Assembly (NCBI GenBank): GCA_018060985.1
Contig: JAGOUZ010000003.1
Coordinates: 47,356-111,355, forward strand
Origin: Minisyncoccota bacterium
GTDB lineage: Bacteria; Patescibacteriota; Minisyncoccia; Phycocordibacterales; SBAW01
Direction: 5' to 3'
DNA: 64,000 nt
Shown: piece by piece, positions 1 to 64,000 of the stretch
How the letters are laid out: each line of letters starts with the position of its first letter
Numbering within the stretch: the stretch's first letter is position 1
Translations under genes and position numbers: made by a program
Notes under the pieces: model-generated
What the model was told of the DNA's origin: nothing
What the model saw: only the letters and a program-made list of their open reading frames with translations
The model's database searches: none

Positions 1-183
1 AACAAAAAGCAGATTGCAGAGGCGGTACAAGCGGTCTTTAAGGTTATGCCGCGCAAGGTTACGGTTATCCGCATTCCTTCAAAGCGTGTTATGAGCCGGG
101 GTTCTAACCGCAAGGGTGCAACTGCCGGTGGCAAAAAGGCCTACGTATACCTCAAGAAGGGGGAGACTATCGAGCTCGTGTAA
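1..183 (+). CDS. rplW: 50S ribosomal protein L23, C-terminal part (gene starts upstream of window)
   Basis: In-frame translation NKKQIAEAVQAVFKVMPRKVTVIRIPSKRVMSRGSNRKGATAGGKKAYVYLKKGETIELV* matches the L23 C-terminus; position immediately upstream of rplB. Confidence 0.8.
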   Translation, partial: NKKQIAEAVQAVFKVMPRKVTVIRIPSKRVMSRGSNRKGATAGGKKAYVYLKKGETIELV

Positions 184-192
184 AGAAATTTT

Positions 193-1041
193 ATGAAATC
201 ATATAAGCCATACACAAAGTCCCGCCGCCACATGACCACGGTCACGTTCCGCGGCAAACTCACCACCAATGAGCCCCACAAGGCTCTTACTCACGGCGGT
301 AAGCGTGACGTGGGTCGCAACTCCTTTGGTCGCATTACGATGCGCCACAAGGGTGGTGGTCACAAGCGCCTTTTCCGCGATGTGGACTTTGGCTATGCAA
401 AACATGTCCCAGCTGTTGTTGAGACGGTTGAGTACGATCCAGCACGCTCGGGCTTTATCGGAGTCCTTAAATACATGGACGGCGAGCGCCGCTACGCACT
501 GTTGCCGCAGTCGGTAACTGCTGGCACCAAAATCTTGACCGACGAAAACGCTCCAGCAACTCCGGGAAACCGTTTGCCTCTTAAGGCTATGCCGGTTGGC
601 GCCTTTGTATACAACGTAGAAATTAAGCCAGGGCAGGGCGGCAAACTTGGCCGCGCCGCTGGTACGCATATTGAGGTTATTGCCCGTGACGGCGGTTATG
701 TAGACCTTAAGATGCCGTCGAGCGAAGTGCGCAAAGTGCTTGAAACCTGCTGGGCAACAATCGGCGAGGTATCAAACCCAGAAAACAAACTCATGAATAT
801 CGGTAAGGCAGGCCGCTCACGCTGGCTTGGTATCCGCCCGACCGTTCGCGGTACTGCTATGAACCCGGTAGACCACCCACACGGCGGCGGTGAAGGCCGT
901 CAGGGTCGTGGTTTGCGCCGCGCCAAGTCTAAGTGGGGCAAGCCAACAGGCAAGGGCCAGAAGACACGCACTCCTAAAAAGTATTCAAACTATCTCATTG
1001 TGTCTCGCCGCAAAGTCGGCAAGCGCAACGCAACGCAGTAA
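193..1041 (+). CDS. rplB: 50S ribosomal protein L2
   Basis: 282-aa ORF with L2 hallmarks (GGGHKRLFR...NPVDHPHGGGEGR); canonical position after rplW. Confidence 0.95.
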   Translation: MKSYKPYTKSRRHMTTVTFRGKLTTNEPHKALTHGGKRDVGRNSFGRITMRHKGGGHKRLFRDVDFGYAKHVPAVVETVEYDPARSGFIGVLKYMDGERRYALLPQSVTAGTKILTDENAPATPGNRLPLKAMPVGAFVYNVEIKPGQGGKLGRAAGTHIEVIARDGGYVDLKMPSSEVRKVLETCWATIGEVSNPENKLMNIGKAGRSRWLGIRPTVRGTAMNPVDHPHGGGEGRQGRGLRRAKSKWGKPTGKGQKTRTPKKYSNYLIVSRRKVGKRNATQ

Positions 1042-1053
1042 TAAAAAAGAAAA

Positions 1054-1085
1054 CGCCTCGGGGAAACCCCGGGGCGTTATTTGTA
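1054..1085 (+). terminator. intrinsic terminator after rplB
   Basis: GC hairpin CGCCTCGGGG-AAA-CCCCGGGGCG followed by a TTATTTG T-run. Confidence 0.6.
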
Positions 1086-1162
1086 GTTGACTCCCTCTCT
1101 TGTTTCAACGCATACTGCCCGCCAGACCAGTCTGCCAATATGGCTTCAAAGGAGGAACTAGC

Positions 1163-2083
1163 ATGCTCGAGAATCTGCAGCTGATTCACCGGGGCAAGAC
1201 CCGCGACACCTACCGGGCTAAGTGGTCTAGCCCGAACGACACCCGTCGGCCGCCGCGCCTCATCGTCGCGAGCGACCGCATCTCGACCCACAATATCGTG
1301 CACCAAAGCACGATCCCCAAGAAGGGCGAGGTCTTGACCGCACTGACCGTGCGGTGGATTGAGGATCTTCGTGGTGAGGATATCGACACTCACCTCATTG
1401 CCTTCGGCAAAAATATCTACGATTACCTGCCAGGGAAGGAGGGCGACTACCCGAAGAATTTTCATCACCGGGCAATCGTGGTGAAGGATCTCGACATGAT
1501 CCCGGTCGAATTTATCTACCGGGCGTACCTGTGCGGAAGCCTGTGGGACAAGTATTACAGCAAGGGGCTCGAGAATCCTTACGGGATTAAGTTGGGCCCC
1601 GATCTGCCGCTTATGTATCGGTTTACCCGACCGATCTTCACGCCGACGGAAAAGTCGGACACCGACGAACCCCTGAATCACCTGAAGACACATGAGGAGT
1701 ACAGGGCGGTATCGGAGATCGGGCGGTCTGTTCTCACGTTTGTTCAGAGAGTACTGAGGCGTACTGGTGTTGAAATGATAGACACCAAGCTCGAGTTTGG
1801 TGTCGACGAGCATGGCGCGCTCGTTCTCGCCGACGAAGTGTTGACCCCCGACAGCAGTCGGTTTGTCCGGCGTAAGGATATTAGGGAGGGGGAGAACCCG
1901 CCCTGGCTCGATAAGCAGGTTGCGCGGGACTGGGCGGAGAAGAAGTGGGCAGGCGGACTCAAAGAGCCACTCATCTTTCCACCCATGACCATCAACCAGC
2001 TCAAGGAGACCTATGTTGATCTCTTTGAGATGGTGAGTCGCATGTCGCTCTCGCAGTTCCAGCGCGAAGTGCTTGACCAGTAG
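1163..2083 (+). CDS. purC: phosphoribosylaminoimidazole-succinocarboxamide (SAICAR) synthase
   Basis: PurC motifs GKTRDTY, SDRISTHN, VEFIYRAYLCGS, DTKLEFG, LTPDSSRF; AAGGAGG RBS before ATG at 1163 (ORF track begins at in-frame ATG 1100); flanked by terminators. Confidence 0.85.
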   Translation: MLENLQLIHRGKTRDTYRAKWSSPNDTRRPPRLIVASDRISTHNIVHQSTIPKKGEVLTALTVRWIEDLRGEDIDTHLIAFGKNIYDYLPGKEGDYPKNFHHRAIVVKDLDMIPVEFIYRAYLCGSLWDKYYSKGLENPYGIKLGPDLPLMYRFTRPIFTPTEKSDTDEPLNHLKTHEEYRAVSEIGRSVLTFVQRVLRRTGVEMIDTKLEFGVDEHGALVLADEVLTPDSSRFVRRKDIREGENPPWLDKQVARDWAEKKWAGGLKEPLIFPPMTINQLKETYVDLFEMVSRMSLSQFQREVLDQ

Positions 2084-2100
2084 TTCCGTTTCCATCTGTG

Positions 2101-2134
2101 CCCCGGCCGACTTTTGGCCGGGGCTTCTTTTTTG
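2101..2134 (+). terminator. intrinsic terminator after purC
   Basis: CCCCGGCCGACTTTTGGCCGGGG hairpin followed by CTTCTTTTTTGG. Confidence 0.65.
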
Positions 2135-2143
2135 GCTTATATT

Positions 2144-2171
2144 TGACCTTTCTACCCCTATCCTGTAGATT
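2144..2171 (+). promoter_or_regulatory. candidate sigma70-type promoter restarting the r-protein operon before rpsS
   Basis: TTGACC (2144-2149), 16-nt spacer, TAGATT (2166-2171); directly downstream of the purC terminator. Confidence 0.4.
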
Positions 2172-2240
2172 GTGGTCATCCCGTGCTGCAAGGACTAGGC
2201 GCTCGCTGCCTACGTCGAGCATGGGCCTTTAATTTGACTT

Positions 2241-2618
2241 ATGTCGCGATCACTTAAAAAGGGACCCTATGTAGACGCAAAGCTCCTCAAGAAAATTGAG
2301 GGTAAAAAGCCTGTAGAAACAGGGGTTATTAATACGTGGGCACGCCGCTCACAGATCGCCCCAGAAATGGTTGGTTTTAAGTTTGGGGTACATAATGGCA
2401 AGACGCATATTGAAGTTTTGGTAAGCGAAGACATGGTAGGTCACCGTTTGGGTGAATTTTCTCCTACGAAGAAATTCGTTCGTCACGGCGGTAAGATGCA
2501 GAAGGAAATGGAGGCAAAGGCTAAAGAGGCCGAGATTGCAGCAGCACAGGCCGCTAAGGCAGCTACCGATGCTTCCGCAGGGAAGGGGGCTGCAGCCGGC
2601 GCTGCCGCGAAGAAATAA
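2241..2618 (+). CDS. rpsS: 30S ribosomal protein S19 with ~35-aa Ala/Lys-rich C-terminal extension
   Basis: S19 core ([13 protein letters not shown]...FVRHGGK) followed by a low-complexity [32 protein letters not shown] tail. Confidence 0.95.
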
Positions 2619-2626
2619 TTTGATAT

Positions 2627-2983
2627 ATGAACGAAGCTACTGCAAAACTTTCTAACTACCGCCAGTCGCCCCGCAAGGTGCGCCTCATTGCCGACCTTAT
2701 TCGCGGCAAGTCTGCTGACCGCGCACTTGCGCTCCTTGCAAACCTCCCGAAGCGCGGTAGCGACCCGATGGCATCACTCGTGCGCTCGGCTATTGCCAAT
2801 GCTCAGTCAAAAGGACTTTCTGCTTCTGATCTCTACATTTCGACTATCCAGGTAAACGGTGGCGTTGTATTTAAGCGCATGATGCCTCGCGCTCGCGGCC
2901 GTGGAGCCCCGATCCGCAAGAAGTCGAGCCACATTACGATCGCGCTCGCCAAGAAGGCACCTAAGAAGGCTACCCAAAAATAA
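2627..2983 (+). CDS. rplV: 50S ribosomal protein L22
   Basis: 118-aa L22-like ORF in canonical order. Confidence 0.95.
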   Translation: MNEATAKLSNYRQSPRKVRLIADLIRGKSADRALALLANLPKRGSDPMASLVRSAIANAQSKGLSASDLYISTIQVNGGVVFKRMMPRARGRGAPIRKKSSHITIALAKKAPKKATQK

Positions 2984-2984
2984 T

Positions 2985-3659
2985 ATGTCTAAAGTTGTTA
3001 ACCCATTTGCTCATAGACTCGGTATCCTACGTGACTGGCGTCACCGCTCTTTTGCCGTAGGTCCTAAGTACGTTCAGTATCTTAAGGCTGACATCATGCT
3101 CCGCCAGTTTTTGGTGGCGCAGCTCCGCGGTATGTACATTGGCGCTATCGAACTTGAGCGCAACGACAAGACTCTTCGCATCATAATCAAGACATCTCGT
3201 CCGGGTATTATCATTGGCCGCTCTGGCGAAGGTTCTATCAAGCTTAAAAACAGCATTACTGCCTTTTTGCGCAAGCTTAAAGTTCCGGTACCGGAGATAA
3301 AGCTCGACATCGAGGAGATCCGCAGCCCAGAGAGCAATGCCGCTATTGTTGCCTATATGGTTGCAGAAGGTCTTGAGAAGCGCCTCCCATTCCGCCGCGT
3401 CCTCAAGCAGACTATCGAAAAGGTTATGGCAAACCGCGATGTTAAGGGTGTGCGTATTGGCCTTGCCGGCATGCTCGGCGGTGGCAGCATGTCACGCCGC
3501 GAAGAGCTTAAGAAAGGCCGCATTCCGCTCCAGACCTTCCGTTCAGACATCGACTACGCAAAGGAGCGCGCAAACCTGCCGCTTGGCGTTATCGGCGTAA
3601 AGGTCTGGATCTACAAAGGCGAGGTCTTTGCTGCTGAGAAGAAAGAGAAGAACAAATAA
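2985..3659 (+). CDS. rpsC: 30S ribosomal protein S3
   Basis: S3 KH and C-terminal domains; start placed at ATG 2985 (MSKVVNPFAH) immediately after the rplV stop rather than the overlapping upstream ATG of the ORF track. Confidence 0.95.
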   Translation: MSKVVNPFAHRLGILRDWRHRSFAVGPKYVQYLKADIMLRQFLVAQLRGMYIGAIELERNDKTLRIIIKTSRPGIIIGRSGEGSIKLKNSITAFLRKLKVPVPEIKLDIEEIRSPESNAAIVAYMVAEGLEKRLPFRRVLKQTIEKVMANRDVKGVRIGLAGMLGGGSMSRREELKKGRIPLQTFRSDIDYAKERANLPLGVIGVKVWIYKGEVFAAEKKEKNK

Positions 3660-3664
3660 TTTTT

Positions 3665-4087
3665 ATGTTGCTCCCTAAGAAAGTAAAATTTAGAAAATGG
3701 CACACGATGCGCCGCAACCCAAAGCGCTCGATGGTTGCCTCTCGTGGCATCACGGTAGCCTTTGGCAGCCATGGCCTTAAAGCTATGAGCGAAGGTCGCG
3801 TACGCTCAAACCAGCTGGAGTCGGCCCGCAAAGTAGTGGTCCGCGAGCTCGGTAAGACTGGCAAGATGTGGCTCCGCGTCTTTCCAGACAAGCCATTTAC
3901 TCAGAAGCCGCCCGAGGTAAAGCTCGGTAAGGGCAAAGGTGATCCGGTCGGCTATGAGGTGCAGATCTGGCCAGGTCGCGTCTTGTTTGAAGTAGACGGC
4001 GTACCCGCAGTCGATGCGGTTAAGATGCTTGTAAAGGCAGGGAAGAAGCTCCCGCTTAAGACCCGCGTCGTGTCCCGCACCCACTAA
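3665..4087 (+). CDS. rplP: 50S ribosomal protein L16
   Basis: MLLPKKVKFRKWH... L16 signature. Confidence 0.95.
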   Translation: MLLPKKVKFRKWHTMRRNPKRSMVASRGITVAFGSHGLKAMSEGRVRSNQLESARKVVVRELGKTGKMWLRVFPDKPFTQKPPEVKLGKGKGDPVGYEVQIWPGRVLFEVDGVPAVDAVKMLVKAGKKLPLKTRVVSRTH

Positions 4088-4088
4088 T

Positions 4089-4274
4089 ATGAAAAAGCAC
4101 TCACTTACAAAACACTCGGTAGAGGATCTCCACAAGCTCGTTGCAGATAAGCGCGAAGAGCTCCGGGCCTTGCGTTTTGCCGTCGCAGGCAGTAAAAATC
4201 GCAATGTGAAGCAGGCTCGCACCTTGAAGAAAGAGGTTGCTAGGGCGCTCACAGAGCTTACCAAGCGCGCATAA
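4089..4274 (+). CDS. rpmC: 50S ribosomal protein L29
   Basis: 61-aa helical protein in canonical position. Confidence 0.9.
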   Translation: MKKHSLTKHSVEDLHKLVADKREELRALRFAVAGSKNRNVKQARTLKKEVARALTELTKRA

Positions 4275-4282
4275 TCAATTAT

Positions 4283-4528
4283 ATGGAAACCAAAACAGTA
4301 CATAAGAAGACCCTTCGCGGCACCGTAGTCTCTGACAAAATGCAGGAGACAGCGGTAGTTTTGGTGTCCCGCTACGTTAAGCACCCGAAGTACAAGAAGT
4401 ACATGAAGAGCAGCAAGAAGTACCATGCCCACAACCCAGGCAACCGCGCCAAGGAAGGGGAGCAGGTAACGATCCGCTCATGCCGCCCGCTTTCAAAGAC
4501 CAAGTCTTTCGAAATCGTCTTCGAATAA
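4283..4528 (+). CDS. rpsQ: 30S ribosomal protein S17
   Basis: 81-aa S17-like ORF (LRGTVVSDKMQETAVV...). Confidence 0.95.
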   Translation: METKTVHKKTLRGTVVSDKMQETAVVLVSRYVKHPKYKKYMKSSKKYHAHNPGNRAKEGEQVTIRSCRPLSKTKSFEIVFE

Positions 4529-4532
4529 TTTT

Positions 4533-4913
4533 ATGATCCAACCTCAGACTATAGTCGTCATAGCAGACAACTCCGGAGCAAAGCTCGGACGCATTTTCAA
4601 AGTGCTCGGCAGCTCAAAGAAGCGCTATGCGCAGATCGGTGAGATTGTCGTGCTTTCCGTACAGACGGCAGAGCCTCGCAAAGCGGTTAAAAAGAAGGAC
4701 GTGCTCCGCGCTGTAGTGGTGCGCCAGAAGCAGGCATTCCGCCGCAAAGACGGTTCATATATTCGCTTTGATGAAAATGCAGTCGTCATCATTGAAGGAG
4801 CTGGCAAGAATGCACACGAGCCAAAGGCAGGACGCATCTTCGGTCCTATACCGCGCGAGCTCCAGGACCTTGGCTACCAGACCATTATTTCTCGTGCGCC
4901 TGAAGTCGTATAA
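4533..4913 (+). CDS. rplN: 50S ribosomal protein L14
   Basis: MIQPQTIVVIADNSGAK... L14. Confidence 0.95.
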   Translation: MIQPQTIVVIADNSGAKLGRIFKVLGSSKKRYAQIGEIVVLSVQTAEPRKAVKKKDVLRAVVVRQKQAFRRKDGSYIRFDENAVVIIEGAGKNAHEPKAGRIFGPIPRELQDLGYQTIISRAPEVV

Positions 4914-4917
4914 ATGT

Positions 4918-5175
4918 ATGAATACTCTCCACGTTAAAAAAGGCGACACTGTAGTGGTAATCTCCGGTGTACACAAAGGTAAGACCGGCAAGATAGTAGA
5001 GGCAATGCCAAAGCTCGGCCTCGTACTTGTAGAAGGTGTTGGCATGGTTAAAAAGCACCAGCGCCCTCGCCGCGACGGTCAGAAGGGTCAGATTATCGAC
5101 AAGCATGTGCCGATCCGCGCAAGCAAGGTTATGAATGTTGCGCTTCAGAAAGAGCGTGCAAAGAAGAAAAAATAG
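4918..5175 (+). CDS. rplX: 50S ribosomal protein L24
   Basis: KOW motif LHVKKGDTVVVISGVHKGKTGKI; start at ATG 4918 just after the rplN stop. Confidence 0.9.
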   Translation: MNTLHVKKGDTVVVISGVHKGKTGKIVEAMPKLGLVLVEGVGMVKKHQRPRRDGQKGQIIDKHVPIRASKVMNVALQKERAKKKK

Positions 5176-5178
5176 TAT

Positions 5179-5724
5179 ATGGCTACCACAAAACTTTTAC
5201 AGGACCAGCAGAAGTCAGCTTTTAAAGATCTCAAAGACACCTTTGGGTGGACTAACTCTATGCAGACGCCCCGCATCGAAAAGGTGGTTGTCTCGGTTGG
5301 CGTTGGCAAGATGGCAAAAGAGAAGGGCCGTCAGGATATGGTGGCAAACCGCCTCTCAAAGATTACCGGCCAGAAGGCAGCTACTCGCGGTGCCAAGAAG
5401 GCTATTGCAACCTTTAAGACCCGCATCGGTGACCGTGTTGGCTACCAGGTAACGCTCCGTGGCGCACGTGCACAGGACTTTTTGAACCGCCTCGTGCACA
5501 TCGCACTCCCTCGCACCAAAGACTTCCGCGGCATCTCTGCCGATGCTATTGATGAGATGGGTAACTACACTCTTGGTATTAAAGAAAACACGGTGTTTCC
5601 AGAAACTGCAGACGAAGAACTTAAGGATGTGTTTGGTATGGCAGTAACGATTGTGACAACCGCTAAGAACAAGGCAGAGGCAAAGGCCTACCTAACCCAC
5701 CTCGGGTTTCCGTTTAAGAAATAA
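5179..5724 (+). CDS. rplE: 50S ribosomal protein L5
   Basis: 181-aa L5-like ORF. Confidence 0.95.
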   Translation: MATTKLLQDQQKSAFKDLKDTFGWTNSMQTPRIEKVVVSVGVGKMAKEKGRQDMVANRLSKITGQKAATRGAKKAIATFKTRIGDRVGYQVTLRGARAQDFLNRLVHIALPRTKDFRGISADAIDEMGNYTLGIKENTVFPETADEELKDVFGMAVTIVTTAKNKAEAKAYLTHLGFPFKK

Positions 5725-5740
5725 TCAGACGGGATACAAG

Positions 5741-5776
5741 AAAGGCCTTGCGGTTCATTCCGCAAGGCCTTTTTTC
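5741..5776. terminator. bidirectional hairpin/terminator after rplE
   Basis: AAAGGCCTTGCGG-ttcattc-CCGCAAGGCCTTTTTT; the stop codon of the antisense ORF lies in its loop. Confidence 0.6.
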
Positions 5777-6036
5777 ATCAGTCGCTCAGCTTCTGCTCGA
5801 TCCACTTCGTATCCCGAGAAACACTCGACAGGGCCATAGTCGAGGAGGCAGACACAGGTATCTTTATCACCGCAGTACTCCTCGTCGAAGGCCCAGGCGA
5901 TATAACGCCCGTCACTGGTGAGCATTAGGTGGTCTCCTTGGTGGTGCTCGGGCAGCAAGCAGGGAGGGAAGTCGTCCCCCTCACGCATGTACATTACTTC
6001 GAAGAAGGGTATGAGAATTCCGCAGGTTTCTCGCAT
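5755..6036 (-). CDS. hypothetical small Cys/His-containing protein encoded antisense inside the r-protein cluster
   Basis: 93-aa ORF MRETCGILIPFFEVMYMREGDDFPPCLLPEHHQGDH...CGDKDTCVCLLDYGPVECFSGYE with GGGAG SD-like element 7 nt upstream; G/C-ending codon usage unlike flanking r-protein genes; occupies the atypical 515-bp rplE-rpsN gap (ORF track extends it to 6270). Confidence 0.35.
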   Translation of the reverse strand: MRETCGILIPFFEVMYMREGDDFPPCLLPEHHQGDHLMLTSDGRYIAWAFDEEYCGDKDTCVCLLDYGPVECFSGYEVDRAEAERLMKKGLAE

Positions 6037-6239
6037 GCAGTATCTCCCTAGATAGAGCAAAACTGAGACCACTATAGCAAATAGACCCCTATTTGACTTA
6101 TAGAGCCCTATCGCGTATATTCGTGTCAGCCCATTCAGGGCTCCTTTTTTCTGATAGGTGCCGCTTAGTCGAAAGGCGAGGCAAACCGGCAGAATCATAA
6201 CCTCTAAAGGACGAAAGTAAGGGGGTAAACCATCCACGT

Positions 6240-6425
6240 ATGGCAAAAAAGTCCACAGTTGCACGCTCAAACAAGCCCCCGAAATTTAAGTCGAGGGTTG
6301 TTCGCCGTTGCTTCCGCTGCGGCCGTAAGCGCGCCTTTATGCGTGACTTTGGTATGTGCCGCGCCTGCTTCCGTGAAGCGGCAAACGAAGGACTTGTTCC
6401 GGGCGTTAAGAAATCATCATGGTAA
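6240..6425 (+). CDS. rpsN: 30S ribosomal protein S14, zinc-binding type Z
   Basis: 61 aa with CxxC...CxxC ([20 protein letters not shown]). Confidence 0.9.
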
Positions 6426-6805
6426 CCGACCCTATCGCAGACTTTTTGGTTCGCTTGAGAAACGCGGGAATGACCGGCAAAGAGTTTGTCGTAATACCTG
6501 CATCTAAGATGACGACCGCCCTCGCAAACCTTCTTGAGAAAGAGGGTTATGTGAAGGAAGTTTCTAAACAAAAGAAGAATAATTCCTTTACGATTACGCT
6601 CGCCTACAAAAATGGCCGCCCGGTTATCACCGGCTCAAAGCGCATTTCAAAGCCATCACGCCGCATGTACATGGGTGTACGCGAAGTACGTCCGGTTAAG
6701 CGCGGTCACGGTCTTTTGGTCCTCTCGACGCCGGCTGGCGTTTTGACCGGCAAAGAGGCTCGCGAAAAGCGTGTCGGTGGAGAAGCCCTGTTCGAAATTT
6801 GGTAA
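6419..6805 (+). CDS. rpsH: 30S ribosomal protein S8
   Basis: [16 protein letters not shown]... S8. Confidence 0.95.
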
Positions 6806-6809
6806 TTAT

Positions 6810-7343
6810 ATGTCACGTCTTGCTAAACGCCCCATCGTTATACCTGCCAAAACCGAGATAACCGTTAAGAACGGTGAAATCGAGGTTAAGGGCCCAAAGG
6901 CCACGCTTACTCGCGAGGGTAATCGTCTTATTGCTGTTGAAGTAGGTGCAGAAGGCGTACAGGTTTCAACTAAGTCAGATACGCTCGAGGCAAAGGCATT
7001 GCTCGGCACCTACGCCTCCCACATCCGCAACATGATTGAGGGCGTTACCAACGGCTTTGTTAAGAAGCTTCTCATTGAGGGCGTTGGCTACAAGTGGGAT
7101 GTTCAGGGCAAGACGCTCAACCTCGCACTTGGTTTTTCTCACCCGGTTAAAGTAGCAATCCCTGAAGGTCTTACCGTAACAATCGAAAAGGGAGTACTTT
7201 CAATTGCCGGCCCAAATAAAGAAATCGTCGGTCAGTTTGCAGCAAATATCCGTGCACTCAAAAAGCCTGAGCCGTACAAGGGCAAGGGTATCCGCTTTGA
7301 GGGTGAGGTTATCCGCCGCAAGCAGGGTAAGAAAGCCGCATAA
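6810..7343 (+). CDS. rplF: 50S ribosomal protein L6
   Basis: L6 two-domain sequence; start at ATG 6810 (MSRLAKRPIVIP) after the rpsH stop. Confidence 0.95.
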   Translation: MSRLAKRPIVIPAKTEITVKNGEIEVKGPKATLTREGNRLIAVEVGAEGVQVSTKSDTLEAKALLGTYASHIRNMIEGVTNGFVKKLLIEGVGYKWDVQGKTLNLALGFSHPVKVAIPEGLTVTIEKGVLSIAGPNKEIVGQFAANIRALKKPEPYKGKGIRFEGEVIRRKQGKKAA

Positions 7344-7349
7344 ACCACT

Positions 7350-7703
7350 ATGGAAAAGACTATTGCAAAACAAATTGGTAGACAGCGTCGTCATAACCGC
7401 ATCCGCGCGAAGGTTATGGGTACCGCAACTCGTCCGCGTCTTGCGGTCTACAAGTCTAACCGCTACCTCCATGCGCAGGTTATTGATGATGAGGCAGGGA
7501 AGACTCTTGTTTCTGGTAGCACAAAGGATGTTGCAGCTAAGGCAAAGAAAACGGATGCAGCAAAAATGCTTGGTGTGGAACTTGCAAAGCGTGCAAAGGC
7601 GGCCGGCATTACCGAAGTGGTGTTTGATCGTGGCGGCTTCCGTTATACCGGAAGAGTTGCTACACTCGCAGACGCTGCACGTGAAGGTGGGCTCAAATTT
7701 TAA
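7350..7703 (+). CDS. rplR: 50S ribosomal protein L18
   Basis: 117-aa L18-like ORF. Confidence 0.95.
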
Positions 7704-7706
7704 TAT

Positions 7707-8330
7707 ATGGTAGATACTAACGAAAAAGAGGTAGAAGCAGTTAAGGCCGCCGGAGAGGCGGAGGCAGTTGCAGTACCTGCAGAGGCCGTAGCGGCTGCGC
7801 CTGGAGCAGCTCCTGCTGCACCTGATCAGCGTGGTCGCCGTGGCCGTGGAGATCGCCGTGGAAGCCGTGGCAATGCGCCTCGCGCCCGTCAGGAGCGCAA
7901 GAGCGAGTACGATCAGAAGATGATCAATATCCGCCGCGTAGCCCGCGTGGTTTCAGGTGGTCGCCGCTTCTCATTTAGCGTTTCTATCATCATTGGTAAC
8001 AAGAAGGGCAAAGTTGGCGTAGGCGTTGGCAAGGCAGGGGACACCACTCTCGCTATCGACAAGGCAGTACGCAATGCAAAAAAGCACCTTATTACCGTAC
8101 CTCTTACGAAAGACAACTCAATTGCTCACGATGTTAAGGCAAAGTACTCAGCTTCAATCGTAAGCATGATGCCAGCCCATGGCCGCGGTTTGGTGGCAGG
8201 TTCGTCAGTACGCCCGGTTCTCGAGCTTGCTGGTGTGACCAACATTATTGCCAAGGTACACTCGGGCAGCAAAAATGGTCTTAACAATGCTCGCGCAGCT
8301 ATCGAAGCGCTTAAGTCGCTTAAAGCGTAA
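7707..8330 (+). CDS. rpsE: 30S ribosomal protein S5 with ~45-aa Ala/Arg-rich N-terminal extension
   Basis: S5 core preceded by low-complexity AVAVPAEAVAAAPGAAPAAPDQRGRRGRGDRRGSRG. Confidence 0.95.
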   Translation: MVDTNEKEVEAVKAAGEAEAVAVPAEAVAAAPGAAPAAPDQRGRRGRGDRRGSRGNAPRARQERKSEYDQKMINIRRVARVVSGGRRFSFSVSIIIGNKKGKVGVGVGKAGDTTLAIDKAVRNAKKHLITVPLTKDNSIAHDVKAKYSASIVSMMPAHGRGLVAGSSVRPVLELAGVTNIIAKVHSGSKNGLNNARAAIEALKSLKA

Positions 8331-8336
8331 ACTTTT

Positions 8337-8765
8337 ATGCAGCTCAACGAACTCAAAAGAAAAACTTCAAATCGTAAGCAGAAGCGCGTAGGTCGCGGTC
8401 GCGGCTCCGGCAAAGGCAAAACCTCTGGTCGTGGTACCAAGGGTCAGAAGGCGCGCGCTGGTCACAAGATGATGCCGGCTATCCGCGAGCAGCTCAAGAA
8501 GCTTCCTAAGAAGCGCGGTTACAGCTTTAAGAGCATCAAGGATAAACCAACGGTTCTTAACGTTGCAACGCTTGAACGTTACTTTACGGCAGGCGACACT
8601 ATCAGCCCTGCAGTGCTTGTAGAGCGCGGCCTCCTCGTTAAGGGACATCCGGTTAAGATCTTGGGCGATGGCGAACTTGCTAAAAAACTTACTATTTCGG
8701 GCTGTGCAGTGTCTGCTTCTGCCCGTACAAAAATTGAAAAGGTGGGTGGTTCAGTGGTAGTGTAA
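8337..8765 (+). CDS. rplO: 50S ribosomal protein L15
   Basis: Gly/Arg-rich L15 N-terminus; follows rpsE directly with no L30 gene between. Confidence 0.95.
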   Translation: MQLNELKRKTSNRKQKRVGRGRGSGKGKTSGRGTKGQKARAGHKMMPAIREQLKKLPKKRGYSFKSIKDKPTVLNVATLERYFTAGDTISPAVLVERGLLVKGHPVKILGDGELAKKLTISGCAVSASARTKIEKVGGSVVV

Positions 8766-8853
8766 ACCTATCCTCTATATGAGCACTCCGTCTCATATAG
8801 CCGTCGTTCGCTCGGAGATTAAAATAAATTTTATCTCACTCGCTCACTAGACT

Positions 8854-10125
8854 ATGACTGGCTTTGGACAAAAACTAACACTCCTCCTCTCGGATCGAAG
8901 TATGCGCAACCGCATACTTTTTGTGCTCGGTGCCTTGGCCGTGTTTCGTGTTCTTTCAGCAATACCGATCCCTGGCATAGATGCGACCCAGCTCGAACTC
9001 TTTTTCTCTAACAACCAATTCTTCGGCCTCTTGAACCTATTTTCAGGCGGTGGCCTTTCAAGCCTTTCTATCGTGATGATGGGCGTTGCGCCATATATCA
9101 CTGCTTCGATTATCATGCAGCTCCTCACCCTTATGGTGCCGCGTTTTAAGCAGATGTATCAGGAAGAAGGGGAGCTCGGCCGCCAGAAGTTTGCGCAGTA
9201 TACGCGCTACCTTACCGTACCGCTCGCTATTGTTCAGGGTATCAGCTTCCTCCTTATCTTTGAGCGCGCAGGTGTACTTTCTATACTTTCGCCCTTCCAG
9301 TTTGCAACGAACCTCATTGTGGTGGCAGCAGGTTCGATCCTCCTTATGTGGATCGGCGAACTTATTTCGGAATATGGCATTGGTAACGGTGTCTCACTCA
9401 TTATCTTTGCGGGCATTGTGGCAGGACTCCCTACAAAGATCAGTCAGGCGCTCTTTACCTTCGACTCGACCCAGCTACCGGTATACCTCGCCTTTGCTGC
9501 CGCAGCTCTCCTTACGGTTGCTGCCGTGATCTTTATCTCTGAAGCCGAGCGTCCAGTGCCGGTAACCTACGCCAAACGCGTACGCGGTATGAAGTTCTTT
9601 GGCGGTGCCTCAACCTACTTGCCACTTCGCCTTAACCAGGCAGGCGTTATCCCGATTATCTTCGCACTCTCGTTCTTGCTGGTGCCGCAGATGTTTGCCA
9701 CCTTCTTCTCAACCTCAGGCAATGCAATGCTTGCCGGTATTGCGAACAGCATACTAGGTGCCCTTCAGAACATGACCATTTACGGCGGCCTCTACTTTAT
9801 TTTGGTGTTTTTCTTTACCTACTTCTACACCGCAGTTACGTTTGACCCACACCAGATCTCTGAAAACCTTCAGAAAAACGGCGCATTTATCCCGGGCGTA
9901 CGCCCAGGCGCTTCAACCCAGGAGCACTTGGGTAAGATCATCACTCGCACCACTTTTGTTGGCGCTCTCTTCCTTGCCATTATTGCCGTCTTGCCGATTG
10001 CCATGCAGTCGATAACCGGTATTCAAACGCTCGCTATCGGTGGTACGGCACTTCTCATTGTTGTCTCGGTTATCTTGGACCTCACGCGTCGCATTGACGC
10101 GCAGCTCTCGATTCGCGAGTACTAA
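8854..10125 (+). CDS. secY: preprotein translocase subunit SecY
   Basis: 423-aa multi-TM SecY-like ORF. Confidence 0.95.
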   Translation: MTGFGQKLTLLLSDRSMRNRILFVLGALAVFRVLSAIPIPGIDATQLELFFSNNQFFGLLNLFSGGGLSSLSIVMMGVAPYITASIIMQLLTLMVPRFKQMYQEEGELGRQKFAQYTRYLTVPLAIVQGISFLLIFERAGVLSILSPFQFATNLIVVAAGSILLMWIGELISEYGIGNGVSLIIFAGIVAGLPTKISQALFTFDSTQLPVYLAFAAAALLTVAAVIFISEAERPVPVTYAKRVRGMKFFGGASTYLPLRLNQAGVIPIIFALSFLLVPQMFATFFSTSGNAMLAGIANSILGALQNMTIYGGLYFILVFFFTYFYTAVTFDPHQISENLQKNGAFIPGVRPGASTQEHLGKIITRTTFVGALFLAIIAVLPIAMQSITGIQTLAIGGTALLIVVSVILDLTRRIDAQLSIREY

Positions 10126-10128
10126 CCC

Positions 10129-10701
10129 ATGGGTACGCTGATACTGATTGTCGGCTTACCAGGAAGCGGAAAAGGAACCCTCATTAAGTACGCGCGGGAA
10201 GTGTTTCCGGATTTTATATATCCAGCATCCTGGACTACCCGCGCAATGCGACCCGGGGAAGTAGAGGGAGAGGTATATCACTTTGCAACCAAGGAAGAAT
10301 TTGATGCAGCGGTAGAGCGCGGCGAATTTTTAGAGTGGGTTACGATCGACAACGGAAGTCAGTACGGCACGTTAAAAAAAGATTTTATTGAGCCGCTCAA
10401 AGCAGGGAAGCATGTCTTGCGCGAACTTGAAGTTGAAGGTGCTCGGGCGATGCGCAGCCTGCTGCCTGAGGCGCGCATTGTAAGTATCTTTTTGCCGGCT
10501 GGTACGTGGGAAGACCTAGAGGCGCGAATGCTCGCACGTGCTCCTATGAGCGAAGAAGAGCTTGCTGCCCGCAAAGCTCGGTATGAAAAAGAAGTCGCCT
10601 TTGAACAAGAAGCAGACCATGTGCTCAAAAATGAGTTCGGCAAACTTGATGAGACCAAGCAAAAGTTCGAAGAGCTTATTCGCAAAATCGTTCAAAATTA
10701 G
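10129..10701 (+). CDS. gmk: guanylate kinase
   Basis: P-loop GLPGSGKGT plus guanylate-kinase signature TTRAMRPGEVEGEVYHF. Confidence 0.85.
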   Translation: MGTLILIVGLPGSGKGTLIKYAREVFPDFIYPASWTTRAMRPGEVEGEVYHFATKEEFDAAVERGEFLEWVTIDNGSQYGTLKKDFIEPLKAGKHVLRELEVEGARAMRSLLPEARIVSIFLPAGTWEDLEARMLARAPMSEEELAARKARYEKEVAFEQEADHVLKNEFGKLDETKQKFEELIRKIVQN

Positions 10702-10714
10702 CTAGTATAAAAAC

Positions 10715-11314
10715 GTGGATAAACAAACACTTATTTTCTTAGGGACTCAGGGTAGTGGAAAGGGGACGCAGATTGGTTTGGCAAAAGAGTGGTTGGTGGC
10801 ACACGATGCCACAACACCCATCGTACATTTTGAAATGGGCAAGAACTTGCGCGAGCTCTCTACGCGGCAGGATTATACCGGCAAGCTCGCGAACGAGATT
10901 CTTCTTGGAGGCAACTTGATTCCGTACGCTATTTCCTCGGCGGTGTTTGCGCAGTACTTGATGAACAACATGCACACTGGTGACGAACATATTTTTATTG
11001 ACGGCTTTCCACGCACCGCAGACCAGGTGCCTACGCTCGACTCCGCGATGGACTACTACGGAAGAAAGCAGGTCACGGTAGTGGTGCTTAATATATCTGA
11101 CGAAGAGGCGGTGAAGCGTCTCTTGCCTCGTGGTCGCGCAGATGATACTGAAGAGGGTATACGCAAGCGCCTAAGTTGGTCGCGTGAGCAAACGATGCCG
11201 AACATTAAATGGTTTAAAGAGCATCCGGAGCGCTACAAAGTAGTAGAAGTGTTTGGCGAGCGGCCGATAGAAGAAGTTCAGGCGGACATTAGAAAGTTGA
11301 TAGGGTTTGTGTAA
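10715..11314 (+). CDS. adk: adenylate kinase
   Basis: GTQGSGKGTQ P-loop, ...DGFPRT..., R-x-D-D lid residues. Confidence 0.9.
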   Translation: MDKQTLIFLGTQGSGKGTQIGLAKEWLVAHDATTPIVHFEMGKNLRELSTRQDYTGKLANEILLGGNLIPYAISSAVFAQYLMNNMHTGDEHIFIDGFPRTADQVPTLDSAMDYYGRKQVTVVVLNISDEEAVKRLLPRGRADDTEEGIRKRLSWSREQTMPNIKWFKEHPERYKVVEVFGERPIEEVQADIRKLIGFV

Positions 11315-12070
11315 ATGATTGCAAGGACGCCCACACAAGTAGAAGGTCTGCGCGAAGCAGGTAAGCGCATGAGAATCGTCGTAGACGAGGTGATGGCGCT
11401 TGTGCGTCCCGGTGTTGGCTCTATGGAACTTGAGATGAAAGCGCGCGAGGTTACGGCAAGAGTTGAAGCAGAGCCGTCGTATTTAGGCTACAAAAACCAA
11501 GGCGAAGATGCCTACCCAGCAGCGCTCTGCGTCTCGGTAAATAATGAGATCGCACATAGTCCGCCGAAGCCGGAAAAAATTTTAAAAGCAGGCGACGTGG
11601 TTTCCGTAGACTTTGGTTTGGTATATAAAGGCTATTTTATGGATACCGCTTACACGGTTGCGGTGGGGGAGGTTGACGCAGCTGCAAAGAATTTGATTGA
11701 AGGCACCCGCGAAGCCCTGCCTGTTGCGATTGACGCTGCGCGGGTTGGGAATACGGTGGGAGATATTGGTGCGGCGGTAGAAAAGATGGCCAAGAAATAT
11801 AAACTTGGCATTGTTAAAGACCTGCGTGGCCATGGCGTTGGCAATGATGTGCACGAAGACCCAAACGTGCCGAACTTCGGCAAGGCAGGTAAGGGAGAAA
11901 AATTAGTAGAGGGTATGGTACTTGCTCTTGAACCTATTTTTGCAGAAGGTGGCGGCGCGCTCATAGATGGTGGTGATGGATTTACCTACAGTACCAGCGA
12001 TGGTTCGCGCGCAGCACATTTTGAGCACACTATCTTGATAACCAAAGACGGCCCTGAGATTTTGACGTAA
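11315..12070 (+). CDS. map: type I methionine aminopeptidase
   Basis: 251 aa with MetAP metal-ligand pattern (D..D..H..E..E). Confidence 0.95.
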   Translation: MIARTPTQVEGLREAGKRMRIVVDEVMALVRPGVGSMELEMKAREVTARVEAEPSYLGYKNQGEDAYPAALCVSVNNEIAHSPPKPEKILKAGDVVSVDFGLVYKGYFMDTAYTVAVGEVDAAAKNLIEGTREALPVAIDAARVGNTVGDIGAAVEKMAKKYKLGIVKDLRGHGVGNDVHEDPNVPNFGKAGKGEKLVEGMVLALEPIFAEGGGALIDGGDGFTYSTSDGSRAAHFEHTILITKDGPEILT

Positions 12071-12109
12071 GATCTTGCAAATTTACAAGAATATGGTAAT
12101 CTATCAGTC

Positions 12110-12697
12110 ATGAAAAACCCGAAGGAAGAGAAGACATTTGTACTGATTAAACCGGACGGCGTACGTAAGGGTTTGGTTGGAGAAATCGTCAAGCGCTTTG
12201 AACAGCGCGATCTCAAGATTGTGGCGTTGGAGATGTTCCATGCGACCCGCAAGGATATGGATGCCCACTATCCGACCAATGAGGTGTGGCTTAAACGTAT
12301 AGGGGAGAAGACCATGAGCACCTATACAAAGTATGGACATGACGTCACAAAGGACTTCGGGACTAATGATCTGCTTAAAATTGGCAAGACCGTACGCGGT
12401 TGGCTTCTTGATTTTATGGCGTCTGCTCCCATGGTAAAGATGGTGGTGCAGGGCGTGCACGCCGTAGACATGGTCCGCAAGATTGTGGGCCCAACCATGC
12501 CGTACTTGGCAGAAATGGGTACCATCCGTGGAGATTACTCGGCCGACTCGGCCATAAGCGCCAATGTAGAAAAGCGCGCCGTTTATAACTTGATCCACGC
12601 TTCAGAAACTCCTGAGGAAGCAAAGCACGAAATCGCTCACTGGTTTGGCAAAAGCCAGAACGTTTTCAAATACAAGCGCTTCGGTATCGACGAATAA
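12110..12697 (+). CDS. ndk: nucleoside diphosphate kinase with ~45-aa internal insertion
   Basis: FVLIKPDGVRKGLVGEIVKRFE... and active-site NLIHASET; 195 aa versus ~140 typical. Confidence 0.85.
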   Translation: MKNPKEEKTFVLIKPDGVRKGLVGEIVKRFEQRDLKIVALEMFHATRKDMDAHYPTNEVWLKRIGEKTMSTYTKYGHDVTKDFGTNDLLKIGKTVRGWLLDFMASAPMVKMVVQGVHAVDMVRKIVGPTMPYLAEMGTIRGDYSADSAISANVEKRAVYNLIHASETPEEAKHEIAHWFGKSQNVFKYKRFGIDE

Positions 12698-12730
12698 AGG
12701 TTTCGCAACATTCCTTCGGCCCTCTTTTGC

Positions 12731-12757
12731 TTGCACCTTGGCACAATTTGGTATACT
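12731..12757 (+). promoter_or_regulatory. candidate promoter with extended -10
   Basis: TTGCAC (12731-12736) ... TGgTATACT (12749-12757). Confidence 0.4.
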
Positions 12758-12763
12758 GGGGTA

Positions 12764-12915
12764 GGACTGAGGAAGCAAATGTCCTTAAGTGAATCTACAG
12801 GGAGTTTAATATTTTGCTCGGCCGTGGCCGGGCAGTGAAAACACCCACTTAGCTCAAGGTAGACACTTGCTTCCCTGGTCCGACAGAGGCCGTCCCGATC
12901 GAGGGGCGTTTTCTG
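12764..12915 (+). promoter_or_regulatory. structured 5' leader (possible riboregulator/attenuator) of the beta-CASP RNase gene
   Basis: 13-bp long-range helix GGAAGCAAAUGUC(12771-12783)/GACACUUGCUUCC(12869-12881) extended by GGAC/GUCC; internal hairpins; terminal GC hairpin (CGUCCC-gaucga-GGGGCG) followed by UUUUCUGU ~15 nt before the ATG, with no SD. Confidence 0.3.
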
Positions 12916-12928
12916 TAAAAGACTACCC

Positions 12929-14290
12929 ATGAAATCTACGATTTATTTTTACGGCGGGGCGGGGAAGGTAACTGGTGCCAATTTTTTACTCGACACGGGT
13001 AGCGCAAAATTTTTAATCGACTGCGGTCTTACCCAGGGCCATCATAGTGCCGAAGAAGATAACTGGGCGGCGTTTCCTTACAACCCGGCCGACGTGCAAT
13101 TTTTGATCATTACGCACGCGCACATAGACCACATTGGCCGCATACCGAAATTAGTTAAAGATGGCTTTAAGGGACGGATCGTTTCGACTGAAGCAACTAA
13201 GGCGCTTGCGGGGCCGCTCCTATTAGACAGCCAAGAGCTCTTGGCACACGAAGCGCAGAAGCATGGCAAGCCTGTCTTGTATGACGAGCACGATATCGCA
13301 CACGCCATGCAAAAGTGGGAAGGCCTGCCGTATCACAAACTAACCGAACTTGCGGACGGTGTTTCGCTCGAACTCCTCGATGCCGGACATATTTTAGGCT
13401 CGGCAATGGTGCGCTTTAGCCGGGGAGAAAAAAGAATTGTCTTTACCGGCGACCTTGGCGGTGGCAACTCGCCCCTTCTTGCACCTCACGACTCGCCGTC
13501 GCCTACAGACTATCTCGTAATGGAGAGTGTGTATGGCGATCGCGTGCGGCCGCAGGACAAAGACCGTCGCGAGGAGTTGGAGAATGTTATCGAAAATGCA
13601 GCCGCGCGCGGCGGGACGCTCTTGATCCCCGCATTTTCTACCGAGCGTACCCAAGACCTGCTCTATGAAATCGGCACCTTGATGAAAGAAAAACGCATTC
13701 CTACTATGCCGGTATACCTAGACTCGCCGCTTGCGACCAAAATCACGGCCGCCTATTTGGCTCATCCAGAGTATTTTGCTAAAGATATTGAGGATCGGGT
13801 AAAGGGCGGGGAGGGGATCTTTTCCTTCCCACAGCTCCACTTTGTTGAAGATGTAAAAGAGTCGCATAAGGTCACGGGGGTGCAGGGTCCAAAGATCATT
13901 TTGGCTGGTTCAGGGATGAGTAGCGGCGGCAGGATATATGGGCATGAGAAGGCGCTCCTCCCAGACCCAACCTCTACGCTGCTTATTGTGGGGTACCAGG
14001 CGGCGGGCTCTTTGGGGAGGCGGCTTATTGAAGGCGAAAAGCAGGTAAAGATAATGGGCGAGAGCGTGACGGTAAAGGCAAAGATAGAAGCCATTTACGG
14101 CTACTCGGCGCATATGGATGGCGAGCAACTCCTTGAGTTTGTTAATAAAAACCAGCAAGGCTTGAAACAGGTATTTGTGGTTATGGGCGAGCCGTCGGCG
14201 GCAAGCTTCTTGGTGCAGCGCATCCGCGACTATTTGAGTGTTAAGGCTACCAACCCCGAAGCGGGGGAACGGGCCGAGATTGAGTTATAA
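12929..14290 (+). CDS. MBL-fold beta-CASP ribonuclease (RNase J/CPSF-like)
   Basis: HAHIDH motif, beta-CASP-like C-terminal half, 453 aa. Confidence 0.85.
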   Translation: MKSTIYFYGGAGKVTGANFLLDTGSAKFLIDCGLTQGHHSAEEDNWAAFPYNPADVQFLIITHAHIDHIGRIPKLVKDGFKGRIVSTEATKALAGPLLLDSQELLAHEAQKHGKPVLYDEHDIAHAMQKWEGLPYHKLTELADGVSLELLDAGHILGSAMVRFSRGEKRIVFTGDLGGGNSPLLAPHDSPSPTDYLVMESVYGDRVRPQDKDRREELENVIENAAARGGTLLIPAFSTERTQDLLYEIGTLMKEKRIPTMPVYLDSPLATKITAAYLAHPEYFAKDIEDRVKGGEGIFSFPQLHFVEDVKESHKVTGVQGPKIILAGSGMSSGGRIYGHEKALLPDPTSTLLIVGYQAAGSLGRRLIEGEKQVKIMGESVTVKAKIEAIYGYSAHMDGEQLLEFVNKNQQGLKQVFVVMGEPSAASFLVQRIRDYLSVKATNPEAGERAEIEL

Positions 14291-14298
14291 TTGAGCCA

Positions 14299-14901
14299 AT
14301 GGATCCTCTCCACACGCACTTGCAGGTAAAGCTCTGTGTCTCGGGCGCCGCAGAGACCGGACACTGCGGCATTGATGCTTACGAAAAAGGTCTTGAGCTT
14401 GGGCGGCAGATTGCTAAGAACGATGCTGTCTTGGTTAACGGAGCAACAACCGGCTTCCCGCTGTGGGCGGCGATGGGTGCTAAAGAGGCAAAAGGTTTTG
14501 TGCTCGGCTTTTCTCCCGCGTCTACGGAGAAAGAACACATTGAGGTATATAACCTGCCGGTTGAGTATACCGACGTGATTGTGTATACCGGGTTTGGTTT
14601 CCCAGGGCGCGACCTTATTTTGACCCGATCATCAGACGCAGTACTGTTTGGTTGCGGGCGCATTGGCACGATACATGAATTTACTATTGCCTTTGAAGAT
14701 AAGAAACCGATAGGCATACTCGAGGCCGACTGGGACACCGACGAGGTGATAAAAAATATTATAGAAAATGGCCATCGGCCGAACGATAGGATTATCTTTG
14801 ACAGCGATCCGAAGGCGCTCGTGGAGCGCATTATTGAGATGGTGAACAAGGACAAAATTAACCGCGCCTCCTTCCGTTTTGCTCCCTCTGACGACTCGTA
14901 A
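14299..14901 (+). CDS. TIGR00725/LOG-family Rossmann-fold protein
   Basis: KLCVSGAAETG...AVLVNGATTGFPLWAAMGAKEAKGFVLGFSP pattern typical of the TIGR00725/LOG (SLOG) family. Confidence 0.7.
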   Translation: MDPLHTHLQVKLCVSGAAETGHCGIDAYEKGLELGRQIAKNDAVLVNGATTGFPLWAAMGAKEAKGFVLGFSPASTEKEHIEVYNLPVEYTDVIVYTGFGFPGRDLILTRSSDAVLFGCGRIGTIHEFTIAFEDKKPIGILEADWDTDEVIKNIIENGHRPNDRIIFDSDPKALVERIIEMVNKDKINRASFRFAPSDDS

Positions 14902-15051
14902 CCTTTGATAAGGGGCGTGGTTGTAATAGGCGGACCAGTTCTGGGAGGAAAACATGGTTGATAAAGCCGACCGTCAAGCCTTTGCTTCCGCCATGCTCAC
15001 TCTACTTCTCGCCCGGGTTCGCAAGTCCTAGACTCGCAGCCCCCCCAATAC

Positions 15052-15085
15052 AAAAGCCGTCGGATTCTCATCCGACGGCTTTTCT
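15052..15085. terminator. bidirectional intrinsic terminator
   Basis: AAAAGCCGTCGGAT-tctc-ATCCGACGGCTTTT between convergent genes. Confidence 0.6.
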
Positions 15086-15087
15086 TC

Positions 15088-15435
15088 TTACGAAACCTGC
15101 TTTACTACTCGTGCAAAACTTTCTGGAGCTTGCTCGGCGAGAGCGGCGAGCATCTTGCGGTTAAGAATCATACCCTTTTTGTGCATGGCACCCATGAGAC
15201 GGCTGTATGACATACCCTTTACATCGGTAAGGCCGGCGTTGATGCGGACATTAAAGAGGCGCTTAAAGTCATTCTTTTTGTCGCGGCGGTGAGCAAAGGC
15301 ATACTTACCAGCGTGAAAGATTGCTTCCTTTGCTGCGCGCTCCTTTTTAGAGCGGGCAAAACGATACCCCTTTACCTGTTTGAGAACGTTCCTGCGGCGC
15401 TTGGCCGATATTTTACCTCCTTTTACGCGTGCCAT
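15088..15435 (-). CDS. rplT: 50S ribosomal protein L20
   Basis: MARVKGGKISAKRRRNVLKQVKGYRF... Confidence 0.95.
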   Translation of the reverse strand: MARVKGGKISAKRRRNVLKQVKGYRFARSKKERAAKEAIFHAGKYAFAHRRDKKNDFKRLFNVRINAGLTDVKGMSYSRLMGAMHKKGMILNRKMLAALAEQAPESFARVVKQVS

Positions 15436-15440
15436 AAAAA

Positions 15441-15641
15441 TTAATTACGTGATTTAGACGCTGTGGTGATGTAGCGCTGGGTTACCTGCTTAGAAAGGTT
15501 GAGGGACTGTGAGCGGCGGCCATCCATCTGGGATGAGCGGCTTTCCTTAGCATTAAAGTGGTTCTGGCCTGGCTTACGTGCAATAACCTTACCGTTTTTG
15601 GTAATTTTAAGGCGCTTTGTAAATGATTTGTTGGTTTTCAT
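15441..15641 (-). CDS. rpmI: 50S ribosomal protein L35
   Basis: 66-aa basic protein between infC and rplT. Confidence 0.9.
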   Translation of the reverse strand: MKTNKSFTKRLKITKNGKVIARKPGQNHFNAKESRSSQMDGRRSQSLNLSKQVTQRYITTASKSRN

Positions 15642-15649
15642 GGTATTTC

Positions 15650-16165
15650 TTATTTTTTGCCCGCACGCTCGAGCACTGTGGAAAGGCCCTTGGGGCTCTT
15701 ACCGATAGGCTCGGCCAGTTTGTAGTCTCCCGGAATCAGCTTTAAAAATTGTTCAAGTCGGTCTTTAAGGAAGTTAAATTCCATGTACTTGTACCGCCCC
15801 CACAAAAAGAGGTCTACCTTGACCCGGTGCCCCTCGGCAAGCCATTCGGTTGCCTTACGGGCCTTAAGGTTAAGGTCGTTTTCGCCAGTCCCGATTTTAA
15901 CCTGGACCGACTTGGTTTCTGTGGTGTGCGATTTCGCCTTTATTTCACGGCGTTTTTTCTGCTGTTCGTATTGAAATTTACCATATTCCATGATCTTTGC
16001 AACCGGGGGGACCGCGTTGGGGGAGATCTCTATAAGGTCGAGGCCGAGGGCCTCGGCCTGGGAAATAGCCTCTGAAAGGGCGAGTACGCCAAGGTTTTCG
16101 CCCTCGGCGCCTATAACGCGTACTTCCGCGGAGCGGATCTGGTGGTTAATGCGAGTGTTATCCAA
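15650..16165 (-). CDS. infC: translation initiation factor IF-3
   Basis: IF3 N- and C-domains (EVRVIGAEGENLGVL...); start codon choice uncertain (IF3 commonly uses a non-AUG start). Confidence 0.9.
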   Translation of the reverse strand: MDNTRINHQIRSAEVRVIGAEGENLGVLALSEAISQAEALGLDLIEISPNAVPPVAKIMEYGKFQYEQQKKRREIKAKSHTTETKSVQVKIGTGENDLNLKARKATEWLAEGHRVKVDLFLWGRYKYMEFNFLKDRLEQFLKLIPGDYKLAEPIGKSPKGLSTVLERAGKK

Positions 16166-16335
16166 AGCTATAGTGACAAGACTATACCAACAAAAGCCGC
16201 TTTTGGCAATTTAGACCCTTTTCACCCCTTAAGCGGCACTGGGACGTTCTCTTTACTTTCATACTCCTTTTACTACTATGGGCCTTCGCCAAGGGCCGCG
16301 GTGGCTTTTGGTATTGAGTACAAGGAGAGTTCTTA

Positions 16336-16706
16336 TGAACGTTCGTAAAATGCTGATCGGCGCCGTGACTGCGGTAGCCACGATCGTTGCCGCTTCGACC
16401 GCATCTATCTCCGTTTCGGAAGCGAAACCGCTTTTCGCCAATGGGATCCACTTCCTCGGTAGCAAAGCGCCCAAGCCAGGCGCTACCCTGAAGTTCGGCT
16501 GTCCTGGAGTAGCGCTCGCCACCGGTGTCGTGAGTGACCGGCGGCATGCCATTGTCAACGGCGTGCAAGGGGGTGCCGTGTGCATTGCCGCGGTTTCGGC
16601 CGGAGCAATGCTCGGCGGCCCTGCGGGGGCTCTCGTGGGCGGTCTTGCTGCGGGCGTCATCGCGCCGGTGATCGCCGCTGGTCAGAAGCGCCGGCTGCAG
16701 CAATAG
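16336..16706 (+). CDS. small secreted/membrane glycine-zipper protein (hypothetical)
   Basis: Signal-peptide-like N-terminus then GGPAGALVGGLAAGVIAPVIAAG; GGAGAG RBS; the opposite-strand Arg-rich ORF looks like an antisense artefact. Confidence 0.5.
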
Positions 16707-16741
16707 CATTCCGGGTGTGTCTCTTGCGAGAGACGTCGTCA

Positions 16742-16785
16742 AAGGGTCGCGGACAAGAATATCCGCGGCCCTTTTTATTTTTTAT
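16742..16785 (+). terminator. intrinsic terminator
   Basis: AGGGTCGCGG...CCGCGGCCCT hairpin followed by TTTTTATTTTTT. Confidence 0.55.
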
Positions 16786-16944
16786 GTGTGCTTCACAAAA
16801 ACTCTTGTGATATCGAGTGATGCCGTTATACTAAAAAAAGAAGTTCTGTTAAGTAGAGCAAAAGTTGGGGCGATACTGCTTGGACTTTTTTTCTACTGAA
16901 CCGCAAATCCGGGGGAGCCGAGGGGGCAAAACCAGGAGTGCGTA

Positions 16945-17283
16945 ATGCGTATCATGAGTAACGTGTTGTTGGCAGTGTTGCCGCTTGTTGTGGCAACGCC
17001 AGCATTGGCGCTCAAGACCAGTTGGTATGAGTGCTGCAACCCCAAGACCGCTTACGGATATCCGTTTAGCGCGAATGACAAACACATTGCCGCATCCAAG
17101 AAGTTGGCCTATGGCACCAGGATCCTCCTTTCCTACAAGGGGAAGACGCTCTGCGTCACCGTGCGCGACAAGGGGCCATTCGTCGGTAACAGGGAGCTCG
17201 ACATCACCCGCGCCGGCGCCGAACATCTTGGCATGAAGAAGGCTGGCGTCGTCGACCTCCAGGCAAAAATCAACGGCTGCTAA
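16945..17283 (+). CDS. RlpA-like double-psi beta-barrel (DPBB) lipoprotein
   Basis: Signal peptide; SWYECCNP...AYGTRILLSYKGKTLCVTVRDKGPF...DITRAGAEHLG pattern of RlpA/3D-domain proteins. Confidence 0.75.
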   Translation: MRIMSNVLLAVLPLVVATPALALKTSWYECCNPKTAYGYPFSANDKHIAASKKLAYGTRILLSYKGKTLCVTVRDKGPFVGNRELDITRAGAEHLGMKKAGVVDLQAKINGC

Positions 17284-17297
17284 CAGCCAACCTGCTA

Positions 17298-17331
17298 AGG
17301 CGCGCGGTCTCCCGACCGCGCGCCTTTCTTT
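17298..17331 (+). terminator. intrinsic terminator after the RlpA-like gene
   Basis: GGCGCGCGGTC-tcccg-ACCGCGCGCC followed by TTTCTTT. Confidence 0.55.
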
Positions 17332-17349
17332 AATTGTGGAAGTGGGCGG

Positions 17350-17512
17350 GTTCAGTCACGAATAAACTTTTGTCGTCACAAAAGTTTTTCGCGACCCCGG
17401 CTCGCGGTTTTGCAATTGCAAAACATCGCTGCGCCCGTTCAACTCCGACGGCCGTGCCGGCCTTCTCACAGAAAATAAAAATAACCCTGCACAAGGCAGG
17501 GCATTTTTATTT
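17350..17512 (-). mobile_element. miniature insertion at the 3' end of ssrA (copy 1), flanked by direct repeats of the ssrA 3' terminus
   Basis: GTGGAAGTGGGCGG at 17336-17349 repeats 17515-17528 (ssrA acceptor/T-stem); the segment between carries a terminator hairpin, an inverted copy of the ssrA T-arm (17445-17460) and a multi-hairpin core with perfect palindrome TTTTGCAATTGCAAAA (17408-17423). Confidence 0.4.
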
Positions 17513-17890
17513 TGGTGGAAGTGGGCGGAGTTGAACCGCCGTGCAACACAAAAACTCAAAACATATCTACGAGAGGTAGACTACTTTAATTTCTTAGGCT
17601 CAATTGTAGAAAGTAGACAAAATAGGATTGAGTCGCAGCCTCTTAGTCTCAACTACAGAGCAAGACAGACTCTGTAGTCATAGCCCGTTATATAACACCC
17701 GCACCCAGAGCCGGGCTCGCTGGGGCAGACGTGACCTTAGGCGCGCGCAGTGGCGAACGAAAGATCATTCACCGAGAAATACGGTGACGTAACTGATTTT
17801 GCAGTTATGGTTTGAAGTTTTTTATAGCAGATCTCCACTGCTCTCCCGCATGTAATGCGAATATATGTATTGTCTAAGCCTGTCACTCCC
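17513..17890 (-). ncRNA. ssrA: tmRNA (SsrA), 378 nt
   Basis: Minus strand: 5' GGGAGUG pairs with 3' CACUUCC-A-CCA including G3:U70; T-arm GGCGG-UUCAACU-CCGCC (same loop as E. coli tmRNA); encoded CCA; intrinsic terminator immediately downstream; internal ORF GCA...UAA (plus coords 17802-17737) gives tag AKSVTSPYFSVNDLSFATARA; same strand as and downstream of smpB. Confidence 0.75.
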
Positions 17891-17932
17891 CAGCAGGGCG
17901 CGAGTGTCGTGCACTGGTGGGGAAGGCCTAGC

Positions 17933-17951
17933 GTCCATCGCTTGAATGTGG
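17933..17951. repeat. right arm of 19-bp inverted repeat bracketing the small acidic-protein gene
   Basis: GTCCATCGCTTGAATGTGG pairs with 18218-18236 (1 mismatch). Confidence 0.5.
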
Positions 17952-17980
17952 GGGTGACAACCGTAGTTGTCACCCATACC

Positions 17981-18199
17981 TCACCGGAAGATTTTGGTGA
18001 GGGGTTGTGGTTTGCCGGCCGGTTCCTGGCCGTACTGCTCGTACATCTGGTTAGCGAGCGGTTCGTAGTCGTGGTCGAGCATTCCGTCACCTCCGTCGAA
18101 GTCATCGAGGGAGATAGGGGATGCCTGCAGCCGTTCTCCTTCGGTAAAGGAGCGCTGGCTGGGGGGAAGACGTACGAGCTTCGCTCTTTTTGTGGTCAT
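17981..18199 (-). CDS. hypothetical small acidic protein (72 aa)
   Basis: MTTKRAKLVRLPPSQRSF...DDFDGGDGMLDHDYEPLANQMYEQYGQEP; AGGAGA SD 6 nt upstream of the ATG; G/C-rich codon third positions. Confidence 0.5.
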   Translation of the reverse strand: MTTKRAKLVRLPPSQRSFTEGERLQASPISLDDFDGGDGMLDHDYEPLANQMYEQYGQEPAGKPQPLTKIFR

Positions 18200-18217
18200 T
18201 GATTTCTCCTCTGCTGG

Positions 18218-18236
18218 CCACATTCAAACGATGGAC
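18218..18236. repeat. left arm of 19-bp inverted repeat
   Basis: CCACATTCAAACGATGGAC, reverse complement of 17933-17951; lies in the 5' UTR just upstream of the SD. Confidence 0.5.
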
Positions 18237-18294
18237 TCTGAACAAGTGCCGAAATGTGGGGCGAAGTCTCGTAAGGCTTCGCCAATCGTAGTTT

Positions 18295-18684
18295 CTACCT
18301 CCGCCCCTCAAGGATGTGGGGGTAGTAATGAGGTGGCTTAACCCACTCAGCGTCCTCGAAGTCTTCCTCCGAAGAATCTTCTGCCGGTGAGACCTCGGAC
18401 CCGTCGAGGATCACGCCGAACTCGTCGAACTCGACGACCTCGTCCTCCAGGCACTGGCCGTCGGAGCCGCAGTGGCACACCGCCCTCGAGCCGTTTCCGT
18501 CGTGGGCTTTTGTAAACCTCTTGTGACGGTCTTTTGGGTTGGCGTGGCACCCGCGGAGCTTTTTGCGTTGCTCTGCTGCTTCGCGCCGCCGCTCTTTTTG
18601 GTGTTCTTTTTGCCGTAGCCGAGCCTCTTCAGCCCGCAACTCTTCTGAGGTCGGACTACTGTATCTACTAAAGCTAAAAGGCAT
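18295..18684 (-). CDS. hypothetical protein: basic N-terminus, Cys/His cluster, acidic C-terminus (129 aa)
   Basis: MPFSFSRYSS...CHANPKDRHKRFTKAHDGNGSRAVCHCGSDGQC...EDSSEEDFEDAEW; strong SD AGAGGAGGG before ATG 18684; co-oriented between smpB and ssrA. Confidence 0.55.
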   Translation of the reverse strand: MPFSFSRYSSPTSEELRAEEARLRQKEHQKERRREAAEQRKKLRGCHANPKDRHKRFTKAHDGNGSRAVCHCGSDGQCLEDEVVEFDEFGVILDGSEVSPAEDSSEEDFEDAEWVKPPHYYPHILEGRR

Positions 18685-18736
18685 CTTGCCCTCCTCTTGC
18701 ACGAATGTACAACCGCACATTTCGGCACTTGTTCTT

Positions 18737-19180
18737 TTATTCGTTTTTCAAAGTTCTGCGCATCTCGCGCTCAGTATCTCTTTTCTTTAAGACGGCGCGC
18801 TTGTCGAATTTCTTTCTACCGCGCGCGACTGCGATACGGAGCTTGAGAACCTTGCCTTTATTATACACCGAAAGTGGCACTATTGTCAACCCTTTCTGCC
18901 CCTCAGCATCCGAGAGGAGGCCTATTTCCTTCTTGGTTAGAAGGAGTTTGCGGCTACGGGCCGGGTCGTACTCTTTTGGTATGTTCGCCGGCTGGTAGGG
19001 GGAGATAAGCATACCCACTACAAAGGCCTCGCCGCCACGCACTATTATATGTGAACCCTCAAGTTTGCCCTGGTGGTTGCGCAAACTCTTTACCTCGTGG
19101 CCAAACAGCTCTAAACCCGCCTCGTATTCCTCGAGGATGTCGTAGTCGAACCGCGCTTTTTTGTGCTCAATTAAGTTCAC
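18737..19180 (-). CDS. smpB: SsrA-binding protein SmpB
   Basis: 147 aa, typical SmpB (FDYDILEEYEAGLELFGHEVKSLR...). Confidence 0.95.
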   Translation of the reverse strand: MNLIEHKKARFDYDILEEYEAGLELFGHEVKSLRNHQGKLEGSHIIVRGGEAFVVGMLISPYQPANIPKEYDPARSRKLLLTKKEIGLLSDAEGQKGLTIVPLSVYNKGKVLKLRIAVARGRKKFDKRAVLKKRDTEREMRRTLKNE

Positions 19181-19194
19181 AAGGCTAGGATAGC

Positions 19195-21198
19195 ATGCAG
19201 AAAACCTTTTGCCCCATAACGCAAGAATGCTATACTCTTCAACACATGCCTGACCCTAACAGGAACAGCAAAACGCCCGATGGCGGCAAGCGTCGTGGCA
19301 ACATGCCCTCTATGCCTAAGATGCCAAAGAGCGACTCATTTTGGGTCAACCTAGCCACGAGCGTGCTCGTGCTCCTTTTAATAGCCGGTGCCTACACCTA
19401 CTTTATGGGCACCACCGAAGAGGCTCCACAAGAGGTGCCGATTTCTCAGTTGGCGCAGGATATAGAGATAGGTAAAGTCGCATCTATTATTGTATCTGGC
19501 GAAGAGGTGGAGGCGACATACTCCGACCAGTCTAAAAAGAAGAGTAAAAAAGAGCCAAGTACGGCTCTCACGCAGACTTTGACCAACTACGGCGTCTCTA
19601 AGCTCGCGCTTTCTAAAGTTTCTATCGATATTAAGCGCGAGACGGGCTTCCAGTTTTGGCTGGTAACGTTGGCACCATTTTTGGCACCAATACTTCTCCT
19701 CGTCTTCTTTGTCTGGTATCTCTCGCGCCAAGTGCGCGGCGCAGGTGTTCAGGCATTTTCATTCGGTCAGAGTAAGCCACGCGTTATCGACCCCAACGAC
19801 GCAACCTCGCGCGTAACCTTTAAAGATGTTGCAGGCGCTAAGGAAGCAAAGGAAGAGCTGCTCGAGATCGTCGACTTTTTGAAGAATCCTAAAAAGTTTT
19901 TGGACATCGGCGCACGCATTCCAAAAGGCATCTTGCTTATGGGTGCACCGGGTACTGGTAAAACCATGTTGGCCCGTGCGGTCGCGGGGGAAGCAGGGGT
20001 GCCATTCTTCTCTATCTCCGGCTCGGAGTTTGTGGAGATGTTTGTGGGCGTTGGCGCATCTCGCGTGCGCGACCTCTTTTTGACTGCTAAAAAAGCAGCG
20101 CCTTCTATTATCTTCGTCGACGAAATTGATGCCGTAGGTCGCATCCGTGGTACGGGCGTAGGCGGCGGCAACGACGAGCGCGAGCAGACCCTGAACCAGA
20201 TTCTTGTCGAGATGGACGGCTTTGAGCCGAACGAGAAAGTGATTGTGATGGCTGCAACCAACCGACCGGACGTGCTCGACCCTGCACTCCTTCGCCCAGG
20301 CCGCTTTGACCGCCGCGTCACTATCGACCTACCAGACCGCCAGGACCGCCTAGAGATTTTGAAGATCCACGCACGCAAGAAACCGTTTGCCGAAGACGTT
20401 AACCTAGAAGTTATTGCCGAGCGCACGCCGGGCTTTAGTGGTGCCGACCTCTACAGCCTTATGAACGAGGGCGCTATTTTGGCCGCCCGCGAGAACCGCC
20501 GCACTATTGCGCAGTACGACCTGATCCGTTCCATAGAGAAAGTGATGCTCGGCCCTGAACGCCGCTCACATGTTTTGAATGTAAAAGAGAAAGAAATTAC
20601 GGCGTATCACGAAGCAGGCCATGCACTTGTGGCGAGCGTGCTCCCATATGCTGACCCGGTACATAAAATTTCTATTATTTCGCGCGGCCGAGCTGCGGGC
20701 TATACGCTGAAGCTCCCGTTTGAAGATAAGAAGATGCAGAGCAAACGCGAGTTCTTGGACGACATTGCCATGAGCCTTGGCGGCTATGTTGCTGAAAAGA
20801 TGGTATTTAAAGATGTAACCACTGGACCGTCGAACGACTTGCAGGTGTTGACCAGCCTCGCGCGCAGTATGGTGACCCGCTGGGGCATGAGCGACAAGAT
20901 GGGCACTATCGCACTTGAGGGTGATGGCGGCCGCGCGATGTTTGGCCGCGGCATAGAGGGGAGCGAGTATTCTGAAAAAGTGTCTTCAGAGATTGATACT
21001 GAAGTAAAGAAAATAATCGACGAAGCGTACGAAAAAGCAGAACGGATTATCACGGATCACCGCAAAGCACTTAACGCGATTGCTGAGCGCCTGGTAGAAG
21101 TGGAGACCATTGAGCGCGAGGAGTTTGAAAACTTGTTGATTGCCCACGGCATCATTCCCAAGAAAAAGCAGGACATTGAGCATCAGCCAATTGCCTAG
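19195..21198 (+). CDS. ftsH: ATP-dependent zinc metalloprotease FtsH
   Basis: Two TM segments, AAA Walker [14 protein letters not shown] zinc motif; exact start among several N-terminal Met uncertain. Confidence 0.95.
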
Positions 21199-21264
21199 GC
21201 TACGCTTATAAAAATAGAATCCCCGGCGCACCGCGCCGGGGATGTTTTCATACTTACCTATCAT

Positions 21265-22383
21265 TCATTGCTCGACGAGCATCCACTGGAATTTGAAGCG
21301 CTTCCCTTCGTTCTCGTCGAACCCGAACGGGGTGAGTTGTTGGCCGGCGAACTCGTACCGTCCATTGATGGTCCACTCCTGGCGGGTCAGCGTGAACGGT
21401 TCCGCGGATACAGGCACGCGTGCGCCGTGGAACCTTTGCGCGTTGCCGTACAAAAACGCTTGCGCGTAGTCGAGGAGTCCAAGCTGGTCGAGCGACTGCA
21501 CGTAGAGCTCGAGCGCACAGTGGTAGGTGTAGTAGCCGCCGAACGCCCGCGCCGCATACTTGTTGGTTGTGGGATGCGCGGCCATATCGCTGCCGGCGAC
21601 CACATAGCTCGGACGCTCTTGCAAGAGCCTCTGCAGAGCAAAGAGATGCCGCTTCGCTTTGACGACCGGCAGACAGTGGTGGTCGGGCAGTAGGAATCCG
21701 CCGTCGTAGAGAATCCTCCGGTCGAAGGCGAGGTGGTGCGCCGTTACCTCGAAGATCCGTTTCTCGGGATCTCCGTTGCCAACAGCATAGTCCACGGCCT
21801 CCTCTGTCGAGATGTGCGCGAGGATTTGCTTCAGGTTGGGGTAGAGGTCGGGGATGTGCGGCTGGATATAGCTGTAGTAGATGCGCTCGCGATCGTATGC
21901 GTCCACATCGTCGGCCTTCCAGTGCGCCACTTCGCCATGATTCTTGAGCGGGATTCCGGCTTCGGCCATCATGGAAAGAAGCTTGCCGGTCGAACTATTC
22001 TTGTCGAGCAGGTCTTCCGGCTGGACGCTCTCTTCCGAGTGGGTACTGCCGTGTGGCGGGTACCACTTTACGTGTAGGATGAGTCCTTTCTCCCACGCCC
22101 GCAGTACTTCCTTTGGTTCGGTGGTGGGGGTGAGGTATATGCTCGCGAACCAGTGCCGGTGCGGAGCGATCTCCCGTGCCTCATCGACTTCGCGCTTGGC
22201 GTCGTCGCAGGTCAGAATGTGCGGGTTGGTGTTCGGTTCGAGCACACCGCCGTTCATCCGTTCCGCGGCTTGGCCGAGCAGGAATTTCTTGAGGGGATGA
22301 CGCCGTCCGTGCAGGTGATTGTCGAAGTGGTTCACGCGTACCGTATTCACCAAACCGTTTTCCGTCACAGTGTCGATAGACAT
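21265..22383 (-). CDS. pyrC: dihydroorotase (class II, E. coli PyrC-like)
   Basis: N-terminal metal motif FDNHLHGRR and carboxylated-Lys region HVKWYPPHGSTHSEE resemble homodimeric PyrC. Confidence 0.8.
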   Translation of the reverse strand: MSIDTVTENGLVNTVRVNHFDNHLHGRRHPLKKFLLGQAAERMNGGVLEPNTNPHILTCDDAKREVDEAREIAPHRHWFASIYLTPTTEPKEVLRAWEKGLILHVKWYPPHGSTHSEESVQPEDLLDKNSSTGKLLSMMAEAGIPLKNHGEVAHWKADDVDAYDRERIYYSYIQPHIPDLYPNLKQILAHISTEEAVDYAVGNGDPEKRIFEVTAHHLAFDRRILYDGGFLLPDHHCLPVVKAKRHLFALQRLLQERPSYVVAGSDMAAHPTTNKYAARAFGGYYTYHCALELYVQSLDQLGLLDYAQAFLYGNAQRFHGARVPVSAEPFTLTRQEWTINGRYEFAGQQLTPFGFDENEGKRFKFQWMLVEQ

Positions 22384-22489
22384 ACTGCACCCTTTCTCTG
22401 TTGCAGAACCAAGTTCCGTTCATCACCCTAGCAAAAGAAAAGGCCCGGCGCTATTGAGGCGCCGGGCCGGAACAAGTGGGGAGGAGTAG

Positions 22490-23401
22490 TTACGCCTCCA
22501 CCGGCTCTTTGTAGAAGTTGAGCATGTAGTCCATACCGATGTCGTTGAGGCCGCGCAGGTCCTCGTTCTGGAAGAAAGACGCTCCGATCTGCGCTCCGTT
22601 GACGCCGGCGTGTTCGACGTAATCGTTGATGTCCATGCCGCAGTCGATGCCACCGACACCGAAGATCGGAAAGTCAGGAAGAAGTTCCCGGTACCTGCGG
22701 CAGTTCGAGAGCGAAATTGGCTTGAGAGCCTTGCCACTCATTCCGCCGTAGTTGTTGGCAACGTCGAGGTACGGCCGCCCGTCGGGGTGATAGAGCGAGA
22801 TCGCAGGGAAGGTGTTGGTTGCGACAAGTGCATTGCAGCCGACGCCCTGGACCATCTCTGCGATCCACTCGAGATCGAGCGGGTTTGCCATGGGCGAGAC
22901 CTTGAGCCACCACGGGGTCCTCTTTCCGCTCTCGGCTAGTGCCATCGTAACTCCGCCAATGATGTCCAACAGTGCGTCTGGGTCGTACGAAGCGATCGGC
23001 CCCCGTTTTCCATCTTTGAATTTATTGGGACAGCTTCCATTGACCTCGATCACGTCGGCGTCGATGCCGAGCGCAACGATAGACATGAAGTAGTAGTCGT
23101 CGGGGGTGTCGCCAGCGATGTTAATGACCGCCTTCTTGCCGGCCTCCTGGATGGTGTGGACCATCTTCGCGCCTTGTTTCGCCAGGTAGTCGGCGCCGCC
23201 GTTCTTGAGCTGGATCGAGTTCGTGGCGGTGCCGTCTGCTCCCACATGGAAGTTCGTCCCACCCGAGCTACCGGGCTTTGCTTCCGGCGTAAATGAGCCC
23301 AGGACCACGTGGGTCAGGAGCGGCACGGTCGAGAGCAGATGCGCCTGTTCGACCGTCTTGGCCCAACCGGCAGCGTTCATAAAGGCGATTGGCATTTGCA
23401 T
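22490..23401 (-). CDS. pyrD: dihydroorotate dehydrogenase, class 1
   Basis: Class-1 DHODH active-site region NGSCPN, FMN-binding TIM barrel pattern. Confidence 0.85.
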   Translation of the reverse strand: MQMPIAFMNAAGWAKTVEQAHLLSTVPLLTHVVLGSFTPEAKPGSSGGTNFHVGADGTATNSIQLKNGGADYLAKQGAKMVHTIQEAGKKAVINIAGDTPDDYYFMSIVALGIDADVIEVNGSCPNKFKDGKRGPIASYDPDALLDIIGGVTMALAESGKRTPWWLKVSPMANPLDLEWIAEMVQGVGCNALVATNTFPAISLYHPDGRPYLDVANNYGGMSGKALKPISLSNCRRYRELLPDFPIFGVGGIDCGMDINDYVEHAGVNGAQIGASFFQNEDLRGLNDIGMDYMLNFYKEPVEA

Positions 23402-23502
23402 TGCGCAGTCCTCCGTTGTGAAAATGTACCCGCTTGCACAATACCCGAGATAGGGGAAAAGAAAAAGGCCGCGGTTCCAGTATGGAACAGCGGCCGAGGC
23501 GT

Positions 23503-24522
23503 TTAACGGAGCGGGGGATTGTCGTGACAGATCTTCGCCAGAAGTGCTCGGCGGATGATCCGGCCGAAGCGCATCTGCTCGACATACAGCTGCTGGGGCA
23601 TGTGGTCTATCTCACGCGCCAATTCCTCGTTGCGGGGGAGTGGGTGCATGATCCGCGCACCCGGCTTCATGCGCGCGGCCATCTTGCGGTCGATGATGAA
23701 GGGTGGGTTGCTGTCGTGTTCGCTTGCGTTCGCGGCACGCTCTTTCTGCGCCCGAGTTTGGTAGAAGATGTCGACCTGGTCGATCACCCACTCGAGATCG
23801 CTGGTCTCGATAACCCGGATATTCATCGACTCCTTATGACGCTCAAGGTAATAGCGAAGTTCGCCTTTGATGCGCAGTCCATCCCGCGATACCAGATAGA
23901 AGGTGATGTCACGAAACTTGGTGAGCGAATAGATGAACGAGTTCGAAGCACGTGCATTCTTGAGGTCTCCCCCAAACCCGATGTTCAGACCGTCGAGCGA
24001 ATTCCTGACTGAGAAGGCGGTGCGCAGATCGAGCAACCCCTGCGTTGGATGCTGTTCGCCGCCAGAACCTGCATTGATAACGGGCACTTTGGATACCAGT
24101 GCGGCTCGGTAGATCGCGTCCTCATCTGGATGACGAAGCGCGATGATGTCCTCGGCGCCGATGGTAGAGAGGGTGAGGATCGTGTCCTCGAGCGACTCTC
24201 CCTTCTTACCCTCAGAAGATTCGCCGATACTCCTCGCGATGTAGTTGCCGCCTAGGTCTTGTGCCGCCTTGATAAATGACACTGCGGTGCGCGAGCTGGC
24301 CTCGTCGCCGTACCAGTGCAGAGTGCGGCCGCGCATAAGAGTCCGCACCTCTTCGGTGTCTTTTCTTCTTTCGAGTAGGTCGCCCAGCATAAAGAGCTCG
24401 CTGATAAGTGCGCGGTCAAAGTCTTGCGAACGCAAGATGTGACGCAGTTGGCGTGGAGACCCTTCGAGTAGTTCTCTGATCGAGGGTTCACGTTTTTTCG
24501 AACGAGTAGTAGCTTTTGCCAC
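23503..24522 (-). CDS. pyrB: aspartate carbamoyltransferase catalytic subunit
   Basis: SSRTAVSF (STRTR-like), HPTQGLLD and HPLPRNEE motifs. Confidence 0.85.
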   Translation of the reverse strand: MAKATTRSKKREPSIRELLEGSPRQLRHILRSQDFDRALISELFMLGDLLERRKDTEEVRTLMRGRTLHWYGDEASSRTAVSFIKAAQDLGGNYIARSIGESSEGKKGESLEDTILTLSTIGAEDIIALRHPDEDAIYRAALVSKVPVINAGSGGEQHPTQGLLDLRTAFSVRNSLDGLNIGFGGDLKNARASNSFIYSLTKFRDITFYLVSRDGLRIKGELRYYLERHKESMNIRVIETSDLEWVIDQVDIFYQTRAQKERAANASEHDSNPPFIIDRKMAARMKPGARIMHPLPRNEELAREIDHMPQQLYVEQMRFGRIIRRALLAKICHDNPPLR

Positions 24523-24609
24523 AAAGTCCTCCTGTCGTTACGGGTGTACTGTAGGCTCTAAAGCAGAAGGGTAGCATGCAAGCGATGTTTCCGGTAGAGT
24601 TTAGTCAAC

Positions 24610-24682
24610 GGGCGTGTAGCTCAGCTGGTAGAGCAGTCGACTTATACTCGACCGGTCGCAGGTTCGAACCCTGCCGCGCCCA
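24610..24682 (+). tRNA. tRNA-Ile, anticodon UAU
   Basis: Cloverleaf GGGCGUG/CGCGCCC acceptor (one G-U), anticodon loop CUUAUAC, T-loop UUCGAAC; no CCA encoded. Confidence 0.8.
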
Positions 24683-24727
24683 CAAAAGACAGAAAGACCT
24701 GCCCTGCGGCAGGTTTTCTGCTTTTGT
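24683..24727 (+). terminator. hairpin/terminator after tRNA-Ile
   Basis: CACAAAAGACAGAAAGACCUGCC-cugc-GGCAGGUUUUCUGCUUUUGUG long imperfect hairpin with U-run. Confidence 0.5.
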
Positions 24728-24810
24728 GGGAGGCGGAGCGATGTTTTGCAATTGCAAAACCGCGAGCCGGGGTCGCGGGCGACTTTGCTGACGAGCAAAG
24801 TTGACCTGTG
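24697..24810 (+). mobile_element. miniature insertion at the 3' end of tRNA-Ile (copy 2), flanked by a direct repeat of the tRNA 3' terminus
   Basis: CCCACAAAAGACAGAAAG (24679-24696) repeated as ACCACATAAAGACAGAAAA (24811-24829); contains the core GGCGGAGCGATG-TTTTGCAATTGCAAAA-CCGCGAGCCGGGGTCGCG, 43/45 identical to copy 1. Confidence 0.4.
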
Positions 24811-24999
24811 ACCACATAAAGACAGAAAACTGTGCATAACCGTGCTTGTAGCTAAGCGGGAGAAGGAGGATAGTTATGGGACAGGGCTGAGGGGCCTAAA
24901 ACAGGTTTTATCAGCAGTATGGATGTTGGGTGGCGGGAAACCGCCCTTATTCATATCAGGAATTCGTTTGCTCTTTATTTATTTTTATAATTGCGTCCC

Positions 25000-26649
25000 A
25001 TGTCTACCAGAACGACGGTTTCGGTTGTATCTGCAGGTCTTTTTTTATTAAGTGTCCCGCTTCTTGCTTCCGCCGCCGTTACCTTCCAGGGTGGGTGGGA
25101 GCGAGGAGTGCTTACCGGAGCGGGCGAGTGGTCTAACAAGCAGGTAATGCGCCCCGACAGTTATCAGATTGTGAGCGACGTAGTGCGCACCGGTACGAAA
25201 GCGGCGCGCGTAGAGGTGCGACCCGGAGACAATCCACTTACATGGTGCTGCTCAAATACTGAGCGTTCTGAAGTATTGTTTATGACCAAGCCAGATGGCT
25301 CGATGGTAAATGAGAACAGTTCTAGCGGCACACAGTATTACGGCTTTAGTGTGCGCCTTGATTCCACCTGGGCAGCCAGCACCTGGGCCACTCTATTTCA
25401 GCTCCATGGTCCAGACTCGTATGGCACGTGGGCTTCATTTGAGTTGGACGCCCGGAATGATCGCTTTGAGGTATACATGCTTGGCGGCGATGTGACCCAG
25501 GTCACCAGTCCAACTACCTACGCGCTGTCTAATAGCTCTCTTAATCGCGGTAAATGGGTAGACTTTATCGTAAAGATAACCTATGCCTCTGGTCCGACTG
25601 GGGCCCTTACGGTGTGGCGTCGCGACGAAGGACAGGCTAATTTTACTCAGGTGGTTAATGCACAAAATGTGCCCACTTTGCAATATAAATCGACCGAGGG
25701 TACCCAAGTTGGTGCTCACTATTGGAAGGCAGGCATCTATCGTAATGCAGAAAGCTCGACCAGTATCTTATGGAATGATGGCTTTGTGCGCGCCGATACC
25801 TACGAAGAGATACTTAATTACTTTGGCACTACCACGCCGCCTCCACCTCCTCCGCAAGACACCACGGCTCCTACGGTCCCAACGGGATTGAGTGCTACCG
25901 CTGCATCTCAGACGGCCGTCAATCTTTCGTGGAACGCATCGACCGATGCAGTTGGTGTTGCCGGATACCGTGTATTTAGAAACGGCACTCAGGTTGCTGA
26001 TTCTCCTGGTAGGACCTTTAGCGACACCGGCCTTACTGCGGCCACGATGTACAGCTACACGGTTGCAGCCTATGACGCTGCAGGAAACTTTTCTGCGCAA
26101 AGCGGTGCGGTAAGTGCGACCACACAGTCCGCAGCATTTGCGCTTACTGTAGAAGCGGAGAACTTTCAGACCAAGTCGGGAGGCAATGGCAGTGTGAGTG
26201 GCGTATGGAACCTCAACTCAAACGGATACATATCGCATCCAGTTACGTTCCCAGGTACTGGCACCTATACTTTTGACATTGTGGCACGCGGCACCAAAGC
26301 GGCTGGCGCCTGGGCAAATATGCGCGTGAGCATAGACAATGTTGTTAAGAGTAATGTGACTGTTGACTCTACGTCACTCAAGACCTTTCGGGTGAAGGTT
26401 GCCAATGTAACGGCCGGACAGCATGTGCTTAAGCTCGAGTTTACCAACGACTATTACAACGAAAAGAAAAAAGAAGAAGATCGCAACTTACTTATAGACA
26501 AAGTCACCATTAAAAACTCCACGGCAACCGGCATGATCACTAACGTTGTATTTGCGCTAGCAGACACGATGTCGGTTGCGGGGATAAAACTAACCGCGAT
26601 TATTTCAGCTGCGATGGAATTGCTCGCAGGTGCGCAAGATACAGCGTAA
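25000..26649 (+). CDS. secreted polysaccharide-lyase-like protein with FN3 and carbohydrate-binding-module-like domains
   Basis: Signal peptide; beta-jelly-roll region (QYYGFSVRLDSTW...LFQLHG...YWKAGIYR) resembles heparin-lyase-I/PL-like fold; Pro-rich linker; FN3-like (LSWNAS...GYRVFRNG); CBM-like C-terminus; ORF track starts at TTG 24991. Confidence 0.6.
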   Translation: MSTRTTVSVVSAGLFLLSVPLLASAAVTFQGGWERGVLTGAGEWSNKQVMRPDSYQIVSDVVRTGTKAARVEVRPGDNPLTWCCSNTERSEVLFMTKPDGSMVNENSSSGTQYYGFSVRLDSTWAASTWATLFQLHGPDSYGTWASFELDARNDRFEVYMLGGDVTQVTSPTTYALSNSSLNRGKWVDFIVKITYASGPTGALTVWRRDEGQANFTQVVNAQNVPTLQYKSTEGTQVGAHYWKAGIYRNAESSTSILWNDGFVRADTYEEILNYFGTTTPPPPPPQDTTAPTVPTGLSATAASQTAVNLSWNASTDAVGVAGYRVFRNGTQVADSPGRTFSDTGLTAATMYSYTVAAYDAAGNFSAQSGAVSATTQSAAFALTVEAENFQTKSGGNGSVSGVWNLNSNGYISHPVTFPGTGTYTFDIVARGTKAAGAWANMRVSIDNVVKSNVTVDSTSLKTFRVKVANVTAGQHVLKLEFTNDYYNEKKKEEDRNLLIDKVTIKNSTATGMITNVVFALADTMSVAGIKLTAIISAAMELLAGAQDTA

Positions 26650-26650
26650 C

Positions 26651-28834
26651 CTACTCGAAGTGTGTAGTTTGAGTTCTGCGTAGCAGTGCTGCAAGAAGGG
26701 CCGGATGCTTTTGAAGCTCCGGCTCTTTTTGTATAAGGGTTACCGCTTCTGTGCGGGCTGCTTCTACGAGCTTTAAATTTTTGAGGGCTTCCATTCCTAT
26801 GTCGGAGATGCCCCATTGCTGGCGGCCAGAGAGCTCGCCCGGGCCGCGCTGCATAAGGTCCATTTCGGCAAGTTCAAAACCATTTTTTGCTTTCTTAAGC
26901 GCCTTGAGGCGGTCCAACGTCTTTTCGCCACGAGATTCTGGACAGACAAAGCAGTAGGCTTGGTGGGTGGAGCGCACTACGCGGCCGCGTAATTGGTGAA
27001 GCTGGGAAAGACCAAATCGCTCCGCACCCTCAATGAAGATCATCGTGGCGTTAGGGACGTTAACGCCCACCTCAACTACCGAGGTAGCAACCAAAATATC
27101 GATCTCTTTGTTAGAAAACTGCGCCATGATGTTATCTTTTTCAGCCGGCTTCATTTTGGAATGTAAGATGCCGATGCTGTATTCGGGAAAGACTTCTTTT
27201 TTTAGGCGTTTGGCTTCGGCTTTAACCGACTTTGCCTGGAGAGCAAAGGCCTTGTCTGGATCCGGTTCGTCGATGCGCGGGCATATTACGTAGGCCTGCC
27301 GCCCATCTTTAAGTTCGCGGCGCATAAGTTGGTAGGCATCGCCGCGCTCCTCGGGCTTAACGAGCTCGGTGATAATCGGTTTGCGGCCGGGCGGCATTTC
27401 GTCGAGGAGGGTTAAGTCGAGGTCTCCATATATAGTGAGCGCCAGCGTACGTGGAATTGGCGTAGCGGTCATAGAAAGCAAGTGGGGGAGGCGAACCTCT
27501 TTTTTAGCAAGCTGGCGGCGCTGGTTGGTGCCAAAGCGATGCTGTTCGTCGATAATCACGAGCGCCAGGTGTTTAAACTGCACCGACTTTTGAATGAGTG
27601 CGTGGGTGCCAATCACTACGGGGATCTCACCATTTGCCACCCATTTTAAAAGCTGAGTGCGGGAAATGTTGGTTGCTTGGCCGCGCCGAACTTTGGAAGG
27701 AAACTTATAACACCCCGAGCCGGTGATAAGCCCGATGTTAATAGGGAAGTTCTCAAAATATTTTATAAACGACTCAAAGTGCTGCTTTGCCAGAATTTCA
27801 GTCGGTGCCATATAGGCAACCTGGAGCGTGCCAAATGTTTGGCCCTGCGGGCGCGTGCGTACGGCGGCATAGCTTGCGGTTGCAGCGACTGCGGTTTTGC
27901 CCGAGCCCACATCGCCCTCAAGCAGGCGTGACATCGGGTGACCACTTTGCATATCTTTTAGTATGGCGTTGATTGCGCGGTTTTGTGCCACGGTAGCCGT
28001 AAAGGGGAAGGCGCTCATAAACTCATCAACGGCTGCGGGCGGTGCGTCGACGGTAAAACTTTTTTCTTTGGCCTGTGCCGCACGCTCTCGCTGGCGCTCG
28101 AGCTGGATAAAAAATACCTCTTCAAAGGCAAAACGCTTGCGTGCAGCATCGGCATCCTTAAGATTCTGGGGCGTGTGGATCCACACCAGCGCGGTCTTAA
28201 GGGTGGGGAGGTTGTAGCGCTTGAGGATGTCTGCAGGTATGGGGTCCTCAATTTCCTCGATCACATTTGGCAAAACTTTTTGTACCGCGTGGCGCATCCA
28301 GAGCGATGTTACACCGCGGCTCTCGGGATACTGCGCAAAAAATCCCTTCGCAACAGAACTCTTAGAAAAAGTACTCGGGTCTCCCTCAGGCTTTTCTTCG
28401 GTTTGAATAAACAACCCTTCGTCAGTGGCTGAAACTTTTTCAAGCTGAGGGTTTGCTAAGTACATTTTGGCGCCGGAGCCCGAGACCTTGCCTACCGCTT
28501 TAACCAGTGTGCCGTTTTGATACATCTTGGCGATGTAGGGCTGGTTAAACCACATGCATTTAATTTTGCCGCTCGCGTCTTGAATAAAGCCTTCTGAAAT
28601 TGGGATTCTGCGCTTCCAGGATTTTTTTGTCTCAAGTTTGTCGATCGTGCCAATCACCGTGGCTTCCTGCCCGGCAACAAGGCCGCTAATAGTTGACTCG
28701 TCTCCTGCGGTGTCGTACCGAAAGGGGAAGTGGAAGAGGAGGTCGTGCACAGTGTGCACGTTAAGGCGTGAAAGAGCGCTTTTTTGGGAGTCCATAAGGC
28801 GCAGGTGTTCTGTGAGTGGGTCAGAAAGACGCAT
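26651..28834 (-). CDS. recG: ATP-dependent DNA helicase RecG
   Basis: 727 aa, Walker A GDVGSGKT, DEQHRFG, wedge-domain N-terminus. Confidence 0.95.
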   Translation of the reverse strand: MRLSDPLTEHLRLMDSQKSALSRLNVHTVHDLLFHFPFRYDTAGDESTISGLVAGQEATVIGTIDKLETKKSWKRRIPISEGFIQDASGKIKCMWFNQPYIAKMYQNGTLVKAVGKVSGSGAKMYLANPQLEKVSATDEGLFIQTEEKPEGDPSTFSKSSVAKGFFAQYPESRGVTSLWMRHAVQKVLPNVIEEIEDPIPADILKRYNLPTLKTALVWIHTPQNLKDADAARKRFAFEEVFFIQLERQRERAAQAKEKSFTVDAPPAAVDEFMSAFPFTATVAQNRAINAILKDMQSGHPMSRLLEGDVGSGKTAVAATASYAAVRTRPQGQTFGTLQVAYMAPTEILAKQHFESFIKYFENFPINIGLITGSGCYKFPSKVRRGQATNISRTQLLKWVANGEIPVVIGTHALIQKSVQFKHLALVIIDEQHRFGTNQRRQLAKKEVRLPHLLSMTATPIPRTLALTIYGDLDLTLLDEMPPGRKPIITELVKPEERGDAYQLMRRELKDGRQAYVICPRIDEPDPDKAFALQAKSVKAEAKRLKKEVFPEYSIGILHSKMKPAEKDNIMAQFSNKEIDILVATSVVEVGVNVPNATMIFIEGAERFGLSQLHQLRGRVVRSTHQAYCFVCPESRGEKTLDRLKALKKAKNGFELAEMDLMQRGPGELSGRQQWGISDIGMEALKNLKLVEAARTEAVTLIQKEPELQKHPALLAALLRRTQTTHFE

Positions 28835-28851
28835 GATGGTAGTATATCCAC

Positions 28852-29994
28852 ATGGCTAAAAAAGACCTATCGGCAGACGCACTCGCCCTCCATAAGAAGT
28901 TTAGGGGGAAGATATTTACGGGTCTCTCTAAACCAATCAAAAATAAGGCTGATTTGTCTTTGGTCTACACGCCGGGCGTTGGCGCAGTGTCCTCCTATTT
29001 GGCAAAACATAAAGACGAAGTAAAAGACTATACGATCAAAGGCAGAACGGTTGCCGTTATTTCTGACGGGTCGGCCGTCTTGGGGTTGGGGAACATTGGC
29101 CCCGAGGGTGCGCTGCCGGTCATGGAAGGGAAGGCTGCTCTTTTTAAGACTTTTGCAAACGTAGATGCATTTCCTATAGTGCTTAACACCCAAGATGTAG
29201 ATGAGATTGTAAAAACAGTTATAGCCATAGCGCCCACCTTTGGCGGCATCAACTTAGAAGACTTTTCTGCACCGCGCTGTTTTGAGATTGAGGAGCGGCT
29301 AAAGCGCTCGCTCGATATCCCGGTGATGCACGACGACCAGCACGGCACGGCTATTGTGGTGTTGGCGGGGCTGATGAATGCGGCAAAAGTTGTTAAGAAA
29401 AATCTTACGAACCTAAAAGTGGTTATTACGGGTGCGGGCGCTGCGGGTACGGCCATAGCAAAACTCTTTTTACTTGCGGGCATTAAAGATATTATTTTAC
29501 TCGACAGCAAAGGCGTTATTGTGCGGGGGAGATCGCATTTGAATGAACATAAAGAAGAGCTTGCTGACATAACGAACCCGAGAGGTGTTTCAGGTGAGCT
29601 GCTTGATGCTATGCGCGGCGCGGACGCGGTGGTAGGCGTTTCCGGTCCGGGCATCATTAAAGCCGAGCATGTGGCGCGCATGGGCGCTGGCCCGATTGTC
29701 TTTGCACTCGCAAACCCAGTACCAGAAATTATGCCGGACGAAGCGAAGAAGGCCGGGGCTAAGGTAATTGCAACGGGGCGCTCGGACTTCCCGAACCAAA
29801 TAAATAATTCACTCGTGTTCCCGGGCGTATTCCGCGGGGCGCTCGATCATGGGGTTAAAAAAATTACGGATGAGATGAAGCTGCAAGCGGCAAAAAATTT
29901 AGCAGCGCTCGTAAAGAAGCCTACGGTAGAAAAAATTGTACCGACTCCGTTTGAAAAGGGGGTAGCGCAGGCGGTTGCTAAGGCAATTAAATAG
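28852..29994 (+). CDS. NAD(P)-dependent malic enzyme (short prokaryotic form)
   Basis: LSLVYTPGV...GNIGPEGALPVMEGKAALFK...VITGAGAAGTAIAK typical of malic enzymes. Confidence 0.9.
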   Translation: MAKKDLSADALALHKKFRGKIFTGLSKPIKNKADLSLVYTPGVGAVSSYLAKHKDEVKDYTIKGRTVAVISDGSAVLGLGNIGPEGALPVMEGKAALFKTFANVDAFPIVLNTQDVDEIVKTVIAIAPTFGGINLEDFSAPRCFEIEERLKRSLDIPVMHDDQHGTAIVVLAGLMNAAKVVKKNLTNLKVVITGAGAAGTAIAKLFLLAGIKDIILLDSKGVIVRGRSHLNEHKEELADITNPRGVSGELLDAMRGADAVVGVSGPGIIKAEHVARMGAGPIVFALANPVPEIMPDEAKKAGAKVIATGRSDFPNQINNSLVFPGVFRGALDHGVKKITDEMKLQAAKNLAALVKKPTVEKIVPTPFEKGVAQAVAKAIK

Positions 29995-30399
29995 AAAGAC
30001 CGCAGCGCATAGGTGCGCTGCGGTCGGAATTGGTTGGTCGATCTAGTGCTTGATCGTCCTTAGATATGCACGAGCGTCTGTGCGTATGTCTTCTTCGCTC
30101 AGAATGCTTGCCTCGTGCTGGGAGAGGTCAAGCTTATTGGGTTTGCGATATACCGTACTGCGCTCGCGCGGTTTCCTGGGCTGCCTTGCTCTCTTCGGAA
30201 GAGGGCCCTGCGGCTCAAGAAGCTGTTCGTGGTTTGGTTGCACTTTGTCACCTTTCATTTCACACTCTACAGAACTCTGCCCCACAACAATGTAACTTAT
30301 CCACAGGTTTTTGTCAACTATTTTTGAGCGTAAGAATGGAGAAACAGTGACGTCTTCACTGTAGTACAGGGCGTATTACACGTAACCATACTTATAATT

Positions 30400-31095
30400 A
30401 TGAAAATTCTTACCAATTCTGTTGTTCAGCCGGTCTTGGCACTTGGTCTTGTGGCTGCTATTGCCCTGACTCCGCTTGTCGGCTTTGCTAAAAACGACTC
30501 AAACAAAGACAAAAACGAAGATCGTTCAGCTGTTTCTGCTACCAACCAGGTTTCTGTAGACATTAATAACGGCGGCCGCACCTCAGTAACTGGCGCAAAA
30601 GTAACGTCAGTATCGAGCGATACGGTTGTTGCCAACGCACAGTGGGGCTCTGCCAACGTTACTTTTAACGTTAAGGTCTCCAGCTCAACCTCTATTAAAG
30701 ATGCAAAGGGCAAGAACACTATGCCCATTGGCAACATTGTAGTAGGAGATACGGTTAACTTCTCCGGCTCGCTTAACACCGGCGCTTCGGGCCTGACCGT
30801 TAATGCAACCCAGATTAAAGACGTAACCCGCAATAGCACGGAGACTCCTAAGCCTCAGAGCCATGTATTTCAGGGCAAACTCCAATCGCTTGGCTCAAAC
30901 TCGCTCGGGCTTATGATTGACTCGATTAACTACACAGTTAACGTACCGTCTAATGCGCTTATCTTGGCTAAAAACTGGACTGCAACAAACCTCTCTTCGT
31001 TTGTAGTAGGCGACACGGTGCGCGTGTTCGGCTCAATTCAGACTTCTACCTCGACCGTGATAGATGCGCTCGTGGTTCGCAACGCATCTCGCTAA
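30400..31095 (+). CDS. secreted protein with two tandem beta-rich repeats (hypothetical)
   Basis: Signal peptide; two ~75-aa repeats (...VVGDTVNFSGS... / ...VVGDTVRVFGS...); directly upstream of the ECF sigma gene. Confidence 0.6.
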   Translation: MKILTNSVVQPVLALGLVAAIALTPLVGFAKNDSNKDKNEDRSAVSATNQVSVDINNGGRTSVTGAKVTSVSSDTVVANAQWGSANVTFNVKVSSSTSIKDAKGKNTMPIGNIVVGDTVNFSGSLNTGASGLTVNATQIKDVTRNSTETPKPQSHVFQGKLQSLGSNSLGLMIDSINYTVNVPSNALILAKNWTATNLSSFVVGDTVRVFGSIQTSTSTVIDALVVRNASR

Positions 31096-31178
31096 CAGAG
31101 AGCAAATAGTAAAAAAAGCCTGAAAAAGTTAGTATATAAGACGGATGAAAGGGAGGCGCCCTTCATCCGTCTTTATAC

Positions 31179-31718
31179 ATGGGAGATCACCAAAAAGCCT
31201 TTGAAGAAGCCTATAATCGTTACAGCGACGAGCTGTTTCGGCACTCGAGCATGCGCCTCCCAGACCGGGATCGCGCTATCGAGCTGACCCAGGAATGTTT
31301 TCTGAAGACCTGGGAGTATGTGCAAAAAGGCAATGAGATTGATGAGTTTCGTCCGTTTTTATACCGGACGCTCCGCAATCTTATTATCGACGAGTACCGT
31401 CGCAAGAAATCCCGCTCGCTCGAAGCTATGATTGAGGGGAGCGAGGAGACCGACGTAGAAACGTTGATGCCCGCAGATGAAAGCAACACGCTTGAGGCTG
31501 CGATTGACCGGTTTGAAGGCAAGCGTGCACTTAAGGCACTCCAAGCACTGCCGGACCTCTACAGAGAAGTGTTGGTGCTCCGCTATGTTGAAAGCCTTTC
31601 TCCTAAAGAAATCGCCCAGTATGTGGGAGAAACCGAGAACGCTGTTTCGGTACGACTCCACCGGGGGCTCAAAAAACTAAAATCACTTCTTGAAGAAGCG
31701 CCGCAACTACAGTCATGA
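31179..31718 (+). CDS. ECF-type RNA polymerase sigma-70 factor
   Basis: Sigma-70 region 2 (FLKTWEYV...) and region 4 (LSPKEIAQYVGETENAVSVRLHRG). Confidence 0.9.
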   Translation: MGDHQKAFEEAYNRYSDELFRHSSMRLPDRDRAIELTQECFLKTWEYVQKGNEIDEFRPFLYRTLRNLIIDEYRRKKSRSLEAMIEGSEETDVETLMPADESNTLEAAIDRFEGKRALKALQALPDLYREVLVLRYVESLSPKEIAQYVGETENAVSVRLHRGLKKLKSLLEEAPQLQS

Positions 31719-33046
31719 ATTCGCTCAATAAACTAAAAAACGAAGCGCAGCAGATACGCCTCTCGGCACAAGAGAAGGATGTTATGCGTGCGGCACTGTT
31801 CGGCACGCCGTCGCCGGTGGCTTTGCAAAAGAGCCCATATGTAACCGTGTCGCACTATCAATGGTTTTCTGCTCGCTTTGTAACTGCGATGGCTGCATTT
31901 ATGGTTGTCGTGCTTGGCGGTGGCTCGGTGTACGCATCGCAGGCTGCGCTCCCGGGCGACGCGCTCTATACCGTTAAGGTAAGCGTGGCGGAGCCGGTAC
32001 GCACGGCGCTCGCATTTTCGGACGAAGCAAAACTTTTTATACATACCGACATTGCCGAAGAGCGCCTTGAAGAGGCTCAAGCTCTTGCTGCAGAGGGCCG
32101 GCTTTCTGCTGATGCGGCAGCACAAATTGAAACCAGCCTTGAGACTCATGTTAAACAAGCAGAAACACTTGCTCTTAAGGTTGAAGAACTGAATCCAGAC
32201 GTTGCTGGAGAAGTGTCTGCAACGCTTGAAGCCGCGCTGTCAGTAAACAGTGCTATTTTGGCTAGCCTTGGCGACGAAAGCGACGACCGTGACACCAAAC
32301 AAAACTCGCACTCGCTCGCAATCAAGACGCAGTCGCGCCTTGCCTACGCACAAAACGTAGGAGGCATGGGCGATGCAAGCCAGGCTATGACGATGATGGC
32401 GCCAGGCGCAGAAGCTTCAGACAGAGCCGCATTTATGGTTACTAACACCACTACTGAAGATGCAGCCGTGTCTGCAAAGATGGCGCCGGCACCCGCTATG
32501 GCGCCTGTTGCGGCTACCGCAACGGAGGCGCAGATTAGAGTATCGGACCAGTATGAGAAGAAGGCCGAGAAAGCCGTAAGCGATGTAAAAACTTCGTTCG
32601 GTAAACTCAAGGCATCGTACGACACACAAACCGCAACACGCATCAACGTTGAACTTACCTCACTCAGTGAGCGCCTTACAACTGGCGACGAGATGGAAGC
32701 AATGGGCGACTACGCCGCAACGAAAGAGCTCTACATACAGGTGAACAAAGATGCCGTAGCACTGTCGACCTTCCTTAAAGCAGAACAGAAATTTAATAAA
32801 AACATCCTTAATGCACTTATAAACGAGCGCTTTGGCGTGCGTGCGCTCGAGACCGGCGTGCAAGGCGGCGTGCAGTTTGAGGTACAAAAGGGCGAAGTGC
32901 AGGGCACTACGACAAACGACGACAATGGGGGAGAGCAGGACCGCAATGACCGCACGGAAGATGGTGACGACCGCAACAGTGGCAAAAAAGAAGAGGAATC
33001 CTCAAAAGGATCAGTCCTACCTGTTAAGGTAGATCTTGGTTTATAG
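31715..33046 (+). CDS. membrane anti-sigma-factor-like protein (DUF5667-like)
   Basis: ATGA overlap with sigma gene; single TM; coiled region with LPGDALYTVK motif; acidic C-terminus. Confidence 0.6.
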   Translation: MNSLNKLKNEAQQIRLSAQEKDVMRAALFGTPSPVALQKSPYVTVSHYQWFSARFVTAMAAFMVVVLGGGSVYASQAALPGDALYTVKVSVAEPVRTALAFSDEAKLFIHTDIAEERLEEAQALAAEGRLSADAAAQIETSLETHVKQAETLALKVEELNPDVAGEVSATLEAALSVNSAILASLGDESDDRDTKQNSHSLAIKTQSRLAYAQNVGGMGDASQAMTMMAPGAEASDRAAFMVTNTTTEDAAVSAKMAPAPAMAPVAATATEAQIRVSDQYEKKAEKAVSDVKTSFGKLKASYDTQTATRINVELTSLSERLTTGDEMEAMGDYAATKELYIQVNKDAVALSTFLKAEQKFNKNILNALINERFGVRALETGVQGGVQFEVQKGEVQGTTTNDDNGGEQDRNDRTEDGDDRNSGKKEEESSKGSVLPVKVDLGL

Positions 33047-33086
33047 CCTAAGGTAGTGTACGGTATTGATTATTGGGCGCTCACAT

Positions 33087-33173
33087 GGAGGCGTGGCTGA
33101 GCGGTCGAAAGCAGCAACCTGCTAAGTTGTTGACCCCGGAAGGGGTCCGAAGGTTCGAATCCTTCCGCCTCCG
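33087..33173 (+). tRNA. tRNA-Ser, anticodon GCU
   Basis: Acceptor GGAGGCG/CGCCUCC, anticodon loop CUGCUAA, long variable arm, T-loop UUCGAAU. Confidence 0.85.
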
Positions 33174-33200
33174 CTCGTGTTTTTGTCGTATACTAACGGC

Positions 33201-33368
33201 ATGGAAAAGATAAAAGTAGAGAACCACAGTTTTTTGGGTGGTATTTGGTTTATTGGATGGCTGTTTACTATCGGTTTCCTCAGCCTTACGTTTTGGAAGG
33301 GGGCGTTGGCACTTGTTCTCTGGCCGTACTACCTCGGCGTGTACTTTATGCCGGTGATTGGTCAGTAG
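33201..33368 (+). CDS. hypothetical small membrane protein (55 aa)
   Basis: Two hydrophobic helices (GGIWFIGWLFTIGFLSL...LALVLWPYYLGVYFMPV); start chosen after the tRNA. Confidence 0.3.
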   Translation: MEKIKVENHSFLGGIWFIGWLFTIGFLSLTFWKGALALVLWPYYLGVYFMPVIGQ

Positions 33369-33369
33369 C

Positions 33370-33975
33370 TTACGAGTGCGCTAGGGCAACCAAGTGAACA
33401 CGCGCCGCGCCTGCTTTAAGCAGTGCGCGGCGCGCTTCGTCTAAGGTGGCGCCGGTGGTGCTAACATCATCTATCACGACGCATACTCGGCGCTCGAGGA
33501 GTGTTGGGTTTGTTGCACTCATAGAGCCATGAACATTTTTTAAGCGCTTATGCCGCTCGAGCCCCTGTTGCGATCGCGTATCTACCGTTCGTTCTAATAT
33601 TTGTGGCGCGTACTCAAAGGCGCCACCCACCAGGGTGAGTACTCCTTTGCACAGCAATTCTGTTTGGTTGTGTCCGCGAGTACGCTTGCGGTTTTTATGC
33701 ATGGGGACCGGTATTAACAGGGGGACGCCGAGCTCTTCTGCGGCTATGCCGAGTAGTTGTTCATACAACAGTTCGCTCGCAAGCGCGGCTGCTTGAGGGT
33801 TGGCGTGGTACTTAAGCTCCCACACCAGCGCAGTAACCCGCGGGTCGTGGTAGGGGAGCGAGCCGGTATCTGCCCTAACCAGAGCCTGCAATTCAGAAAG
33901 CGTGATGCTCCGTACCACACGGTCGGTGGTACGGGGCGGTATAAGCACATCAAGAAAGTGTGAAATAAATGACAC
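33370..33975 (-). CDS. comFC: ComF-family phosphoribosyltransferase-domain competence protein
   Basis: ComF/GntX pattern (LLIPVPMHKNRKRTRGHNQTELL ... VCVVIDDVSTTGATL). Confidence 0.8.
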   Translation of the reverse strand: MSFISHFLDVLIPPRTTDRVVRSITLSELQALVRADTGSLPYHDPRVTALVWELKYHANPQAAALASELLYEQLLGIAAEELGVPLLIPVPMHKNRKRTRGHNQTELLCKGVLTLVGGAFEYAPQILERTVDTRSQQGLERHKRLKNVHGSMSATNPTLLERRVCVVIDDVSTTGATLDEARRALLKAGAARVHLVALAHS

Positions 33976-34008
33976 GATGGCTTGTCATATAATGTTACAA
34001 TATAAAGA

Positions 34009-35097
34009 ATGGCGTTTTCGCTCTCATCACTGTTTTCTAAATCTTCGAAGAGCGTGCTTGGTGTTGATATTGGCACATCTTCTATTAAAGTGGTGCAGCT
34101 GCGCCGCGAAAAGGGGAGAGTAATCCTTGAGACCTATGGCGCAATTGCGCTCGGGCCGTACGCCGGGGTGGAGATAGGTCGCGCCACCTCGCTCCCGGCA
34201 GAAAAGATCGCCGAGGCTCTGAAGGATGTTATCCGCGAGGCAAATGTCACTACTTCAGATGTTGCCATATCCATCCCGTATTCATCGAGCCTCATATCAC
34301 TCGTTAAACTCCCCAAAGCGGTAGAAAAACAACTGGCGCAGGTGGTGCCTATCGAGGCGCGCAAATACATCCCGGTTCCTATCAACGAGGTGATGCTCGA
34401 TTGGTTTGTGGTCTCTGGTGGCAGCCATGCCCCCGGCGATGCCGACAAGATAGAAGTGCTCCTCGTTGCTATCCACAACGACACCATCTCGAAATTTAAA
34501 AATATTGGCACGAGCGCTACGGTTAACACCGCCTTTTTTGAGATAGAGGTCTTTAGCGCCGTGCGCGCCGCGCTTGAGCATGGGCTCGCGCCGGTTGCGG
34601 TGGTAGACATGGGCGCCGCGACAACCAAGTTTTATGTCGTTGAGCGTGGGCTTATACGCGAGAGTCATATTATTAACCGTGGCGCTCAAGACTTAACTCT
34701 TGCCGCAGCGCGCGGCCTCAACATAACCATTGCACAGGCAGAGGAGCGCAAGCGTAAGGTGGGCATTATGGCCAACCCGCCTGCGGACCTTGCTCCTGCG
34801 GTGCAATCATTTGAACTTACACTCGCACCTTTAGTGTCGGAGATATCGCGCACCATTGCCAACTACGAGCAACGCGCCAACCAAACGCTTTCGGCACTGG
34901 TGCTCACGGGAGGAGGAGCAACACTGCGCGGGTTTATGGAATACGCTCAGCCTAAGATTCAGACCGAGATCCGGCTCGCAGACCCGTTTGGCAAAACTCA
35001 AGCACCAGCTTTTTTGGAGAAGATCCTCAAGGAAGCGGGGCCGGAGTTTTCAGTTGCGGTAGGGTTGGCTCTTAGGCGTCTCCAAGAGGTTGGGTAA
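34009..35097 (+). CDS. pilM: type IV pilus assembly protein PilM (actin-like ATPase)
   Basis: N-terminal VLGVDIGTSSIKVVQL... actin-fold motif. Confidence 0.85.
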   Translation: MAFSLSSLFSKSSKSVLGVDIGTSSIKVVQLRREKGRVILETYGAIALGPYAGVEIGRATSLPAEKIAEALKDVIREANVTTSDVAISIPYSSSLISLVKLPKAVEKQLAQVVPIEARKYIPVPINEVMLDWFVVSGGSHAPGDADKIEVLLVAIHNDTISKFKNIGTSATVNTAFFEIEVFSAVRAALEHGLAPVAVVDMGAATTKFYVVERGLIRESHIINRGAQDLTLAAARGLNITIAQAEERKRKVGIMANPPADLAPAVQSFELTLAPLVSEISRTIANYEQRANQTLSALVLTGGGATLRGFMEYAQPKIQTEIRLADPFGKTQAPAFLEKILKEAGPEFSVAVGLALRRLQEVG

Positions 35098-35148
35098 TGT
35101 GTTGATACACGACTAGTTGCATATTTTATCGAGCTATACTGTACGTAA

Positions 35149-35826
35149 ATGGATCCCCAGGTCTCAAATTCGTTCATTCCAAAGAAGCCGCTTACCGGAG
35201 AGCGTACACGCGGTAATGCATTTGGTTTTATCGTCCTTATTGCGGTGTTGGTGTTTATTGCATCAGGCGCAGCAGCGGGCGGTGTATTTGTGTATGGCCG
35301 CGTTCTCCAGAGTTCGCTTGAGTCAAAGAAGTCTTCGCTCAATAAATCGCAAGAAGCGTATGACCCGGGTGTTATCGAAGACCTCGTTCGTCTGGACACT
35401 CGTATGATCCAAGGCCGCTCTCTGCTCGAAAAGCACATCTCTCCCTCATCGATCTTTACCTTCCTGTCAGAGAACACGCTTGAGGACGTGCAATTTACGG
35501 AATTTGAGTACTCAATTACTGATGGCGGCGCTGCGGCTATAACCATGAAGGGCGACGCAAAAGACTTTTCGACTGTTGCACTCCAGTCGGACCGCTTTGG
35601 CTCGAGCAAGATGCTTCGCGAGATTGTATTTTCTGACATCGCTATCGGTGCAGAAGGGGGAGTGAGCTTTTCGGTAAGCGCAACCATCGATCTCCCGAAC
35701 CTGCTCTACAGCAAGCATCTAAACCAGACAGTCTTTGTACCGCCTGCTGCGGATAGCGTTGCCCCTGCCTCTGTCCCTGCCGTTACCGCTACTTCGACCT
35801 CGTCGACCACAAAACCAAGCATATGA
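35149..35826 (+). CDS. PilN-like bitopic membrane protein
   Basis: N-terminal TM then periplasmic domain; position after pilM. Confidence 0.6.
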   Translation: MDPQVSNSFIPKKPLTGERTRGNAFGFIVLIAVLVFIASGAAAGGVFVYGRVLQSSLESKKSSLNKSQEAYDPGVIEDLVRLDTRMIQGRSLLEKHISPSSIFTFLSENTLEDVQFTEFEYSITDGGAAAITMKGDAKDFSTVALQSDRFGSSKMLREIVFSDIAIGAEGGVSFSVSATIDLPNLLYSKHLNQTVFVPPAADSVAPASVPAVTATSTSSTTKPSI

Positions 35827-36374
35827 TGCGATTTATTACACCTCTTGTACTGGTAGGCCTGGGCGTAGCGCTCTTCATGCTCTATACCGACCCTGCGTAT
35901 CAGGACACTAAAGAAGTTAAGGTGCAGGTGGACTCATACGACAATGCTCTTACCAAATCTCAGGAGCTTAAAAAGGTGCGCGATCAACTGCTCTCGAGGC
36001 GCAATGCGCTCCGGGTGGAAGATCTCCAGAAGCTCGAGAAGGTGCTTCCTGACAACGTCGACAACATCCGCCTTATTATCGACATCGACAACATTACGAC
36101 CCGTCGAGGCCTAGCGCTTAAGGATGTACAGCTTGGCGAAATATCCGACTCGACTACTGCGCGCGACCCGCTTGCAGTTGGCGACTCCGGCAACCCTGTA
36201 GGCTCTGTTACGCTTAACTTTACCGTCTCTGCAGGATACGAAGACTTCTTAACGCTCCTTGCCGACTTGGAGCATAGTTTGCGTGTGGTTGATATCGAGA
36301 GAATCGCTTTTACAGCGGGGGATACGGGACAAGACGAATATGAAGTTACCATCCGCACCTACTGGCTCCGTTAA
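35823..36374 (+). CDS. PilO-like membrane protein
   Basis: TM plus coiled-coil then beta domain; overlapping start with the preceding gene. Confidence 0.6.
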   Translation: MMRFITPLVLVGLGVALFMLYTDPAYQDTKEVKVQVDSYDNALTKSQELKKVRDQLLSRRNALRVEDLQKLEKVLPDNVDNIRLIIDIDNITTRRGLALKDVQLGEISDSTTARDPLAVGDSGNPVGSVTLNFTVSAGYEDFLTLLADLEHSLRVVDIERIAFTAGDTGQDEYEVTIRTYWLR

Positions 36375-36384
36375 TATTTGATAT

Positions 36385-36681
36385 ATGCAAGCCTTTAAAG
36401 ACAAAAAAACATTGATATACGGGCTCATACTCACCGTATTGCTTATTGTTGCGTACTTTGTGATGTTTGCTGACAAAGGGGAGGGGCCTGCACTTACCGC
36501 AGTTTCAGAAGACCCAACGTCTGCCGTCTCACGCGACCTCCTTAAAACCCTTTCGAGCCTGAATGTTATTAAACTCGATGAGACTCTGTTTGCTGACCCG
36601 GTGTTCACGTCACTTTCTGACTTCGGCGTTATTATTCCAGCGCAGCCTATCGGCCGCCGCAACCCGTTCGCTCCTATTTAA
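36385..36681 (+). CDS. small pilus-assembly-associated membrane protein (PilP-like?)
   Basis: 98 aa, single TM, GRRNPF C-terminal motif. Confidence 0.4.
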   Translation: MQAFKDKKTLIYGLILTVLLIVAYFVMFADKGEGPALTAVSEDPTSAVSRDLLKTLSSLNVIKLDETLFADPVFTSLSDFGVIIPAQPIGRRNPFAPI

Positions 36682-36689
36682 CCTGGCCT

Positions 36690-38555
36690 ATGGATCTACT
36701 GCAGCTTTTAAGCGACAAAGGAGTCGTCGATCGTGCCCGCCTTGCTGAACTTCAGGAGGAAATTGCAAAGCCAGGGAACTCAGCAGAAGCCGTACTCCAG
36801 AAATCAGGCGTTACGCTTAAAGATATTCTGGCAGTCAAAGGCGAGCACTACGGACTCCCCACACGCGAACTTGGCGACCACAGCGTACCCTTCGATATTT
36901 TGCGCTTTGTGCCGGAAGAATCGGCACGTTACTACCGCTTTGCACCTCTTGCCGTCCAAGATGGCGTACTAGAGATTGGCGTTACCGACCCAGACAACAT
37001 GGAGGCGCGGGATGCGCTTACCTTTATTTCTGCAAAGGTGGGCATGCCTTACAAAGTATTTTTGGTTACTGATACTGATTTTGAAAAACTGCTCACGTTG
37101 TATAAAGGTCTGTCTGGAGAAGTGGGGAAGGCGCTCGGGGAGCTCGAGACCGAGCTTACGCTCGAGGCACTCGAAGTTGATAAAAAGGGAAATAAGAAAT
37201 CGCTCGCGCTTGAGGACGATCTTATTACGGAAACCGAGACCGATGCCATTACCGAAGATGCCCCGGTTACAAAGATTGTAGCCACCATGCTACGCCATGC
37301 GGTAGAACAGCGTGCGTCCGACATCCACGTTGAACCGCTGGTCGACCAGACGCGTGTGCGCTTTCGCGTGGACGGTGTGCTTATCACCAACATTACGCTT
37401 CCGCCTAAAATTCACTCCTCGGTCGTGGCGCGCATCAAGGTGCTCTCTAACATGAAGCTCGACGAAAAAAGAAAGCCGCAGGACGGCCGCTTTTCCGCGC
37501 GTGTCTCCGGCAACAAAGTCGACTTCCGTGTCTCGACCTTCCCAACCTACTACGGCGAGAAGGTGGTGATGCGTATTTTGGGCGCCTCGGCCAAGGTGCT
37601 TAAGCTTGATGACTTTGGGCTCTCAAAGCGCAACTTAGAGTTAATCCGCACCGCGATTAAAAAGCCCTACGGCCTCGTGCTTATCTCCGGCCCTACGGGC
37701 TCCGGTAAATCTACTTCGCTGTACGCTATTTTGAACGAAGTCGACCGCGAAAAACAAAACGTACTTTCGCTTGAAGACCCGGTCGAATATACCATCCCGG
37801 GCGTGGCGCAAAGCCAGGTGCGGCCTGAAATCGGTTACACCTTTGCCAATGGACTACGCACCACACTCCGTCAGGACCCGAATGTGATAATGGTCGGCGA
37901 AATCCGCGACAGCGAGACCGCCAACTTGGCGGTGCAAGCCGCATTGACCGGCCACTTGGTGCTGTCGACCATCCACACCAACAACGCTATAGGCATTGTG
38001 CCGCGCCTCCTCGACATGGGTGTGGAGCCGTACCTTATTCCCCCCGTACTTATTTTGGGCATCGCACAGCGCCTGGTTAAGACCCTATGTCCCGGGGGAG
38101 GGAAGAAGATGAAGGTAGAGGGCAGTGTTGAAGCGATGCTTAAAGAACAATTTGCTGACCTTCCGGCGGAGTATCAAAAAGATATTCCATCGCTCGCAGA
38201 AATGTCCCTCATTGACCAAACTGCTGACTGCCCTTCGGGCACAAGGGGTCGTATTGCGGCGTTTGAAATGTTTGACATGAACATAGAGCTTGAGAAAGCG
38301 ATTTTGGCCAATAAGTCAGAAGATGACTTATACAAAATTGTACGCAAGAGCGGCATGCTCACGATGAAAGAGGATGCTATCATAAAATCAGCGCAGGGTA
38401 CGGTGCCGTTTGAGGAAGTAAACACCCTGGGCGGTGAGTTTGAACTCGACGAACCTGCTGAGGTGGTTCCTCCTGCACCTGTGGCTATGAGTGAAGACGC
38501 TACAGAAGTACCCACCACTCCTCCTAAAAAGAACCCGTTCAAAAAAGAAGCATAA
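36690..38555 (+). CDS. pilB: type IV pilus assembly ATPase PilB (GspE family)
   Basis: Walker A GPTGSGKST, GspE N-domain, C-terminal zinc/acidic tail. Confidence 0.95.
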   Translation: MDLLQLLSDKGVVDRARLAELQEEIAKPGNSAEAVLQKSGVTLKDILAVKGEHYGLPTRELGDHSVPFDILRFVPEESARYYRFAPLAVQDGVLEIGVTDPDNMEARDALTFISAKVGMPYKVFLVTDTDFEKLLTLYKGLSGEVGKALGELETELTLEALEVDKKGNKKSLALEDDLITETETDAITEDAPVTKIVATMLRHAVEQRASDIHVEPLVDQTRVRFRVDGVLITNITLPPKIHSSVVARIKVLSNMKLDEKRKPQDGRFSARVSGNKVDFRVSTFPTYYGEKVVMRILGASAKVLKLDDFGLSKRNLELIRTAIKKPYGLVLISGPTGSGKSTSLYAILNEVDREKQNVLSLEDPVEYTIPGVAQSQVRPEIGYTFANGLRTTLRQDPNVIMVGEIRDSETANLAVQAALTGHLVLSTIHTNNAIGIVPRLLDMGVEPYLIPPVLILGIAQRLVKTLCPGGGKKMKVEGSVEAMLKEQFADLPAEYQKDIPSLAEMSLIDQTADCPSGTRGRIAAFEMFDMNIELEKAILANKSEDDLYKIVRKSGMLTMKEDAIIKSAQGTVPFEEVNTLGGEFELDEPAEVVPPAPVAMSEDATEVPTTPPKKNPFKKEA

Positions 38556-38558
38556 CCT

Positions 38559-39620
38559 ATGGACTATAAACAAAAACTCTCAGAACTTATCGAGGCTCTT
38601 ATTGCCCAAGGTGCTTCAGACCTTCACCTTAGCGTTGGCAGTCAGCCCGTTATCCGTGTCTCGGGCGCACTAACGCCGCTTTTGCAGGAGAAAGTGCTCA
38701 CGCAGGCGGACATGGACGGATTTTTTGCTGAACTCTTGTCTCCGGAGCGTGCCAAAGATTTTAAGGACACACAGGAGGTCGACTTTTCGTACTCCTACCA
38801 AGACAAAGTGCGCTTTAGAGGAAACGGCTACTGGCAGCGCAGCACCTCGGCAGTGGCACTCCGTTTGATCCCCAAAGTAATTCGCTCTATTGGAGAGCTT
38901 AATTTGCCCCCGGCGCTTGAAAGCTTTGCACTACGTGAACAGGGATTCTTTTTGGTGGTGGGTCCGGTGGGACAGGGAAAGACCACCACCCTTGCGGCGC
39001 TTATCGAAAAGATTAACCAAGAGCGCACCGAGCACATAGTGACGATCGAAGACCCAATTGAGTATTTGTTTGAAAATAAAAAATCGCTGATTGACCAACG
39101 AGAAGTTAAGGTGGACACCGTCGACTTCCATATAGCGCTTCAGTCGGTATTCCGCCAAGACGCAGACGTGCTTATGGTGGGGGAAATGCGTACTCCGGAA
39201 ACTATGTCTACTGCCGTTACTGCGGCGGAGACGGGCCACCTCGTGTTTTCTACACTCCACACTAACAATGCGGCCCAAACTATCGACCGTATTATCGACT
39301 CGTTCCCGGCAAACCAGCAGGATCAGATCCGCGTCCAGCTCGCTGGCTCGCTCGCAGGTGTGTTTTCCCAGCGTCTTGTGCCCCGCATCTCTGGCGGGTT
39401 GGTGCCAGCGTATGAGCTCATGGTGTCTACACCGGCTATCGCAAACCTGATCCGTGAAAAACGTACGCACGAAATACAAACCGTTATTGAAACTGGCTCA
39501 GAAGAGGGAATGATAGACATGAACCGTTCGCTCGCTGAACTGGTGCGTGGCGGAGAAATTTCCGTAGAGAGTGCCTATTCCCGCACCTGGAATCCGCGCA
39601 CGCTTGAACGCTTGCTCTAA
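38559..39620 (+). CDS. pilT: twitching-motility retraction ATPase PilT
   Basis: Walker A GPVGQGKTTT, 353 aa. Confidence 0.9.
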   Translation: MDYKQKLSELIEALIAQGASDLHLSVGSQPVIRVSGALTPLLQEKVLTQADMDGFFAELLSPERAKDFKDTQEVDFSYSYQDKVRFRGNGYWQRSTSAVALRLIPKVIRSIGELNLPPALESFALREQGFFLVVGPVGQGKTTTLAALIEKINQERTEHIVTIEDPIEYLFENKKSLIDQREVKVDTVDFHIALQSVFRQDADVLMVGEMRTPETMSTAVTAAETGHLVFSTLHTNNAAQTIDRIIDSFPANQQDQIRVQLAGSLAGVFSQRLVPRISGGLVPAYELMVSTPAIANLIREKRTHEIQTVIETGSEEGMIDMNRSLAELVRGGEISVESAYSRTWNPRTLERLL

Positions 39621-39626
39621 TAATCT

Positions 39627-40844
39627 ATGGAATTTAAGTACGAAGCACTCGACAATAGCGGCAAACCGACGAGCGGTACGGTAAATGCAGCAAGCCAAGA
39701 TGCTGCTATTGAGGCATTGCAGCACCGCGGGCTTACCATTACCGCATTTACTGCAGTAGGGCAGAAGAATGGCCTTCTGGTGTCGCTCGGCGGCATTACG
39801 ATATTTGGCGGTGTGTCTAACCGCGACCTGGTGCTCCTGTCTCGCCAGATTGCGACCTTGTTCGAGGCCCAAGTGTCTGCGTTGCGCGTATTCCGGCTCC
39901 TAGCTGAGCAGGCAGAAAAGCCGATTCTGCGCACCACCCTCACCGAAATAAGCGACGATCTGCAGGGCGGCAGTTCAATCTCTAAGGCGCTCGGTAAACA
40001 TCCAAAAGTATTCTCAGACTTTTACGTCAACATGGTGCGCTCCGGCGAAGAGTCGGGCAAACTCGATGAGACCTTTTTGTACCTAGCCGACTACATAGAC
40101 CGCTCGTACGAACTTACCTCAAAAGCGCGAAACGCTCTCATTTACCCGAGCTTTATCATCTTTACCTTTCTTGCGGTGATGACGCTGATGCTCACGGTAG
40201 TTATCCCAAAGATCGGCGCCATTATTGCAGAGTCTGGACAGGAGCTGCCGTTTATTACTGCGGTGGTGCTTGGCATGAGTAATTTCCTGATTGATTACGG
40301 CATCTTTATCATCTTTGCACTTATCATAGCGGGCTTCTTTTTGGTTCGGTTTATCAGAACGTCTGCAGGCAAGCTTGCCTTTGACCGTTTTAAACTTTCT
40401 ATGCCGTATCTCGGCAAATTGTATCAAAAGCTCTTTTTGGCACGCATCGCCGACAACATGCACGTGATGCTCTCCTCCGGTATCTCCGCAGTGCGCTCTC
40501 TCGAAATTTCTGCAAACGTAGTAGGGAACAGTGTCTACGAGGGTATTTTGCACGAGGCTATTGAAGCCGTTAAAGCGGGCACCACTATGTCGCAGGTGAT
40601 GAGCCGCTACCCAGACGATATTCCGCAAATTATGGTCCAGATGCTACAGATAGGCGAGGAGACCGGCGAGCTCGGTAACATCCTTGAGCGTCTTGCTAAG
40701 TTTTATAATCGCGAGGTTAATGCCGCAGTGGACACCCTCGTTTCCTTGATTGAACCGGCCCTTATTATCGCTCTCGCGCTCGGCGTTGGCTTTTTGCTTG
40801 CGGCCGTACTCCTGCCTATCTACAACACCGCGGGCACGATCTAG
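39627..40844 (+). CDS. pilC: type IV pilus platform protein PilC (GspF family)
   Basis: 405 aa, two GspF repeats, three TM segments. Confidence 0.9.
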   Translation: MEFKYEALDNSGKPTSGTVNAASQDAAIEALQHRGLTITAFTAVGQKNGLLVSLGGITIFGGVSNRDLVLLSRQIATLFEAQVSALRVFRLLAEQAEKPILRTTLTEISDDLQGGSSISKALGKHPKVFSDFYVNMVRSGEESGKLDETFLYLADYIDRSYELTSKARNALIYPSFIIFTFLAVMTLMLTVVIPKIGAIIAESGQELPFITAVVLGMSNFLIDYGIFIIFALIIAGFFLVRFIRTSAGKLAFDRFKLSMPYLGKLYQKLFLARIADNMHVMLSSGISAVRSLEISANVVGNSVYEGILHEAIEAVKAGTTMSQVMSRYPDDIPQIMVQMLQIGEETGELGNILERLAKFYNREVNAAVDTLVSLIEPALIIALALGVGFLLAAVLLPIYNTAGTI

Positions 40845-40954
40845 AGCAGGGGGCTATCCACAGGGCTTCCATTGTGGAAGATATAAACCGGCTATACTTT
40901 AGGCATCCGCAATTAGCGTTAAATTTATTAATTAGTAACAATTCGGATACGAAT

Positions 40955-41413
40955 ATGCATAAAAGTTATAAGGGAGGCTTCACCCTCATCGAACTCCTCG
41001 TCGTTATCGCCATCATCGGCATTTTGGCCGGTATCGTGCTTGCGTCTCTAAACAGCGCTCGCAGTGGTGCGACTGACGCAAAAGTTAAAGAGCAGCTTAA
41101 GAGCATGCAAACAGCCGCAGAAATCTACTACTCTGTTAACGGTCACTACGGCGTAGCTACCGCTGCAGCCGCTAACTGCACAACGGGCGGTATGGGTCTT
41201 GATACGAACTCAGGCTTCGCTACTCTCGTGACTGCTGCAAATTGGCCAGCAAGCGTTGCACCAACCTGTACGACAAACTCAACCGTGTCTAACACGGCAT
41301 CATCTTGGTCAGCTTGGCACGTATACAACACTGCGGGTAACGGCTTCTGTGTAGACAGCACAGGTGCCGCTAAAGATCGCGCTACTGCTCCGGCAGCAGG
41401 TGCAGCTTGTTAA
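40955..41413 (+). CDS. type IV pilin (major-pilin-like)
   Basis: Prepilin signal MHKSYKG|FTLIELLVVIAIIGILAGIV; start at ATG 40955 within the longer ORF. Confidence 0.85.
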   Translation: MHKSYKGGFTLIELLVVIAIIGILAGIVLASLNSARSGATDAKVKEQLKSMQTAAEIYYSVNGHYGVATAAAANCTTGGMGLDTNSGFATLVTAANWPASVAPTCTTNSTVSNTASSWSAWHVYNTAGNGFCVDSTGAAKDRATAPAAGAAC

Positions 41414-41435
41414 GTTCTCGCATAGTTTAAATCGA

Positions 41436-41462
41436 AATCCCCAGCCTAGGCTGGGGATTTTG
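41436..41462 (+). terminator. intrinsic terminator after the first pilin gene
   Basis: AAATCCCCAGCC-tag-GGCTGGGGATTTT. Confidence 0.6.
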
Positions 41463-41489
41463 TATGTAGCGTATATACTTATTATATAT

Positions 41490-41963
41490 ATGAGCCATAC
41501 AGCACGAGGTTTTACGCTTATCGAGCTATTAGTAGTTATTGCAATAATTGGTATTTTAGCGGGCATCGTTCTCGCATCTCTTAATAGTGCTCGGGGTGGC
41601 GCTGGTGATGCTAAGGTCAAGGCTCAATTGGGTAGTATGAGGTCTCAGTCGGAGTTATACACCGGTGCGACAACTGCAGTAGCAAATGCTGCATGTCCCA
41701 CCAGCGCTTCTGCGACACTGTTCGGCTCTGCAAACAATGGTCTCGGGGCTTTGTTGGGCGGCATCACTCTTGCAAACACCCGCTGCTCATATGCAGGTAC
41801 TACTTTGCCGAGCAACGGGGGAGCCTGGGCGGTTGCAGCACTTATAAGCAACAATACTAGTGCGTGGTGTGTAGACTCAACGGGTGTGTCGCGTGGCTCT
41901 ACTAGCGGCGGTGTTGCCTACACCACCATTGCAAGCACGGGGACAGGTAATACATGTTTATAG
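41490..41963 (+). CDS. type IV pilin (second paralogue)
   Basis: MSHTARG|FTLIELLVVIAIIGILAGIV; AT-rich promoter-like TATATA stretch between terminator and ATG. Confidence 0.85.
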   Translation: MSHTARGFTLIELLVVIAIIGILAGIVLASLNSARGGAGDAKVKAQLGSMRSQSELYTGATTAVANAACPTSASATLFGSANNGLGALLGGITLANTRCSYAGTTLPSNGGAWAVAALISNNTSAWCVDSTGVSRGSTSGGVAYTTIASTGTGNTCL

Positions 41964-42514
41964 TATCTAAAAAAAGAGGTTTTACTCTGATCGAACTTCT
42001 CGTTGTTATATCTATAATCGGAATCCTTTCGGGTATTGTTATAACAGGGCTCGATAAGGCGCGCCAAGGTGGGCGCGATGCGCGACGCATCGCTGATATA
42101 AAAAATATCCAGCTTGCACTCCAGCTGTATTACACAGATCAAACGATACCGCAGTATCCAACCTCGCTTACCACCCTTGTACCGGTCTATATTTCAGTCC
42201 TTCCTAAAGATCCAAATGTTTCCGGCTCGTGTACCAGTGGTTCCGAAGCCAGTTGCTACAAATACAATGCATACCGGTCAGGCGCCGGTGCCTGCAATGC
42301 AAGCAACGTGCCGGTTACGTATCATCTTGGTGCGCTACTGGAGAGTGCAGGCAACTCTGCGCTTATAGATGATATTGACGCTACATTTACGGGCGGCCTC
42401 TGTACCGGAGGAAATCCGAGTGGTGGTTTTAGCGGTCTCAGTGCCAACTGTTCTTCTACTGCAGGTACGGCGCAACCGGGTGGTACGGAGCAGTGCTATT
42501 CTCAAACGCCGTGA
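41954..42514 (+). CDS. type IV pilin (third paralogue)
   Basis: MFIVSKKRG|FTLIELLVVISIIGIL. Confidence 0.8.
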   Translation: MFIVSKKRGFTLIELLVVISIIGILSGIVITGLDKARQGGRDARRIADIKNIQLALQLYYTDQTIPQYPTSLTTLVPVYISVLPKDPNVSGSCTSGSEASCYKYNAYRSGAGACNASNVPVTYHLGALLESAGNSALIDDIDATFTGGLCTGGNPSGGFSGLSANCSSTAGTAQPGGTEQCYSQTP

Positions 42515-43287
42515 TAGACGCGTGGCTTTGCATTGCGGCGCTACTCCTCGGTGCCATTTTTGGGAGTTTTATAAACGCGCTTTCGTACCGCTTTAACACC
42601 GGGAGGGGAATGGGTGGTCGCTCCAAATGCATGACCTGCGGGCACACGTTGCGCGCTATTGACCTCGTTCCTGTGCTCTCGTTCCTATTTCTGAGGGGAA
42701 AGTGCCGCTATTGTCATGCAAAAATCTCCCCCCAGTACCCGTTGGTTGAAATTGCTGCGGCGGGTATCTCGCTCCTAACCTATCTGGCGCATCCGGCCCC
42801 AGCTGCGTATGCGTTTTGGCTTCTCGTATTTTTGATTCTGATATTCATTGTCGTATACGATATGCGGCATACGGTTATACCCTGGTCGGCTTCGGGTGCG
42901 CTGCTGGTTCTCGCACTACTTTCACTTTTTGTCAGCTTTGACCCGCCGTTCTCGGTTTTTTATCCGCCGCTATTAAGTCTCATTGCGGGACCGATTCTTG
43001 CATTACCACTATTTCTTTTTTCGGCAGTATCGGCAGGAAGGTGGATGGGGTGGGGGGATAGCGGGCTCGAACTTTCTCTCGGCTGGCTCCTCGGGCTTAC
43101 GGCCGGCCTTACTGCGCTGGTTCTGGCATTTTGGATAGGCGCACTAGTGGGCATAGCGCTCATAATCTTAAAAAAAGGGCTTACAATTAAAAGCGAAGTG
43201 CCCTTCGCACCGTTCTTAGTGCTTGGAGCTCTTATCGTTCATTTCTTTCATGTCGACTTTTTTACAACGCTTCCGCTCCTCTTCTAG
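42493..43287 (+). CDS. pilD: prepilin peptidase PilD (A24 family)
   Basis: CxxC...CxxC zinc motif, multi-TM. Confidence 0.9.
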   Translation: MLFSNAVIDAWLCIAALLLGAIFGSFINALSYRFNTGRGMGGRSKCMTCGHTLRAIDLVPVLSFLFLRGKCRYCHAKISPQYPLVEIAAAGISLLTYLAHPAPAAYAFWLLVFLILIFIVVYDMRHTVIPWSASGALLVLALLSLFVSFDPPFSVFYPPLLSLIAGPILALPLFLFSAVSAGRWMGWGDSGLELSLGWLLGLTAGLTALVLAFWIGALVGIALIILKKGLTIKSEVPFAPFLVLGALIVHFFHVDFFTTLPLLF

Positions 43288-43903
43288 AGCCTTCACGCTC
43301 ATAGAGCTTATGATGGTGGTGGCCATTATGACCATCATGACCGGGGCGTTTTTGTTTCAAAATCGGCAGTTCGACAGCACCACGCTCCTGCGTGGACTGA
43401 CATATAAAACAGCGCTGATTATCCGCGAGGCACAGACCTACGGCACATCCGTGCGCATTGTGGGTAGCATTGCTGCTCCCGCACCTGCCTATGGCATTTA
43501 TATGGCAGGCACCACCGACATAGGAACCTACTATTTGTTTGGCGACACTGCGCCATCGCCAGGCGGGAACCGCGCTCGCAGCTCCGATGGCACCGAAGAT
43601 GTTGAAACGTTTAACTTAAACTCAAAATATAAAATTAATAAGTTCTGTGTTACCCGATCGAGCACGACCGCGTGTTCTGACGCAGGTGGCCCGACAGCTC
43701 TTACCATCCTTTTTATACGCCCTAACTCGGATGCGTGCTTTGCAACTAATTTGGCTGGAGAGACCACGCTCTGTGTCGCCGGCGATCCGGGAGTGGACTA
43801 CACGCAGGCAACAATCCAACTTAAATCAGTGGCAAGCAGTGTGACGCGCACCATTACGGTAACCAGTACTGGACAGATATCAGTAGGGGCACCCGGGAGC
43901 TAA
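43250..43903 (+). CDS. pseudopilin/minor pilin
   Basis: MSTFLQRFRSSSRA|FTLIELMMVVAIM; overlaps the pilD 3' end. Confidence 0.65.
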   Translation: MSTFLQRFRSSSRAFTLIELMMVVAIMTIMTGAFLFQNRQFDSTTLLRGLTYKTALIIREAQTYGTSVRIVGSIAAPAPAYGIYMAGTTDIGTYYLFGDTAPSPGGNRARSSDGTEDVETFNLNSKYKINKFCVTRSSTTACSDAGGPTALTILFIRPNSDACFATNLAGETTLCVAGDPGVDYTQATIQLKSVASSVTRTITVTSTGQISVGAPGS

Positions 43904-43908
43904 ACGAT

Positions 43909-44475
43909 ATGAATAAACGCGGATTTACACTTATTGAATTGATGGTCTCCGTTACGATATTTATTATCGTGATGACGGTGGCGCTCGGAGCGCTGCTTGC
44001 CATGTCCGCCTCTGATCGCAGAGCGCAGTCGGTAAAGACCGTGATGAATAACCTGAGCTTTGCGCTTGAGAGTATGACGCGCACGATACGCACCGGGTAT
44101 GACTACCACTGTAACTCGTCTTCCGGTGGTGATTGTACGAGCGGCTCTGGCGGCTACGCTTTTTACTTTACGTCAGCAGCCAGTCAGTCGGTGTCATACT
44201 GCCTTGGCACGGGCACTACCTGCGGTACTAGTACCGTCTGTGCTGCGGGCTGCAGTATTTTGAGATCTACAAACGGAGGCAGCACCTACCAGTCTATGAC
44301 CGCTCCAGAAGTTAAAATTTATAACATGTCGTTTTACTTGCAGGGGTCACTCACGACAGACGATGTCCAGCCGCGCGTCACCATTACGCTCGACGGTGCG
44401 GCTCTTACGGCTGATGTAACCCCGGCAACGTTCCAAGTTCAAACGTCGGTAACGCAGCGCTTGTATGATCAGTAG
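43909..44475 (+). CDS. pseudopilin (GspH/FimT-like)
   Basis: MNKRG|FTLIELMVSVTIFIIVM. Confidence 0.75.
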   Translation: MNKRGFTLIELMVSVTIFIIVMTVALGALLAMSASDRRAQSVKTVMNNLSFALESMTRTIRTGYDYHCNSSSGGDCTSGSGGYAFYFTSAASQSVSYCLGTGTTCGTSTVCAAGCSILRSTNGGSTYQSMTAPEVKIYNMSFYLQGSLTTDDVQPRVTITLDGAALTADVTPATFQVQTSVTQRLYDQ

Positions 44476-45061
44476 ATTTATAAAACCAAAACTTAACCGA
44501 GGATTTACGCTGGTGGAGACACTGGTTGCAGTGCTGTTGCTTATTGTTGCTCTTGCAGGGCCTCTGACGATTGCCTCGCGTGGTGCGACGGCTGCTCGCG
44601 TGGCAAAAGATCAGATTATTGCGTACTACCTCGCGCAGGATGCTATCGAGTACGTGCGCTTTAAGCGAGACTCGGCTTGTTTGACGGCGCCTACTGACCA
44701 GCCGTGCCCAAACGCTACCTGGCTGTCAGGCGGCAGCTCGCCAACGCTTTCTGCTTGTACGAGCGGCACGTGCACTATAGAGACAGCTGGAACTCCTGCG
44801 GTACAAAGTTGCACCCCTAGTGCAACCAGCCCGTCTTGTGATGAGCTGTATATAAACACGACAAGTAAATTTTATACCCATGTAAGTAGCGGAAACACTA
44901 AGACTATATATAAACGCAGAGTCACTATTACAAGCCCAGTCATAAGCGGTGGCAGGCCTGACGAAGCGGTGGTTACCGTTACTGTGCTGTGGAAAAATGT
45001 TAATAATCCAACGGTCGAGCGCTCGATAGTCCTGACAGAAAATATTTTTAACTGGCAATAG
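44465..45061 (+). CDS. pseudopilin (PilW-like)
   Basis: KLNRG|FTLVETLVAVLLLIV. Confidence 0.75.
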   Translation: MISRFIKPKLNRGFTLVETLVAVLLLIVALAGPLTIASRGATAARVAKDQIIAYYLAQDAIEYVRFKRDSACLTAPTDQPCPNATWLSGGSSPTLSACTSGTCTIETAGTPAVQSCTPSATSPSCDELYINTTSKFYTHVSSGNTKTIYKRRVTITSPVISGGRPDEAVVTVTVLWKNVNNPTVERSIVLTENIFNWQ

Positions 45062-45066
45062 GTTGT

Positions 45067-45714
45067 ATGAATAAAAAAAGAGGATTTACCGTATTTTTTG
45101 CAGTCTTGGTAGGCTCGCTGGCGCTTGCGATCGGCCTTTCTATCTATGAGCTGCTTATACGCGAACTTGAGCTAGCCCAGGTTGCAACTCAGTCACAATT
45201 TTCTATCTATGCAGCGGATGCAGGTGCTGAGTGTGCGCTGTACTGGGACAACAAGTGTACGCCTGGCGTAAACGGAGTAACGGCGGCGTGCGTATGTACC
45301 TCGTTTGAAGGGGGAGTTTGTAGCGCGGGAACCGCCTTTTCAAGTACGACGAGTGCTATGCCAAACGCAACGGCTGGTGTGTTGTGCGGCTCGCCCGCGG
45401 GCGCCGCTCAAGATATTGCAGCCCGTGGTTGGCCCACGGGTATGAATCCAGCCAGTCCGCCAGATATAACGACACTCCCGGCGACGTGGACCTTGTGGGA
45501 CGAAACGCCGGCCGCAAATAGCACCAGCGCGACAACCAACTTTCTTTTGTTGTTAGGCAATTCGGTTAATAGTCCCTGCGCTAAGGTCACCGTGGCTAAG
45601 GTAGCTACGGTTGCAGGGCAGCCGTCTCGTACTACGGTAACCTCCCGCGGCTATAACTCCTGCAGCGGCGCCACCCCAACCAGGGTTGAACGTGCCTTCC
45701 AAGTAAGCTATTAA
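45067..45714 (+). CDS. pseudopilin (PilX-like)
   Basis: MNKKRG|FTVFFAVLVGSLALAIGLSIYE. Confidence 0.65.
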   Translation: MNKKRGFTVFFAVLVGSLALAIGLSIYELLIRELELAQVATQSQFSIYAADAGAECALYWDNKCTPGVNGVTAACVCTSFEGGVCSAGTAFSSTTSAMPNATAGVLCGSPAGAAQDIAARGWPTGMNPASPPDITTLPATWTLWDETPAANSTSATTNFLLLLGNSVNSPCAKVTVAKVATVAGQPSRTTVTSRGYNSCSGATPTRVERAFQVSY

Positions 45715-45718
45715 ATAA

Positions 45719-47743
<2,025 letters not shown>

Positions 47744-47749
47744 GCTACT

Positions 47750-48058
47750 ATGGCAAACATGGTTTCAAAGGAGGACATACAGAATCTGGCACAGCTTGCA
47801 CGGCTTGAGCTCTCGGACGAGGAGACGACTTCGCTCCAAAAAGACATGTCTAACATCCTCGAGTATGTAGGTCAGATTTCTGCCGTCTCGGCAGACGCGC
47901 AGACTGTGGTACCGGAGAATCACAATGTGATGCGCGCAGATACGCCGCGCGCTGAGGGCGACCCTATGGCAGGGAAGCGTGATGCGGTGTTGGCAGCGCT
48001 TCCAAAGCGTGAGGGCGACTACAATGTGGTGCGCAAAATAATCCAAAAAGATGAGTAA
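47750..48058 (+). CDS. gatC: Asp/Glu-tRNA amidotransferase subunit C
   Basis: 102 aa, VSKEDIQNLAQLARLELSDEE GatC pattern. Confidence 0.9.
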   Translation: MANMVSKEDIQNLAQLARLELSDEETTSLQKDMSNILEYVGQISAVSADAQTVVPENHNVMRADTPRAEGDPMAGKRDAVLAALPKREGDYNVVRKIIQKDE

Positions 48059-49451
48059 CTTGAACGAGCTATCTATAACCGAGGCCGCAGATAAACTACA
48101 GAGGAATGAAATTTCTGCAGTTGAACTCACGCGTGCCTGCCTAGACGAAACTTCTAAGCGCAATCCGGCCCTTAACGCCTACCTGGAAGTATTTGATGAT
48201 GCAGAAAAGCAGGCAGCTGATGCAGATGTGCGCCGTGCCGCGGGTGAACATACTCCGCTTCTTGGTATTCCGCTCGGCATGAAAGACAATATTTTGATTG
48301 AGGGAAAAAGAGTATCTGCCGCGTCTAAGATTTTGGAAGGGTATGTGGCGAGCTACGATGCAACAGTCACGGCCAAACTTAAACAGGCGGGCGCTGTATT
48401 TCTTGGCCGCACGAACATGGATGAGTTTGCGCACGGATCTTCGACCGAAAACTCGGCCTTTGGTCCTACTAAGAACCCGCATGATGAGTCGCGTATGCCG
48501 GGAGGGTCGTCAGGAGGTTCTGCAGCTGTTGTTGCGGCTAACCTAGCCCTCGGTGCGCTTGGTACCGACACCGGCGGCTCCATACGCGAGCCGGCGAGCT
48601 TTTGCGGTATTGTGGGTCTTAAGCCAACCTACGGCGCTGTCTCGCGCTCGGGACTTATTGCGATGGGCAGCAGCCTCGACCAAGCCGGACCGCTTACGAG
48701 AACAGTGGCTGATGCCGAACTGCTATTTAATGCGATAAAAGGAAAAGATCCGCTTGATAGCACGTCTGTTGATATGAAAAGCACTAACGCTGCACCAAAA
48801 AAGATAGGTGTGCCGCGACACTTGCTTGCAAGCGGTGTCGACAAAGACGTACTCGCAAAATTTGAAGCCTCTCTTGCAGTACTTAGGGCACAGGGGCACG
48901 AGATAGTGGATATCGAACTGCCTTCGGCTGGTTTAGCCCTGGCGATCTACTACGTTATTATGCCTGCAGAGGTGTCGGCAAACCTGGCGCGCTTTGATGG
49001 TGTTCGCTACGGACTTTCTAACAAAGGTGCATCACTTTGGGAGGACTATGCAAAAACTCGCGGTGCTGGCTTTGGACCTGAGGCGCGCCGCCGCATCATG
49101 CTTGGTACGTATGTACTTTCGAGCGGCTATTACGATGCGTACTACGGCAAGGCTACGGCGGCGCGCGAGATACTGCGCGCAGAAGTTGCTGAGGCTTTAA
49201 AAAAAGTTGATTTGATTGCAAACCCCTCGGCACCAACGCCTGCGCCCAAGCTTGGTGAAAAAACAAACGACCCGCTTGCTATGTACCTCATGGATATCTT
49301 TACGGTCACGGCAAACTTGACCGGCAACCCCGCACTCTCTGTACCTATGGGGACGGTAGAGCGAGAAGGAGCACAGCTTCCGGTGGGTCTCCAGTTTACG
49401 GCAGCTCATGGCAATGAACAGGCGCTTTTTGCTGCCGGCAAGGCCCTCTAA
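48051..49451 (+). CDS. gatA: Asp/Glu-tRNA amidotransferase subunit A
   Basis: Amidase signature GGSSGGSAAVVAA...GTDTGGSIREPASFCG. Confidence 0.95.
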   Translation: MSNLNELSITEAADKLQRNEISAVELTRACLDETSKRNPALNAYLEVFDDAEKQAADADVRRAAGEHTPLLGIPLGMKDNILIEGKRVSAASKILEGYVASYDATVTAKLKQAGAVFLGRTNMDEFAHGSSTENSAFGPTKNPHDESRMPGGSSGGSAAVVAANLALGALGTDTGGSIREPASFCGIVGLKPTYGAVSRSGLIAMGSSLDQAGPLTRTVADAELLFNAIKGKDPLDSTSVDMKSTNAAPKKIGVPRHLLASGVDKDVLAKFEASLAVLRAQGHEIVDIELPSAGLALAIYYVIMPAEVSANLARFDGVRYGLSNKGASLWEDYAKTRGAGFGPEARRRIMLGTYVLSSGYYDAYYGKATAAREILRAEVAEALKKVDLIANPSAPTPAPKLGEKTNDPLAMYLMDIFTVTANLTGNPALSVPMGTVEREGAQLPVGLQFTAAHGNEQALFAAGKAL

Positions 49452-49473
49452 ACTCCGGTTACAATAGTAGGTA

Positions 49474-50055
49474 ATGGATAGTGTTAATTTTCTTAACCTC
49501 GAGTACATCCTTACGCGTGTCTACGAGGTAACAACGGGCGTTACTGTAGATGTGGGGGAGGTGCCCGACTATGTACTGCATATCGTAGGACAGCTGGCTA
49601 TCCTTGGTATGACGCTCTCGGTCGTATTTTTGGCACTGGTGGTCTATGTTCGCATACGTATTGTGTTTGCAGAGCACGAGGGCTTTGGCGAGAAAGATCG
49701 CGAGATGATTGTCGAAGAGTCGGCAGTAGGAGATATTCCAAAAAATGCACGTTGGGAGCATGTGCGTAACCTCATAGCGCAGCCTATGGAGAGTGACTGG
49801 CGTCGGGCAATTATGGAGGCCGACAGTATGTTGGGGCAGCTCCTCTCCGACCAAGGATATCGAGGCAGCACGATAGGTGAACAGTTGCGTGACGCGAACC
49901 CGCTCCAATTTACGACGCTCGACCTTGCGTGGAAGGCGCACAAAGTGCGCAATGAGATAGCTCACGGGGGAGAGGGCTACAAACTTGATGAGCGTGAGGC
50001 ACACTCGACGATAGATCTCTACTCGCGCGTATTTGAAGAATTCAATTTTATATAG
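49474..50055 (+). CDS. membrane protein with C-terminal HEPN-like domain (Rx4H motif)
   Basis: One TM (LAILGMTLSVVFLALVVYV) then helical domain containing LDLAWKAHKVRNEIAHGG (R-N-x-x-x-H). Confidence 0.5.
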   Translation: MDSVNFLNLEYILTRVYEVTTGVTVDVGEVPDYVLHIVGQLAILGMTLSVVFLALVVYVRIRIVFAEHEGFGEKDREMIVEESAVGDIPKNARWEHVRNLIAQPMESDWRRAIMEADSMLGQLLSDQGYRGSTIGEQLRDANPLQFTTLDLAWKAHKVRNEIAHGGEGYKLDEREAHSTIDLYSRVFEEFNFI

Positions 50056-50072
50056 TACAATGTTGTGTATAT

Positions 50073-50144
50073 CGCGGGGTGGAGCAGTAGTAGCTCGCCA
50101 GGCTCATAACCTGGAGGTCGGGGGTGCAAGTCCCTCCCCCGCAA
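50073..50144 (+). tRNA. initiator tRNA-fMet, anticodon CAU
   Basis: C1:A72 mismatch (CGCGGGG/CCCCGCA) typical of bacterial initiator; anticodon loop CUCAUAA; terminator hairpin 50158-50180. Confidence 0.8.
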
Positions 50145-50293
50145 CAGACATTCGTAAGGGTCCGCTTAGGCGGACTTTTGCGTTGAAGAAAAAGGTGAAA
50201 AATGATAGCGTAGTGCTATTGTCGGGATAAGCAAAGCTTGCCCCGACGGCATTCGGACTAAAAGCACACGAGTGCGCTTTTAGCTCCTCATTT

Positions 50294-50367
50294 GTCGGGG
50301 TAGCTCAGCTGGTAAGAGCGTAGCATTCATAACGCTAAGGTCGTGGGTTCGACTCCCACCCTCGACA
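50294..50367 (+). tRNA. tRNA with CAU anticodon (elongator Met or Ile2/lysidine)
   Basis: Acceptor GUCGGGG/CCUCGAC, loop UUCAUAA, T-loop UUCGACU; A31:C39 mismatch in the anticodon stem. Confidence 0.75.
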
Positions 50368-50494
50368 CCCGTTTCGCTTTAACGCCTTTTGCGTTAAGAT
50401 ACGGACGTTCGAAACAGTTTGCGGGGTAAGCATAGCTTGCTCCCGCGGCATTCGACGGCATAATGAACGAGTTCATTCTGTTCGGTTCTCATTT

Positions 50495-50569
50495 GCGGGA
50501 GTAGCTCAATTTGGTTAGAGCGCGTCCCTGTCACGGACGAGGTTGCGGGTTCAAGTCCCGTCTCTCGCG
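50495..50569 (+). tRNA. tRNA-Asp, anticodon GUC
   Basis: Acceptor GCGGGAG/CUCUCGC, anticodon loop CUGUCAC, T-loop UUCAAGU. Confidence 0.85.
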
Positions 50570-50594
50570 CAAATTCACATGATAAAATAGGGGT

Positions 50595-50732
50595 ATGGAC
50601 GCCATCACCAACATACTCACGATGCTCCTTAACTTTTTGTTGAGTTTTTTGGAGCTGTTTATAAACTTTATAATCACTGCGCTCACCATGGTGCTTAATT
50701 TTGTTAAGGCGATAGTTGGTACTGTGGTCTAG
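50595..50732 (+). CDS. hypothetical 45-aa hydrophobic peptide
   Basis: MDAITNILTMLLNFLLSFLELFINFIITALTMVLNFVKAIVGTVV; 2 nt upstream of the next ORF. Confidence 0.3.
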   Translation: MDAITNILTMLLNFLLSFLELFINFIITALTMVLNFVKAIVGTVV

Positions 50733-50734
50733 TC

Positions 50735-51037
50735 ATGCGTATGTCTAAAAAGTCCCGAATTATAGTCGCAGTGGTGTGGGGGATACTGACGCTGCCCACC
50801 GCGTTTTTTGCCATGGTGCTCTTTGGATTGGCTCGTATGGATACGGGCTCTGTAAACCCTGAGCCGCAGTTACTTGCACTGTGGGCACTGCCTGTCGTGC
50901 TCCTCGTTTCTTGCATTGCAGAACTTATGCTTGCACGCGGGGCTGATACCCGCAGCAAAGCTGGGCTTGCAAAAGTCTTCGCTTTTTTACCGGTAGGGAA
51001 TATTCTTATAATCGCAGTACTTATTTTGGCTCGGTGA
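50735..51037 (+). CDS. hypothetical small membrane protein (100 aa)
   Basis: Three predicted TM helices. Confidence 0.45.
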   Translation: MRMSKKSRIIVAVVWGILTLPTAFFAMVLFGLARMDTGSVNPEPQLLALWALPVVLLVSCIAELMLARGADTRSKAGLAKVFAFLPVGNILIIAVLILAR

Positions 51038-51180
51038 GCGATTGAAAAAAGCCTTAAAATACGCTACTCTGCGGAAGTTACTTGTTTGTCGTGCACATAT
51101 CCGCCGTTGTAAGCAAAGCTTGCAACGACTGCATTCGTAAAAAATGAAAATATAGGATATTCTCATTTTGTTACTCATTT

Positions 51181-51253
51181 GCCGTTGTAGCTCAGTTGGT
51201 AGAGCAACGCCATGGTAAGGCGTAGGTCGCCGGTTCGATTCCGGCCAACGGCT
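51181..51253 (+). tRNA. tRNA-Thr, anticodon GGU
   Basis: Acceptor GCCGUUG/CAACGGC, loop AUGGUAA, T-loop UUCGAUU; CCA encoded (51254-51256). Confidence 0.85.
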
Positions 51254-51258
51254 CCAGG

Positions 51259-51285
51259 CCAGAGTAGCTCAGTTGGATGAACAGC
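51259..51285 (+). pseudogene. tRNA 5' fragment (acceptor 5' strand plus D-arm remnant)
   Basis: GCCAGAGTAGCTCAGTTGG matches tRNA-Thr(CGU) 5' end 18/19, then diverges into a 110-nt hairpin-rich segment. Confidence 0.4.
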
Positions 51286-51392
51286 AAACTGCTTTGCGGT
51301 TCATCCGATTCTGCTTTGCAGAAACGGCTGTTGTTCATTATTATGAACCGGCAGTAGGAGGGACGAGCGGCGCCTATTTTAGTTGCGTGAGA

Positions 51393-51465
51393 GCCGGAGT
51401 AGCTCAGTTGGTAGAGCGGCGGTATCGTAAACCGCAGGTCGCCGGTTCAATCCCGGCCTCCGGCT
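51393..51465 (+). tRNA. tRNA-Thr, anticodon CGU
   Basis: Acceptor GCCGGAG/CUCCGGC, loop AUCGUAA, T-loop UUCAAUC. Confidence 0.85.
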
Positions 51466-51471
51466 CTCACG

Positions 51472-51514
51472 TTGGTAAACCGCAGGTCGAGGGTTCCCCG
51501 GCCTCTGGCTCCGA
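51472..51514 (+). pseudogene. degenerate duplicate of the tRNA-Thr 3' half
   Basis: GTTGGTAAACCGCAGGTC-GAGGGTTCCCCGGC-CTCTGGC-TCC parallels GGTAAACCGCAGGTC-GCCGGTTCAATCCCGGC-CTCCGGC of the intact gene; its acceptor strand CTCTGGC complements the upstream 5' fragment GCCAGAG. Confidence 0.5.
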
Positions 51515-51571
51515 ATTTTTATAAAAAGAATGACCGCGGGTCCCTTGGTAGGGGCTCGCGGTCTTATGCGT

Positions 51572-52045
51572 TTACTTCGGCACCACAGCCCGGATGACCT
51601 CGCGGTGAGGTTCAAAGAAGTCAGGCATCTGGTCGATCGAGGCGAGCTTGAAGGTCGTAACCTCGAACTCCTCGCCCTTCTCTCCCGGGCGCAATATGAC
51701 TTGGCCCATGATCGGGCGCATCACCTTTGTGGGTACGCCTGCCGCATAGAAGTATTGCTCGTACTCATCGCCGGTACGGTAGTTGGTCTTTTTCCTCTGC
51801 AGGAGCAGATGAAGACGGATAGAGTCGAGCAGGGGGATACCCGTCTCTTCCAAGAACTCGCGGCGCGCCGCCGCTTCCGGCTTTTCGCCGAGCTCGATCT
51901 GTCCGCCGGGGAGTTTCCAGGCAGGCTCGTCACGATAGATTTCTCGCACGAGTGCGATGTCGGTATCGTTGCAGATCCCGGCGATGAGCACATGCCCATC
52001 GCTCGGTGGATGAGTGTAAGTCACTACGGCCTCCGTTTTTCTCAA
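51572..52045 (-). CDS. NUDIX hydrolase
   Basis: Nudix box GGQIELGEKPEAAARREFLEETGI. Confidence 0.85.
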   Translation of the reverse strand: MRKTEAVVTYTHPPSDGHVLIAGICNDTDIALVREIYRDEPAWKLPGGQIELGEKPEAAARREFLEETGIPLLDSIRLHLLLQRKKTNYRTGDEYEQYFYAAGVPTKVMRPIMGQVILRPGEKGEEFEVTTFKLASIDQMPDFFEPHREVIRAVVPK

Positions 52046-52118
52046 AGCCGCGATTGGCTTCCAGTAAGTATTATATCATACATTTACGTTAAACGCAAGT
52101 GTATGCTACACTCTTTGC

Positions 52119-52988
52119 ATGCAAAGTAAGGAGGCTATTGAAGCGCGGATAAAAGAACTGGAGGGCGCTATGACTGCGCCGGACTTTTGGAGCAACCCCA
52201 CAGAGGCACAACAACTCATTAAAGAATTGCAGGAGCTGAAAGCCGAGGCAGAAGGTGGCAGTAAGTTCGATCAAGGGAATGCCGTACTTTCGTTTATGGC
52301 AGGCGCGGGTGGCGATGATGCGGAAGATTTTGCCCACATGCTGTTTGAGATGTATCGCAAGTACTGCGAGAACAGGGGATGGGGTATGCGCGTACTACAT
52401 AAAAACGAAAACGATCGCGGTGGCTACCGAAACCTCTCGGTAGAAATTGAAGGTAAAAAAGCCTACGGCATTCTTAAAAACGAATATGGTGTGCACCGCC
52501 TAGTGCGCATATCGCCGTTTAACGCATCGGCCAAGCGCCACACCTCTTTTGTGCTAGTAGAAGTGCTACCAGTTATAGAAAAAGTTTCAACCATCGAGAT
52601 TTCTGAAAAAGATTTGGATATTACCGTGGCGAGGAGCTCTGGCCCTGGCGGGCAGAACGTAAACAAGCGCGAGACGGCCGTGCGCATTGTGCATACGCCA
52701 ACCGGGATTAGTGCACATGTCGACGGTGAACGCACGCAGGGCGCCAACAAAGAAAAAGCGCTTGCGCTTGTGACCGCTAAACTTCTGCGCCGCATGGAAG
52801 AAGAGCGCAAGGAGAAAATTTCTGACCTTTCTACCAACACTAAAATTGAATGGGGGAGCCAGATACGCTCCTATGTACTCCACCCGTACAAACTCGTTAA
52901 AGATCATCGCACCAACGTAGAAGTGCATGATGCCGAGGGCGTGCTGGATGGCAACCTTGAGCCGTTTTTAGAGACGCCAGCGAACTAA
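52119..52988 (+). CDS. prfB: peptide chain release factor 2 (short form, no frameshift evident)
   Basis: SPF tripeptide (RISPFNAS) and GGQ ([10 protein letters not shown]); 289 aa; begins at the position corresponding to just after the E. coli frameshift site. Confidence 0.85.
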
Positions 52989-54437
52989 ATTTCGATCTTG
53001 CGATGATCCTGTTCGTCGAGGCATCCGATGCATGCCGGTGTAGTCTTTTGTAGTGTAGGCGCAGAGGTTTGGGTGATCCATGCGGTCAGCGCCGAGGTGT
53101 CTGTTTGCTGATTGTCTGACCCAAGGACAATAACCGCTACGCGGCGCACTTGATCGCCCGCGTTAAAGGCGAGGAGCGATACCATTGTGTCTTTTGCCGC
53201 AAGGGTGTGGCCGACTTTACCGCCTACATACGGCTCTTGCGCCGCTGGTGCGTTTACGTTGCTGATGGTGTAGGGAACACCGTCATCGGACATGATCGTT
53301 TTTTTGTCCATGTGCGTTACGTTAAAGACGAACGATTTTTTATTGGCGAGGTAAGTCGCAAGGCGGAAGAGGTCGTCTGCAGTTGAAATGTTGCCAGCAG
53401 AGATGCCGCTTGCGTCGGCAAAGGTGGTTGAGTGCATACCAAAAGCTTTTGCGGTGGTGTTCATCCAGTTCACAAAGGAGTTTTTGCCGTAATAGCTTGA
53501 AAGAGAGTCGGCGACGCCGTTACTCGATTGCATAAGGAGCGGATATACCAGGTCTTCGGCTACAAATGTTTTGCGATCGGTTTTTTCTGGATCGGGCGGG
53601 TTAACCAAGCTGCCTTCCGCAACGGTAACTTTACGGTCGAAGCTGATGGTCTCGTTGGCAACGAGCGCGGTCATAAGTTTGGTAACGGAGGCAATGGGGC
53701 GCAAGACGTTTGCGTTCCGTTCTGCATATACGTCACCGGTGTCGACGTCGGCAACCAGATAGGCGTGCGCGTTAATTGGCGGTAGGGTCGAATGATCTAC
53801 GGCAAGCGTCTTAAGCGTTGTGTCAGTTTTGGTGTCGTATACAAAGACTTTGGTACCGATTTCTGCGAAGTTAAATATCTGTTCCGCGTCTTCGCTGAGT
53901 AGTTTTATGCAGCCGCCCGAAAATGAAGCAGAGACAGGGGTGCCGTCGGGGTAGGTGGTCCAGCCGTGGATAAAGTAGTTGCCGTAAAATTGCATACTCC
54001 ACGGCATGTACACATGGCCAATCGAGGAGAAGTGGCTTACTTCTTTAGTCTGCACGGCATACATACCGCTCGGCGTTTCCCAAGCGCTGCCGGTACGGCC
54101 TTTAGACTGAATAGGGAACTCTTTAACGAGTTCGCCGTCTTCATACAGGAAGACCTTCATCTCCACGAGGTCGGCCGCGATGAGCTTGCCCTCTGTGGGA
54201 ATGGCATCTTGTATGGTGAGGCTGTTAATGATGCGCTTGGGGGTAGTCGTGGAGATGGCAGAAGCTACTATGGGAGAGGGTTTGGGGAGTAGCGTAGAGA
54301 CCTTTATACCCGTGGGCATACCCACTGCCGAGAGGGCATAGTAGCCACCAACTCCTATAAGCCCCAAAATAATGAGGCCCTTGGCTGCAAAGGCGAAGCC
54401 CTTCCAGTCGAAGGAGAACGTACCGAAGCGGGAAAAC
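52985..54437 (-). CDS. fusion protein: L,D-transpeptidase (YkuD) domain plus D-alanyl-D-alanine carboxypeptidase (S11) domain
   Basis: N-terminal TM; YkuD catalytic SGGCIKLL with upstream His; S11 SxxK motif ASVTKLMT; start placed at ATG 54437 (MFSRFGTF...), not the longer ORF that overlaps ftsE. Confidence 0.75.
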
Positions 54438-54494
54438 ATGCGCTTATCATAGCGTATTTTGCTAATTATGGGTAAGCGGTTACAATAAATAACC

Positions 54495-55175
54495 GTGATA
54501 TATTTCGATCGCGTAAGTAAGGTGTACGCCGATAACTCTACGGCGCTCCAGGATGTCTCGTTCTCGGTTGAACCTGGCGAGTTCATCTCTATTGTTGGAC
54601 ACAGCGGCGCCGGCAAAACTACGCTTGTTAAAATGCTTCTTGCTGAAGAGAAGCCGACTTCTGGCTCCGTATTTTTTGAATCTATGAACGTGCATGAGGT
54701 GCCGCTGCGCCACATGGGTGCTCTGCGCCGCAAAATCGGGACGGTGTTTCAGGACTTCCGTTTGCTGCCCAACAAAACCGCATACGAAAATATTGCCTTT
54801 GCTATGGAGGCGGCAGGGAGACCGGAAGAGGAAATCCATTCTGACGTACCGCACGTACTTGAACTGGTTGACCTTGCCGACAAGATGAATAATTTTCCTG
54901 GCGAACTTTCTGGCGGCGAACAGCAGCGTGTGGCTATTGCGCGCGCGATTGTGAACCAGCCAGATGTTATTGTGGCAGATGAGCCGACCGGCAACCTTGA
55001 CCCGGTAAACACCTTTGAAGTGGTGCAAATTCTTAAGAAGATAAACGACCTCGGCACGACTATTGTACTTACGACACACAACAAGGGGGTTATCGACAGT
55101 CTAAAAAAGCGCGTTATCACTATGGACCGCGGCAAAGTAGTGCGCGATGATAGGGAGGGCAAGTATATTTTGTAA
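54495..55175 (+). CDS. ftsE: cell-division ABC transporter ATP-binding protein FtsE
   Basis: Walker A GHSGAGKTT, signature LSGGEQQRVAIARA. Confidence 0.9.
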   Translation: MIYFDRVSKVYADNSTALQDVSFSVEPGEFISIVGHSGAGKTTLVKMLLAEEKPTSGSVFFESMNVHEVPLRHMGALRRKIGTVFQDFRLLPNKTAYENIAFAMEAAGRPEEEIHSDVPHVLELVDLADKMNNFPGELSGGEQQRVAIARAIVNQPDVIVADEPTGNLDPVNTFEVVQILKKINDLGTTIVLTTHNKGVIDSLKKRVITMDRGKVVRDDREGKYIL

Positions 55176-55176
55176 T

Positions 55177-56112
55177 ATGAGTAAAAAGACACCTACATTT
55201 AAGCGTATTGTTAGGGCCGGCTTTCAAAGCTTTTGGCGCAACGCGTTTGTCTCTTTTTCCGCACTGCTTGCCATAACCGAAGCACTTTTTATTTTTGGCA
55301 TCGTTATTTTTACGGGCGTCGTGCTGCAGGCCACCCTTTCTTCTATTGAGGGGCAGGCAGATATGAGCGTTGTATTTTTGACGGAGGCGCCCGAGCAGCG
55401 CGTGCTCGAGGTTAAGACACGCCTTGAGGCACTGCCGGAGGTTGCGCGGGTTACCTATGCCTCAAGCGAGGATGTGCTTGCCAGCTTTAGGGAAGATCAT
55501 AAAGACGACCAGCTGACTCTGCAGGCCCTCAATGAACTGGGCAGCAACCCCTTTGGTGCGCGTTTAACTATTGAGGCAAAAGACATCGGGCAGTACAACC
55601 TGATTGCAGACTTTTTGCGTGAACAGTCGGCGCTTGAGGCAGGGGAGAGCGCTATTATTGAAAAGATAAATTACTACGATCCGAAGTTCCGCCTCGCATC
55701 GGAGCGTCTGCAGGGGATTATTACTTCTGCTACGTGGCTTGGTATCGTTATGATCGTTCTCTTTACCCTGACTACCGTCACCATCTGCCTTAACCTGGTG
55801 CGTCTTGCTATATATACCTCGCGCGATGAGATACAGGTGATGCGCCTCGTGGGCGCGACAAGCGGCTTTGTGCGCGGACCGTTTGTGATCCAGGGTGCCA
55901 TACAGGGCCTCGTAGCAGGAACGCTCACCCTGCTGTTGTTCTACCCATTTACGTACTTTATTAAAGATGCGGCGCTCCAGTTCGGCGGGGTGGATCTGTT
56001 TGTGTACTATCTGACCCATTTCCCAGCCTTTTTTGCGGTCTTTATTGGCGGCGGATTCCTACTTGGAGCAGGGCTCCATTTCCTTGCCGTGCGGCGCTAC
56101 CTAAGGGTATAA
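55177..56112 (+). CDS. ftsX: cell-division ABC transporter permease-like protein FtsX
   Basis: Four TM, large periplasmic loop; immediately downstream of ftsE. Confidence 0.8.
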   Translation: MSKKTPTFKRIVRAGFQSFWRNAFVSFSALLAITEALFIFGIVIFTGVVLQATLSSIEGQADMSVVFLTEAPEQRVLEVKTRLEALPEVARVTYASSEDVLASFREDHKDDQLTLQALNELGSNPFGARLTIEAKDIGQYNLIADFLREQSALEAGESAIIEKINYYDPKFRLASERLQGIITSATWLGIVMIVLFTLTTVTICLNLVRLAIYTSRDEIQVMRLVGATSGFVRGPFVIQGAIQGLVAGTLTLLLFYPFTYFIKDAALQFGGVDLFVYYLTHFPAFFAVFIGGGFLLGAGLHFLAVRRYLRV

Positions 56113-56118
56113 TCGTGT

Positions 56119-57786
56119 ATGCTCGATTGGCTAAAGAGTAAGAATTCAGGCGGCCAAACTCCTAAATATATTTTCGTCGTCGGCGGCGTTATGTCCGGCA
56201 TCGGCAAGGGCGTAGTGACCTCCGGCATTTTGCGTATCTTAAAGAGCAAAGGATTTAAAGTAACAGCGATAAAAATCGATCCGTACATTAACGTAGACGC
56301 TGGCACGATGAACCCAACCGAGCACGGCGAGGTGTTTGTGCTCGACGATGGTTATGAGACCGACCAGGACATGGGCAACTACGAGCGCTTTTTGGACGAA
56401 ACACTGCCGAACATTAACTACATGACGACCGGACGCGTGTATCAGGAGGTGATCCGCCGCGAACGTAACTTGGAGTACAAAGGCAAGAATGTAGAAGTAG
56501 TGCCGGATGTGCCGCTTGAGGTGATCCGTCGCATTGAAGAGGCGGGGAAGACTGCAAGCGCAGAAATTATTCTGACCGAAATTGGCGGAACGATTGGCGA
56601 GTACCAAAACATTATCTTTTTGGAAGCGGCAAGAATGCTCAAGCAGAAGTATCCCCGTGATGTCGCTATTGTGATGGTGTCCTATGTGCCGATACCAAGT
56701 AACGTGGGCGAGATGAAGACCAAGCCAACGCAGTATGCGGCGCGCTCACTTAATGCCGTCGGCCTACAGGCCGACGTAATTATGGCGCGCGCCTCACAGC
56801 CGATTGATCAGAAGCGCAAAGAAAAAATTGCCGTCTTTTGCAACATTCTTCCTGATCGTGTTATCTCTGCACCGGATGTTGAGAGTATTTACGATGTGCC
56901 GATTAACTACGAGAAAGATGGCCTTGGCACTATTTTGACAGAGGTCTTGGGTCTACCGAGCCGCAAAACCGACCTTTCGGAATGGGAGGCATTTGTACAG
57001 AAGTCTAAAAATACGACAAAAGAATTAAAGATTGCCGTTGTTGGAAAGTATTTTGATACGGGTGACTTTACGCTCGCAGACTCTTACATTTCTGTACTTG
57101 AGTCGCTTAAGCACGCAGGTTACACACAGGGTGCTAAGCCAAAAATTTCTTACATAAACTCTAAAGATATCGAAACTGGAGCACGCAAAGTAGAAGAGCT
57201 AAGCGGGTTTGACGGCATAGTGGTGCCGGGCGGGTTCGGCTCAAGCGGCATCGACGGCATAGTGTCGTGCATTCAGTATGCACGCGAACAGAAGATCCCA
57301 TACTTTGGCCTGTGCTACGGCATGCAGCTTGCAGTGGTAGAGTACGCACGTAACGTGGTGGGTCTTAAGGGTGCAAACACTGTGGAGACCGATCCTAATG
57401 CACCGCACCCAATAATTGACATCATGCCCGACCAGAAAGAAAAACTGACCAAGCAGGACTATGGCGGTACCATGCGTCTCGGCACTTATACTGCAGTTCT
57501 GAAAGATGGCACGATTGCACGCGAGGCCTATGGCGCAGGGGAAGTGTTAGAGCGCCATCGCCATCGCTACGAGGTAAACCCAGACTATATAGAACAGATA
57601 GAAGCGGCGGGGCTAACCTTTAGCGGTAAGTCGCCCTCGGGAGTACTTATGGAGATCGCAGAACTCCCGCGCGATGTGCATCCATTTTTTGTAGGAACGC
57701 AGTTCCATCCGGAACTCTTGTCGCGGCCGCTCCACCCGCACCCGCTGTTTATGGCGTTTGTTAAAGCAGCGCTCAATAAAAGATAA
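56119..57786 (+). CDS. pyrG: CTP synthase
   Basis: N-terminal synthase domain and C-terminal glutamine amidotransferase (GLCYGMQ). Confidence 0.95.
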   Translation: MLDWLKSKNSGGQTPKYIFVVGGVMSGIGKGVVTSGILRILKSKGFKVTAIKIDPYINVDAGTMNPTEHGEVFVLDDGYETDQDMGNYERFLDETLPNINYMTTGRVYQEVIRRERNLEYKGKNVEVVPDVPLEVIRRIEEAGKTASAEIILTEIGGTIGEYQNIIFLEAARMLKQKYPRDVAIVMVSYVPIPSNVGEMKTKPTQYAARSLNAVGLQADVIMARASQPIDQKRKEKIAVFCNILPDRVISAPDVESIYDVPINYEKDGLGTILTEVLGLPSRKTDLSEWEAFVQKSKNTTKELKIAVVGKYFDTGDFTLADSYISVLESLKHAGYTQGAKPKISYINSKDIETGARKVEELSGFDGIVVPGGFGSSGIDGIVSCIQYAREQKIPYFGLCYGMQLAVVEYARNVVGLKGANTVETDPNAPHPIIDIMPDQKEKLTKQDYGGTMRLGTYTAVLKDGTIAREAYGAGEVLERHRHRYEVNPDYIEQIEAAGLTFSGKSPSGVLMEIAELPRDVHPFFVGTQFHPELLSRPLHPHPLFMAFVKAALNKR

Positions 57787-57798
57787 ACATATACGGAT

Positions 57799-58536
57799 AT
57801 GGCAGACATGATAAAGCTGATACAGCTGAATATTGAACGCGGCAAACATATGGAGGTGACGCTGCCGTTTGTTGTGCAAGCACAGCCAGATGTGCTATGT
57901 CTGCAGGAACTTGAGCGCCGCTTTGTGCCGGAGTTTGAACAAGCGGTGGGACCGGGCATCTTTGTACCGCTGCGGCTCATGCAGGGAGAAGAGGAGGGTA
58001 TAGGAATTTTTTCGCGCCATCCGATCGCGAGCCACAGTGCCGTGCAGTACAGCGCTGGCGCGAGCGAGATACAGGAATTTGATGGTTCTTCTTATGATGC
58101 CAACTATGCATCGTCACGTTTTATACTTTTGGTTGCAGACATTGAGGCGCAGCAGGGGCGCTTTCGTATTGGGACGACGCACTTCCCGGTGACGCCAAAA
58201 GGCTCGGTAACGGCATATCAGCGCGAGGACATGGACCGGCTGCTTGTAGAACTGGCGAAGCTGGAAGAGCTCGTTCTGGTTGGCGACTTTAATGCGCCAC
58301 GCGGTGGGGAAATATTTTCAAGACTTGCAGACGCGTACACCGATCATGTGCCTGCAGAATATAAAACCAGCCTCGACATTGCGCGGCATCGCAATGGCAA
58401 AGACCATGCACGCGAGCTGGCCGATAAGATGGTGGACGGCATTTTTAGTACGCCTGGCTACCGCGTTACCAATGTGCGGCTGCAAGACGGAGTGTCTGAC
58501 CACTGTGCGATAGTGGCGGAGGTGGCAAAGCAGTAA
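57799..58536 (+). CDS. endonuclease/exonuclease/phosphatase (EEP) family protein
   Basis: Conserved EEP residues including C-terminal SDH motif. Confidence 0.8.
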   Translation: MADMIKLIQLNIERGKHMEVTLPFVVQAQPDVLCLQELERRFVPEFEQAVGPGIFVPLRLMQGEEEGIGIFSRHPIASHSAVQYSAGASEIQEFDGSSYDANYASSRFILLVADIEAQQGRFRIGTTHFPVTPKGSVTAYQREDMDRLLVELAKLEELVLVGDFNAPRGGEIFSRLADAYTDHVPAEYKTSLDIARHRNGKDHARELADKMVDGIFSTPGYRVTNVRLQDGVSDHCAIVAEVAKQ

Positions 58537-58566
58537 GGAAGCTGGTCTGCTATAGTCATAGGACGT

Positions 58567-59220
58567 ATGAAGTATCTCTTGCTTATCGCGCTCATTTTTA
58601 TACTGATGCCGTGGAGGCTGGTGGCGCCGGAGCTGCACCTCCCTGCGTTAACTGATAATCAGGGAACAGTGGAGGAGGCCGCTGCGCCCGCTGCAGAAGA
58701 AAAAAACGCAGAGCCAGTGGTAGTGCAGACAAAGCCGCTTGGCGCCGTAACACCCGATGCTCCTAAAAAAACCACGCCAGCTAAAAAAGTTGTCTACACG
58801 GAAGAATATACAGCGCTTCTTGAGCGTGCGATACACGACCGGATAAATGCAGAACGTGTTCGTGCCGGGCTTGGCATCCTTGCCTATGATGACGCGCTTG
58901 CTAAAGTGGCGGCCCTGCACTCGACCGATATGGCGAATGAGAATTATTTTGATCATGCCGACGAGAATGGCTGCACGTCATCATGCCGGGTTGATGAGGC
59001 GGGCTACCTGTGGCGCATGGTGGGGGAGAACTTGTTTTTGCTTAAAAGTACTAACCGCTACACCGTAGAAGAAGCGTCGGCGATAATTGTCCAAGGGTGG
59101 ATGGGCAGCGATGGCCACCGCCACAATGTGCTTGAGGGAAAATTTACCAACGAGGGTATGGGTGTCGTTATTTTGGACGACGCTATCTATGCAACGGAGC
59201 TGTTTGCCTTGCCGCGCTAG
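58567..59220 (+). CDS. secreted CAP/SCP (PR-1-like, YkwD-type) domain protein
   Basis: Signal/TM then CAP-domain pattern (HSTDMANENYFDH...GENL...GW..S.GHRHN). Confidence 0.8.
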   Translation: MKYLLLIALIFILMPWRLVAPELHLPALTDNQGTVEEAAAPAAEEKNAEPVVVQTKPLGAVTPDAPKKTTPAKKVVYTEEYTALLERAIHDRINAERVRAGLGILAYDDALAKVAALHSTDMANENYFDHADENGCTSSCRVDEAGYLWRMVGENLFLLKSTNRYTVEEASAIIVQGWMGSDGHRHNVLEGKFTNEGMGVVILDDAIYATELFALPR

Positions 59221-59260
59221 GTTGAGAAATAAGGCGTTTTCGGGTATCTTGGTCATGTAT

Positions 59261-59328
59261 TGCTAGATCCACTAATGGTGTATCGGCGATGTAGTGGCAG
59301 GTCCACTAATGGTGTTTTGACGTTATAT
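59261..59328 (+). repeat. two tandem degenerate copies of the tRNA-Gln 5' ~22 nt
   Basis: TTGCTAGATCCACTAATGGTGTA and GTGGCAGGTCCACTAATGGTGTT at 34-nt spacing, then the genuine TTGCCAGATCGTCTAATGGTAGG. Confidence 0.45.
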
Positions 59329-59399
59329 TGCCAGATCGTCTAATGGTAGGACTCCTGCCTCTGGAGCAGGGTATCTTGGTTCGAATCCAAGTCTGGCAG
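59329..59399 (+). tRNA. tRNA-Gln, anticodon CUG
   Basis: U1:A72 acceptor UGCCAGA/UCUGGCA, 3-bp D-stem, loop CUCUGGA, T-loop UUCGAAU, discriminator G. Confidence 0.8.
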
Positions 59400-59451
59400 C
59401 AAAGTTGTACGAGTATGTCGCGCGCGACATAATAAGCAGGGTAAGGTGAAG

Positions 59452-60129
59452 CTACATTCCTAGGGACTCCAAAAAAATCTTAAGTTCCGACTTTTCTATA
59501 GGTCTATACGCGCCCTCTTTCAAAGAGCCAATTACAATATTTTCTATACGCACACGCTTTAGCAGTGTCACACTTGCGCCAAACACACCGCACATGCGAC
59601 GGATTTGATGCTTTTTACCCTCGGTGATGGTGATTGAAAATGTGTGTGTACCTCGGATCTCTATACGGCTGGGTTTGGTTATATAGCCGCCAATGTCTAC
59701 CCCGCGCTCCATCTTCTTTTTAAAGTCTTTAGGTAATGCATCAAGGGTGGTAACCTCATACTCTTTTTCGTGTTCGTTTATCGGATTTAGCAGAGCATCC
59801 GTTATCCGCCCGTCGTCTGTGAGGATAATGAGACCCACCGAGTCCTTGTCGAGTCTGCCGAGAGGGAAGACGCCTTCGATGGGCAGAATATCCTCGATCG
59901 ATTTCTCGGTGCCTTGTGGGGAGTGAGTAATAATGCCGCGAGGTTTGTTGTAGGCAAAATAGCGATAGGTCTTCAGTTCGCCTTTTACTTCTACCACATC
60001 GCCCTCTGCGACAGTGGAGCCTAGTACCGCCGGCACGTTGTTTATATAGACACGACCCGCTTCGATAAGTTTATCTGCTTCGCGCCGAGAGGCGTACTTA
60101 TGTAGTGCAAGGTATTTGTTTATGCGCAT
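59452..60129 (-). CDS. RluB/RsuA-family pseudouridine synthase
   Basis: S4 domain then catalytic core (GRLDKDSVGLIILTDDG). Confidence 0.85.
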   Translation of the reverse strand: MRINKYLALHKYASRREADKLIEAGRVYINNVPAVLGSTVAEGDVVEVKGELKTYRYFAYNKPRGIITHSPQGTEKSIEDILPIEGVFPLGRLDKDSVGLIILTDDGRITDALLNPINEHEKEYEVTTLDALPKDFKKKMERGVDIGGYITKPSRIEIRGTHTFSITITEGKKHQIRRMCGVFGASVTLLKRVRIENIVIGSLKEGAYRPIEKSELKIFLESLGM

Positions 60130-60294
60130 TGCTCTAGATATACCACAGACGGGGTGAAAAAAGGCCGCTAGTCTGATGGGTGGTCAGTAGATTCTGGGTT
60201 GTGGGGATAGTGACTTGCTTTTATATACATAATGTGGTATAAGTGTTAGCGGACGTTCGCGTCCGATCTTTTCATCGGAATCGGGAGATTTGCA

Positions 60295-60693
60295 ATGAGA
60301 CGGTTTGGAATGATGCTCGCGGCGGGTGCCGCACTCTGCATGACCGCCGGTATGGCGATGGCCAACGGCCACGGCATGGCGCCGGCGAACCTGAGCCCGA
60401 TCGGCTACCTCTGGTTCGAGGTCAGCCACTTCTTCATGCACCTCTTCATCACGGCGCAGGCCGTCTACTACGCGTTCGACTCGGTGGCGATCTGTCAGGC
60501 CATGCTCGTCGAGCAGATGCACCACGCGCATGCCACGATCGTCGCCGGCTTCTTCTTCGCGACGCCGGAGGCCGCGATCCTGACGTTCTTCGCGTTCGTC
60601 GCCGGCATCGGCTTCCTGCTCCGCTTCGCCGTCAATCACGTCGTGCGGCGGCTTGGCTGGCAGAGCGAACTCAGTTCGTCTTCGCCGGCCTGA
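60295..60693 (+). CDS. hypothetical His/Met-rich membrane protein (strongly GC3-biased)
   Basis: Signal peptide, HGMAP...HFFMHLF...MHHAH segments, several TM; almost all codons end in G/C; terminator follows. Confidence 0.5.
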   Translation: MRRFGMMLAAGAALCMTAGMAMANGHGMAPANLSPIGYLWFEVSHFFMHLFITAQAVYYAFDSVAICQAMLVEQMHHAHATIVAGFFFATPEAAILTFFAFVAGIGFLLRFAVNHVVRRLGWQSELSSSSPA

Positions 60694-60718
60694 ACATCGG
60701 CCCACGTGCCATACTGAT

Positions 60719-60752
60719 GAGGCTGGGATTCGTCCCAGCCTCGTTTTCTTTT
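60719..60752 (+). terminator. intrinsic terminator
   Basis: GGCTGGGATTCGTCCCAGCC followed by TCGTTTTCTTTT. Confidence 0.55.
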
Positions 60753-61637
60753 ATGACTTCAATCACTACGAAAAATTTATTTTCTACAAAACTCGACCTT
60801 ACTGGTTGGGAGCGTTATGGCGTTAAAGAAATGTACGTCTGTGACGGCACGCCTATACCCGGCCTGCGCCAAGAGGCGTACAAGCGCACGATCGATAACG
60901 TTGAAATGTCGGTCGGTGTATTTACTTACAAAGGCATGCCTGCCTATATAGCGTGGGGTATTAAAGCTGAGCCGCATTGCAGCTACCATGCACCGCTTTT
61001 GGGCGATAACGCTCTTGCTCCGGTGCGCGAGGGCTGTGCCGAGCATACGATACTGCGTGGAGCCGACGGTATTGTCTCTGGATTTATTTTGGACGGCAAA
61101 GAAACATTTGGCACGGGTGTTGCGCGCAAGGCTCCCACCGCATTTGCCTTGTGGTTTAAGAAAGTTCTACCCATTGTTGCAATACTGGCCGGCATTTCCG
61201 TGCTTGCAACCCTCGTGAATGTACCTGCACACTCATTTACTCATTTTGTGCACGAGTGGATGCTCGACGCGATGGCTGGATTCTTTTTAATCTTCGGCGG
61301 GCTTAAGCTCATAAACATTCAAGCGTTTGCAGAGAGCTATGCAAAGTATGACATTATCGCAAAGCGTTTTATGGCTTGGGGATACGTATACGCGTTTGCT
61401 GAAGTGTTTCTTGGCGTACTCTATGTCACCCGCGTCGAGCTGTTGTTTGCAAGTATTTTGACCGTCGTACTGTTGACCCTTGCAACCGTTGGCGTGTACC
61501 AAAAAATCCGCAAGAACGAAAACACCCAGTGTGCCTGCCTCGGCGGATTCTTTAACGTGCCAATAACCTGGCTAACCTTTGGCGAAAATGCTGCCATGAT
61601 AGTCATGGCCCTTTGGATGATCGCAACGCTCGTATGA
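60753..61637 (+). CDS. membrane protein with C-terminal MauE/DoxX-like domain
   Basis: C-terminal four TM with conserved CACLGGFF; N-terminal soluble domain with several Cys; start chosen at ATG 60753 after the terminator. Confidence 0.55.
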   Translation: MTSITTKNLFSTKLDLTGWERYGVKEMYVCDGTPIPGLRQEAYKRTIDNVEMSVGVFTYKGMPAYIAWGIKAEPHCSYHAPLLGDNALAPVREGCAEHTILRGADGIVSGFILDGKETFGTGVARKAPTAFALWFKKVLPIVAILAGISVLATLVNVPAHSFTHFVHEWMLDAMAGFFLIFGGLKLINIQAFAESYAKYDIIAKRFMAWGYVYAFAEVFLGVLYVTRVELLFASILTVVLLTLATVGVYQKIRKNENTQCACLGGFFNVPITWLTFGENAAMIVMALWMIATLV

Positions 61638-62077
61638 AAGTTTTAATAATTTCTCCGGGCAAAAAACACGACACTACCGTGGCGGAGGGCATTGCCGAGT
61701 TTGAGAAGCGACTCCAAAAACGTTTTGACATAGAGTGGGCTCTGCCATCTGCCGGTACCAAAGAATCCGAGGGAGCAGCGATGTTGAAATATATTAAAGA
61801 CGGCGACTTTTGCGTACTCTTAGACGAGCGCGGCAAAGATATCGATACTCCTGGATTTTCAAAACTGCTCGACTCGCATATGCAGCAGGGGACAAAGCGT
61901 CTTGTGTTTGTTATTGGTGGCGCGTTTGGGGTTGATGGCGCAGTGCAGGCTCGGGCTAACGTCACGCTTAAACTTTCGTCACTGGTGTTCCCGCACATGC
62001 TCGTGCGGTTTATTTTGATAGAGCAACTCTACCGCGCGGTTTCTATTTTAGACGGCGGCAAATACCATCACGCCTAA
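61634..62077 (+). CDS. rlmH: 23S rRNA (pseudouridine1915-N3)-methyltransferase RlmH (SPOUT)
   Basis: MKVLIISPGKK...LLDERGK...VFVIGGAFGVD...IEQLYRA pattern. Confidence 0.85.
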   Translation: MKVLIISPGKKHDTTVAEGIAEFEKRLQKRFDIEWALPSAGTKESEGAAMLKYIKDGDFCVLLDERGKDIDTPGFSKLLDSHMQQGTKRLVFVIGGAFGVDGAVQARANVTLKLSSLVFPHMLVRFILIEQLYRAVSILDGGKYHHA

Positions 62078-62126
62078 CTGTGTATAGAGGTCTGGCTAGA
62101 CATAAAAGCCATGTACACTTAAGTTC

Positions 62127-62327
62127 ATGAAGAATAAAACGTACTATCAGTCGGTCGCTATTATATTTTTTCTTATTGCTATCGGCCATTTGGCGCGTGT
62201 GGCATACGGGTGGGAGGCAGTTATTGGGGGTGTCGTGGTGCCTATGTGGGTAAGCGGCGCAGCGGTATTTATTGCAGGATACCTTGCGGTGCGCGGGTGG
62301 CAGTTCTCCCAGAAACGCGGTCGCTAG
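62127..62327 (+). CDS. hypothetical small membrane protein (66 aa)
   Basis: Two TM helices. Confidence 0.35.
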   Translation: MKNKTYYQSVAIIFFLIAIGHLARVAYGWEAVIGGVVVPMWVSGAAVFIAGYLAVRGWQFSQKRGR

Positions 62328-62447
62328 GCCGTATATCAAGGGTATGCACACCCCTTGTGTACATTGGGGGTATTATGTGTTACTATCGGGTTATTGAGAG
62401 ACTAAAACAGAGGTCGGAGTTCTCAAAGCAAAACATAAACAAAAAGT

Positions 62448-62645
62448 ATGACAGGAACAATTAAGACACTGACGGATCGTGGATTTGGTTTTATTGCACG
62501 CGAAGGCGAAGCAAAGGACCTCTTCTTTCACTCCAAGGACTTGAATGGCGTTACCTTCGATGAACTTAAGCAGGGCGACACCGTCTCGTTTGAGGTTCAG
62601 CAGGGGGAAAAAGGCCCAAGCGCCGTCAATGTAACTCGCGGATAA
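62448..62645 (+). CDS. cspA: cold-shock protein
   Basis: RNP1 motif GFGFI, 65 aa. Confidence 0.9.
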   Translation: MTGTIKTLTDRGFGFIAREGEAKDLFFHSKDLNGVTFDELKQGDTVSFEVQQGEKGPSAVNVTRG

Positions 62646-62667
62646 GCTTACGCTTTTCGCAGAAGAG

Positions 62668-62698
62668 AGACCGCCCACACTGGGCGGTTTTTCTTTTG
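62668..62698 (+). terminator. intrinsic terminator after csp
   Basis: ACCGCCCACACTGGGCGGT followed by TTTTTCTTTT. Confidence 0.6.
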
Positions 62699-62746
62699 TA
62701 TCAAAGACATACATCCGGTGCGTGGATTCCGTACTATACTTACTAG

Positions 62747-63118
62747 ATGAATGGATACGTTGCGAATATCGAAAAGCTGACGCTAGAGAACGAGTTCTTC
62801 CGTCAGGAAGTGTACACCGACTCACGTTTACAACTTGTGCTGATGGCGCTCAAGCCAGGAGAAGATATTGGTGCAGAGGTGCACCAGCTCGATCAGTTTA
62901 TCCGCATAGAGGCTGGAGAGGGGAAATCCGTACTCGACGGAGAGGAGCGGGAACTCAGTGCAAGTTCTGTGGTGATTATTCCGCAGGGTGTGAAGCATAA
63001 CATCATCAATACCGGTTCTGCGTCGATGAAACTCTACACACTCTACGCGCCACCGAATCATCCGCCGGGCACCATTCATAAAACAAAAGCAGAGGCAGAA
63101 GCAGCGGAGCACGAGTAG
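62747..63118 (+). CDS. cupin-domain protein
   Basis: Cupin motifs G(x)5HxH-like (GAEVHQLDQFIRIEAGEG) and ...IIPQGVKHNIINTG. Confidence 0.75.
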   Translation: MNGYVANIEKLTLENEFFRQEVYTDSRLQLVLMALKPGEDIGAEVHQLDQFIRIEAGEGKSVLDGEERELSASSVVIIPQGVKHNIINTGSASMKLYTLYAPPNHPPGTIHKTKAEAEAAEHE

Positions 63119-63196
63119 GCGATCCTTTGTTGATAGCAACGGTAGCGCTTTTTTAGCGTGCTACCATTAAACCCATAATACTAATGGTTTTTTGAT

Positions 63197-63586
63197 ATGG
63201 ACTTATTTCTAGCTCAATTGTTCGGCATTTATTTTATTATCGTTGGCGTTGCGGTGCTGATACGCAAAAAGTCTCTCATGCCTACGGTGCGTGAGCTTAC
63301 CGCTAACCGTCCGGTACTCTTTACGATCGCGCTCCTTGAGATTGCTGCCGGTTTGGCAATCGTACTCTCGCGCCCTGCGCTTACCTGGGACTGGATGGGA
63401 ATTATCACCCTCGTGGGCTGGATGCTCTTGGTTGAAGGCGTACTCTACTTGGTGTTGCCATCAAAGAAAGCGCAGCAGCTAACTAAGAAATTTACCTCAC
63501 CCTCTATGACGATAGCGGGAGGCATTCTTGCGGTTGTGGCAGGCGGGTACTTGGTATACGTAGGGTTTGGTTTGGGGATGATGTAA
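63197..63586 (+). CDS. hypothetical membrane protein
   Basis: Four predicted TM helices, 129 aa. Confidence 0.5.
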   Translation: MDLFLAQLFGIYFIIVGVAVLIRKKSLMPTVRELTANRPVLFTIALLEIAAGLAIVLSRPALTWDWMGIITLVGWMLLVEGVLYLVLPSKKAQQLTKKFTSPSMTIAGGILAVVAGGYLVYVGFGLGMM

Positions 63587-63610
63587 TCACTAACTTTTAG
63601 AACAGGGTAT

Positions 63611-63853
63611 ATGGGATACGAGATGGGAATGTGGGGTCCGCAGGCCGCGCTGGTAGGAGGAGCTTCGTTTTTATTTTTTGTGTTAATAGCGTGGTCGCTC
63701 TTCTGGAAGGGTTTGGCACTTTGGCATGCGTCAAAAAAGCATCAGCCGTGGTGGTTTGTGATCATTCTGCTTGTTAACACCGCGGGTATACTCGAAATCA
63801 TCTACCTCTTCTTTGTTGCAAAGATAAAAACCGACCGCTTGTTTAAGCAGTAG
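63611..63853 (+). CDS. hypothetical small membrane protein
   Basis: Two TM helices, Trp-rich, 80 aa. Confidence 0.5.
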   Translation: MGYEMGMWGPQAALVGGASFLFFVLIAWSLFWKGLALWHASKKHQPWWFVIILLVNTAGILEIIYLFFVAKIKTDRLFKQ

Positions 63854-64000
63854 TATCTGGGGTAGTATGGCGCTTCTGTGCCCCCAGCCTATTTTGAAAC
63901 AAGGATCAATAAGATAATCATCACCGTAGCGGTGGTGGTTTTTCTTATTATTGTTAAGTGGGGCGTAGGGCTCGCATTCCCAAAGCCGCCTGCTCCTCCT

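Follow-up and report, generated by a model that had tools for sequence, protein, structure and literature searches.

The minus-strand locus downstream of smpB in this DNA is very probably a functional, standard one-piece ssrA gene of the Paceibacteria (CPR/Patescibacteria), with its partner SmpB encoded just upstream. Its predicted tag appears atypical only beside those of model organisms; endings of the form …A-(R/K)-A are typical of the Paceibacteria lineage. The features discussed here are collected in Table 1, and the window referred to throughout is the whole 64-kb stretch that was analysed.

ARAGORN called a tmRNA at 17513..17890 (-), with its coding part at 89-154 and the tag AKSVTSPYFSVNDLSFATARA*, and the Rfam family RF00023 (gathering score 47) matched with the same ends over positions 1-374 of its 374-position model (90.4 bits, E 8.4e-34). 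The E-value, taken together with the covariation described below, excludes chance. ARAGORN alone is unreliable in Paceibacteria, having missed about 12 tmRNAs that were found with Rfam. The tRNA-like domain has a 7-bp acceptor stem, formed by GGGAGUG and CACUUCC and continued by A-CCA, and its G3:U70 pair is found without exception in the 24 relatives. The T-loop within GGCGG-UUCAACU-CCGCC is, we presume, the same as that of the E. coli tmRNA. Close relatives lack the encoded CCA (CCAC and then TAA in L082; CCACC and then TA in L085 and L086). The preliminary description, made from the sequence alone, had already proposed a 378-nt minus-strand tmRNA with this acceptor pairing, this T-arm ahead of it, an encoded CCA followed by an intrinsic terminator, and a co-oriented smpB about 850 nt upstream; every one of these elements was recovered, the terminator as a hairpin and T-run at 17502..17484 and the distance to smpB as 846 nt. 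In the covariance-model and ARAGORN check that it had recommended, the tRNA-like domain, PK1 and the tag all align.

Table 1. Positions of the features of the ssrA locus and its neighbourhood within the window
Feature	Position	Strand	Remarks
ssrA, one-piece tmRNA gene, 378 nt	17513..17890	-	ARAGORN, RF00023, covariation in 24 relatives
Acceptor stem 5' strand GGGAGUG, with G3 of the G3:U70 alanine identity pair	17884..17890	-	pairs 4 and 5 compensatory
Pseudoknot PK1 (AGCAG/CUGCU and UGGAG/CUUCA), just 5' of the resume codon	17813..17842	-	helices 4-6
Frame-setting U-A at -5/-4 of the resume codon	17806-17807	-	
Tag frame: resume codon GCA, 21 codons (AKSVTSPYFSVNDLSFATARA), stop UAA	17737..17802	-	
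Hairpin within the tag frame, UCACCG-UAUUUCU-CGGUGA	17769..17787	-	helix 7; listed as a terminator-like stem
PK2, PK3 and PK4	17682-17724, 17646-17678 and 17581-17632 (span 17581..17724)	-	helices 8-13
T-arm GGCGG-UUCAACU-CCGCC, 3' acceptor strand CACUUCC, discriminator A, encoded CCA	17513..17540	-	
Intrinsic terminator hairpin and T-run	17484..17502	-	directly 3' of CCA
3'-flank element of ssrA	17336..17470	-	
Antisense copy of the ssrA T-arm in the 3'-flank element	17432-17447		
Conserved structured 82-nt core of the 3'-flank element	17354-17435		
Sense copy of ssrA from T-loop to 3' end	17336-17353		after the core
Native pre-tmRNA leader (CUAGGCCUUCCCCACCAG…CUGCUG)	17891..17931	-	conserved in relatives without the insert
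Insert module B	17930..18239	-	22-nt inverted-repeat arms 18218-18239 / 17930-17951
Content of module B: 72-aa ORF, GC hairpin	ORF 17981-18199	-	ORF preceded by a Shine-Dalgarno sequence
Insert module A	18240..18734	-	22-nt inverted-repeat arms 18713-18734 / 18240-18261
Content of module A: Shine-Dalgarno, 129-aa orphan ORF, GC hairpin	ORF 18295-18684	-	
Spurious 122-aa ORF, from module B through the leader into the tmRNA	17737..18105	-	ends at the tag stop
smpB, 147 aa, tmRNA protein partner	18737..19180	-	PF01668 match
Sigma-70 consensus TTGACA-N18-TATAAT within smpB (codons 98-99 and 106-107), toward ssrA	18860..18889	-	12/12 matches
ftsH, divergent from smpB	19195..21198	+	only AAA+ protease detected in the window

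Covariation was assessed on 24 Paceibacteria tmRNAs aligned with MAFFT. Under an explicit structure all 14 helices covary, PK1-PK4 included, with compensatory changes at 62 of 79 pairs; the paired cells amount to 80.2%, against 41-50% in slid controls, and none of 500 shuffles reached the observed values, while RNAalifold gave compensatory changes at 45 of 54 pairs. The acceptor stem is 99% paired, with compensatory changes, and the T-stem 93%, with compensatory changes at all five of its pairs. Pairing stands at 79-86% in the helices of PK1, where nine of the ten pairs are compensatory, and at 88-91% in those of PK4, again with compensatory changes. PK2 and PK3 are only 52-68% paired, a figure that reflects the poorer MAFFT alignment in that region, and compensatory changes occur in both. 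The helices are thus maintained by compensatory changes. The gene shares with SsrA of E. coli, and with RF00023, the G3:U70 acceptor stem, the T-arm, PK1 ahead of the resume codon, U-A at -5/-4, a GCA resume codon, a short tag frame ended by UAA, PK2-PK4, the SmpB partner and a terminal alanine. It departs from that archetype in tag length (21 codons vs. 10), in tag ending (A-R-A vs. L-A-A), and in lying directly downstream of smpB with an apparent promoter inside smpB and a leader that carries inserted ORF modules.

A conserved peptide is read from the aligned resume codon in 23 of the 24 tmRNAs, as emerged from the alignment with CPR relatives that had been suggested earlier, and an identical tag occurs in L082, L085 and L086, closer relatives whose tmRNAs are 89-94% identical to the present one. 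Tag length among the relatives is 21-28 residues, with conserved Y/F positions. The C-terminal stretch here is …SPYFSVNDLSFATARA, its last three residues being A-R-A; the normal ending within Paceibacteria is …FA(T/Y)A(R/K/S)A, with tags closing on A-R-A/G/S, A-K-A, A-S-A or A-I-A and, in a few, on Y-A, F-A or L-A. Non-Patescibacteria loci (L029-L081) were sampled as an outgroup for tags, but only two of them had ssrA near smpB, too few to serve as a background. Arg or Lys at position -2 is kept by way of the codons CGC, CGA, AGG and AAG. The tag ends in Ala, as do those of most relatives, and four have Gly or Ser instead; a hydrophobic terminal residue is the norm according to Hudson et al. 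(PMC4131195). The tag lacks the hydrophobic-Ala-Ala end of the ClpX type (L/V-A-A) and has a small, non-polar C-terminal residue. The preliminary description had called it atypical for want of an LAA-type end, which is right with respect to model organisms and wrong within Paceibacteria, where …A-(R/K)-A is normal. The degron of the lineage would appear to consist of a C-terminal Ala, a basic residue at -2 and, upstream, an aromatic/hydrophobic SPYF…ND(L/F)xFA block.

Part of the conservation of the tag is imposed by the internal RNA hairpin and not by selection on the peptide, and the S/T/G and V/A changes at tag residues 10-11 follow from the covariation of that hairpin. The residues outside it (N-D, F-A and A-(R/K)-A) are conserved through synonymous and multi-nucleotide codon changes, and the C-terminal residue is small or non-polar in all 23 relatives with a conserved tag, as a degron would have it. 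The tag is maintained as a peptide, and these observations weigh against the reading in which the tag is translated as predicted and carries no proteolysis signal, trans-translation then only freeing ribosomes and the conservation reflecting RNA structure or some other role. We regard that reading as improbable, though it draws on more than the hairpin: a charged residue at -2 does not fit the ClpX rule; in L012 a stop falls after seven tag codons while the hairpin is kept, from which it follows that a full-length tag is not indispensable everywhere; and H. pylori remains viable without tagging (PMC2584231). The literature yielded no tested precedent for a basic residue at -2, and for that reason the tag might work badly as a degron, or be conserved for some other purpose.

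If the tag is a degron, as we prefer to think, its reader would presumably be an AAA+ protease that co-evolved with it and is not a ClpX of the E. coli type, with FtsH or Lon the most likely candidates. A crude motif scan of the 64-kb window for ClpP, ClpX, Lon, HslV and SspB found none of them, and genes for ClpXP or Lon may well lie elsewhere in the genome; a literature search on the protease content of Patescibacteria gave nothing relevant. The order ftsH-smpB-ssrA recurs in 26 related loci, with ftsH divergent beside smpB in every relative that offers enough contig, an adjacency that may be plain synteny. The earlier caution about adaptor specificity is upheld, FtsH and Lon being candidates by inference only. 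Both enzymes also degrade ssrA-tagged proteins in E. coli, and in Mycoplasma, whose genome is without ClpXP, a long aromatic tag is degraded by Lon (PMC8403727). The Mycoplasma tags (e.g. the 27-residue, Lon-read tag of M. pneumoniae) resemble the present one in being long, in belonging to a reduced genome, in lying off the ClpX LAA rule and in having aromatic or hydrophobic residues near the end, …YAFA-like there and …FAYA(R/K)A here (PMC8403727); the basic residue at -2 is not one of their features. The …AKAA tags of Helicobacter and Campylobacter likewise have a basic residue within the last four, and no SspB-type motif is expected in either case; theirs is at -3 rather than -2, the lineages are unrelated and the upstream parts of the tags differ. 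In H. pylori, where the tag ends in AKAA, the final AA reportedly plays no central part in recognition by the protease (PMC2584231).

All of this takes the tag to be read from GCA. The internal frame from GCA to UAA with its ARA ending, pointed out in the preliminary description, is also the one that ARAGORN reports, and the doubt expressed there over the choice of resume codon can be set aside. A85, which lies 4 nt upstream of GCA, and the resume G89 are invariant in the alignment, with T84 conserved to at least 90%, in keeping with the E. coli tmRNA, where A86 of U85/A86 sets the frame at G90 and an A likewise stands 4 nt before the resume codon (PMC2481249). Differing codons divide into 290 synonymous and 362 nonsynonymous in the tag frame, as against 103/518 and 68/531 out of frame, so that the synonymous share is 44% in frame and 11-17% out of it. 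Given the invariant A, the clade-conserved peptide and this coding-type pattern of substitution, we judge GCA as the predicted resume codon not to be in doubt. Resumption at some other codon or frame of a real tmRNA, with a different true tag (shorter, for instance, or LAA-like), is accordingly most unlikely, even though the ending is unlike the textbook one and ARAGORN picked other frames in L012, L019 and L082/L083. Those ARAGORN frames are wrong; the canonical aligned codon, which we used in their place, yields the conserved tag in these relatives. Both other frames of the tag region contain stops, and from no other frame of the tmRNA does a conserved peptide arise.

Downstream of ssrA, the segment from T-loop to 3' end is duplicated 165 nt away, with an element in between. 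Elements that integrate into the T-loop to 3' end portion of tRNA and tmRNA genes give rise to att-site duplications of this kind, and the direct repeat, together with the fact that only 64 kb of the genome is visible, could suggest that the present ssrA is a decaying or non-functional copy, disrupted for example by a 3' mobile element, with the working gene elsewhere. This too has very little probability: the upstream copy is complete, with a full-length score, every helix and the tag kept and a terminator at its end; ssrA is maintained next to smpB in about 30 genomes; and no second tmRNA, which the preliminary description had named as a finding that would speak against its own reading, turned up in the 64-kb window searched with ARAGORN and Rfam.

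The likeness to an integration site lies in the direct repeat and in an upstream copy that leaves the gene intact. The insert, at about 130-170 nt, differs from integrated elements in having no integrase and a covarying, RNA-like core, in including an antisense copy of the target, and in being found at many different tRNA genes, each with its own repeat: a structured element of about 82 nt lies downstream of ssrA and of many tRNA genes, and each time it is itself followed by a repeat of that gene's 3' end. It corresponds to no Rfam family even at E≤1, and a weak match to 'tmRNA_permuted' (18 bits, E 0.41) was discarded as merely overlapping the real 3' end of ssrA. The tRNA-Ile(UAU) site in the L082 genome turned out to hold a half-deleted copy of the element and not to be an empty site. 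Such tRNA/tmRNA 3' elements are widespread in metagenomes. The element could belong to a new kind of RNA element, mobile or guide-like, that targets tRNA.

Upstream, the identity of the partner gene is clear, the product of smpB being 100% identical to the NCBI entry 'SsrA-binding protein SmpB [Candidatus Pacebacteria bacterium]'. The sigma-70 consensus embedded in its codons is conserved at synonymous sites: across 28 smpB genes TTG-ACA is kept in 28/28, TAT in 27/28 and AAT in 26/26, and the four promoter codons rank 1-4 of 62 in synonymous-site conservation within smpB. Judging by this pattern, transcription of ssrA most likely starts at the consensus promoter in the 3' part of smpB.

In relatives without the insert, smpB and ssrA are only 38-60 nt apart. 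The native leader of the present locus is predicted to fold into a hairpin with the first Gs of the tmRNA. The 846-nt gap is made up of two inserts, each with a small ORF between inverted-repeat arms; no better inverted repeats than these two pairs occur in the window. A homologue of the module B ORF is carried by L086 (…PLDKIFR). The spacer ORFs match no Pfam family and have no tblastn match among relatives at 1e-3, and a profile search of 5.8 billion proteins gave just three clusters of the query family. Two interpretations of the brackets were tried and rejected, namely a dispersed repeat or MITE, since a scan of 789 kb of DNA by plain regex and blastn met the paired motif only at this spacer, and invertible segments, since the ORF lies on the smpB strand in 8/8 modules seen. 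The modules are reminiscent of the intervening sequences of bacterial 23S rRNA and the protein-coding insertions of CPR rRNA genes, which are inserts in the precursors of stable RNAs whose ends pair in a long stem, likely an RNase III substrate; these sometimes contain a small ORF and are patchily distributed among close relatives. Precursor location, paired ends, a small ORF and patchiness are common to both, but the present modules lie in the 5' leader of the pre-tmRNA instead of inside the mature RNA, their ORFs are orphans and their processing is only predicted. They may constitute an undescribed type of element, in which a small-ORF module closes on itself and is carried in the leader of the pre-tmRNA, downstream of the promoter within smpB.

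The comparative picture of this spacer also disposes of the proposition that the 122-aa ORF is a real protein gene and its tmRNA-like features incidental, which can practically be dismissed: an open frame of 122 codons with an ATG start is indeed present, but it runs through module B in a frame other than that of ORF B, then through the conserved leader and 154 nt of tmRNA, it could not exist in relatives without the insert, which have only 38-60 nt between smpB and ssrA, and neither the tmRNA model score nor the covariation can be incidental. Lying mostly over RNA or leader sequence, with the tag frame as its C-terminus, the ORF misrepresents the locus, as had been claimed at the outset, and the comparative data mark it as spurious.

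With ssrA read as a functional tmRNA gene, a transcript from the smpB promoter would yield a pre-tmRNA with a long 5' leader holding the two small-ORF modules, each of which would close on itself by a 22-bp stem. By established tmRNA biology, the tmRNA would be charged with alanine and enter stalled ribosomes together with SmpB; the ribosome would switch to GCA, add A-AKSVTSPYFSVNDLSFATARA to the stalled protein and then terminate. The tag might then be read by FtsH, or by Lon as happens in Mycoplasma.

For annotation, the value of these results is that the locus can be treated as a normal tmRNA with a trustworthy tag frame and the overlapping 122-aa ORF dropped. The promoter written in the codons of smpB makes a neat case of dual coding, and the 3' element, if mobile or guide-like, would amount to a new means by which tRNA genes are targeted. 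Only tentatively, and with the odds rather against it, do we suggest that the Paceibacteria tags form a distinct degron class, read by FtsH or Lon and not by ClpXP, and that the ssrA locus is at the same time a hub for two undescribed types of element. The conserved basic residue at -2 means that a large uncultured lineage falls outside the textbook "LAA" rule, and the ARA tag offers a concrete, testable degron for finding which protease handles tagged proteins in reduced genomes.

The tmRNA gene of the preliminary description is the only one that ARAGORN calls in the whole window, and the covariance-model search proposed there as a check returns identical coordinates, with the Rfam tmRNA model RF00023 matching full-length on the minus strand and scoring 90.4 bits (gathering score 47; E 8.4e-34). 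All of its sequence-level statements were correct: 5' GGGAGUG pairs with CACUUCC, followed by A-CCA, the T-arm GGCGG-UUCAACU-CCGCC is present, the encoded CCA is followed by an intrinsic terminator, the co-oriented smpB, put at about 850 nt upstream, lies at a measured 846 nt, and the supposed 122-aa protein ORF exists and ends in the tag frame. The guess that the genome belongs to the CPR was also right, since the window's SmpB, a match to PF01668, has a 100% identical NCBI entry, the "SsrA-binding protein SmpB" of a Candidatus Pacebacteria MAG. Judged by its sequence, the window ssrA is a standard one-piece tmRNA, an ordinary object detectable with standard tools.

For comparison, loci around SmpB relatives (here L-numbers) were taken from species-representative genomes, and 24 Patescibacteria tmRNAs adjoining smpB, found with ARAGORN and Rfam (SmpB identity 56-80%), were aligned. 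RNAalifold predicts 54 pairs, 45 of them with compensatory changes, and the G3:U70 noted earlier is invariant (24/24). When the full structure, PK1-PK4 and a hairpin within the tag included, was counted over the alignment, standard pairs filled 80.2% of cells, vs 41-50% with partners slid by 1-3 columns, and 62 of 79 pairs showed compensatory change; none of 500 shuffles reached the observed values. Pairing is lower in PK2 and PK3 (52-68%), which is attributed to the MAFFT alignment of variable regions. About nine tmRNAs were missed by ARAGORN (L006, L008, L009, L013, L015, L021-L023 and L026), with Rfam scores of 61-105 bits. The 3' CCA is encoded in the window (17513-17515), L004, L011 and L012, and is absent from the closest relatives and most others (see the ssrA ends of L082, L085 and L086 in the table); its presence in the window would thus be incidental, and addition after transcription normally required. 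In L028, from a Parcubacteria relative, the 16S rRNA gene (minus strand, 8514-10429) has a group I intron match at 9247-9464 (50.9 bits), which fits the insertions already known from rRNA genes of the CPR.

The preliminary description had regarded the choice of resume codon as uncertain, a doubt that the alignment removes. In E. coli the frame is set by A86, a ruler four nucleotides before resume codon G90 (PMC2481249). All 24 tmRNAs share the corresponding A85 and G89, T84 is at least 90% conserved, and alignment with CPR relatives, another check proposed earlier, yields a conserved peptide from the aligned resume codon in 23 of the 24. In the window the tag AKSVTSPYFSVNDLSFATARA with its stop occupies RNA positions 89-154 (ARAGORN). 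In the 11 sequences whose frame has no gaps, codon differences number 290 synonymous and 362 nonsynonymous in the tag frame, vs 103/518 and 68/531, plus stops, in the other two. The three closest relatives, L082, L085 and L086, which came from an exact-protein look-up (SmpB 86-93% and tmRNA 89-94% identical to the window), share all 21 residues of the tag while differing in synonymous codons, for instance GAC for GAT and CGA for CGC. Taken together, the aligned sequences indicate that the resume codon is settled. The exception is the L012 tmRNA (5500-5876), whose tag frame reads GKSVASP and stops there, seven codons in, yet which keeps the hairpin in the same stretch (CGCCUU/AAGGCG); its tag may be truncated, or the sequence may contain an error. 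Other frames given by ARAGORN for L012, L019 and L082/L083 were rejected as tool errors in favour of the aligned codon.

The tag had further been called atypical for ending in ARA, which is true with respect to the E. coli LAA rule but not to its own lineage. The clade consensus is (A/G)K(S/T)V-x-SP(Y/F)F-x-x-ND(L/F)-x-FA(T/Y)A(R/K/S)(A/G/S), with endings ATARA, ATARG, ATARS, AYAKA, AYARA, ALARA, FARA, ATASA, AYASA and AYAIA, and FALA, LAFA, VYA, FAYA or SAYA in a few relatives; an ending of the ARA type is thus the norm within the lineage. At -2 the codons for the basic residue vary (CGC, CGA, AGG and AAG), so that selection is on the amino acid rather than on the nucleotides. The last residue in the window is the usual Ala; tags generally end in a hydrophobic residue, with a charged one in Carsonella only (Hudson et al., PMC4131195). 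A precedent for a basic residue near the end is the H. pylori tag (…AKAA), in which altering the terminal AA stabilises the tagged protein only weakly (PMC2584231). The in-tag hairpin occurs as CACCG/CGGUG, CGCCG/CGGCG and CUCCA/UGGAG, and its covariation is behind the exchanges seen at tag residues 10-11 (S/T/G and V/A), so the peptide pattern partly reflects an RNA constraint.

As to what reads the tag, a motif scan of the 64-kb window found no ClpP, ClpX or Lon signatures, and the order ftsH-smpB-ssrA, with ftsH divergent, holds in all 26 related loci (among L002-L028) whose contig reaches far enough. In E. coli, ssrA-tagged proteins are also substrates of FtsH and Lon, and in M. pneumoniae, which is without ClpXP, the long aromatic tag is degraded in vivo by Lon (PMC8403727). 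From the scan, the synteny and these precedents, FtsH or Lon would be the likeliest readers, bearing in mind that the scan covers 64 kb and that synteny by itself is a weak argument. In relatives a tRNA-Ile(UAU) gene usually lies a few kb beyond ftsH.

Features of the smpB-ssrA region in the window and in related loci
Feature	Coordinates	Strand	Remarks
ssrA	17513..17890	-	tmRNA
ORF, 122 aa	17737..18105
In-tag hairpin UCACCG…CGGUGA	17787..17769	-	covaries in relatives
Terminator	17502..17484	-	hairpin and T-run 3' of ssrA
Native leader	17891-17931	-	shared with insert-free relatives
Module A arms	18713-18734 and 18240-18261	-	129-aa ORF (ORF A)
Module B arms	18218-18239 and 17930-17951	-	72-aa ORF (ORF B)
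smpB	18737..19180	-	147-aa ORF
Sigma-70 consensus TTGACA-N18-TATAAT	18889..18860	-	perfect; promoter scan; inside smpB, toward ssrA
ftsH	19195..21198	+	divergent from smpB; sole AAA+ protease found in window
3'-flank element	17336-17470	-	after ssrA
3'-flank element, second copy	24684-24830	+	after tRNA-Ile(UAU)
infC	15650-16165	-
Bracketed insert, L002	3714-4151
Bracketed insert, L005	5439-5934
Bracketed insert, L013	5447-5791
Bracketed insert, L018	5440-5769
Bracketed insert, L027	5446-5765
Bracketed insert, L086	4008-4318
GIY-YIG ORF, L004	~940-1291
GIY-YIG ORF, L022	~5470-5811
GIY-YIG ORF, L086	~4340-4669
ssrA end, L082	4354-4360		no CCA
ssrA end, L085	1870-1876		no CCA
ssrA end, L086	5044-5050		no CCA

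In most relatives smpB and ssrA are separated by 38-60 nt, without room for a promoter, and the perfect sigma-70 consensus found in the window lies inside smpB, its hexamers being codons 98-99 (Leu-Thr) and 106-107 (Tyr-Asn). Among 28 smpB genes TTG-ACA is used in 28/28, TAT in 27/28 and AAT in 26/26, while neighbouring codons vary freely. The hexamer codons take ranks 1-4 for synonymous conservation among 62 degenerate codons of conserved residues, for which the chance is 1 in C(62,4), or about 1 in 558,000, if ranks are random. A conserved ssrA promoter embedded in smpB, with dual coding, is likely on this codon evidence; given such a promoter, the pre-tmRNA leader would begin about 115 nt ahead of the smpB stop codon.

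Insert-free relatives share a native leader of about 40 nt, CTAGGCCyTCCCCACCAG…CTGCTG|GGGAGT. In the window, two modules (17930-18734, minus strand) fill exactly the stretch from the smpB stop codon to this leader. Each opens with one 22-nt inverted-repeat arm and closes with the other; in between come a Shine-Dalgarno sequence, a small ORF in the smpB orientation and a GC hairpin. The two brackets are the best inverted repeats in the window. Same-site inserts with the same arm family (GAAyrAGTGyynrAAATGTGG / CCACATTTynrrCACTyrTTC, 19-22 nt across genomes) occur in L002, L005, L013, L018, L027 and L086. The arms change together, and the bracket family is kept while the orphan cargo differs between genomes: ORF A has relatives in L002 and L005 only, at 26-29% identity, belongs to no Pfam family and has matches limited to three clusters among 5.8 billion proteins. 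A GIY-YIG ORF (PF01541, 85-92 aa) found in the spacer of three relatives has its own inverted repeat, CCTAAArCATG… / …TGTTTTAGG, and displaces most of the native leader. Since the spacer is insert-free in L082 and L085, both close relatives, the modules appear to come and go quickly. In 789 kb of DNA scanned, pairs of the arm motif occur at the smpB-ssrA spacer only. When the RNA of the whole spacer is folded in silico, each bracket closes its module in the MFE as well as the centroid structure (z = -8), and the non-Watson-Crick arm positions, four G·U on the sense strand vs one A·C, slightly favour pairing at the RNA level. With low to moderate confidence, we regard the modules as IVS-like passengers of the pre-tmRNA leader, whose closing stems would permit processing (probably by RNase III) that leaves tmRNA maturation undisturbed.

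On the other side, the last 14 nt of ssrA are repeated 165 nt downstream, and the element between the copies has a core of about 82 nt, GGCG.AGCGAUG-hairpin-CCGCGAGCCGGGGUCGC-long hairpin-GUGACC. With a covariance model of this core, more copies turned up, both after ssrA and next to tRNA-Ile(UAU), in relatives down to 60% SmpB identity (L004, L008, L010, L019, L021-L023, L082 and L085); no Rfam family matches the element, even at E≤1. Over 15 copies, in an alignment fitted to the model and so favouring the structure, 96% of cells are paired vs 36-41% in slid controls, with compensatory change at 30 of 32 pairs. A metagenome scan with an invariant 17-mer, filtered by the model, gave 44 copies in about 38 loci (among L087-L166). 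In about 27 of 36 such loci the element is preceded on its own strand, at a distance of 24-90 nt, by a tRNA or tmRNA gene of nearly any specificity, and some are tRNA-element-tRNA-element arrays. The core end GTGACC abuts an exact copy of the upstream gene's T-loop-to-3'-end segment in 11 of 33 pairs (copies scoring 12/12, vs 4 of 1054 mismatched controls), and the antisense of that segment lies directly 5' of the core. The window ssrA element is closer in sequence to that of the distant L004 (92% identity) than to that of the close L082 (69%), and the site is empty in L086; between close relatives, same-locus copies have been exchanged. The element could be an integrative or mobile mini-element, a guide RNA joined to a scaffold, or a 3' trailer acting in cis.

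infC lies 0.4-4.5 kb downstream of ssrA in relatives, and this varying distance marks the ssrA 3' side as a variable region. Between infC and the element the window has two plus-strand ORFs (16182-17283), one a Gly/Ala-rich putative membrane protein of 142 aa without a Pfam match, the other of 112 aa with a DPBB_1 (RlpA-like) domain. Both are absent downstream of ssrA in most relatives, so the pair may be island-like cargo. The smpB-embedded promoter, the self-closing leader ORF modules and the tRNA/tmRNA 3' element each merit separate follow-up.

Follow-up and report, generated by a model that had tools for sequence, protein, structure and literature searches.

Between smpB and the tmRNA gene ssrA, the window examined here (the whole 64 kb stretch of DNA that was analysed) contains two small open reading frames (ORF A and ORF B), for which an earlier sequence-only reading had suggested either an accessory or regulatory role or an origin as horizontally acquired cargo. 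The question raised by this locus is whether these ORFs are real genes and, if they are, whether they serve the trans-translation system beside which they lie or are carried by it as passengers. The reading that we prefer, with a probability of about 0.55, is that ORF A and ORF B are true genes that evolve rapidly and form the cargo of two tandem cassettes, similar to intervening sequences (IVSs), in the 5' leader of the precursor tmRNA (pre-tmRNA) of these ultra-small bacteria. Literature searches on smpB-ssrA intergenic ORFs, on the tmRNA of Patescibacteria and on promoters within smpB returned nothing relevant, and no account of a stem-bracketed cassette layout for tmRNA was found in them.

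Organization and transcription of the smpB-ssrA locus

ORF A (129 aa; KBD50_02015; 18295..18684) and ORF B (72 aa; KBD50_02010; 17981..18199) are present on the minus strand exactly as the sequence-only reading had placed them, and their position between smpB and ssrA is borne out by the identification of both neighbours. The smpB coding sequence (18737..19180; 147 aa, from the ORF list) matches PF01668 (SmpB) with an E-value of 1.9e-47, and the tmRNA (17513..17890; tag peptide AKSVTSPYFSVNDLSFATARA) is recognized by ARAGORN and by Rfam RF00023 (90.4 bits). Both are on the minus strand, as are all of the features located by coordinates below, and ftsH, which starts at 19195, diverges from smpB. 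The order on the minus strand is smpB, cassette A (with ORF A), cassette B (with ORF B), a conserved pre-tmRNA leader and the tmRNA. The smpB stop codon (TAA; 18739-18737) lies 2 nt ahead of the left arm of cassette A. The leader (17891..17932, beginning GCTAGGCCTTCCCCACCAGTGCA) is delimited by blastn alignments to four related loci (L002, L006, L092, and L096), which reach approximately position 17932, by the comparison of spacers, and by folding of the transcript, in which it is predicted to pair with the 5' end of the tmRNA. In cassette-free relatives this leader is found directly 3' of the smpB stop; the insertion point of the cassettes is exactly between the smpB stop and the conserved leader, outside the mature tmRNA. 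Three near-identical assemblies are available for this locus, but all of their SNPs lie outside the cassettes and hence they are uninformative on selection within them.

A sigma-70-type promoter (TTGACA-18 nt-TATAAT; 18860..18889) with matches at 12 of 12 hexamer positions is located within the codons of smpB (LT...YN), and it is the sole promoter-like site that a promoter scan detected on the minus strand between 17300 and 19400. Its TTG-ACA and TAT-AAT codons do not differ among 22-23 relatives, in contrast to the synonymous sites next to them, which vary. The first credible terminator-like site downstream of this promoter on the minus strand, a hairpin followed by a T run (17484..17502), comes after the tmRNA; the only other minus-strand site from the terminator scan in that interval (17787-17769) is inside the tmRNA and has a weak T run. 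From this arrangement of sites, the promoter within smpB probably drives a single transcript that runs through both cassettes into the tmRNA. These observations suggest that the ssrA promoter is embedded in the codons of smpB in these bacteria, which is of importance both for annotation and for tmRNA expression in minimal genomes.

ORF A and ORF B represent two new small-protein families

ORF A is preceded, 4 nt ahead of its start codon, by the Shine-Dalgarno (SD) sequence AGAGGAGGG (18689..18697) that the sequence-only reading had pointed out, and most of its homologues are preceded by an equivalent GAGGAGG motif. Alternative starts giving proteins of 141 aa and 80 aa were rejected, as neither has an SD and the homologues begin at the SD-preceded codon; the start of the 141-aa form also lies within the left arm of the cassette. 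The basic, helical N-terminus and the acidic tail that had been described for ORF A are both evident, with 18 K+R vs. 10 D+E in residues 1-62 and 4 K+R vs. 18 D+E in residues 63-129, and the AlphaFold2 model contains a helix (residues 13-45), a tiny beta-hairpin and an otherwise disordered chain. The proteins had been called acidic as a whole, which is correct in sign, but with pI values of 5.7 (ORF A) and 5.2 (ORF B) they are only mildly so. A core motif (CHAxPxDxHxRF...DGxGxRAxCHxGSDGxC-DDEV) lies between the basic helix and the disordered acidic tail and includes the previously noted Cys/His cluster (C46, H47, H54, H61, C70, H71, C72, and C78). The zinc ribbon proposed for this cluster did not hold up: the sequence has no CxxC pair, C46, H54, C70, and C78 are each absent from several members of the family, so that the Cys/His residues are not conserved, and no zinc-finger profile or fold was matched in Pfam, PDB or Foldseek. 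At most, a small, irregular metal site might be formed in ORF A. The protein has the look of a basic helix that binds nucleic acid, joined to a disordered tail of acidic character.

An exhaustive HMMER search has identified six credible relatives of ORF A, and by profile and HMM the family is found in nine distinct lineages, each time immediately after smpB and, wherever the contig is long enough, 90-180 nt from the tmRNA. The members of this family are highly divergent (26-45% identity between ORF A pairs vs. 59-88% between SmpB pairs), with dN/dS values of 0.2-0.6 between pairs; ORF A identity, which was compared with SmpB identity as a means of telling vertical from horizontal transmission, correlates with it only weakly (rho 0.33, p 0.15). 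ORF B, whose SD (AGGAG; 18210-18206) is 6 nt ahead of its start codon, has a single diverged homologue, found in the same smpB-tmRNA slot of one related locus (L190; 50-58% identity, pairwise E-value 1.7e-17). Between these two sequences dN/dS is 0.14 and identity by codon position is 0.66/0.72/0.42, the third position being the least conserved. ORF B looks largely disordered. It was considered as a diverged copy of ORF A and as a relative of the cargo of another locus (L017), and both relationships were rejected; the shared 'ISLDD' is no better than chance (E 0.16).

Beyond these relatives, word-indexed protein searches with ORF A and ORF B returned only the query proteins themselves, and nothing was matched in Pfam, NCBIfam, PADLOC, PHROGs, PDB sequence profiles or Foldseek (the best PHROGs matches being at E >=0.1 only). 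No relatives were found in IMG/VR, which leaves a phage origin of these ORFs without support, and ORF A and ORF B have no counterpart among the anti-phage defence or phage families of PADLOC, PHROGs and viral contigs.

The sequence-only reading had also seen a contrast in the use of G/C-ending codons between these ORFs and their neighbours. Such a contrast exists (GC3 of 0.68 for ORF A and 0.67 for ORF B vs. 0.615 for smpB and 0.60 for ftsH), but it is modest, amounting to approximately 1.4 SD and lying within the range of the 26 long genes of the window (mean 0.578 +/- 0.068, maximum 0.77), and GC3 or codon usage was on this ground rejected as a sign of foreign origin. The same reading had stated that its account would fail if homologues were lacking and codon statistics resembled those of non-coding frames. 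Homologues were found for both ORFs, by HMMER for ORF A and in L190 for ORF B, and the neighbourhood comparison in relatives that it had proposed places the ORF A family directly after smpB in all nine lineages. The codon statistics gave a divided answer: ORF B is the top of its six frames and scores above 97.7% of shadow ORFs, but ORF A scores poorly (0.018), with 21% of shadow ORFs reaching the same score or a higher one.

This poor score, the unusual degree of structure of the RNA (z = -8.1) and the choice of one gene caller, which preferred an antisense ORF of 115 aa to ORF B, could be taken as signs that neither ORF is a gene and that the region is no more than a structured leader without coding function. 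We consider this extremely improbable. It is already contradicted by comparative data, viz. the conservation across lineages of reading frames, SD sites and protein motifs with dN/dS <1, which support the view that both ORFs are real genes; moreover, the antisense ORF has a codon-usage score of -0.12 and overlaps the 5' end of the tmRNA.

Each ORF is enclosed by covarying inverted repeats

The defining feature of this locus, which was absent from the sequence-only reading, is the presence around each ORF of covarying long-range inverted repeats together with a 3' hairpin. Each cassette consists, in this order, of a left arm of about 20 nt (20-23), an SD, the ORF, a GC hairpin, and a right arm that is the complement of the left one. 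In cassette A, the left arm GAACAAGTGCCGAAATGTGCGGT (18712..18734) and the right arm GCCCCACATTTCGGCACTTGTTC (18240..18262) were recognized by an inverted-repeat scan, by their pairing in predicted structures and by covariation, and the right arm is adjoined by the hairpin GGCGAAG-CCTTACGAGA-CTTCGCC (18260..18283), in which each of the six stem pairs counted has undergone compensatory change between loci. Cassette B begins 2 nt past cassette A with the left arm AGTCCATCGTTTGAATGTGG (18218..18237) and ends with the hairpin GGGTGACAAC-TACG-GTTGTCACCC (17952..17975; from spacer comparison and folding) and the right arm CCACATTCAAGCGATGGAC (17933..17951); its arms have one mismatch, which is a G.U pair in the sense RNA. 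The arms of both cassettes (19-23 nt) are unique within the 64 kb window. Similar arms are found in every cassette-bearing locus, and the anatomy described here is conserved across 14 loci.

In an alignment of the arms of 12 cassettes from 11 loci, 97.4% of cells pair, a value that is high partly by construction, since the arms were picked as inverted repeats; 21 of the 26 pairs have changed on both sides, none of 500 shuffles matches this, and pairing falls to 33-46% when the register is slid. Inverted repeats that covary could be an RNA stem or equally a repeat that acts at the level of DNA, between which covariation alone does not decide, and the pairing scores of the sense and antisense strands are nearly equal; the arm cells include 8 G.U pairs vs. 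3 C.A (counted by hand) among 8 unpaired cells, a difference that is not significant with 12-14 sequences. Folding of the 866-nt spacer (z = -8.1, as given above) and of the whole predicted transcript of 1341 nt gives both closing stems, in the MFE as well as in the centroid structure, and the SD sites and start codons are outside of these stems. In at least seven loci, a short 'anti-arm' is able to pair locally with the inner part of the left arm, which suggests that alternative folds of these RNAs may form.

Two of the cassette-bearing loci (L190 and L085) have identical arms, though their smpB genes are 82% identical at the nucleotide level. A sequence-specific partner of the arms is hinted at by such cases, because the arms are more conserved than pairing alone requires. 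No arm pair was found elsewhere in 946 kb (the window plus the related loci), and in a metagenome-wide scan with the arm pattern, real cassettes were found only at the smpB-tmRNA junction. All 15 cassettes (the two in the window and 13 in other loci) point in the same direction as smpB and ssrA.

Distribution of the cassettes and exchange of their cargo among related species

Among 27 loci from related species, five have cassettes of the arm type and three have other bracketed ORFs; in most of them, the tmRNA directly follows smpB. The relatives that lack the ORF A family include lineages with 79-80% identical SmpB, in which the tmRNA begins 41-61 nt after smpB. The pair of loci with identical arms (L190 and L085) has 91% identical SmpB and 88% identical tmRNA but unrelated cargo, that of L190 being the ORF B homologue alone, without ORF A. 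Three other loci carry cargo unrelated to either ORF A or ORF B, viz. ORFs with hydrophobic, membrane-like segments (51 aa and 27 aa in L026, 65 aa in L012) and, in L017, an ORF of acidic composition. The same slot is occupied in L019 by an ORF of the PF05635 family (23S_rRNA_IVP; E 4.6e-39) that lies between the two arms of a 25-nt inverted repeat, and in L003 and L021 by GIY-YIG nuclease ORFs bracketed by repeats of 16-19 nt.

These comparisons bear directly on the possibility that ORF A and possibly also ORF B are dedicated to trans-translation, as accessory or regulatory proteins that act on SmpB and tmRNA, for example through binding of the basic helix to tmRNA or the ribosome and of the acidic tail to the basic C-terminal tail of SmpB. 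The occurrence of the ORF A family directly after smpB, and nowhere else, in every recovered locus is what such a role would lead one to expect, as are its strong SD, its co-orientation and probable co-transcription with smpB and ssrA, and its segregated charges, which fit an RNA- or protein-binding adaptor. Yet the family is missing from most close relatives, the same frame holds unrelated cargo in L190, L026, L012, and L017 while other brackets hold S23p and GIY-YIG ORFs, ORF A pairs are much less alike than SmpB pairs, with a weak correlation between the two, and neither ORF matches a known family or fold; we regard a dedicated role as unlikely. Of the two possibilities offered by the sequence-only reading, cargo is consequently favoured, and a dedicated role is opposed by the patchy distribution and rapid evolution. 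The fixed position it had remarked upon was found in every context for the ORF A family and for ORF B in its one homologue. Cargo is the best reading, in preference to dedicated trans-translation factors, because the slot is mostly empty in close relatives and filled elsewhere with unrelated ORFs, and because the cargo differs between genomes with 91% identical SmpB.

The exchange of cargo also raises the possibility that the arms act on DNA, serving a site-specific cassette that moves or is exchanged (MITE-like, homing-type or invertible) as its terminal inverted repeats or as sites of recombination, with the RNA stem as a by-product. Perfect or near-perfect inverted repeats of 19-25 nt around the ORFs, their patchy phyletic distribution, the swapping of cargo between close relatives whose arms are identical and more conserved than the flanking genes, the GIY-YIG nucleases in the same slot of L003 and L021, and the lack of a significant G.U excess on the sense strand are all consistent with such a role. 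We nevertheless judge it rather unlikely, although somewhat less so than a dedicated accessory role: no transposase, integrase or invertase was found in or beside the cassettes, no target-site duplication is visible when filled and empty sites are compared, and the exchange can be explained by normal homologous recombination within the conserved genes on either side, smpB and ssrA. A dispersed repeat or MITE was rejected, as there are no further arm copies in the 946 kb or in the metagenome scan, and an element of the inverton type is not indicated by the single orientation of 15 of 15 cassettes, none of which has a recombinase in its neighbourhood.

Comparison with known systems

The closest parallel to the cassettes, as cargo carriers in the pre-tmRNA leader, is provided by classical IVSs, which are bracketed by a stem and optionally contain an ORF; RNase III cuts them out, and their distribution is sporadic (PMC4990558, PMC11270868). 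Like the IVSs in the 23S rRNA of Salmonella, Leptospira, and Coxiella (S23p/PF05635), the cassettes are inserts of 300-480 nt in a highly expressed stable-RNA unit, have terminal inverted repeats forming a long closing stem (approximately 20-28 bp) with an optional small ORF in the loop, and are sporadic among close relatives; PF05635, the signature protein of IVSs (PMC4990558), is itself present in the same slot of L019. Unlike these IVSs, which are inserted within a helix of mature 23S or 16S rRNA, the cassettes are hosted by the 5' leader of pre-tmRNA, and because of this location their excision is not needed for a working tmRNA. They differ further in that their arms form a conserved family tied to a single site, a covarying GC hairpin stands beside the right arm, two cassettes occur in tandem, and the cargo consists of the new families A and B, without Pfam match and outside the S23p family. 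The cassette ORFs also have strong SDs and show purifying selection, whereas the S23p of Coxiella is seemingly not expressed. In the processing stems of rRNA operons and at the RNase III sites of phage T7, long-range or local duplexes direct endonucleolytic separation. As in those systems, duplexes here flank functional units in a polycistronic precursor, where they would be the sites of a putative cleavage, but what they enclose is the gene of a small protein that precedes the tmRNA.

The pairing of the two ends of a small-ORF mRNA recalls the fold-back (fbi) of hok/sok, and the cassettes could accordingly be conceived as type I toxin-like modules in which a hok-like 5'-3' stem holds the mRNA in an inactive or stable form ahead of its processing. 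Besides this long-range pairing around each ORF, the hydrophobic, membrane-like cargo of L026 and L012 and the alternative folds suggested by the 'anti-arm' would agree with modules of this kind. ORF A and ORF B are in contrast hydrophilic, charged and largely disordered, their SDs and start codons are not sequestered in the closing stems, the cassettes showed no promoter-like site on the plus strand from which an antisense RNA could be made, no antisense RNA gene was detected, and PADLOC gave no match, all of which makes a toxin function very unlikely.

The cassettes of integrons and of variable hot spots between core genes are similar in comprising promoter-less, exchangeable small ORFs in a fixed slot by a strong promoter, each ORF with a 3' palindromic element of its own and with tandem arrays possible; the smpB-ssrA slot differs in lacking both an integrase and the attI/attC core sites (GTTRRRY), in having inverted repeats that bracket the ORF in place of a single 3' attC, and in holding two cassettes at most in the loci seen. 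The ssrA locus is likewise a hot spot of variable DNA in the form of genomic islands, but these enter the 3' end of ssrA via tyrosine integrases, whereas the present inserts are 5' of the tmRNA, shorter than 500 nt and without an integrase. MITEs and other elements with terminal inverted repeats are characterized by dispersed copies and target-site duplications, neither of which the cassettes display.

A model for the cassettes and its significance

For the cassettes as IVS-like carriers of small genes, we propose that they would be transcribed together with ssrA from the consensus promoter hidden in the codons of smpB, and would therefore travel on a transcript that the cell must make abundantly. 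Pairing of the arms would close each cassette into an autonomous RNA domain and leave the folding of pre-tmRNA undisturbed. By analogy with the intervening sequences of 23S rRNA, the duplex of about 20 bp would be a likely substrate of a double-strand-specific RNase (RNase III type), and a cut at the arms would free the small mRNA from the tmRNA precursor. An RNase III (rnc) gene was not found within the 64 kb window, which says nothing on the rest of the genome. The ORF A and ORF B proteins would be passenger or accessory products and not core parts of trans-translation.

A more far-reaching reading, which we hold as tentative and on balance doubtful, but as somewhat less so than an action of the arms on DNA alone, is that the smpB-ssrA junction of Paceibacteria constitutes a new kind of dedicated platform, in which small genes are captured, pass from one lineage to another and are expressed under the ssrA promoter, the arms are recognized in a sequence-specific manner, and at least one cargo family, that of ORF A, has come to act on trans-translation or on the cassette itself. 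The arms and the 3' hairpin would in this case define the slot, and their recognizer would be either an RNA-processing enzyme or a recombination system.

The results presented here replace two 'hypothetical proteins' by a defined and testable architecture of stem-closed, exchangeable small-gene cassettes on the tmRNA precursor, and they describe two small-protein families that are new, are under purifying selection and keep a single place in the genome. The cassettes, at approximately 400 nt each and with arms that covary around diverse cargo, offer a compact system for studying the function and movement of IVS-like elements. Members of the CPR/Patescibacteria are known for the insertions in their rRNA genes, and the cassettes of the smpB-ssrA junction, if they are of the IVS-like nature preferred here, would take the long-puzzling phenomenon of IVSs beyond rRNA and into another stable RNA.

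The smpB-ssrA locus

The window is part of a metagenome-assembled genome of Candidatus Pacebacteria (Patescibacteria/CPR), and two small genes on its minus strand, ORF A (KBD50_02015; 18684..18295, 129 aa) and ORF B (KBD50_02010; 18199..17981, 72 aa), are located between smpB (19180..18737, minus strand; PF01668, E 1.9e-47), from which ftsH diverges at 19195, and the tmRNA gene ssrA (17890..17513, minus strand; ARAGORN; Rfam 90.4 bits). Real SD sites precede both ORFs in the sequence, and the basic N-terminus and acidic tail described for ORF A in the sequence-only reading are borne out by its charge distribution (18 K+R vs. 10 D+E in the N-terminal half, 4 K+R vs. 18 D+E in the C-terminal half; pI 5.7, and 5.2 for ORF B). 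The claim that both genes strongly prefer G/C-ending codons, unlike their neighbours, holds only weakly: ORF A and ORF B reach a GC3 of 0.68 and 0.67, respectively, vs. 0.615 for smpB and 0.60 for ftsH, and the 26 long genes of the window have a mean of 0.578 +/- 0.068 and a maximum of 0.77. The Cys and His residues of ORF A (positions 46, 47, 54, 61, 70, 71, 72, and 78) are not kept as a set among its relatives, and hence the zinc ribbon suggested for it is not supported.

Several other features were observed in this neighbourhood. A tRNA-Ile gene (anticodon TAT; 24610-24683), a few kb from smpB, is also found in most relatives (L004-L027; L-numbers denote loci of relatives) and is a conserved neighbour of smpB. 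Downstream of the tmRNA terminator lies an element of ~115 nt (~17335-17460, minus strand). It matches L003 1815-1928 with 90% identity, a higher conservation than that of the tmRNA itself; L007 has it too, and L004 and L006 lack it. Its predicted stems include 6 compensatory pairs in a comparison of only 3 sequences, and its terminal sequence, GAACCCGCCCACTTCCAC, is similar to the 3' end of the tmRNA. It matches no Rfam family and could be a new ncRNA or an att-site remnant. Just beyond the tmRNA 3' side, a GC-rich patch (16180-16750; up to 0.66) that may be island-like DNA holds long overlapping ORFs, one plus-strand (142 aa) and two minus-strand (186 and 133 aa), none of which matches a family, and an RlpA/DPBB-like gene lies beside it (16945-17283; E 3.1e-11). 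CPR bacteria tend to carry insertions in stable-RNA genes, and the 16S rRNA gene interrupted by a group I intron at L027 9340-11699 (Rfam RF00028, 50.9 bits) fits this tendency.

Two families of small proteins

Word-indexed protein searches with ORF A and ORF B recovered only the query proteins themselves, and neither matched a curated family. An exhaustive HMMER search with ORF A of 1.84 billion representatives yielded 8 proteins at E <= 1e-3, viz. the query, 6 credible small relatives (104-130 aa), and 1 unrelated repeat protein; further relatives were added by profile search. These proteins share an aromatic N-terminus, an Arg/Lys-rich helix, the core motif CHA(R/N)P(D/N)DHxxRF...DGxGxRAxCHxGSDGxxC-DDEV, and an acidic tail. 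Pairwise dN/dS values of 0.2-0.6, with dS saturated, point to a family that is under purifying selection and yet evolves quickly. An AlphaFold2 model built from the family alignment (mean pLDDT 70) predicts one long helix at residues 13-45, a very small beta-hairpin, and disorder in the tail, and searches with ORF A gave neither a PDB sequence match nor a fold match.

A homologue of ORF B emerged only from a DNA-pattern scan with the arms described below, which brought up L190: in the same slot, the space between the smpB stop codon and the conserved pre-tmRNA leader, this locus holds a 69-aa ORF (50-58% identity; pairwise E 1.7e-17; common residues MTT.KA.K.VRLP...EGER.QA.P.SLDD..G.DGM...AG.P.PL.KIFR). 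The pair has a dN/dS of 0.14 and nucleotide identities of 0.66/0.72/0.42 at codon positions 1/2/3, and in the window the ORF B frame has the highest score of the six and exceeds 97.7% of shadow ORFs. These sequence comparisons argue that ORF A and ORF B are real genes, and that they are spurious ORFs is scarcely credible. Two annotation artefacts were also noted: an antisense 115-aa ORF across ORF B (17855-18202, plus strand), called by a public gene caller, has a negative score and overlaps the tmRNA 5' end, and the deposited start of P0003 (L092 945) falls within the left arm, giving a spurious N-terminus.

Complementary arms enclosing each ORF

The sequence-only reading had missed a long-range inverted repeat that encloses each ORF. 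In cassette A (all features on the minus strand), the left arm GAACAAGTGCCGAAATGTGCGGT (18734-18712) begins 2 nt past the smpB stop codon and its complement, the right arm GCCCCACATTTCGGCACTTGTTC (18262-18240), follows ORF A and a GC hairpin (18283-18260) directly before it; in cassette B, which begins 2 nt further on, the left arm AGTCCATCGTTTGAATGTGG (18237-18218) pairs with the right arm CCACATTCAAGCGATGGAC (17951-17933), located after ORF B and a GC hairpin (17975-17952). Neither repeat recurs in the 64 kb window (chance expectation, none), and both stems feature in the structures predicted, as MFE and as centroid, for the 866-nt spacer (z = -8.1 vs. shuffles) and for the whole predicted 1341-nt primary transcript.

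This layout is the same in every relative with an insert of the cassette type: the left arm begins at or over the smpB stop codon and the right arm lies after the GC hairpin, just ahead of the conserved tmRNA leader. In 12 cassettes from 11 loci, 97.4% of the arm and hairpin cells are paired, a value that is high partly by construction as the arms were picked as repeats, and slid registers give 33-46%. Changes on both sides were seen for 15 of the 20 pairs in the stem and for each of the 6 in the hairpin, and none of 500 shuffles did as well. The informative point is that the arm sequences vary among loci and their complementarity is kept. The arms are conserved beyond what pairing alone requires, and their sense-strand G.U excess is not significant. 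No arm pairs occur at other sites in 946 kb (the window and the relatives' loci), and among 105 stretches from a metagenome-wide scan with the arm pattern only 3 distinct ones had a partner arm, all 3 located between smpB and the tmRNA gene.

A short CCACA-like copy of the right-arm start, termed here the anti-arm, was also observed 4-20 nt past the left arm in the window (18720-18701), L004, L091, L096, L012, L017, and L100; it can pair locally with the inner end of the left arm and may be a co-transcriptional place-holder or switch.

Empty slots and exchangeable cargo

In most of the 27 related species genomes the tmRNA starts 1-162 nt past smpB, and in cassette-free relatives the smpB stop codon is followed directly by the leader that in the window adjoins the right arm. 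Where cassettes are present, the arms frame ORF A relatives (nine lineages), a short A-like core (L100), ORF B alone (L190), an unrelated acidic 67-aa ORF (L017), or hydrophobic peptides (L026, L012), all of which are also called independently by public pipelines. That the cassettes represent a hok-like toxin module is highly improbable. The clearest case for exchangeable cargo, as judged from sequence, is provided by L190 and L085, whose SmpB proteins are 91% and tmRNAs 88% identical, and whose left arms are identical and right arms differ in the first base only; L190 holds ORF B cargo and L085 ORF A cargo, with no detectable similarity in the sequence that the arms enclose. A DNA-level cassette or mobile element is considered an unlikely reading.

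The fixed place next to smpB, from which an accessory or regulatory role or horizontally acquired cargo had been suggested, was confirmed: ORF A relatives lie 27-75 nt past smpB in every fetchable locus, and the tmRNA follows 90-180 nt downstream where the contig is long enough. We regard it as quite unlikely that proteins so placed, in a slot with this variety of occupants, are dedicated trans-translation accessory factors.

In three further relatives other ORFs occupy the same slot, within repeats unrelated to the cassette arms. GIY-YIG nuclease genes (L003 944-1291, L021 6468-6816; PF01541, ~2e-13) lie in inverted repeats of 16-19 nt, the right arm of which adjoins or overlaps with the 5' end of the tmRNA, and a gene of family PF05635, the 23S rRNA intervening sequence (IVS) protein, is found inside a 25-nt inverted repeat (L019 1312-1755; E 4.6e-39). 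ORF-less elements were also observed, viz. a common leader element of ~65 nt, GGTCACCGAAATTT...GCGCTCGACTTAGTGCCC (L004 ~6960-7030, L016 ~6500-6570), and a palindromic insert of ~70 nt that separates the left arm from the smpB stop codon (L092 870-940).

A probable promoter within smpB, and the pre-tmRNA leader

The only promoter-like site found on the minus strand in a scan of 17300-19400 is a perfect TTGACA-18-TATAAT inside smpB (18889..18860, minus strand), whose hexamers coincide with the Leu-Thr and Tyr-Asn codons (residues LT..YN). These codons are invariant in 22-23 relatives and adjacent synonymous sites vary freely; the site probably serves as the ssrA promoter and at the same time encodes residues of SmpB. 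We found no description in the literature of a promoter inside smpB in Patescibacteria/CPR bacteria. Going downstream, no credible terminator-like site precedes the tmRNA terminator; the sole other minus-strand match in between (17787-17769) lies inside the tmRNA and has a weak T run. The tmRNA therefore probably derives from a transcript that is initiated within smpB and, in this genome, passes through both cassettes. In L100, a terminator-like hairpin with a T run (AAAGGCGTCGCCTTTTATTT; 4048-4072) was observed between the smpB stop codon and the left arm, and read-through from smpB may differ among lineages.

The leader (17891-17932, minus strand; CTAGGCCTTCCCC in the window clade, CTGGCATTCG in others) and the 5' end of the tmRNA (17874-17890; GGGAGTGACAGGCTTAG or GGGGATGCCAG) are mutually complementary, and their pairing, predicted in the full transcript, may have a role in precursor folding or RNase P processing.

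Proposed relationship to rRNA intervening sequences

The closest known system is the 23S rRNA IVS, an insert of sporadic distribution that is bracketed by a stem, may contain an ORF, and is excised by RNase III from the stable-RNA precursor in which it lies (PMC4990558; PMC11270868). By its sequence, the PF05635 element of L019 links the smpB-tmRNA slot directly to rRNA IVSs. Based upon this resemblance and this element, we favour, with a probability of about 0.55, the interpretation that two IVS-like cassettes stand in tandem in the pre-tmRNA leader, with ORF A and ORF B as their cargo. Through its closing stem each insert would be an autonomous RNA domain, and the stem probably serves as a mark for double-strand-specific cleavage or as protection of the small mRNA; the encoded proteins would be passengers or accessories and not part of core trans-translation. 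No viral relatives were found, and literature searches revealed no earlier account of either ORFs or IVS-like inserts in the interval from smpB to ssrA. The cassettes would represent an IVS-like element whose host RNA is new, whose arms form a conserved family, and whose cargo is exchangeable within a fixed slot, and ORF A and ORF B would add two new families of small proteins.

Follow-up and report, generated by a model that had tools for sequence, protein, structure and literature searches.

A resident pyrimidine gene set in a clade-conserved slot of a Paceibacteria genome, with a persistent offset towards C-ending codons

Three genes of de novo pyrimidine synthesis, pyrB, pyrD and pyrC, lie side by side between a tRNA-Ile gene and ftsH in the window, by which we mean the whole stretch of 64,000 nucleotides analysed here; the contig belongs to a Candidatus Pacebacteria MAG (Paceibacteria, CPR). 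We find it fairly probable that they are a resident, apparently functional gene set, held in a slot that is conserved throughout the clade. This set would be made of cassettes, inherited vertically with occasional swaps, and it carries a persistent offset towards C-ending codons, for which GC-biased repair (gBGC) is the cause that we prefer. CPR/Patescibacteria are generally regarded as nucleotide scavengers, and the clade described here is one where a partial independence in pyrimidines would be open to study.

Organization of the locus

ORFs for three co-oriented pyr genes were found on the minus strand, exactly where a preliminary description of this DNA had put them, and the pyrG that it had reported at 56119 is a CTP synthase gene (56119-57786). 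The locus is laid out as follows.

19195..21198, plus strand: ftsH, a conserved flank of the pyr slot (66-94% identity to relatives)
21219..21243, both strands: hairpin with a U-tract in either direction, a bidirectional terminator where ftsH and pyrC converge (-23.0 kcal/mol, z = -4.5)
21265..22383, minus strand: pyrC, divergent type II (E. coli-like) dihydroorotase, 372 aa
22425..22433, minus strand: TGCTAGGGT, candidate extended -10 promoter element for pyrC, of putative function
22432..22468, minus strand: terminator hairpin and U-tract after pyrD (-24.6 kcal/mol, z = -4.5)
22490..23401, minus strand: pyrD, divergent class-1-type dihydroorotate dehydrogenase (DHODH), 303 aa, pyrK not nearby
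23457..23495, minus strand: terminator hairpin and U-tract after pyrB (-21.7 kcal/mol, z = -6.0)
23503..24522, minus strand: pyrB, aspartate carbamoyltransferase (ATCase) catalytic chain, 339 aa, start codon GTG with AGGAGG before it, without pyrI
24610..24683, plus strand: tRNA-Ile, anticodon TAT (UAU), found by ARAGORN and by Rfam (71.4 bits over the full model)
24991..26649, plus strand: polysaccharide lyase / fn3 / CBM60 protein (Pfam PF14099, PF00041, PF16841)
26651..28834, minus strand: recG, the second conserved flank of the pyr slot

Each pyr gene has a strong terminator of its own, so that the block resembles three cassettes rather than one polycistronic operon. Every gene would thus form a separate cassette with its terminator, and at least pyrC would also have its own putative extended -10 promoter. 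The hairpin after pyrD is kept in eight related loci, including those with a different type of pyrD or pyrC, and TGnTAnnGT, the candidate pyrC promoter, is found at the equivalent place in eight loci. Upstream of the pyrC ATG at 22383 there is an RBS-like GAAAGGG. On the 3' side of the tRNA, the polysaccharide lyase gene is variable cargo, present only in the window and in its closest relative, locus L008.

The encoded enzymes

PyrB, PyrC and PyrD all score below the equivalog cut-offs of NCBIfam, so that their activity is deduced from conserved residues only. On these residues the three genes are apparently a functional set for pyrimidine biosynthesis. PyrB would condense carbamoyl phosphate with aspartate into carbamoyl-aspartate, PyrC would cyclise the latter to dihydroorotate, and PyrD would oxidise dihydroorotate to orotate.

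The first of these proteins matches PF02729 (104 bits), PF00185 (77 bits) and TIGR00670 (225.7 bits, just under the cut-off of 236.95). Profiles of ATCases outscore those of OTCases by far, and among solved structures A. thaliana PYRB and archaeal ATCases match best. The equivalents of R54, T55, K84, R105, HPTQ (H134, Q137), R167, R229 and Q231 are invariant in 21 sequences. The carbamoyl-phosphate motif S-T-R-T-R reads S-S-R-T-A, and its final Arg varies across the clade. There is no pyrI adjacent to pyrB, in keeping with the earlier assignment to a catalytic chain that goes without it.

PyrC reaches 158 bits against TIGR00856, below the equivalog cut-off of 292.95, and belongs to a divergent subfamily. 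Its best solved structures are 4lfy (148 bits), 5vgm and the E. coli enzyme 1j79 (115 bits). In an alignment of 25 homologues, D21, H23, H25, R27, N51, K106, H149, H190, D266 and H270 are invariant. The protein has the residues of a type II dihydroorotase (DHOase), namely HxH, the carboxylated Lys and the equivalents of His139, His177 and Asp250, and it also matches the substrate-binding Arg20, Asn44 and His254 (E. coli numbering). The profile, the structures and these invariant metal and catalytic residues agree with the class II, E. coli-type assignment made earlier. The clade of this PyrC is small, with about 30 clusters at 90% identity, and every named member is CPR. At the same position, loci L005 and L022 have a canonical PyrC, 29-30% identical to that of the window, which scores about 292 bits against TIGR00856 (291.5 for the L005 protein).

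PyrD matches PF01180 with 96.6 bits (gathering score 27). Its catalytic base is Cys, not Ser, as its 'evngSCPNkf' aligns with 'elniSCPNv' of L. lactis DHODB (5ue9). The family match and this class-1 Cys motif, 'NGSCPN', uphold class 1. Within this class, enzymes of type 1A are homodimers that use fumarate, and those of type 1B have a PyrK partner and use NAD+. The window protein scores 106 bits with the 1B-type model NF005574 (cut-off 269) and 61 with the 1A-type model NF002702, both far below the cut-offs. No pyrK is adjacent to pyrD, and the relatives of the protein carry database names of 'fumarate' or 'oxidase' type. The family is rare: only 64 of 1.84 billion cluster representatives reach E<1e-30, and the nearest named relative comes from Candidatus Adlerbacteria.

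No carAB, arcC, pyrE or pyrF was found within the 64-kb window or within the 10-kb flanks of the relatives. De novo nucleotide pathways are missing in 93% of Patescibacteria genomes, their genes being scattered (bioRxiv 10.64898/2026.06.21.733656), which agrees with the preliminary description, where such synthesis was held to be rare in CPR.

Conservation and exchange among relatives

The order recG, tRNA-Ile(UAU), pyr genes, ftsH, smpB and tmRNA is found in about 13 related Paceibacteria loci (L002-L022). The nearest relatives of PyrB, PyrC and PyrD are all CPR, the named ones being Paceibacterota, Patescibacteria, Kaiserbacteria and Adlerbacteria. Steps 2-4 of UMP synthesis are thus kept at one locus down to about 66% identity of FtsH, which suggests that the genes are used, and are not accidental pick-ups.

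The PyrC tree has the groups (window, L008), L002; (L006, L004); and (L003, (L017, L018)), and the trees of FtsH, RecG and SmpB recover them for the loci that each includes, all of these being NJ trees of 9-11 taxa without support values. Between the window and L008, identity at 4-fold sites is 0.52 in ftsH, 0.54 in pyrC, 0.53 in pyrD and 0.38 in pyrB. It appears that pyrC, and probably pyrD, were inherited vertically together with ftsH. PyrB differs: it is only 61% identical for the pair in which FtsH is 94% identical, while PyrB of L008 is 74% identical to that of L020, and its topology is incongruent with the flanks. PyrD is mildly incongruent (72% between the window and L005, 63.5% between the window and L008).

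Within the clade, the pyr slot is a mosaic, with at least five types of DHODH, two types of DHOase and a pyrB that is variable or incongruent. Loci L006, L012, L017 and L022 have a class-2, quinone-type DHODH, and L002, L014 and L019 each have a further type. Single cassettes would occasionally have been swapped within the clade, as the pyrB allele of the window and the other DHODH and DHOase types of its relatives suggest. To our knowledge, CPR organisms are usually considered to be without quinones. The mixture of DHODH classes in one slot, the quinone type included, is a concrete lead on the diversity of electron acceptors.

Codon bias of the pyr genes

The preliminary description had estimated by eye that the pyr genes prefer G/C-ending codons when compared with ftsH, and computation bears this out. 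GC3 is 0.764 in pyrC, 0.770 in pyrD and 0.676 in pyrB (z-scores of 3.8, 3.9 and 2.2), against 0.599 in ftsH and 0.550 +/- 0.057 in the 57 other curated genes of the window; the pooled chi-square test gives p = 4e-30. Most of the shift is from T3 to C3, and it is stronger at C3 (z about 3.5) than at G3 (z about 1). TTC makes up 0.74 of Phe codons in the pyr genes against 0.21 in the background, ATC 0.88 of Ile codons against 0.33, and ATA 0.03 against 0.23. The spacers within the block are GC-richer too (0.55-0.57 against 0.485). Composition along the window is thus far from uniform, as had been supposed, but the rise in GC3 is not confined to the pyr block: it is shared by a DPBB gene (16945-17283; 0.743) and an ORF (18295-18720; 0.676), and to a mild degree by the genes of IF3 and SmpB. 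At tRNA-Ile it stops abruptly, and the polysaccharide lyase gene beyond the tRNA has an ordinary GC3 of 0.515.

The offset is an old one. In 12 of 13 loci the GC3 of the pyr genes exceeds that of their neighbours (Wilcoxon p = 0.0017), and its regression on the background GC3 of the host has a slope of 0.71 (r = 0.72). Codons ending in C are preferred even in GC-rich relatives, and also in pyrD and pyrC genes that are not orthologous. Since the offset recurs across loci and tracks the background of each host, the bias is a persistent property of the locus. As it is long-standing and scaled to the host, it calls for a persistent local force, and not for a recent foreign origin.

Elevation of GC3 linked to recombination has been described in bacteria (PMC4450053). 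Elevated homologous recombination in a mosaic slot, together with GC-biased repair, would be such a force, and it is the cause that we infer by preference. A simple symmetric model of this process, however, would not predict that the shift at C3 exceeds that at G3, and lagging-strand asymmetry may be behind part of the C3 shift.

A bolder form of this proposal is conceivable, though we think it less likely than not: the interval between recG, tRNA-Ile(UAU) and ftsH might long have been a hotspot of recombination, where self-contained pyr cassettes can be plugged in, with the GC3 offset as the footprint of gBGC. Each cassette would then carry its own promoter and terminator. Non-orthologous DHODHs would have been exchanged repeatedly (two to three divergent class-1-like enzymes, the quinone-type class 2, and one that is barely recognisable), as would two types of DHOase and several alleles of ATCase. 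If this were true, a CPR lineage would offer one of the rare cases in which gBGC and the modular swapping of a pathway can be seen directly, perhaps in step with different electron acceptors or hosts.

Alternative explanations

Exchange might act on composition in another way. Alleles of the pyr genes might have been replaced repeatedly, by homologous recombination, from GC-richer members of the same clade, which would hold GC3 high in GC-poorer hosts. Such relatives exist (background GC3 of 0.71-0.80 in L014, L017, L018 and L020), and there the pyr genes are not outliers, the outliers being found in GC-poorer hosts, i.e. the window, L005, L006, L008, L003 and L004. The incongruent topology of PyrB, the low 4-fold identity of pyrB (0.38 against 0.52) and the xenologous pyrC and pyrD genes of relatives also fit. 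We nevertheless think this introgression unlikely. Along with pyrD, pyrC is the most GC3-rich of the genes, yet its tree agrees with those of the flanks and it has diverged at synonymous sites as much as ftsH has; pyrB, for which the evidence of exchange is best, is the least GC3-rich of the three; and even the GC-rich L014 and L020 have pyr genes with a stronger C bias than the genes around them.

Rather less likely still is codon selection tied to the expression or regulation of the pyr genes, be it for C-ending codons read by G34 tRNAs with avoidance of AUA, or for an mRNA poor in U, which would be transcribed well when UTP is scarce. This would suit a bias that is seen across genomes in pyr genes of equivalent function that are not orthologous. 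The ribosomal-protein genes of the window also avoid AUA and prefer ATC, more weakly (ATA 0.07, ATC 0.52), but they have no preference for TTC (0.19) or GTC (0.09), and their GC3 is below average. Moreover, unrelated neighbours (the DPBB gene and the ORF at 18295-18720) show the same shift, the spacers of the block are GC-richer too, and a change from T to C does not alter how many pyrimidines the mRNA contains.

The preliminary description had favoured horizontal acquisition next to a tRNA: pyrB-pyrD-pyrC would be a recent genomic island from a GC-richer donor, integrated at tRNA-Ile, its GC3 being the un-ameliorated composition of that donor. We hold this to be very improbable. Three adjacent GC3 outliers beside a tRNA, in a phylum with few and scattered genes for de novo pyrimidine synthesis, do look like an island, and two features next to the tRNA deserve attention.

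24679..24730, plus strand: long hairpin of about 24 bp (-39.2 kcal/mol, z = -7.2), overlapping the last 5 nt of the tRNA
24685..24828, plus strand: segment between direct repeats AAAGACAGAAA (24685-24695 and 24818-24828)

The repeat is exact over 11 nt, with copies 133 nt apart, and when extended by eye it matches at 17 of about 19 positions, with one indel. The hairpin is common to the window, L008, L011 and L002. In the segment 3' of the tRNA, about 64 nt of the window stand for about 14 nt in L008 (by eye). This segment is probably the 'miniature insertion' that the tRNA had been said to carry. The block does adjoin the tRNA, as tRNA-Ile(TAT) adjoins the pyr genes in 12 related loci (all relatives), but the tRNA itself is a normal one of 74 nt, without insertion; hairpin and repeat lie downstream. 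In L002 and L012, inserts of about 150 nt are found at the same tRNA with an att-like duplication of its 3' end, which speaks for an island.

Genomic islands integrate at the 3' side of tRNAs. Here the tRNA is divergent from pyrB, which puts the pyr block 5' of it. No integrase or recombinase is encoded between ftsH and the tRNA; the only family-matched ORFs are the three pyr genes, and the other ORFs listed there run across them in other frames. A second copy of the tRNA's last 20 nt, with at most 3 mismatches, does not occur in the 17-31 kb region, and there is no tRNA-derived repeat at the ftsH end. Acquired genes, besides, are usually AT-richer than their host, not GC-richer. About 13 relatives have these genes at the same place, beside this tRNA; pyrC and pyrD have diverged at synonymous sites to the same extent as ftsH; and the nearest homologues of the Pyr proteins are CPR. 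The phylogenies, with a PyrC tree congruent with the flanks, place the Pyr proteins with the host lineage, an outcome that the preliminary description itself had named as speaking against its proposal. A recent foreign island is thereby largely refuted. A weaker part of the idea survives, in the replacement of pyr genes by non-orthologous or divergent ones within the clade and in the att-like inserts of two relatives. The locus is recombinationally active; the pyr block of the window is not a recent foreign import. There is a caution of method here. A solid anomaly of GC3 and codons beside a tRNA looked like a textbook island, and comparative synteny shows it to be ancestral: compositional outliers in small genomes can stem from persistent local forces.

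As for the direction of the pathway, Clostridium oroticum ferments orotate in the catabolic direction, and one might imagine the same here, from orotate to dihydroorotate, carbamoyl-aspartate and carbamoyl phosphate, with ATP made via carbamate kinase. The organism is likely a fermenter, and carAB, pyrE and pyrF are not visible in the window. This reading is pure speculation, and highly improbable: the window and the 10-kb flanks of about 13 relatives contain neither a carbamate kinase nor an orotate transporter, and PyrG, Ndk and the nucleotide kinases of the window suit an anabolic role. Finally, a chimera of assembly or binning, with a fragment of a GC-richer organism joined into the contig, has only the compositional discontinuity in its favour and is next to negligible as an explanation, since an independent assembly of run SRR11088367 has identical pyrB-pyrD-pyrC-ftsH junctions and the same gene order is found in many unrelated samples.

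Comparison with known systems

As in tRNA-linked islands, a compositionally deviant block stands beside a tRNA, and relatives have att-like duplications of the tRNA 3' end. The window block differs from them in being without integrase or flanking tRNA repeats, on the 5' side, and syntenic throughout the clade. With bacterial pyr operons (Bacillus pyrR-P-B-C-AA-AB-K-D-F-E) it shares the clustering of co-oriented genes for consecutive steps of UMP synthesis; it covers three steps only, and, unlike in the Bacillus type, neither PyrR nor a PyrR-binding RNA was found.

Among class 1 DHODHs (L. lactis DHODA, 1DOR; the PyrD subunit of DHODB, 1EP1 and 5UE9), the window PyrD shares the TIM-barrel flavoenzyme family PF01180 and the catalytic Cys motif N-x-S-C-P-N, and likewise has no N-terminal membrane domain. 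It is distant from them, the best solved structure reaching only 65 bits and dihydropyrimidine dehydrogenase 59 bits. PyrB has the two-domain OTCase/ATCase fold of plant and archaeal chains (A. thaliana 6YW9; M. jannaschii 2RGW; P. abyssi 1ML4) and retains every ligand of carbamoyl phosphate and aspartate; it departs from them by the missing PyrI chain, about 25 additional aa at the N-terminus and the SSRTA motif. PyrC, although only about 30% identical to solved enzymes (by eye, in one alignment), belongs to the same fold family as homodimeric type II PyrC (TIGR00856; PDB 1J79, 4LFY, 5VGM), has a similar length and keeps all residues of the binuclear zinc site and of substrate binding.

The pyr genes and their predicted products

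Three consecutive minus-strand ORFs lie between ftsH (19195-21198, plus strand) and tRNA-Ile (24610-24683, plus strand), as the preliminary description had it:

21265-22383, minus strand: pyrC, divergent type II dihydroorotase (TIGR00856, 158 bits; cut-off 293)
22490-23401, minus strand: pyrD, divergent DHODH (PF01180, 96.6 bits; class-1 catalytic cysteine)
23503-24522, minus strand: pyrB, ATCase catalytic chain, ligand residues all conserved

That description had read them as a class II dihydroorotase, a class 1 DHODH and an ATCase without pyrI, and profile matches together with conserved catalytic residues bear it out. Sequence evidence is sufficient for the enzyme classes; the catalytic activity of the three proteins is predicted. 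PyrC (locus tag KBD50_02030) found no match in a Pfam search. Among solved structures it comes closest to the Burkholderia, Vibrio and E. coli enzymes, and its zinc and substrate ligands are all invariant across 25 homologues. No pyrK was found near pyrD, and no pyrI accompanies pyrB. The carbamoyl-phosphate motif S-T-R-T-R is SSRTA in the window PyrB; S-S-R-T-(A/K/F/Y) replaces the canonical form throughout its clade (alignment A3), the members of which are also lengthened at the N-terminus by a conserved stretch of about 25 residues. The enzymes would work anabolically, turning carbamoyl phosphate and aspartate into orotate. The window also holds pyrG, at 56119, where it had been noticed before, and genes for Gmk, Adk and Ndk, while carAB, pyrE and pyrF are not visible within its 64 kb.

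A complete type IV pilus cluster occupies 34009-45714 (PilM/N/O, PilB, PilT, PilC, prepilin peptidase and six pilin-like genes, assigned by eye from translations), adjoined by a ComF-like phosphoribosyltransferase (assigned by PF00156). It is typical of CPR and unrelated to the pyr block.

Each pyr gene ends in a strong hairpin followed by a U-tract (-21.7, -24.6 and -23.0 kcal/mol; z -4.5 to -6). A scan for the sigma-70 consensus gave no convincing pyr-gene promoter. Alignment of related loci brought out TGnTAnnGT upstream of pyrC, a candidate promoter element judging from its conservation: with the terminator, it is kept in eight loci, whatever their type of pyrD or pyrC. Genes laid out in this way, like cassettes, would be easy to replace one at a time. 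In an Rfam search of 21.15-25.05 kb (gathering and E<=1), the tRNA was the sole match above chance level; RNAs that bind PyrR or otherwise respond to pyrimidines did not appear.

Probable long residence in a mosaic slot

It had been thought plausible that the block was acquired by horizontal transfer at a tRNA hotspot. As a foreign island, this is largely refuted; what survives is gene-by-gene exchange within the clade. For all three Pyr proteins, the nearest relatives are from CPR. Homologues of PyrC form only about 30 clusters (42-82% identity), and every named one belongs to Paceibacterota or Patescibacteria. For PyrD, a word search gave 7 matches and an exhaustive scan 64 representatives with E below 1e-30, Candidatus Adlerbacteria being the closest named relative; the nearest relatives of PyrB are Paceibacterota, then Kaiserbacteria. 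A neighbour-joining tree of divergent PyrC yields the same groupings as trees of FtsH, RecG and SmpB. The contexts of Pyr homologues provided about 13 distinct related loci, most of them obtained by exact-protein look-up, and a profile search with the PyrC alignment gave three loci in genome contigs and four in metagenome contigs. In each of the 13 or so, the pyr genes sit between recG and ftsH-smpB-tmRNA.

Comparison with the closest relative, L008, points the same way. Identity at 4-fold sites is 0.52 for ftsH (the protein being 94% identical), 0.54 for pyrC and 0.53 for pyrD, near-equal values, so that these genes diverged together. Nucleotide identity falls gradually from ftsH (0.81-0.88) to pyrB (0.59-0.65), with no sharp recombination breakpoint along the profile. 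The block, which lies on the 5' side of tRNA-Ile, contains no integrase, and in a search of the window no duplicate of the tRNA 3' end turned up beside it, the ftsH end included. An assembly chimera is excluded: the pyr junctions are identical in an independent assembly.

Within the slot, the genes themselves change. FtsH of L005, the closest long-contig relative, is about 90-92% identical to that of the window (range over different alignments). At the pyrC position, L005 and another related locus, L022, have a canonical PyrC, 29-30% identical to the window protein (291.5 bits to TIGR00856 in L005). DHODH takes at least five forms across the related Paceibacteria loci, which carry handles between L002 and L022.

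Forms of DHODH found in the slot
Window type: window, L008, L005
Quinone-type class 2, bona fide: L006 (376 bits to NF003652, above cut-off), L012, L017, L022
Two other class-1-like forms: L002 and L014
Barely recognisable form: L019 (23 bits)

The class 2 genes are full length (L006 8848-9888, L012 8841-9872, L017 8698-9882, L022 7245-8270). CPR bacteria are generally regarded as devoid of quinones and respiratory chains, which makes a quinone-type DHODH in this slot unexpected. The 364-aa protein at the pyrD position of L019 (2112-3206; also in L011 and L018) stays below the gathering score of PF01180; this may be a DHODH that has diverged extremely, or another enzyme in its place.

The gene pyrB has an upstream position in the window, L008 and L022 and a downstream one in L017 and L018; several loci lack it, and L020 has no other pyr gene left. 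In this last locus (4162-5463, Paceibacterota GCA_035550415.1), only pyrB and a 65-aa ORF separate the tRNA from ftsH, so that the set of cassettes is open to decay or splitting. PyrB is 74% identical between L008 and L020 versus 61% between the window and L008; for FtsH, conversely, the figures are 80% and 94%. At 4-fold sites, pyrB of the window and L008 is only 0.38 identical, lower than ftsH, pyrC and pyrD. By these measures, PyrB is incongruent with the flanks of the slot. One further locus, L004, is recorded as 'uncultured Candidatus Saccharibacteria bacterium', but its FtsH and SmpB are 80% and 73% identical to those of the window and it groups with L006: probably the label is wrong, or else the contig is mis-binned.

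The tRNA-Ile gene and its 3' side

A tRNA-Ile(TAT) gene accompanies the pyr genes on every contig that reaches this part of the slot (the window, L002, L003, L005, L006, L008, L011, L012, L014, L017, L019, L020 and L022); in about half of the loci, its orientation relative to the pyr genes is reversed. A UAU tRNA-Ile is unusual in bacteria, where AUA is normally read by a lysidine-modified CAU tRNA, Mycoplasma mobile, without tilS, being the known exception (PMC3575796). Of the Ile codons in the window genes, about 23% are AUA, and two tRNAs with a CAT anticodon (Met or Ile2) are found at 50073 and 50293.

The miniature insertion that had been placed inside the tRNA gene is not there: the gene is intact, and a hairpin and a direct-repeat segment lie at or behind its 3' end.

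24679-24830 region: 24-bp hairpin overlapping the tRNA-Ile 3' end (-39 kcal/mol; also in L008, L011 and L002)
24991-26649, 3' side of the tRNA: polysaccharide lyase / fn3 / CBM60 protein

Behind the hairpin comes a segment between short direct repeats, with a conserved GGCGGAGCGATGTTT motif carrying a second hairpin, then about 64 nt specific to the window and terminating in a repeat of AAAGACAGAAA. Candidate roles for the hairpin region are those of a terminator or an sRNA, or it may be the scar of an element. In L002 (7348-7517) and L012 (6960-7134), the last 20 or so nucleotides of tRNA-Ile are duplicated some 150-155 nt downstream, with an inverted T-arm fragment in between (read from printed sequences). 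Such duplications are att-like and mark the integration of an element, miniature or decayed, at the 3' end of the tRNA; no integrase is found at either duplication. The lyase, taken to be secreted, is encoded in the window and L008 only (62% identity), and other relatives have DUF2061, a fused MFS/spermidine synthase, FIST with a two-component system, or no cargo at all on this side. If there was an insertion at tRNA-Ile, it would be on the side of the lyase gene, not of the pyr block.

A persistent codon offset

The preliminary description had estimated by eye that the block prefers G/C-ending codons, and computation agrees. GC3, the G/C share at third codon positions, is 0.764 in pyrC, 0.770 in pyrD and 0.676 in pyrB, versus 0.550 +/- 0.057 in 57 curated window genes (z 3.8, 3.9 and 2.2; pooled chi-square for the three, p = 4e-30). 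GC1 and GC2 are ordinary. The shift is chiefly from T3 (0.13 vs 0.25) to C3 (0.44 vs 0.28): TTC makes up 0.74 of Phe codons in pyr genes vs 0.21 elsewhere, ATC 0.88 of Ile codons vs 0.33, and ATA 0.03 vs 0.23. Spacers within the block are somewhat GC-richer as well (0.55-0.57 vs 0.485). The skew peaks in the block but is not confined to it: GC3 rises over 9 kb, from about 15.6 to 24.5 kb, stopping at tRNA-Ile, and this zone includes IF3 (0.62), SmpB (0.62) and two smaller genes (0.74 and 0.68):

16945-17283: small DPBB (RlpA-like) gene, GC3 0.743, level with the pyr genes
18295-18720: uncharacterised Glu/Arg-rich ORF, 141 aa, GC3 0.676

The offset is not peculiar to the window. In 12 of 13 loci, pyr genes have a higher GC3 than the genes around them (Wilcoxon p = 0.0017, for loci that are not phylogenetically independent), and across the loci their GC3 tracks the host background (slope 0.71, r = 0.72), with a mean offset near +0.1. 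The preference for C-ending codons persists in GC-rich relatives and in the non-orthologous pyrD and pyrC of the slot. Because the slot is demonstrably mosaic, we favour recombination-associated GC-biased repair, a process described in bacteria (PMC4450053), as the probable cause. Repeated introgression from GC-richer members of the clade is a less likely source. Still less credit goes to codon selection; its ribosomal-protein type is rejected as the main cause, since the ribosomal-protein genes of the window do not share the pyr pattern and lack a preference for TTC or GTC. Incomplete amelioration of one ancient transfer is rejected too: the window and L008 both keep the offset across roughly 0.8 synonymous substitutions per site (a Jukes-Cantor estimate from 4-fold-site identity of about 0.5), and pyr GC3 follows the host background in the 13 loci. 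Had there been just one old import, amelioration over that distance would be expected; a persistent local force is therefore needed, and GC-biased repair is the one that we would put forward.

The locus is, in sum, an ordinary metabolic cluster of divergent known enzymes with a persistent codon offset. That de novo nucleotide synthesis is usually missing from CPR, as the preliminary description had stated, agrees with a survey reporting that 93% of Patescibacteria genomes are without it and that its genes are phylogenetically scattered (bioRxiv 10.64898/2026.06.21.733656); it was therefore already known that some CPR have pyr genes.
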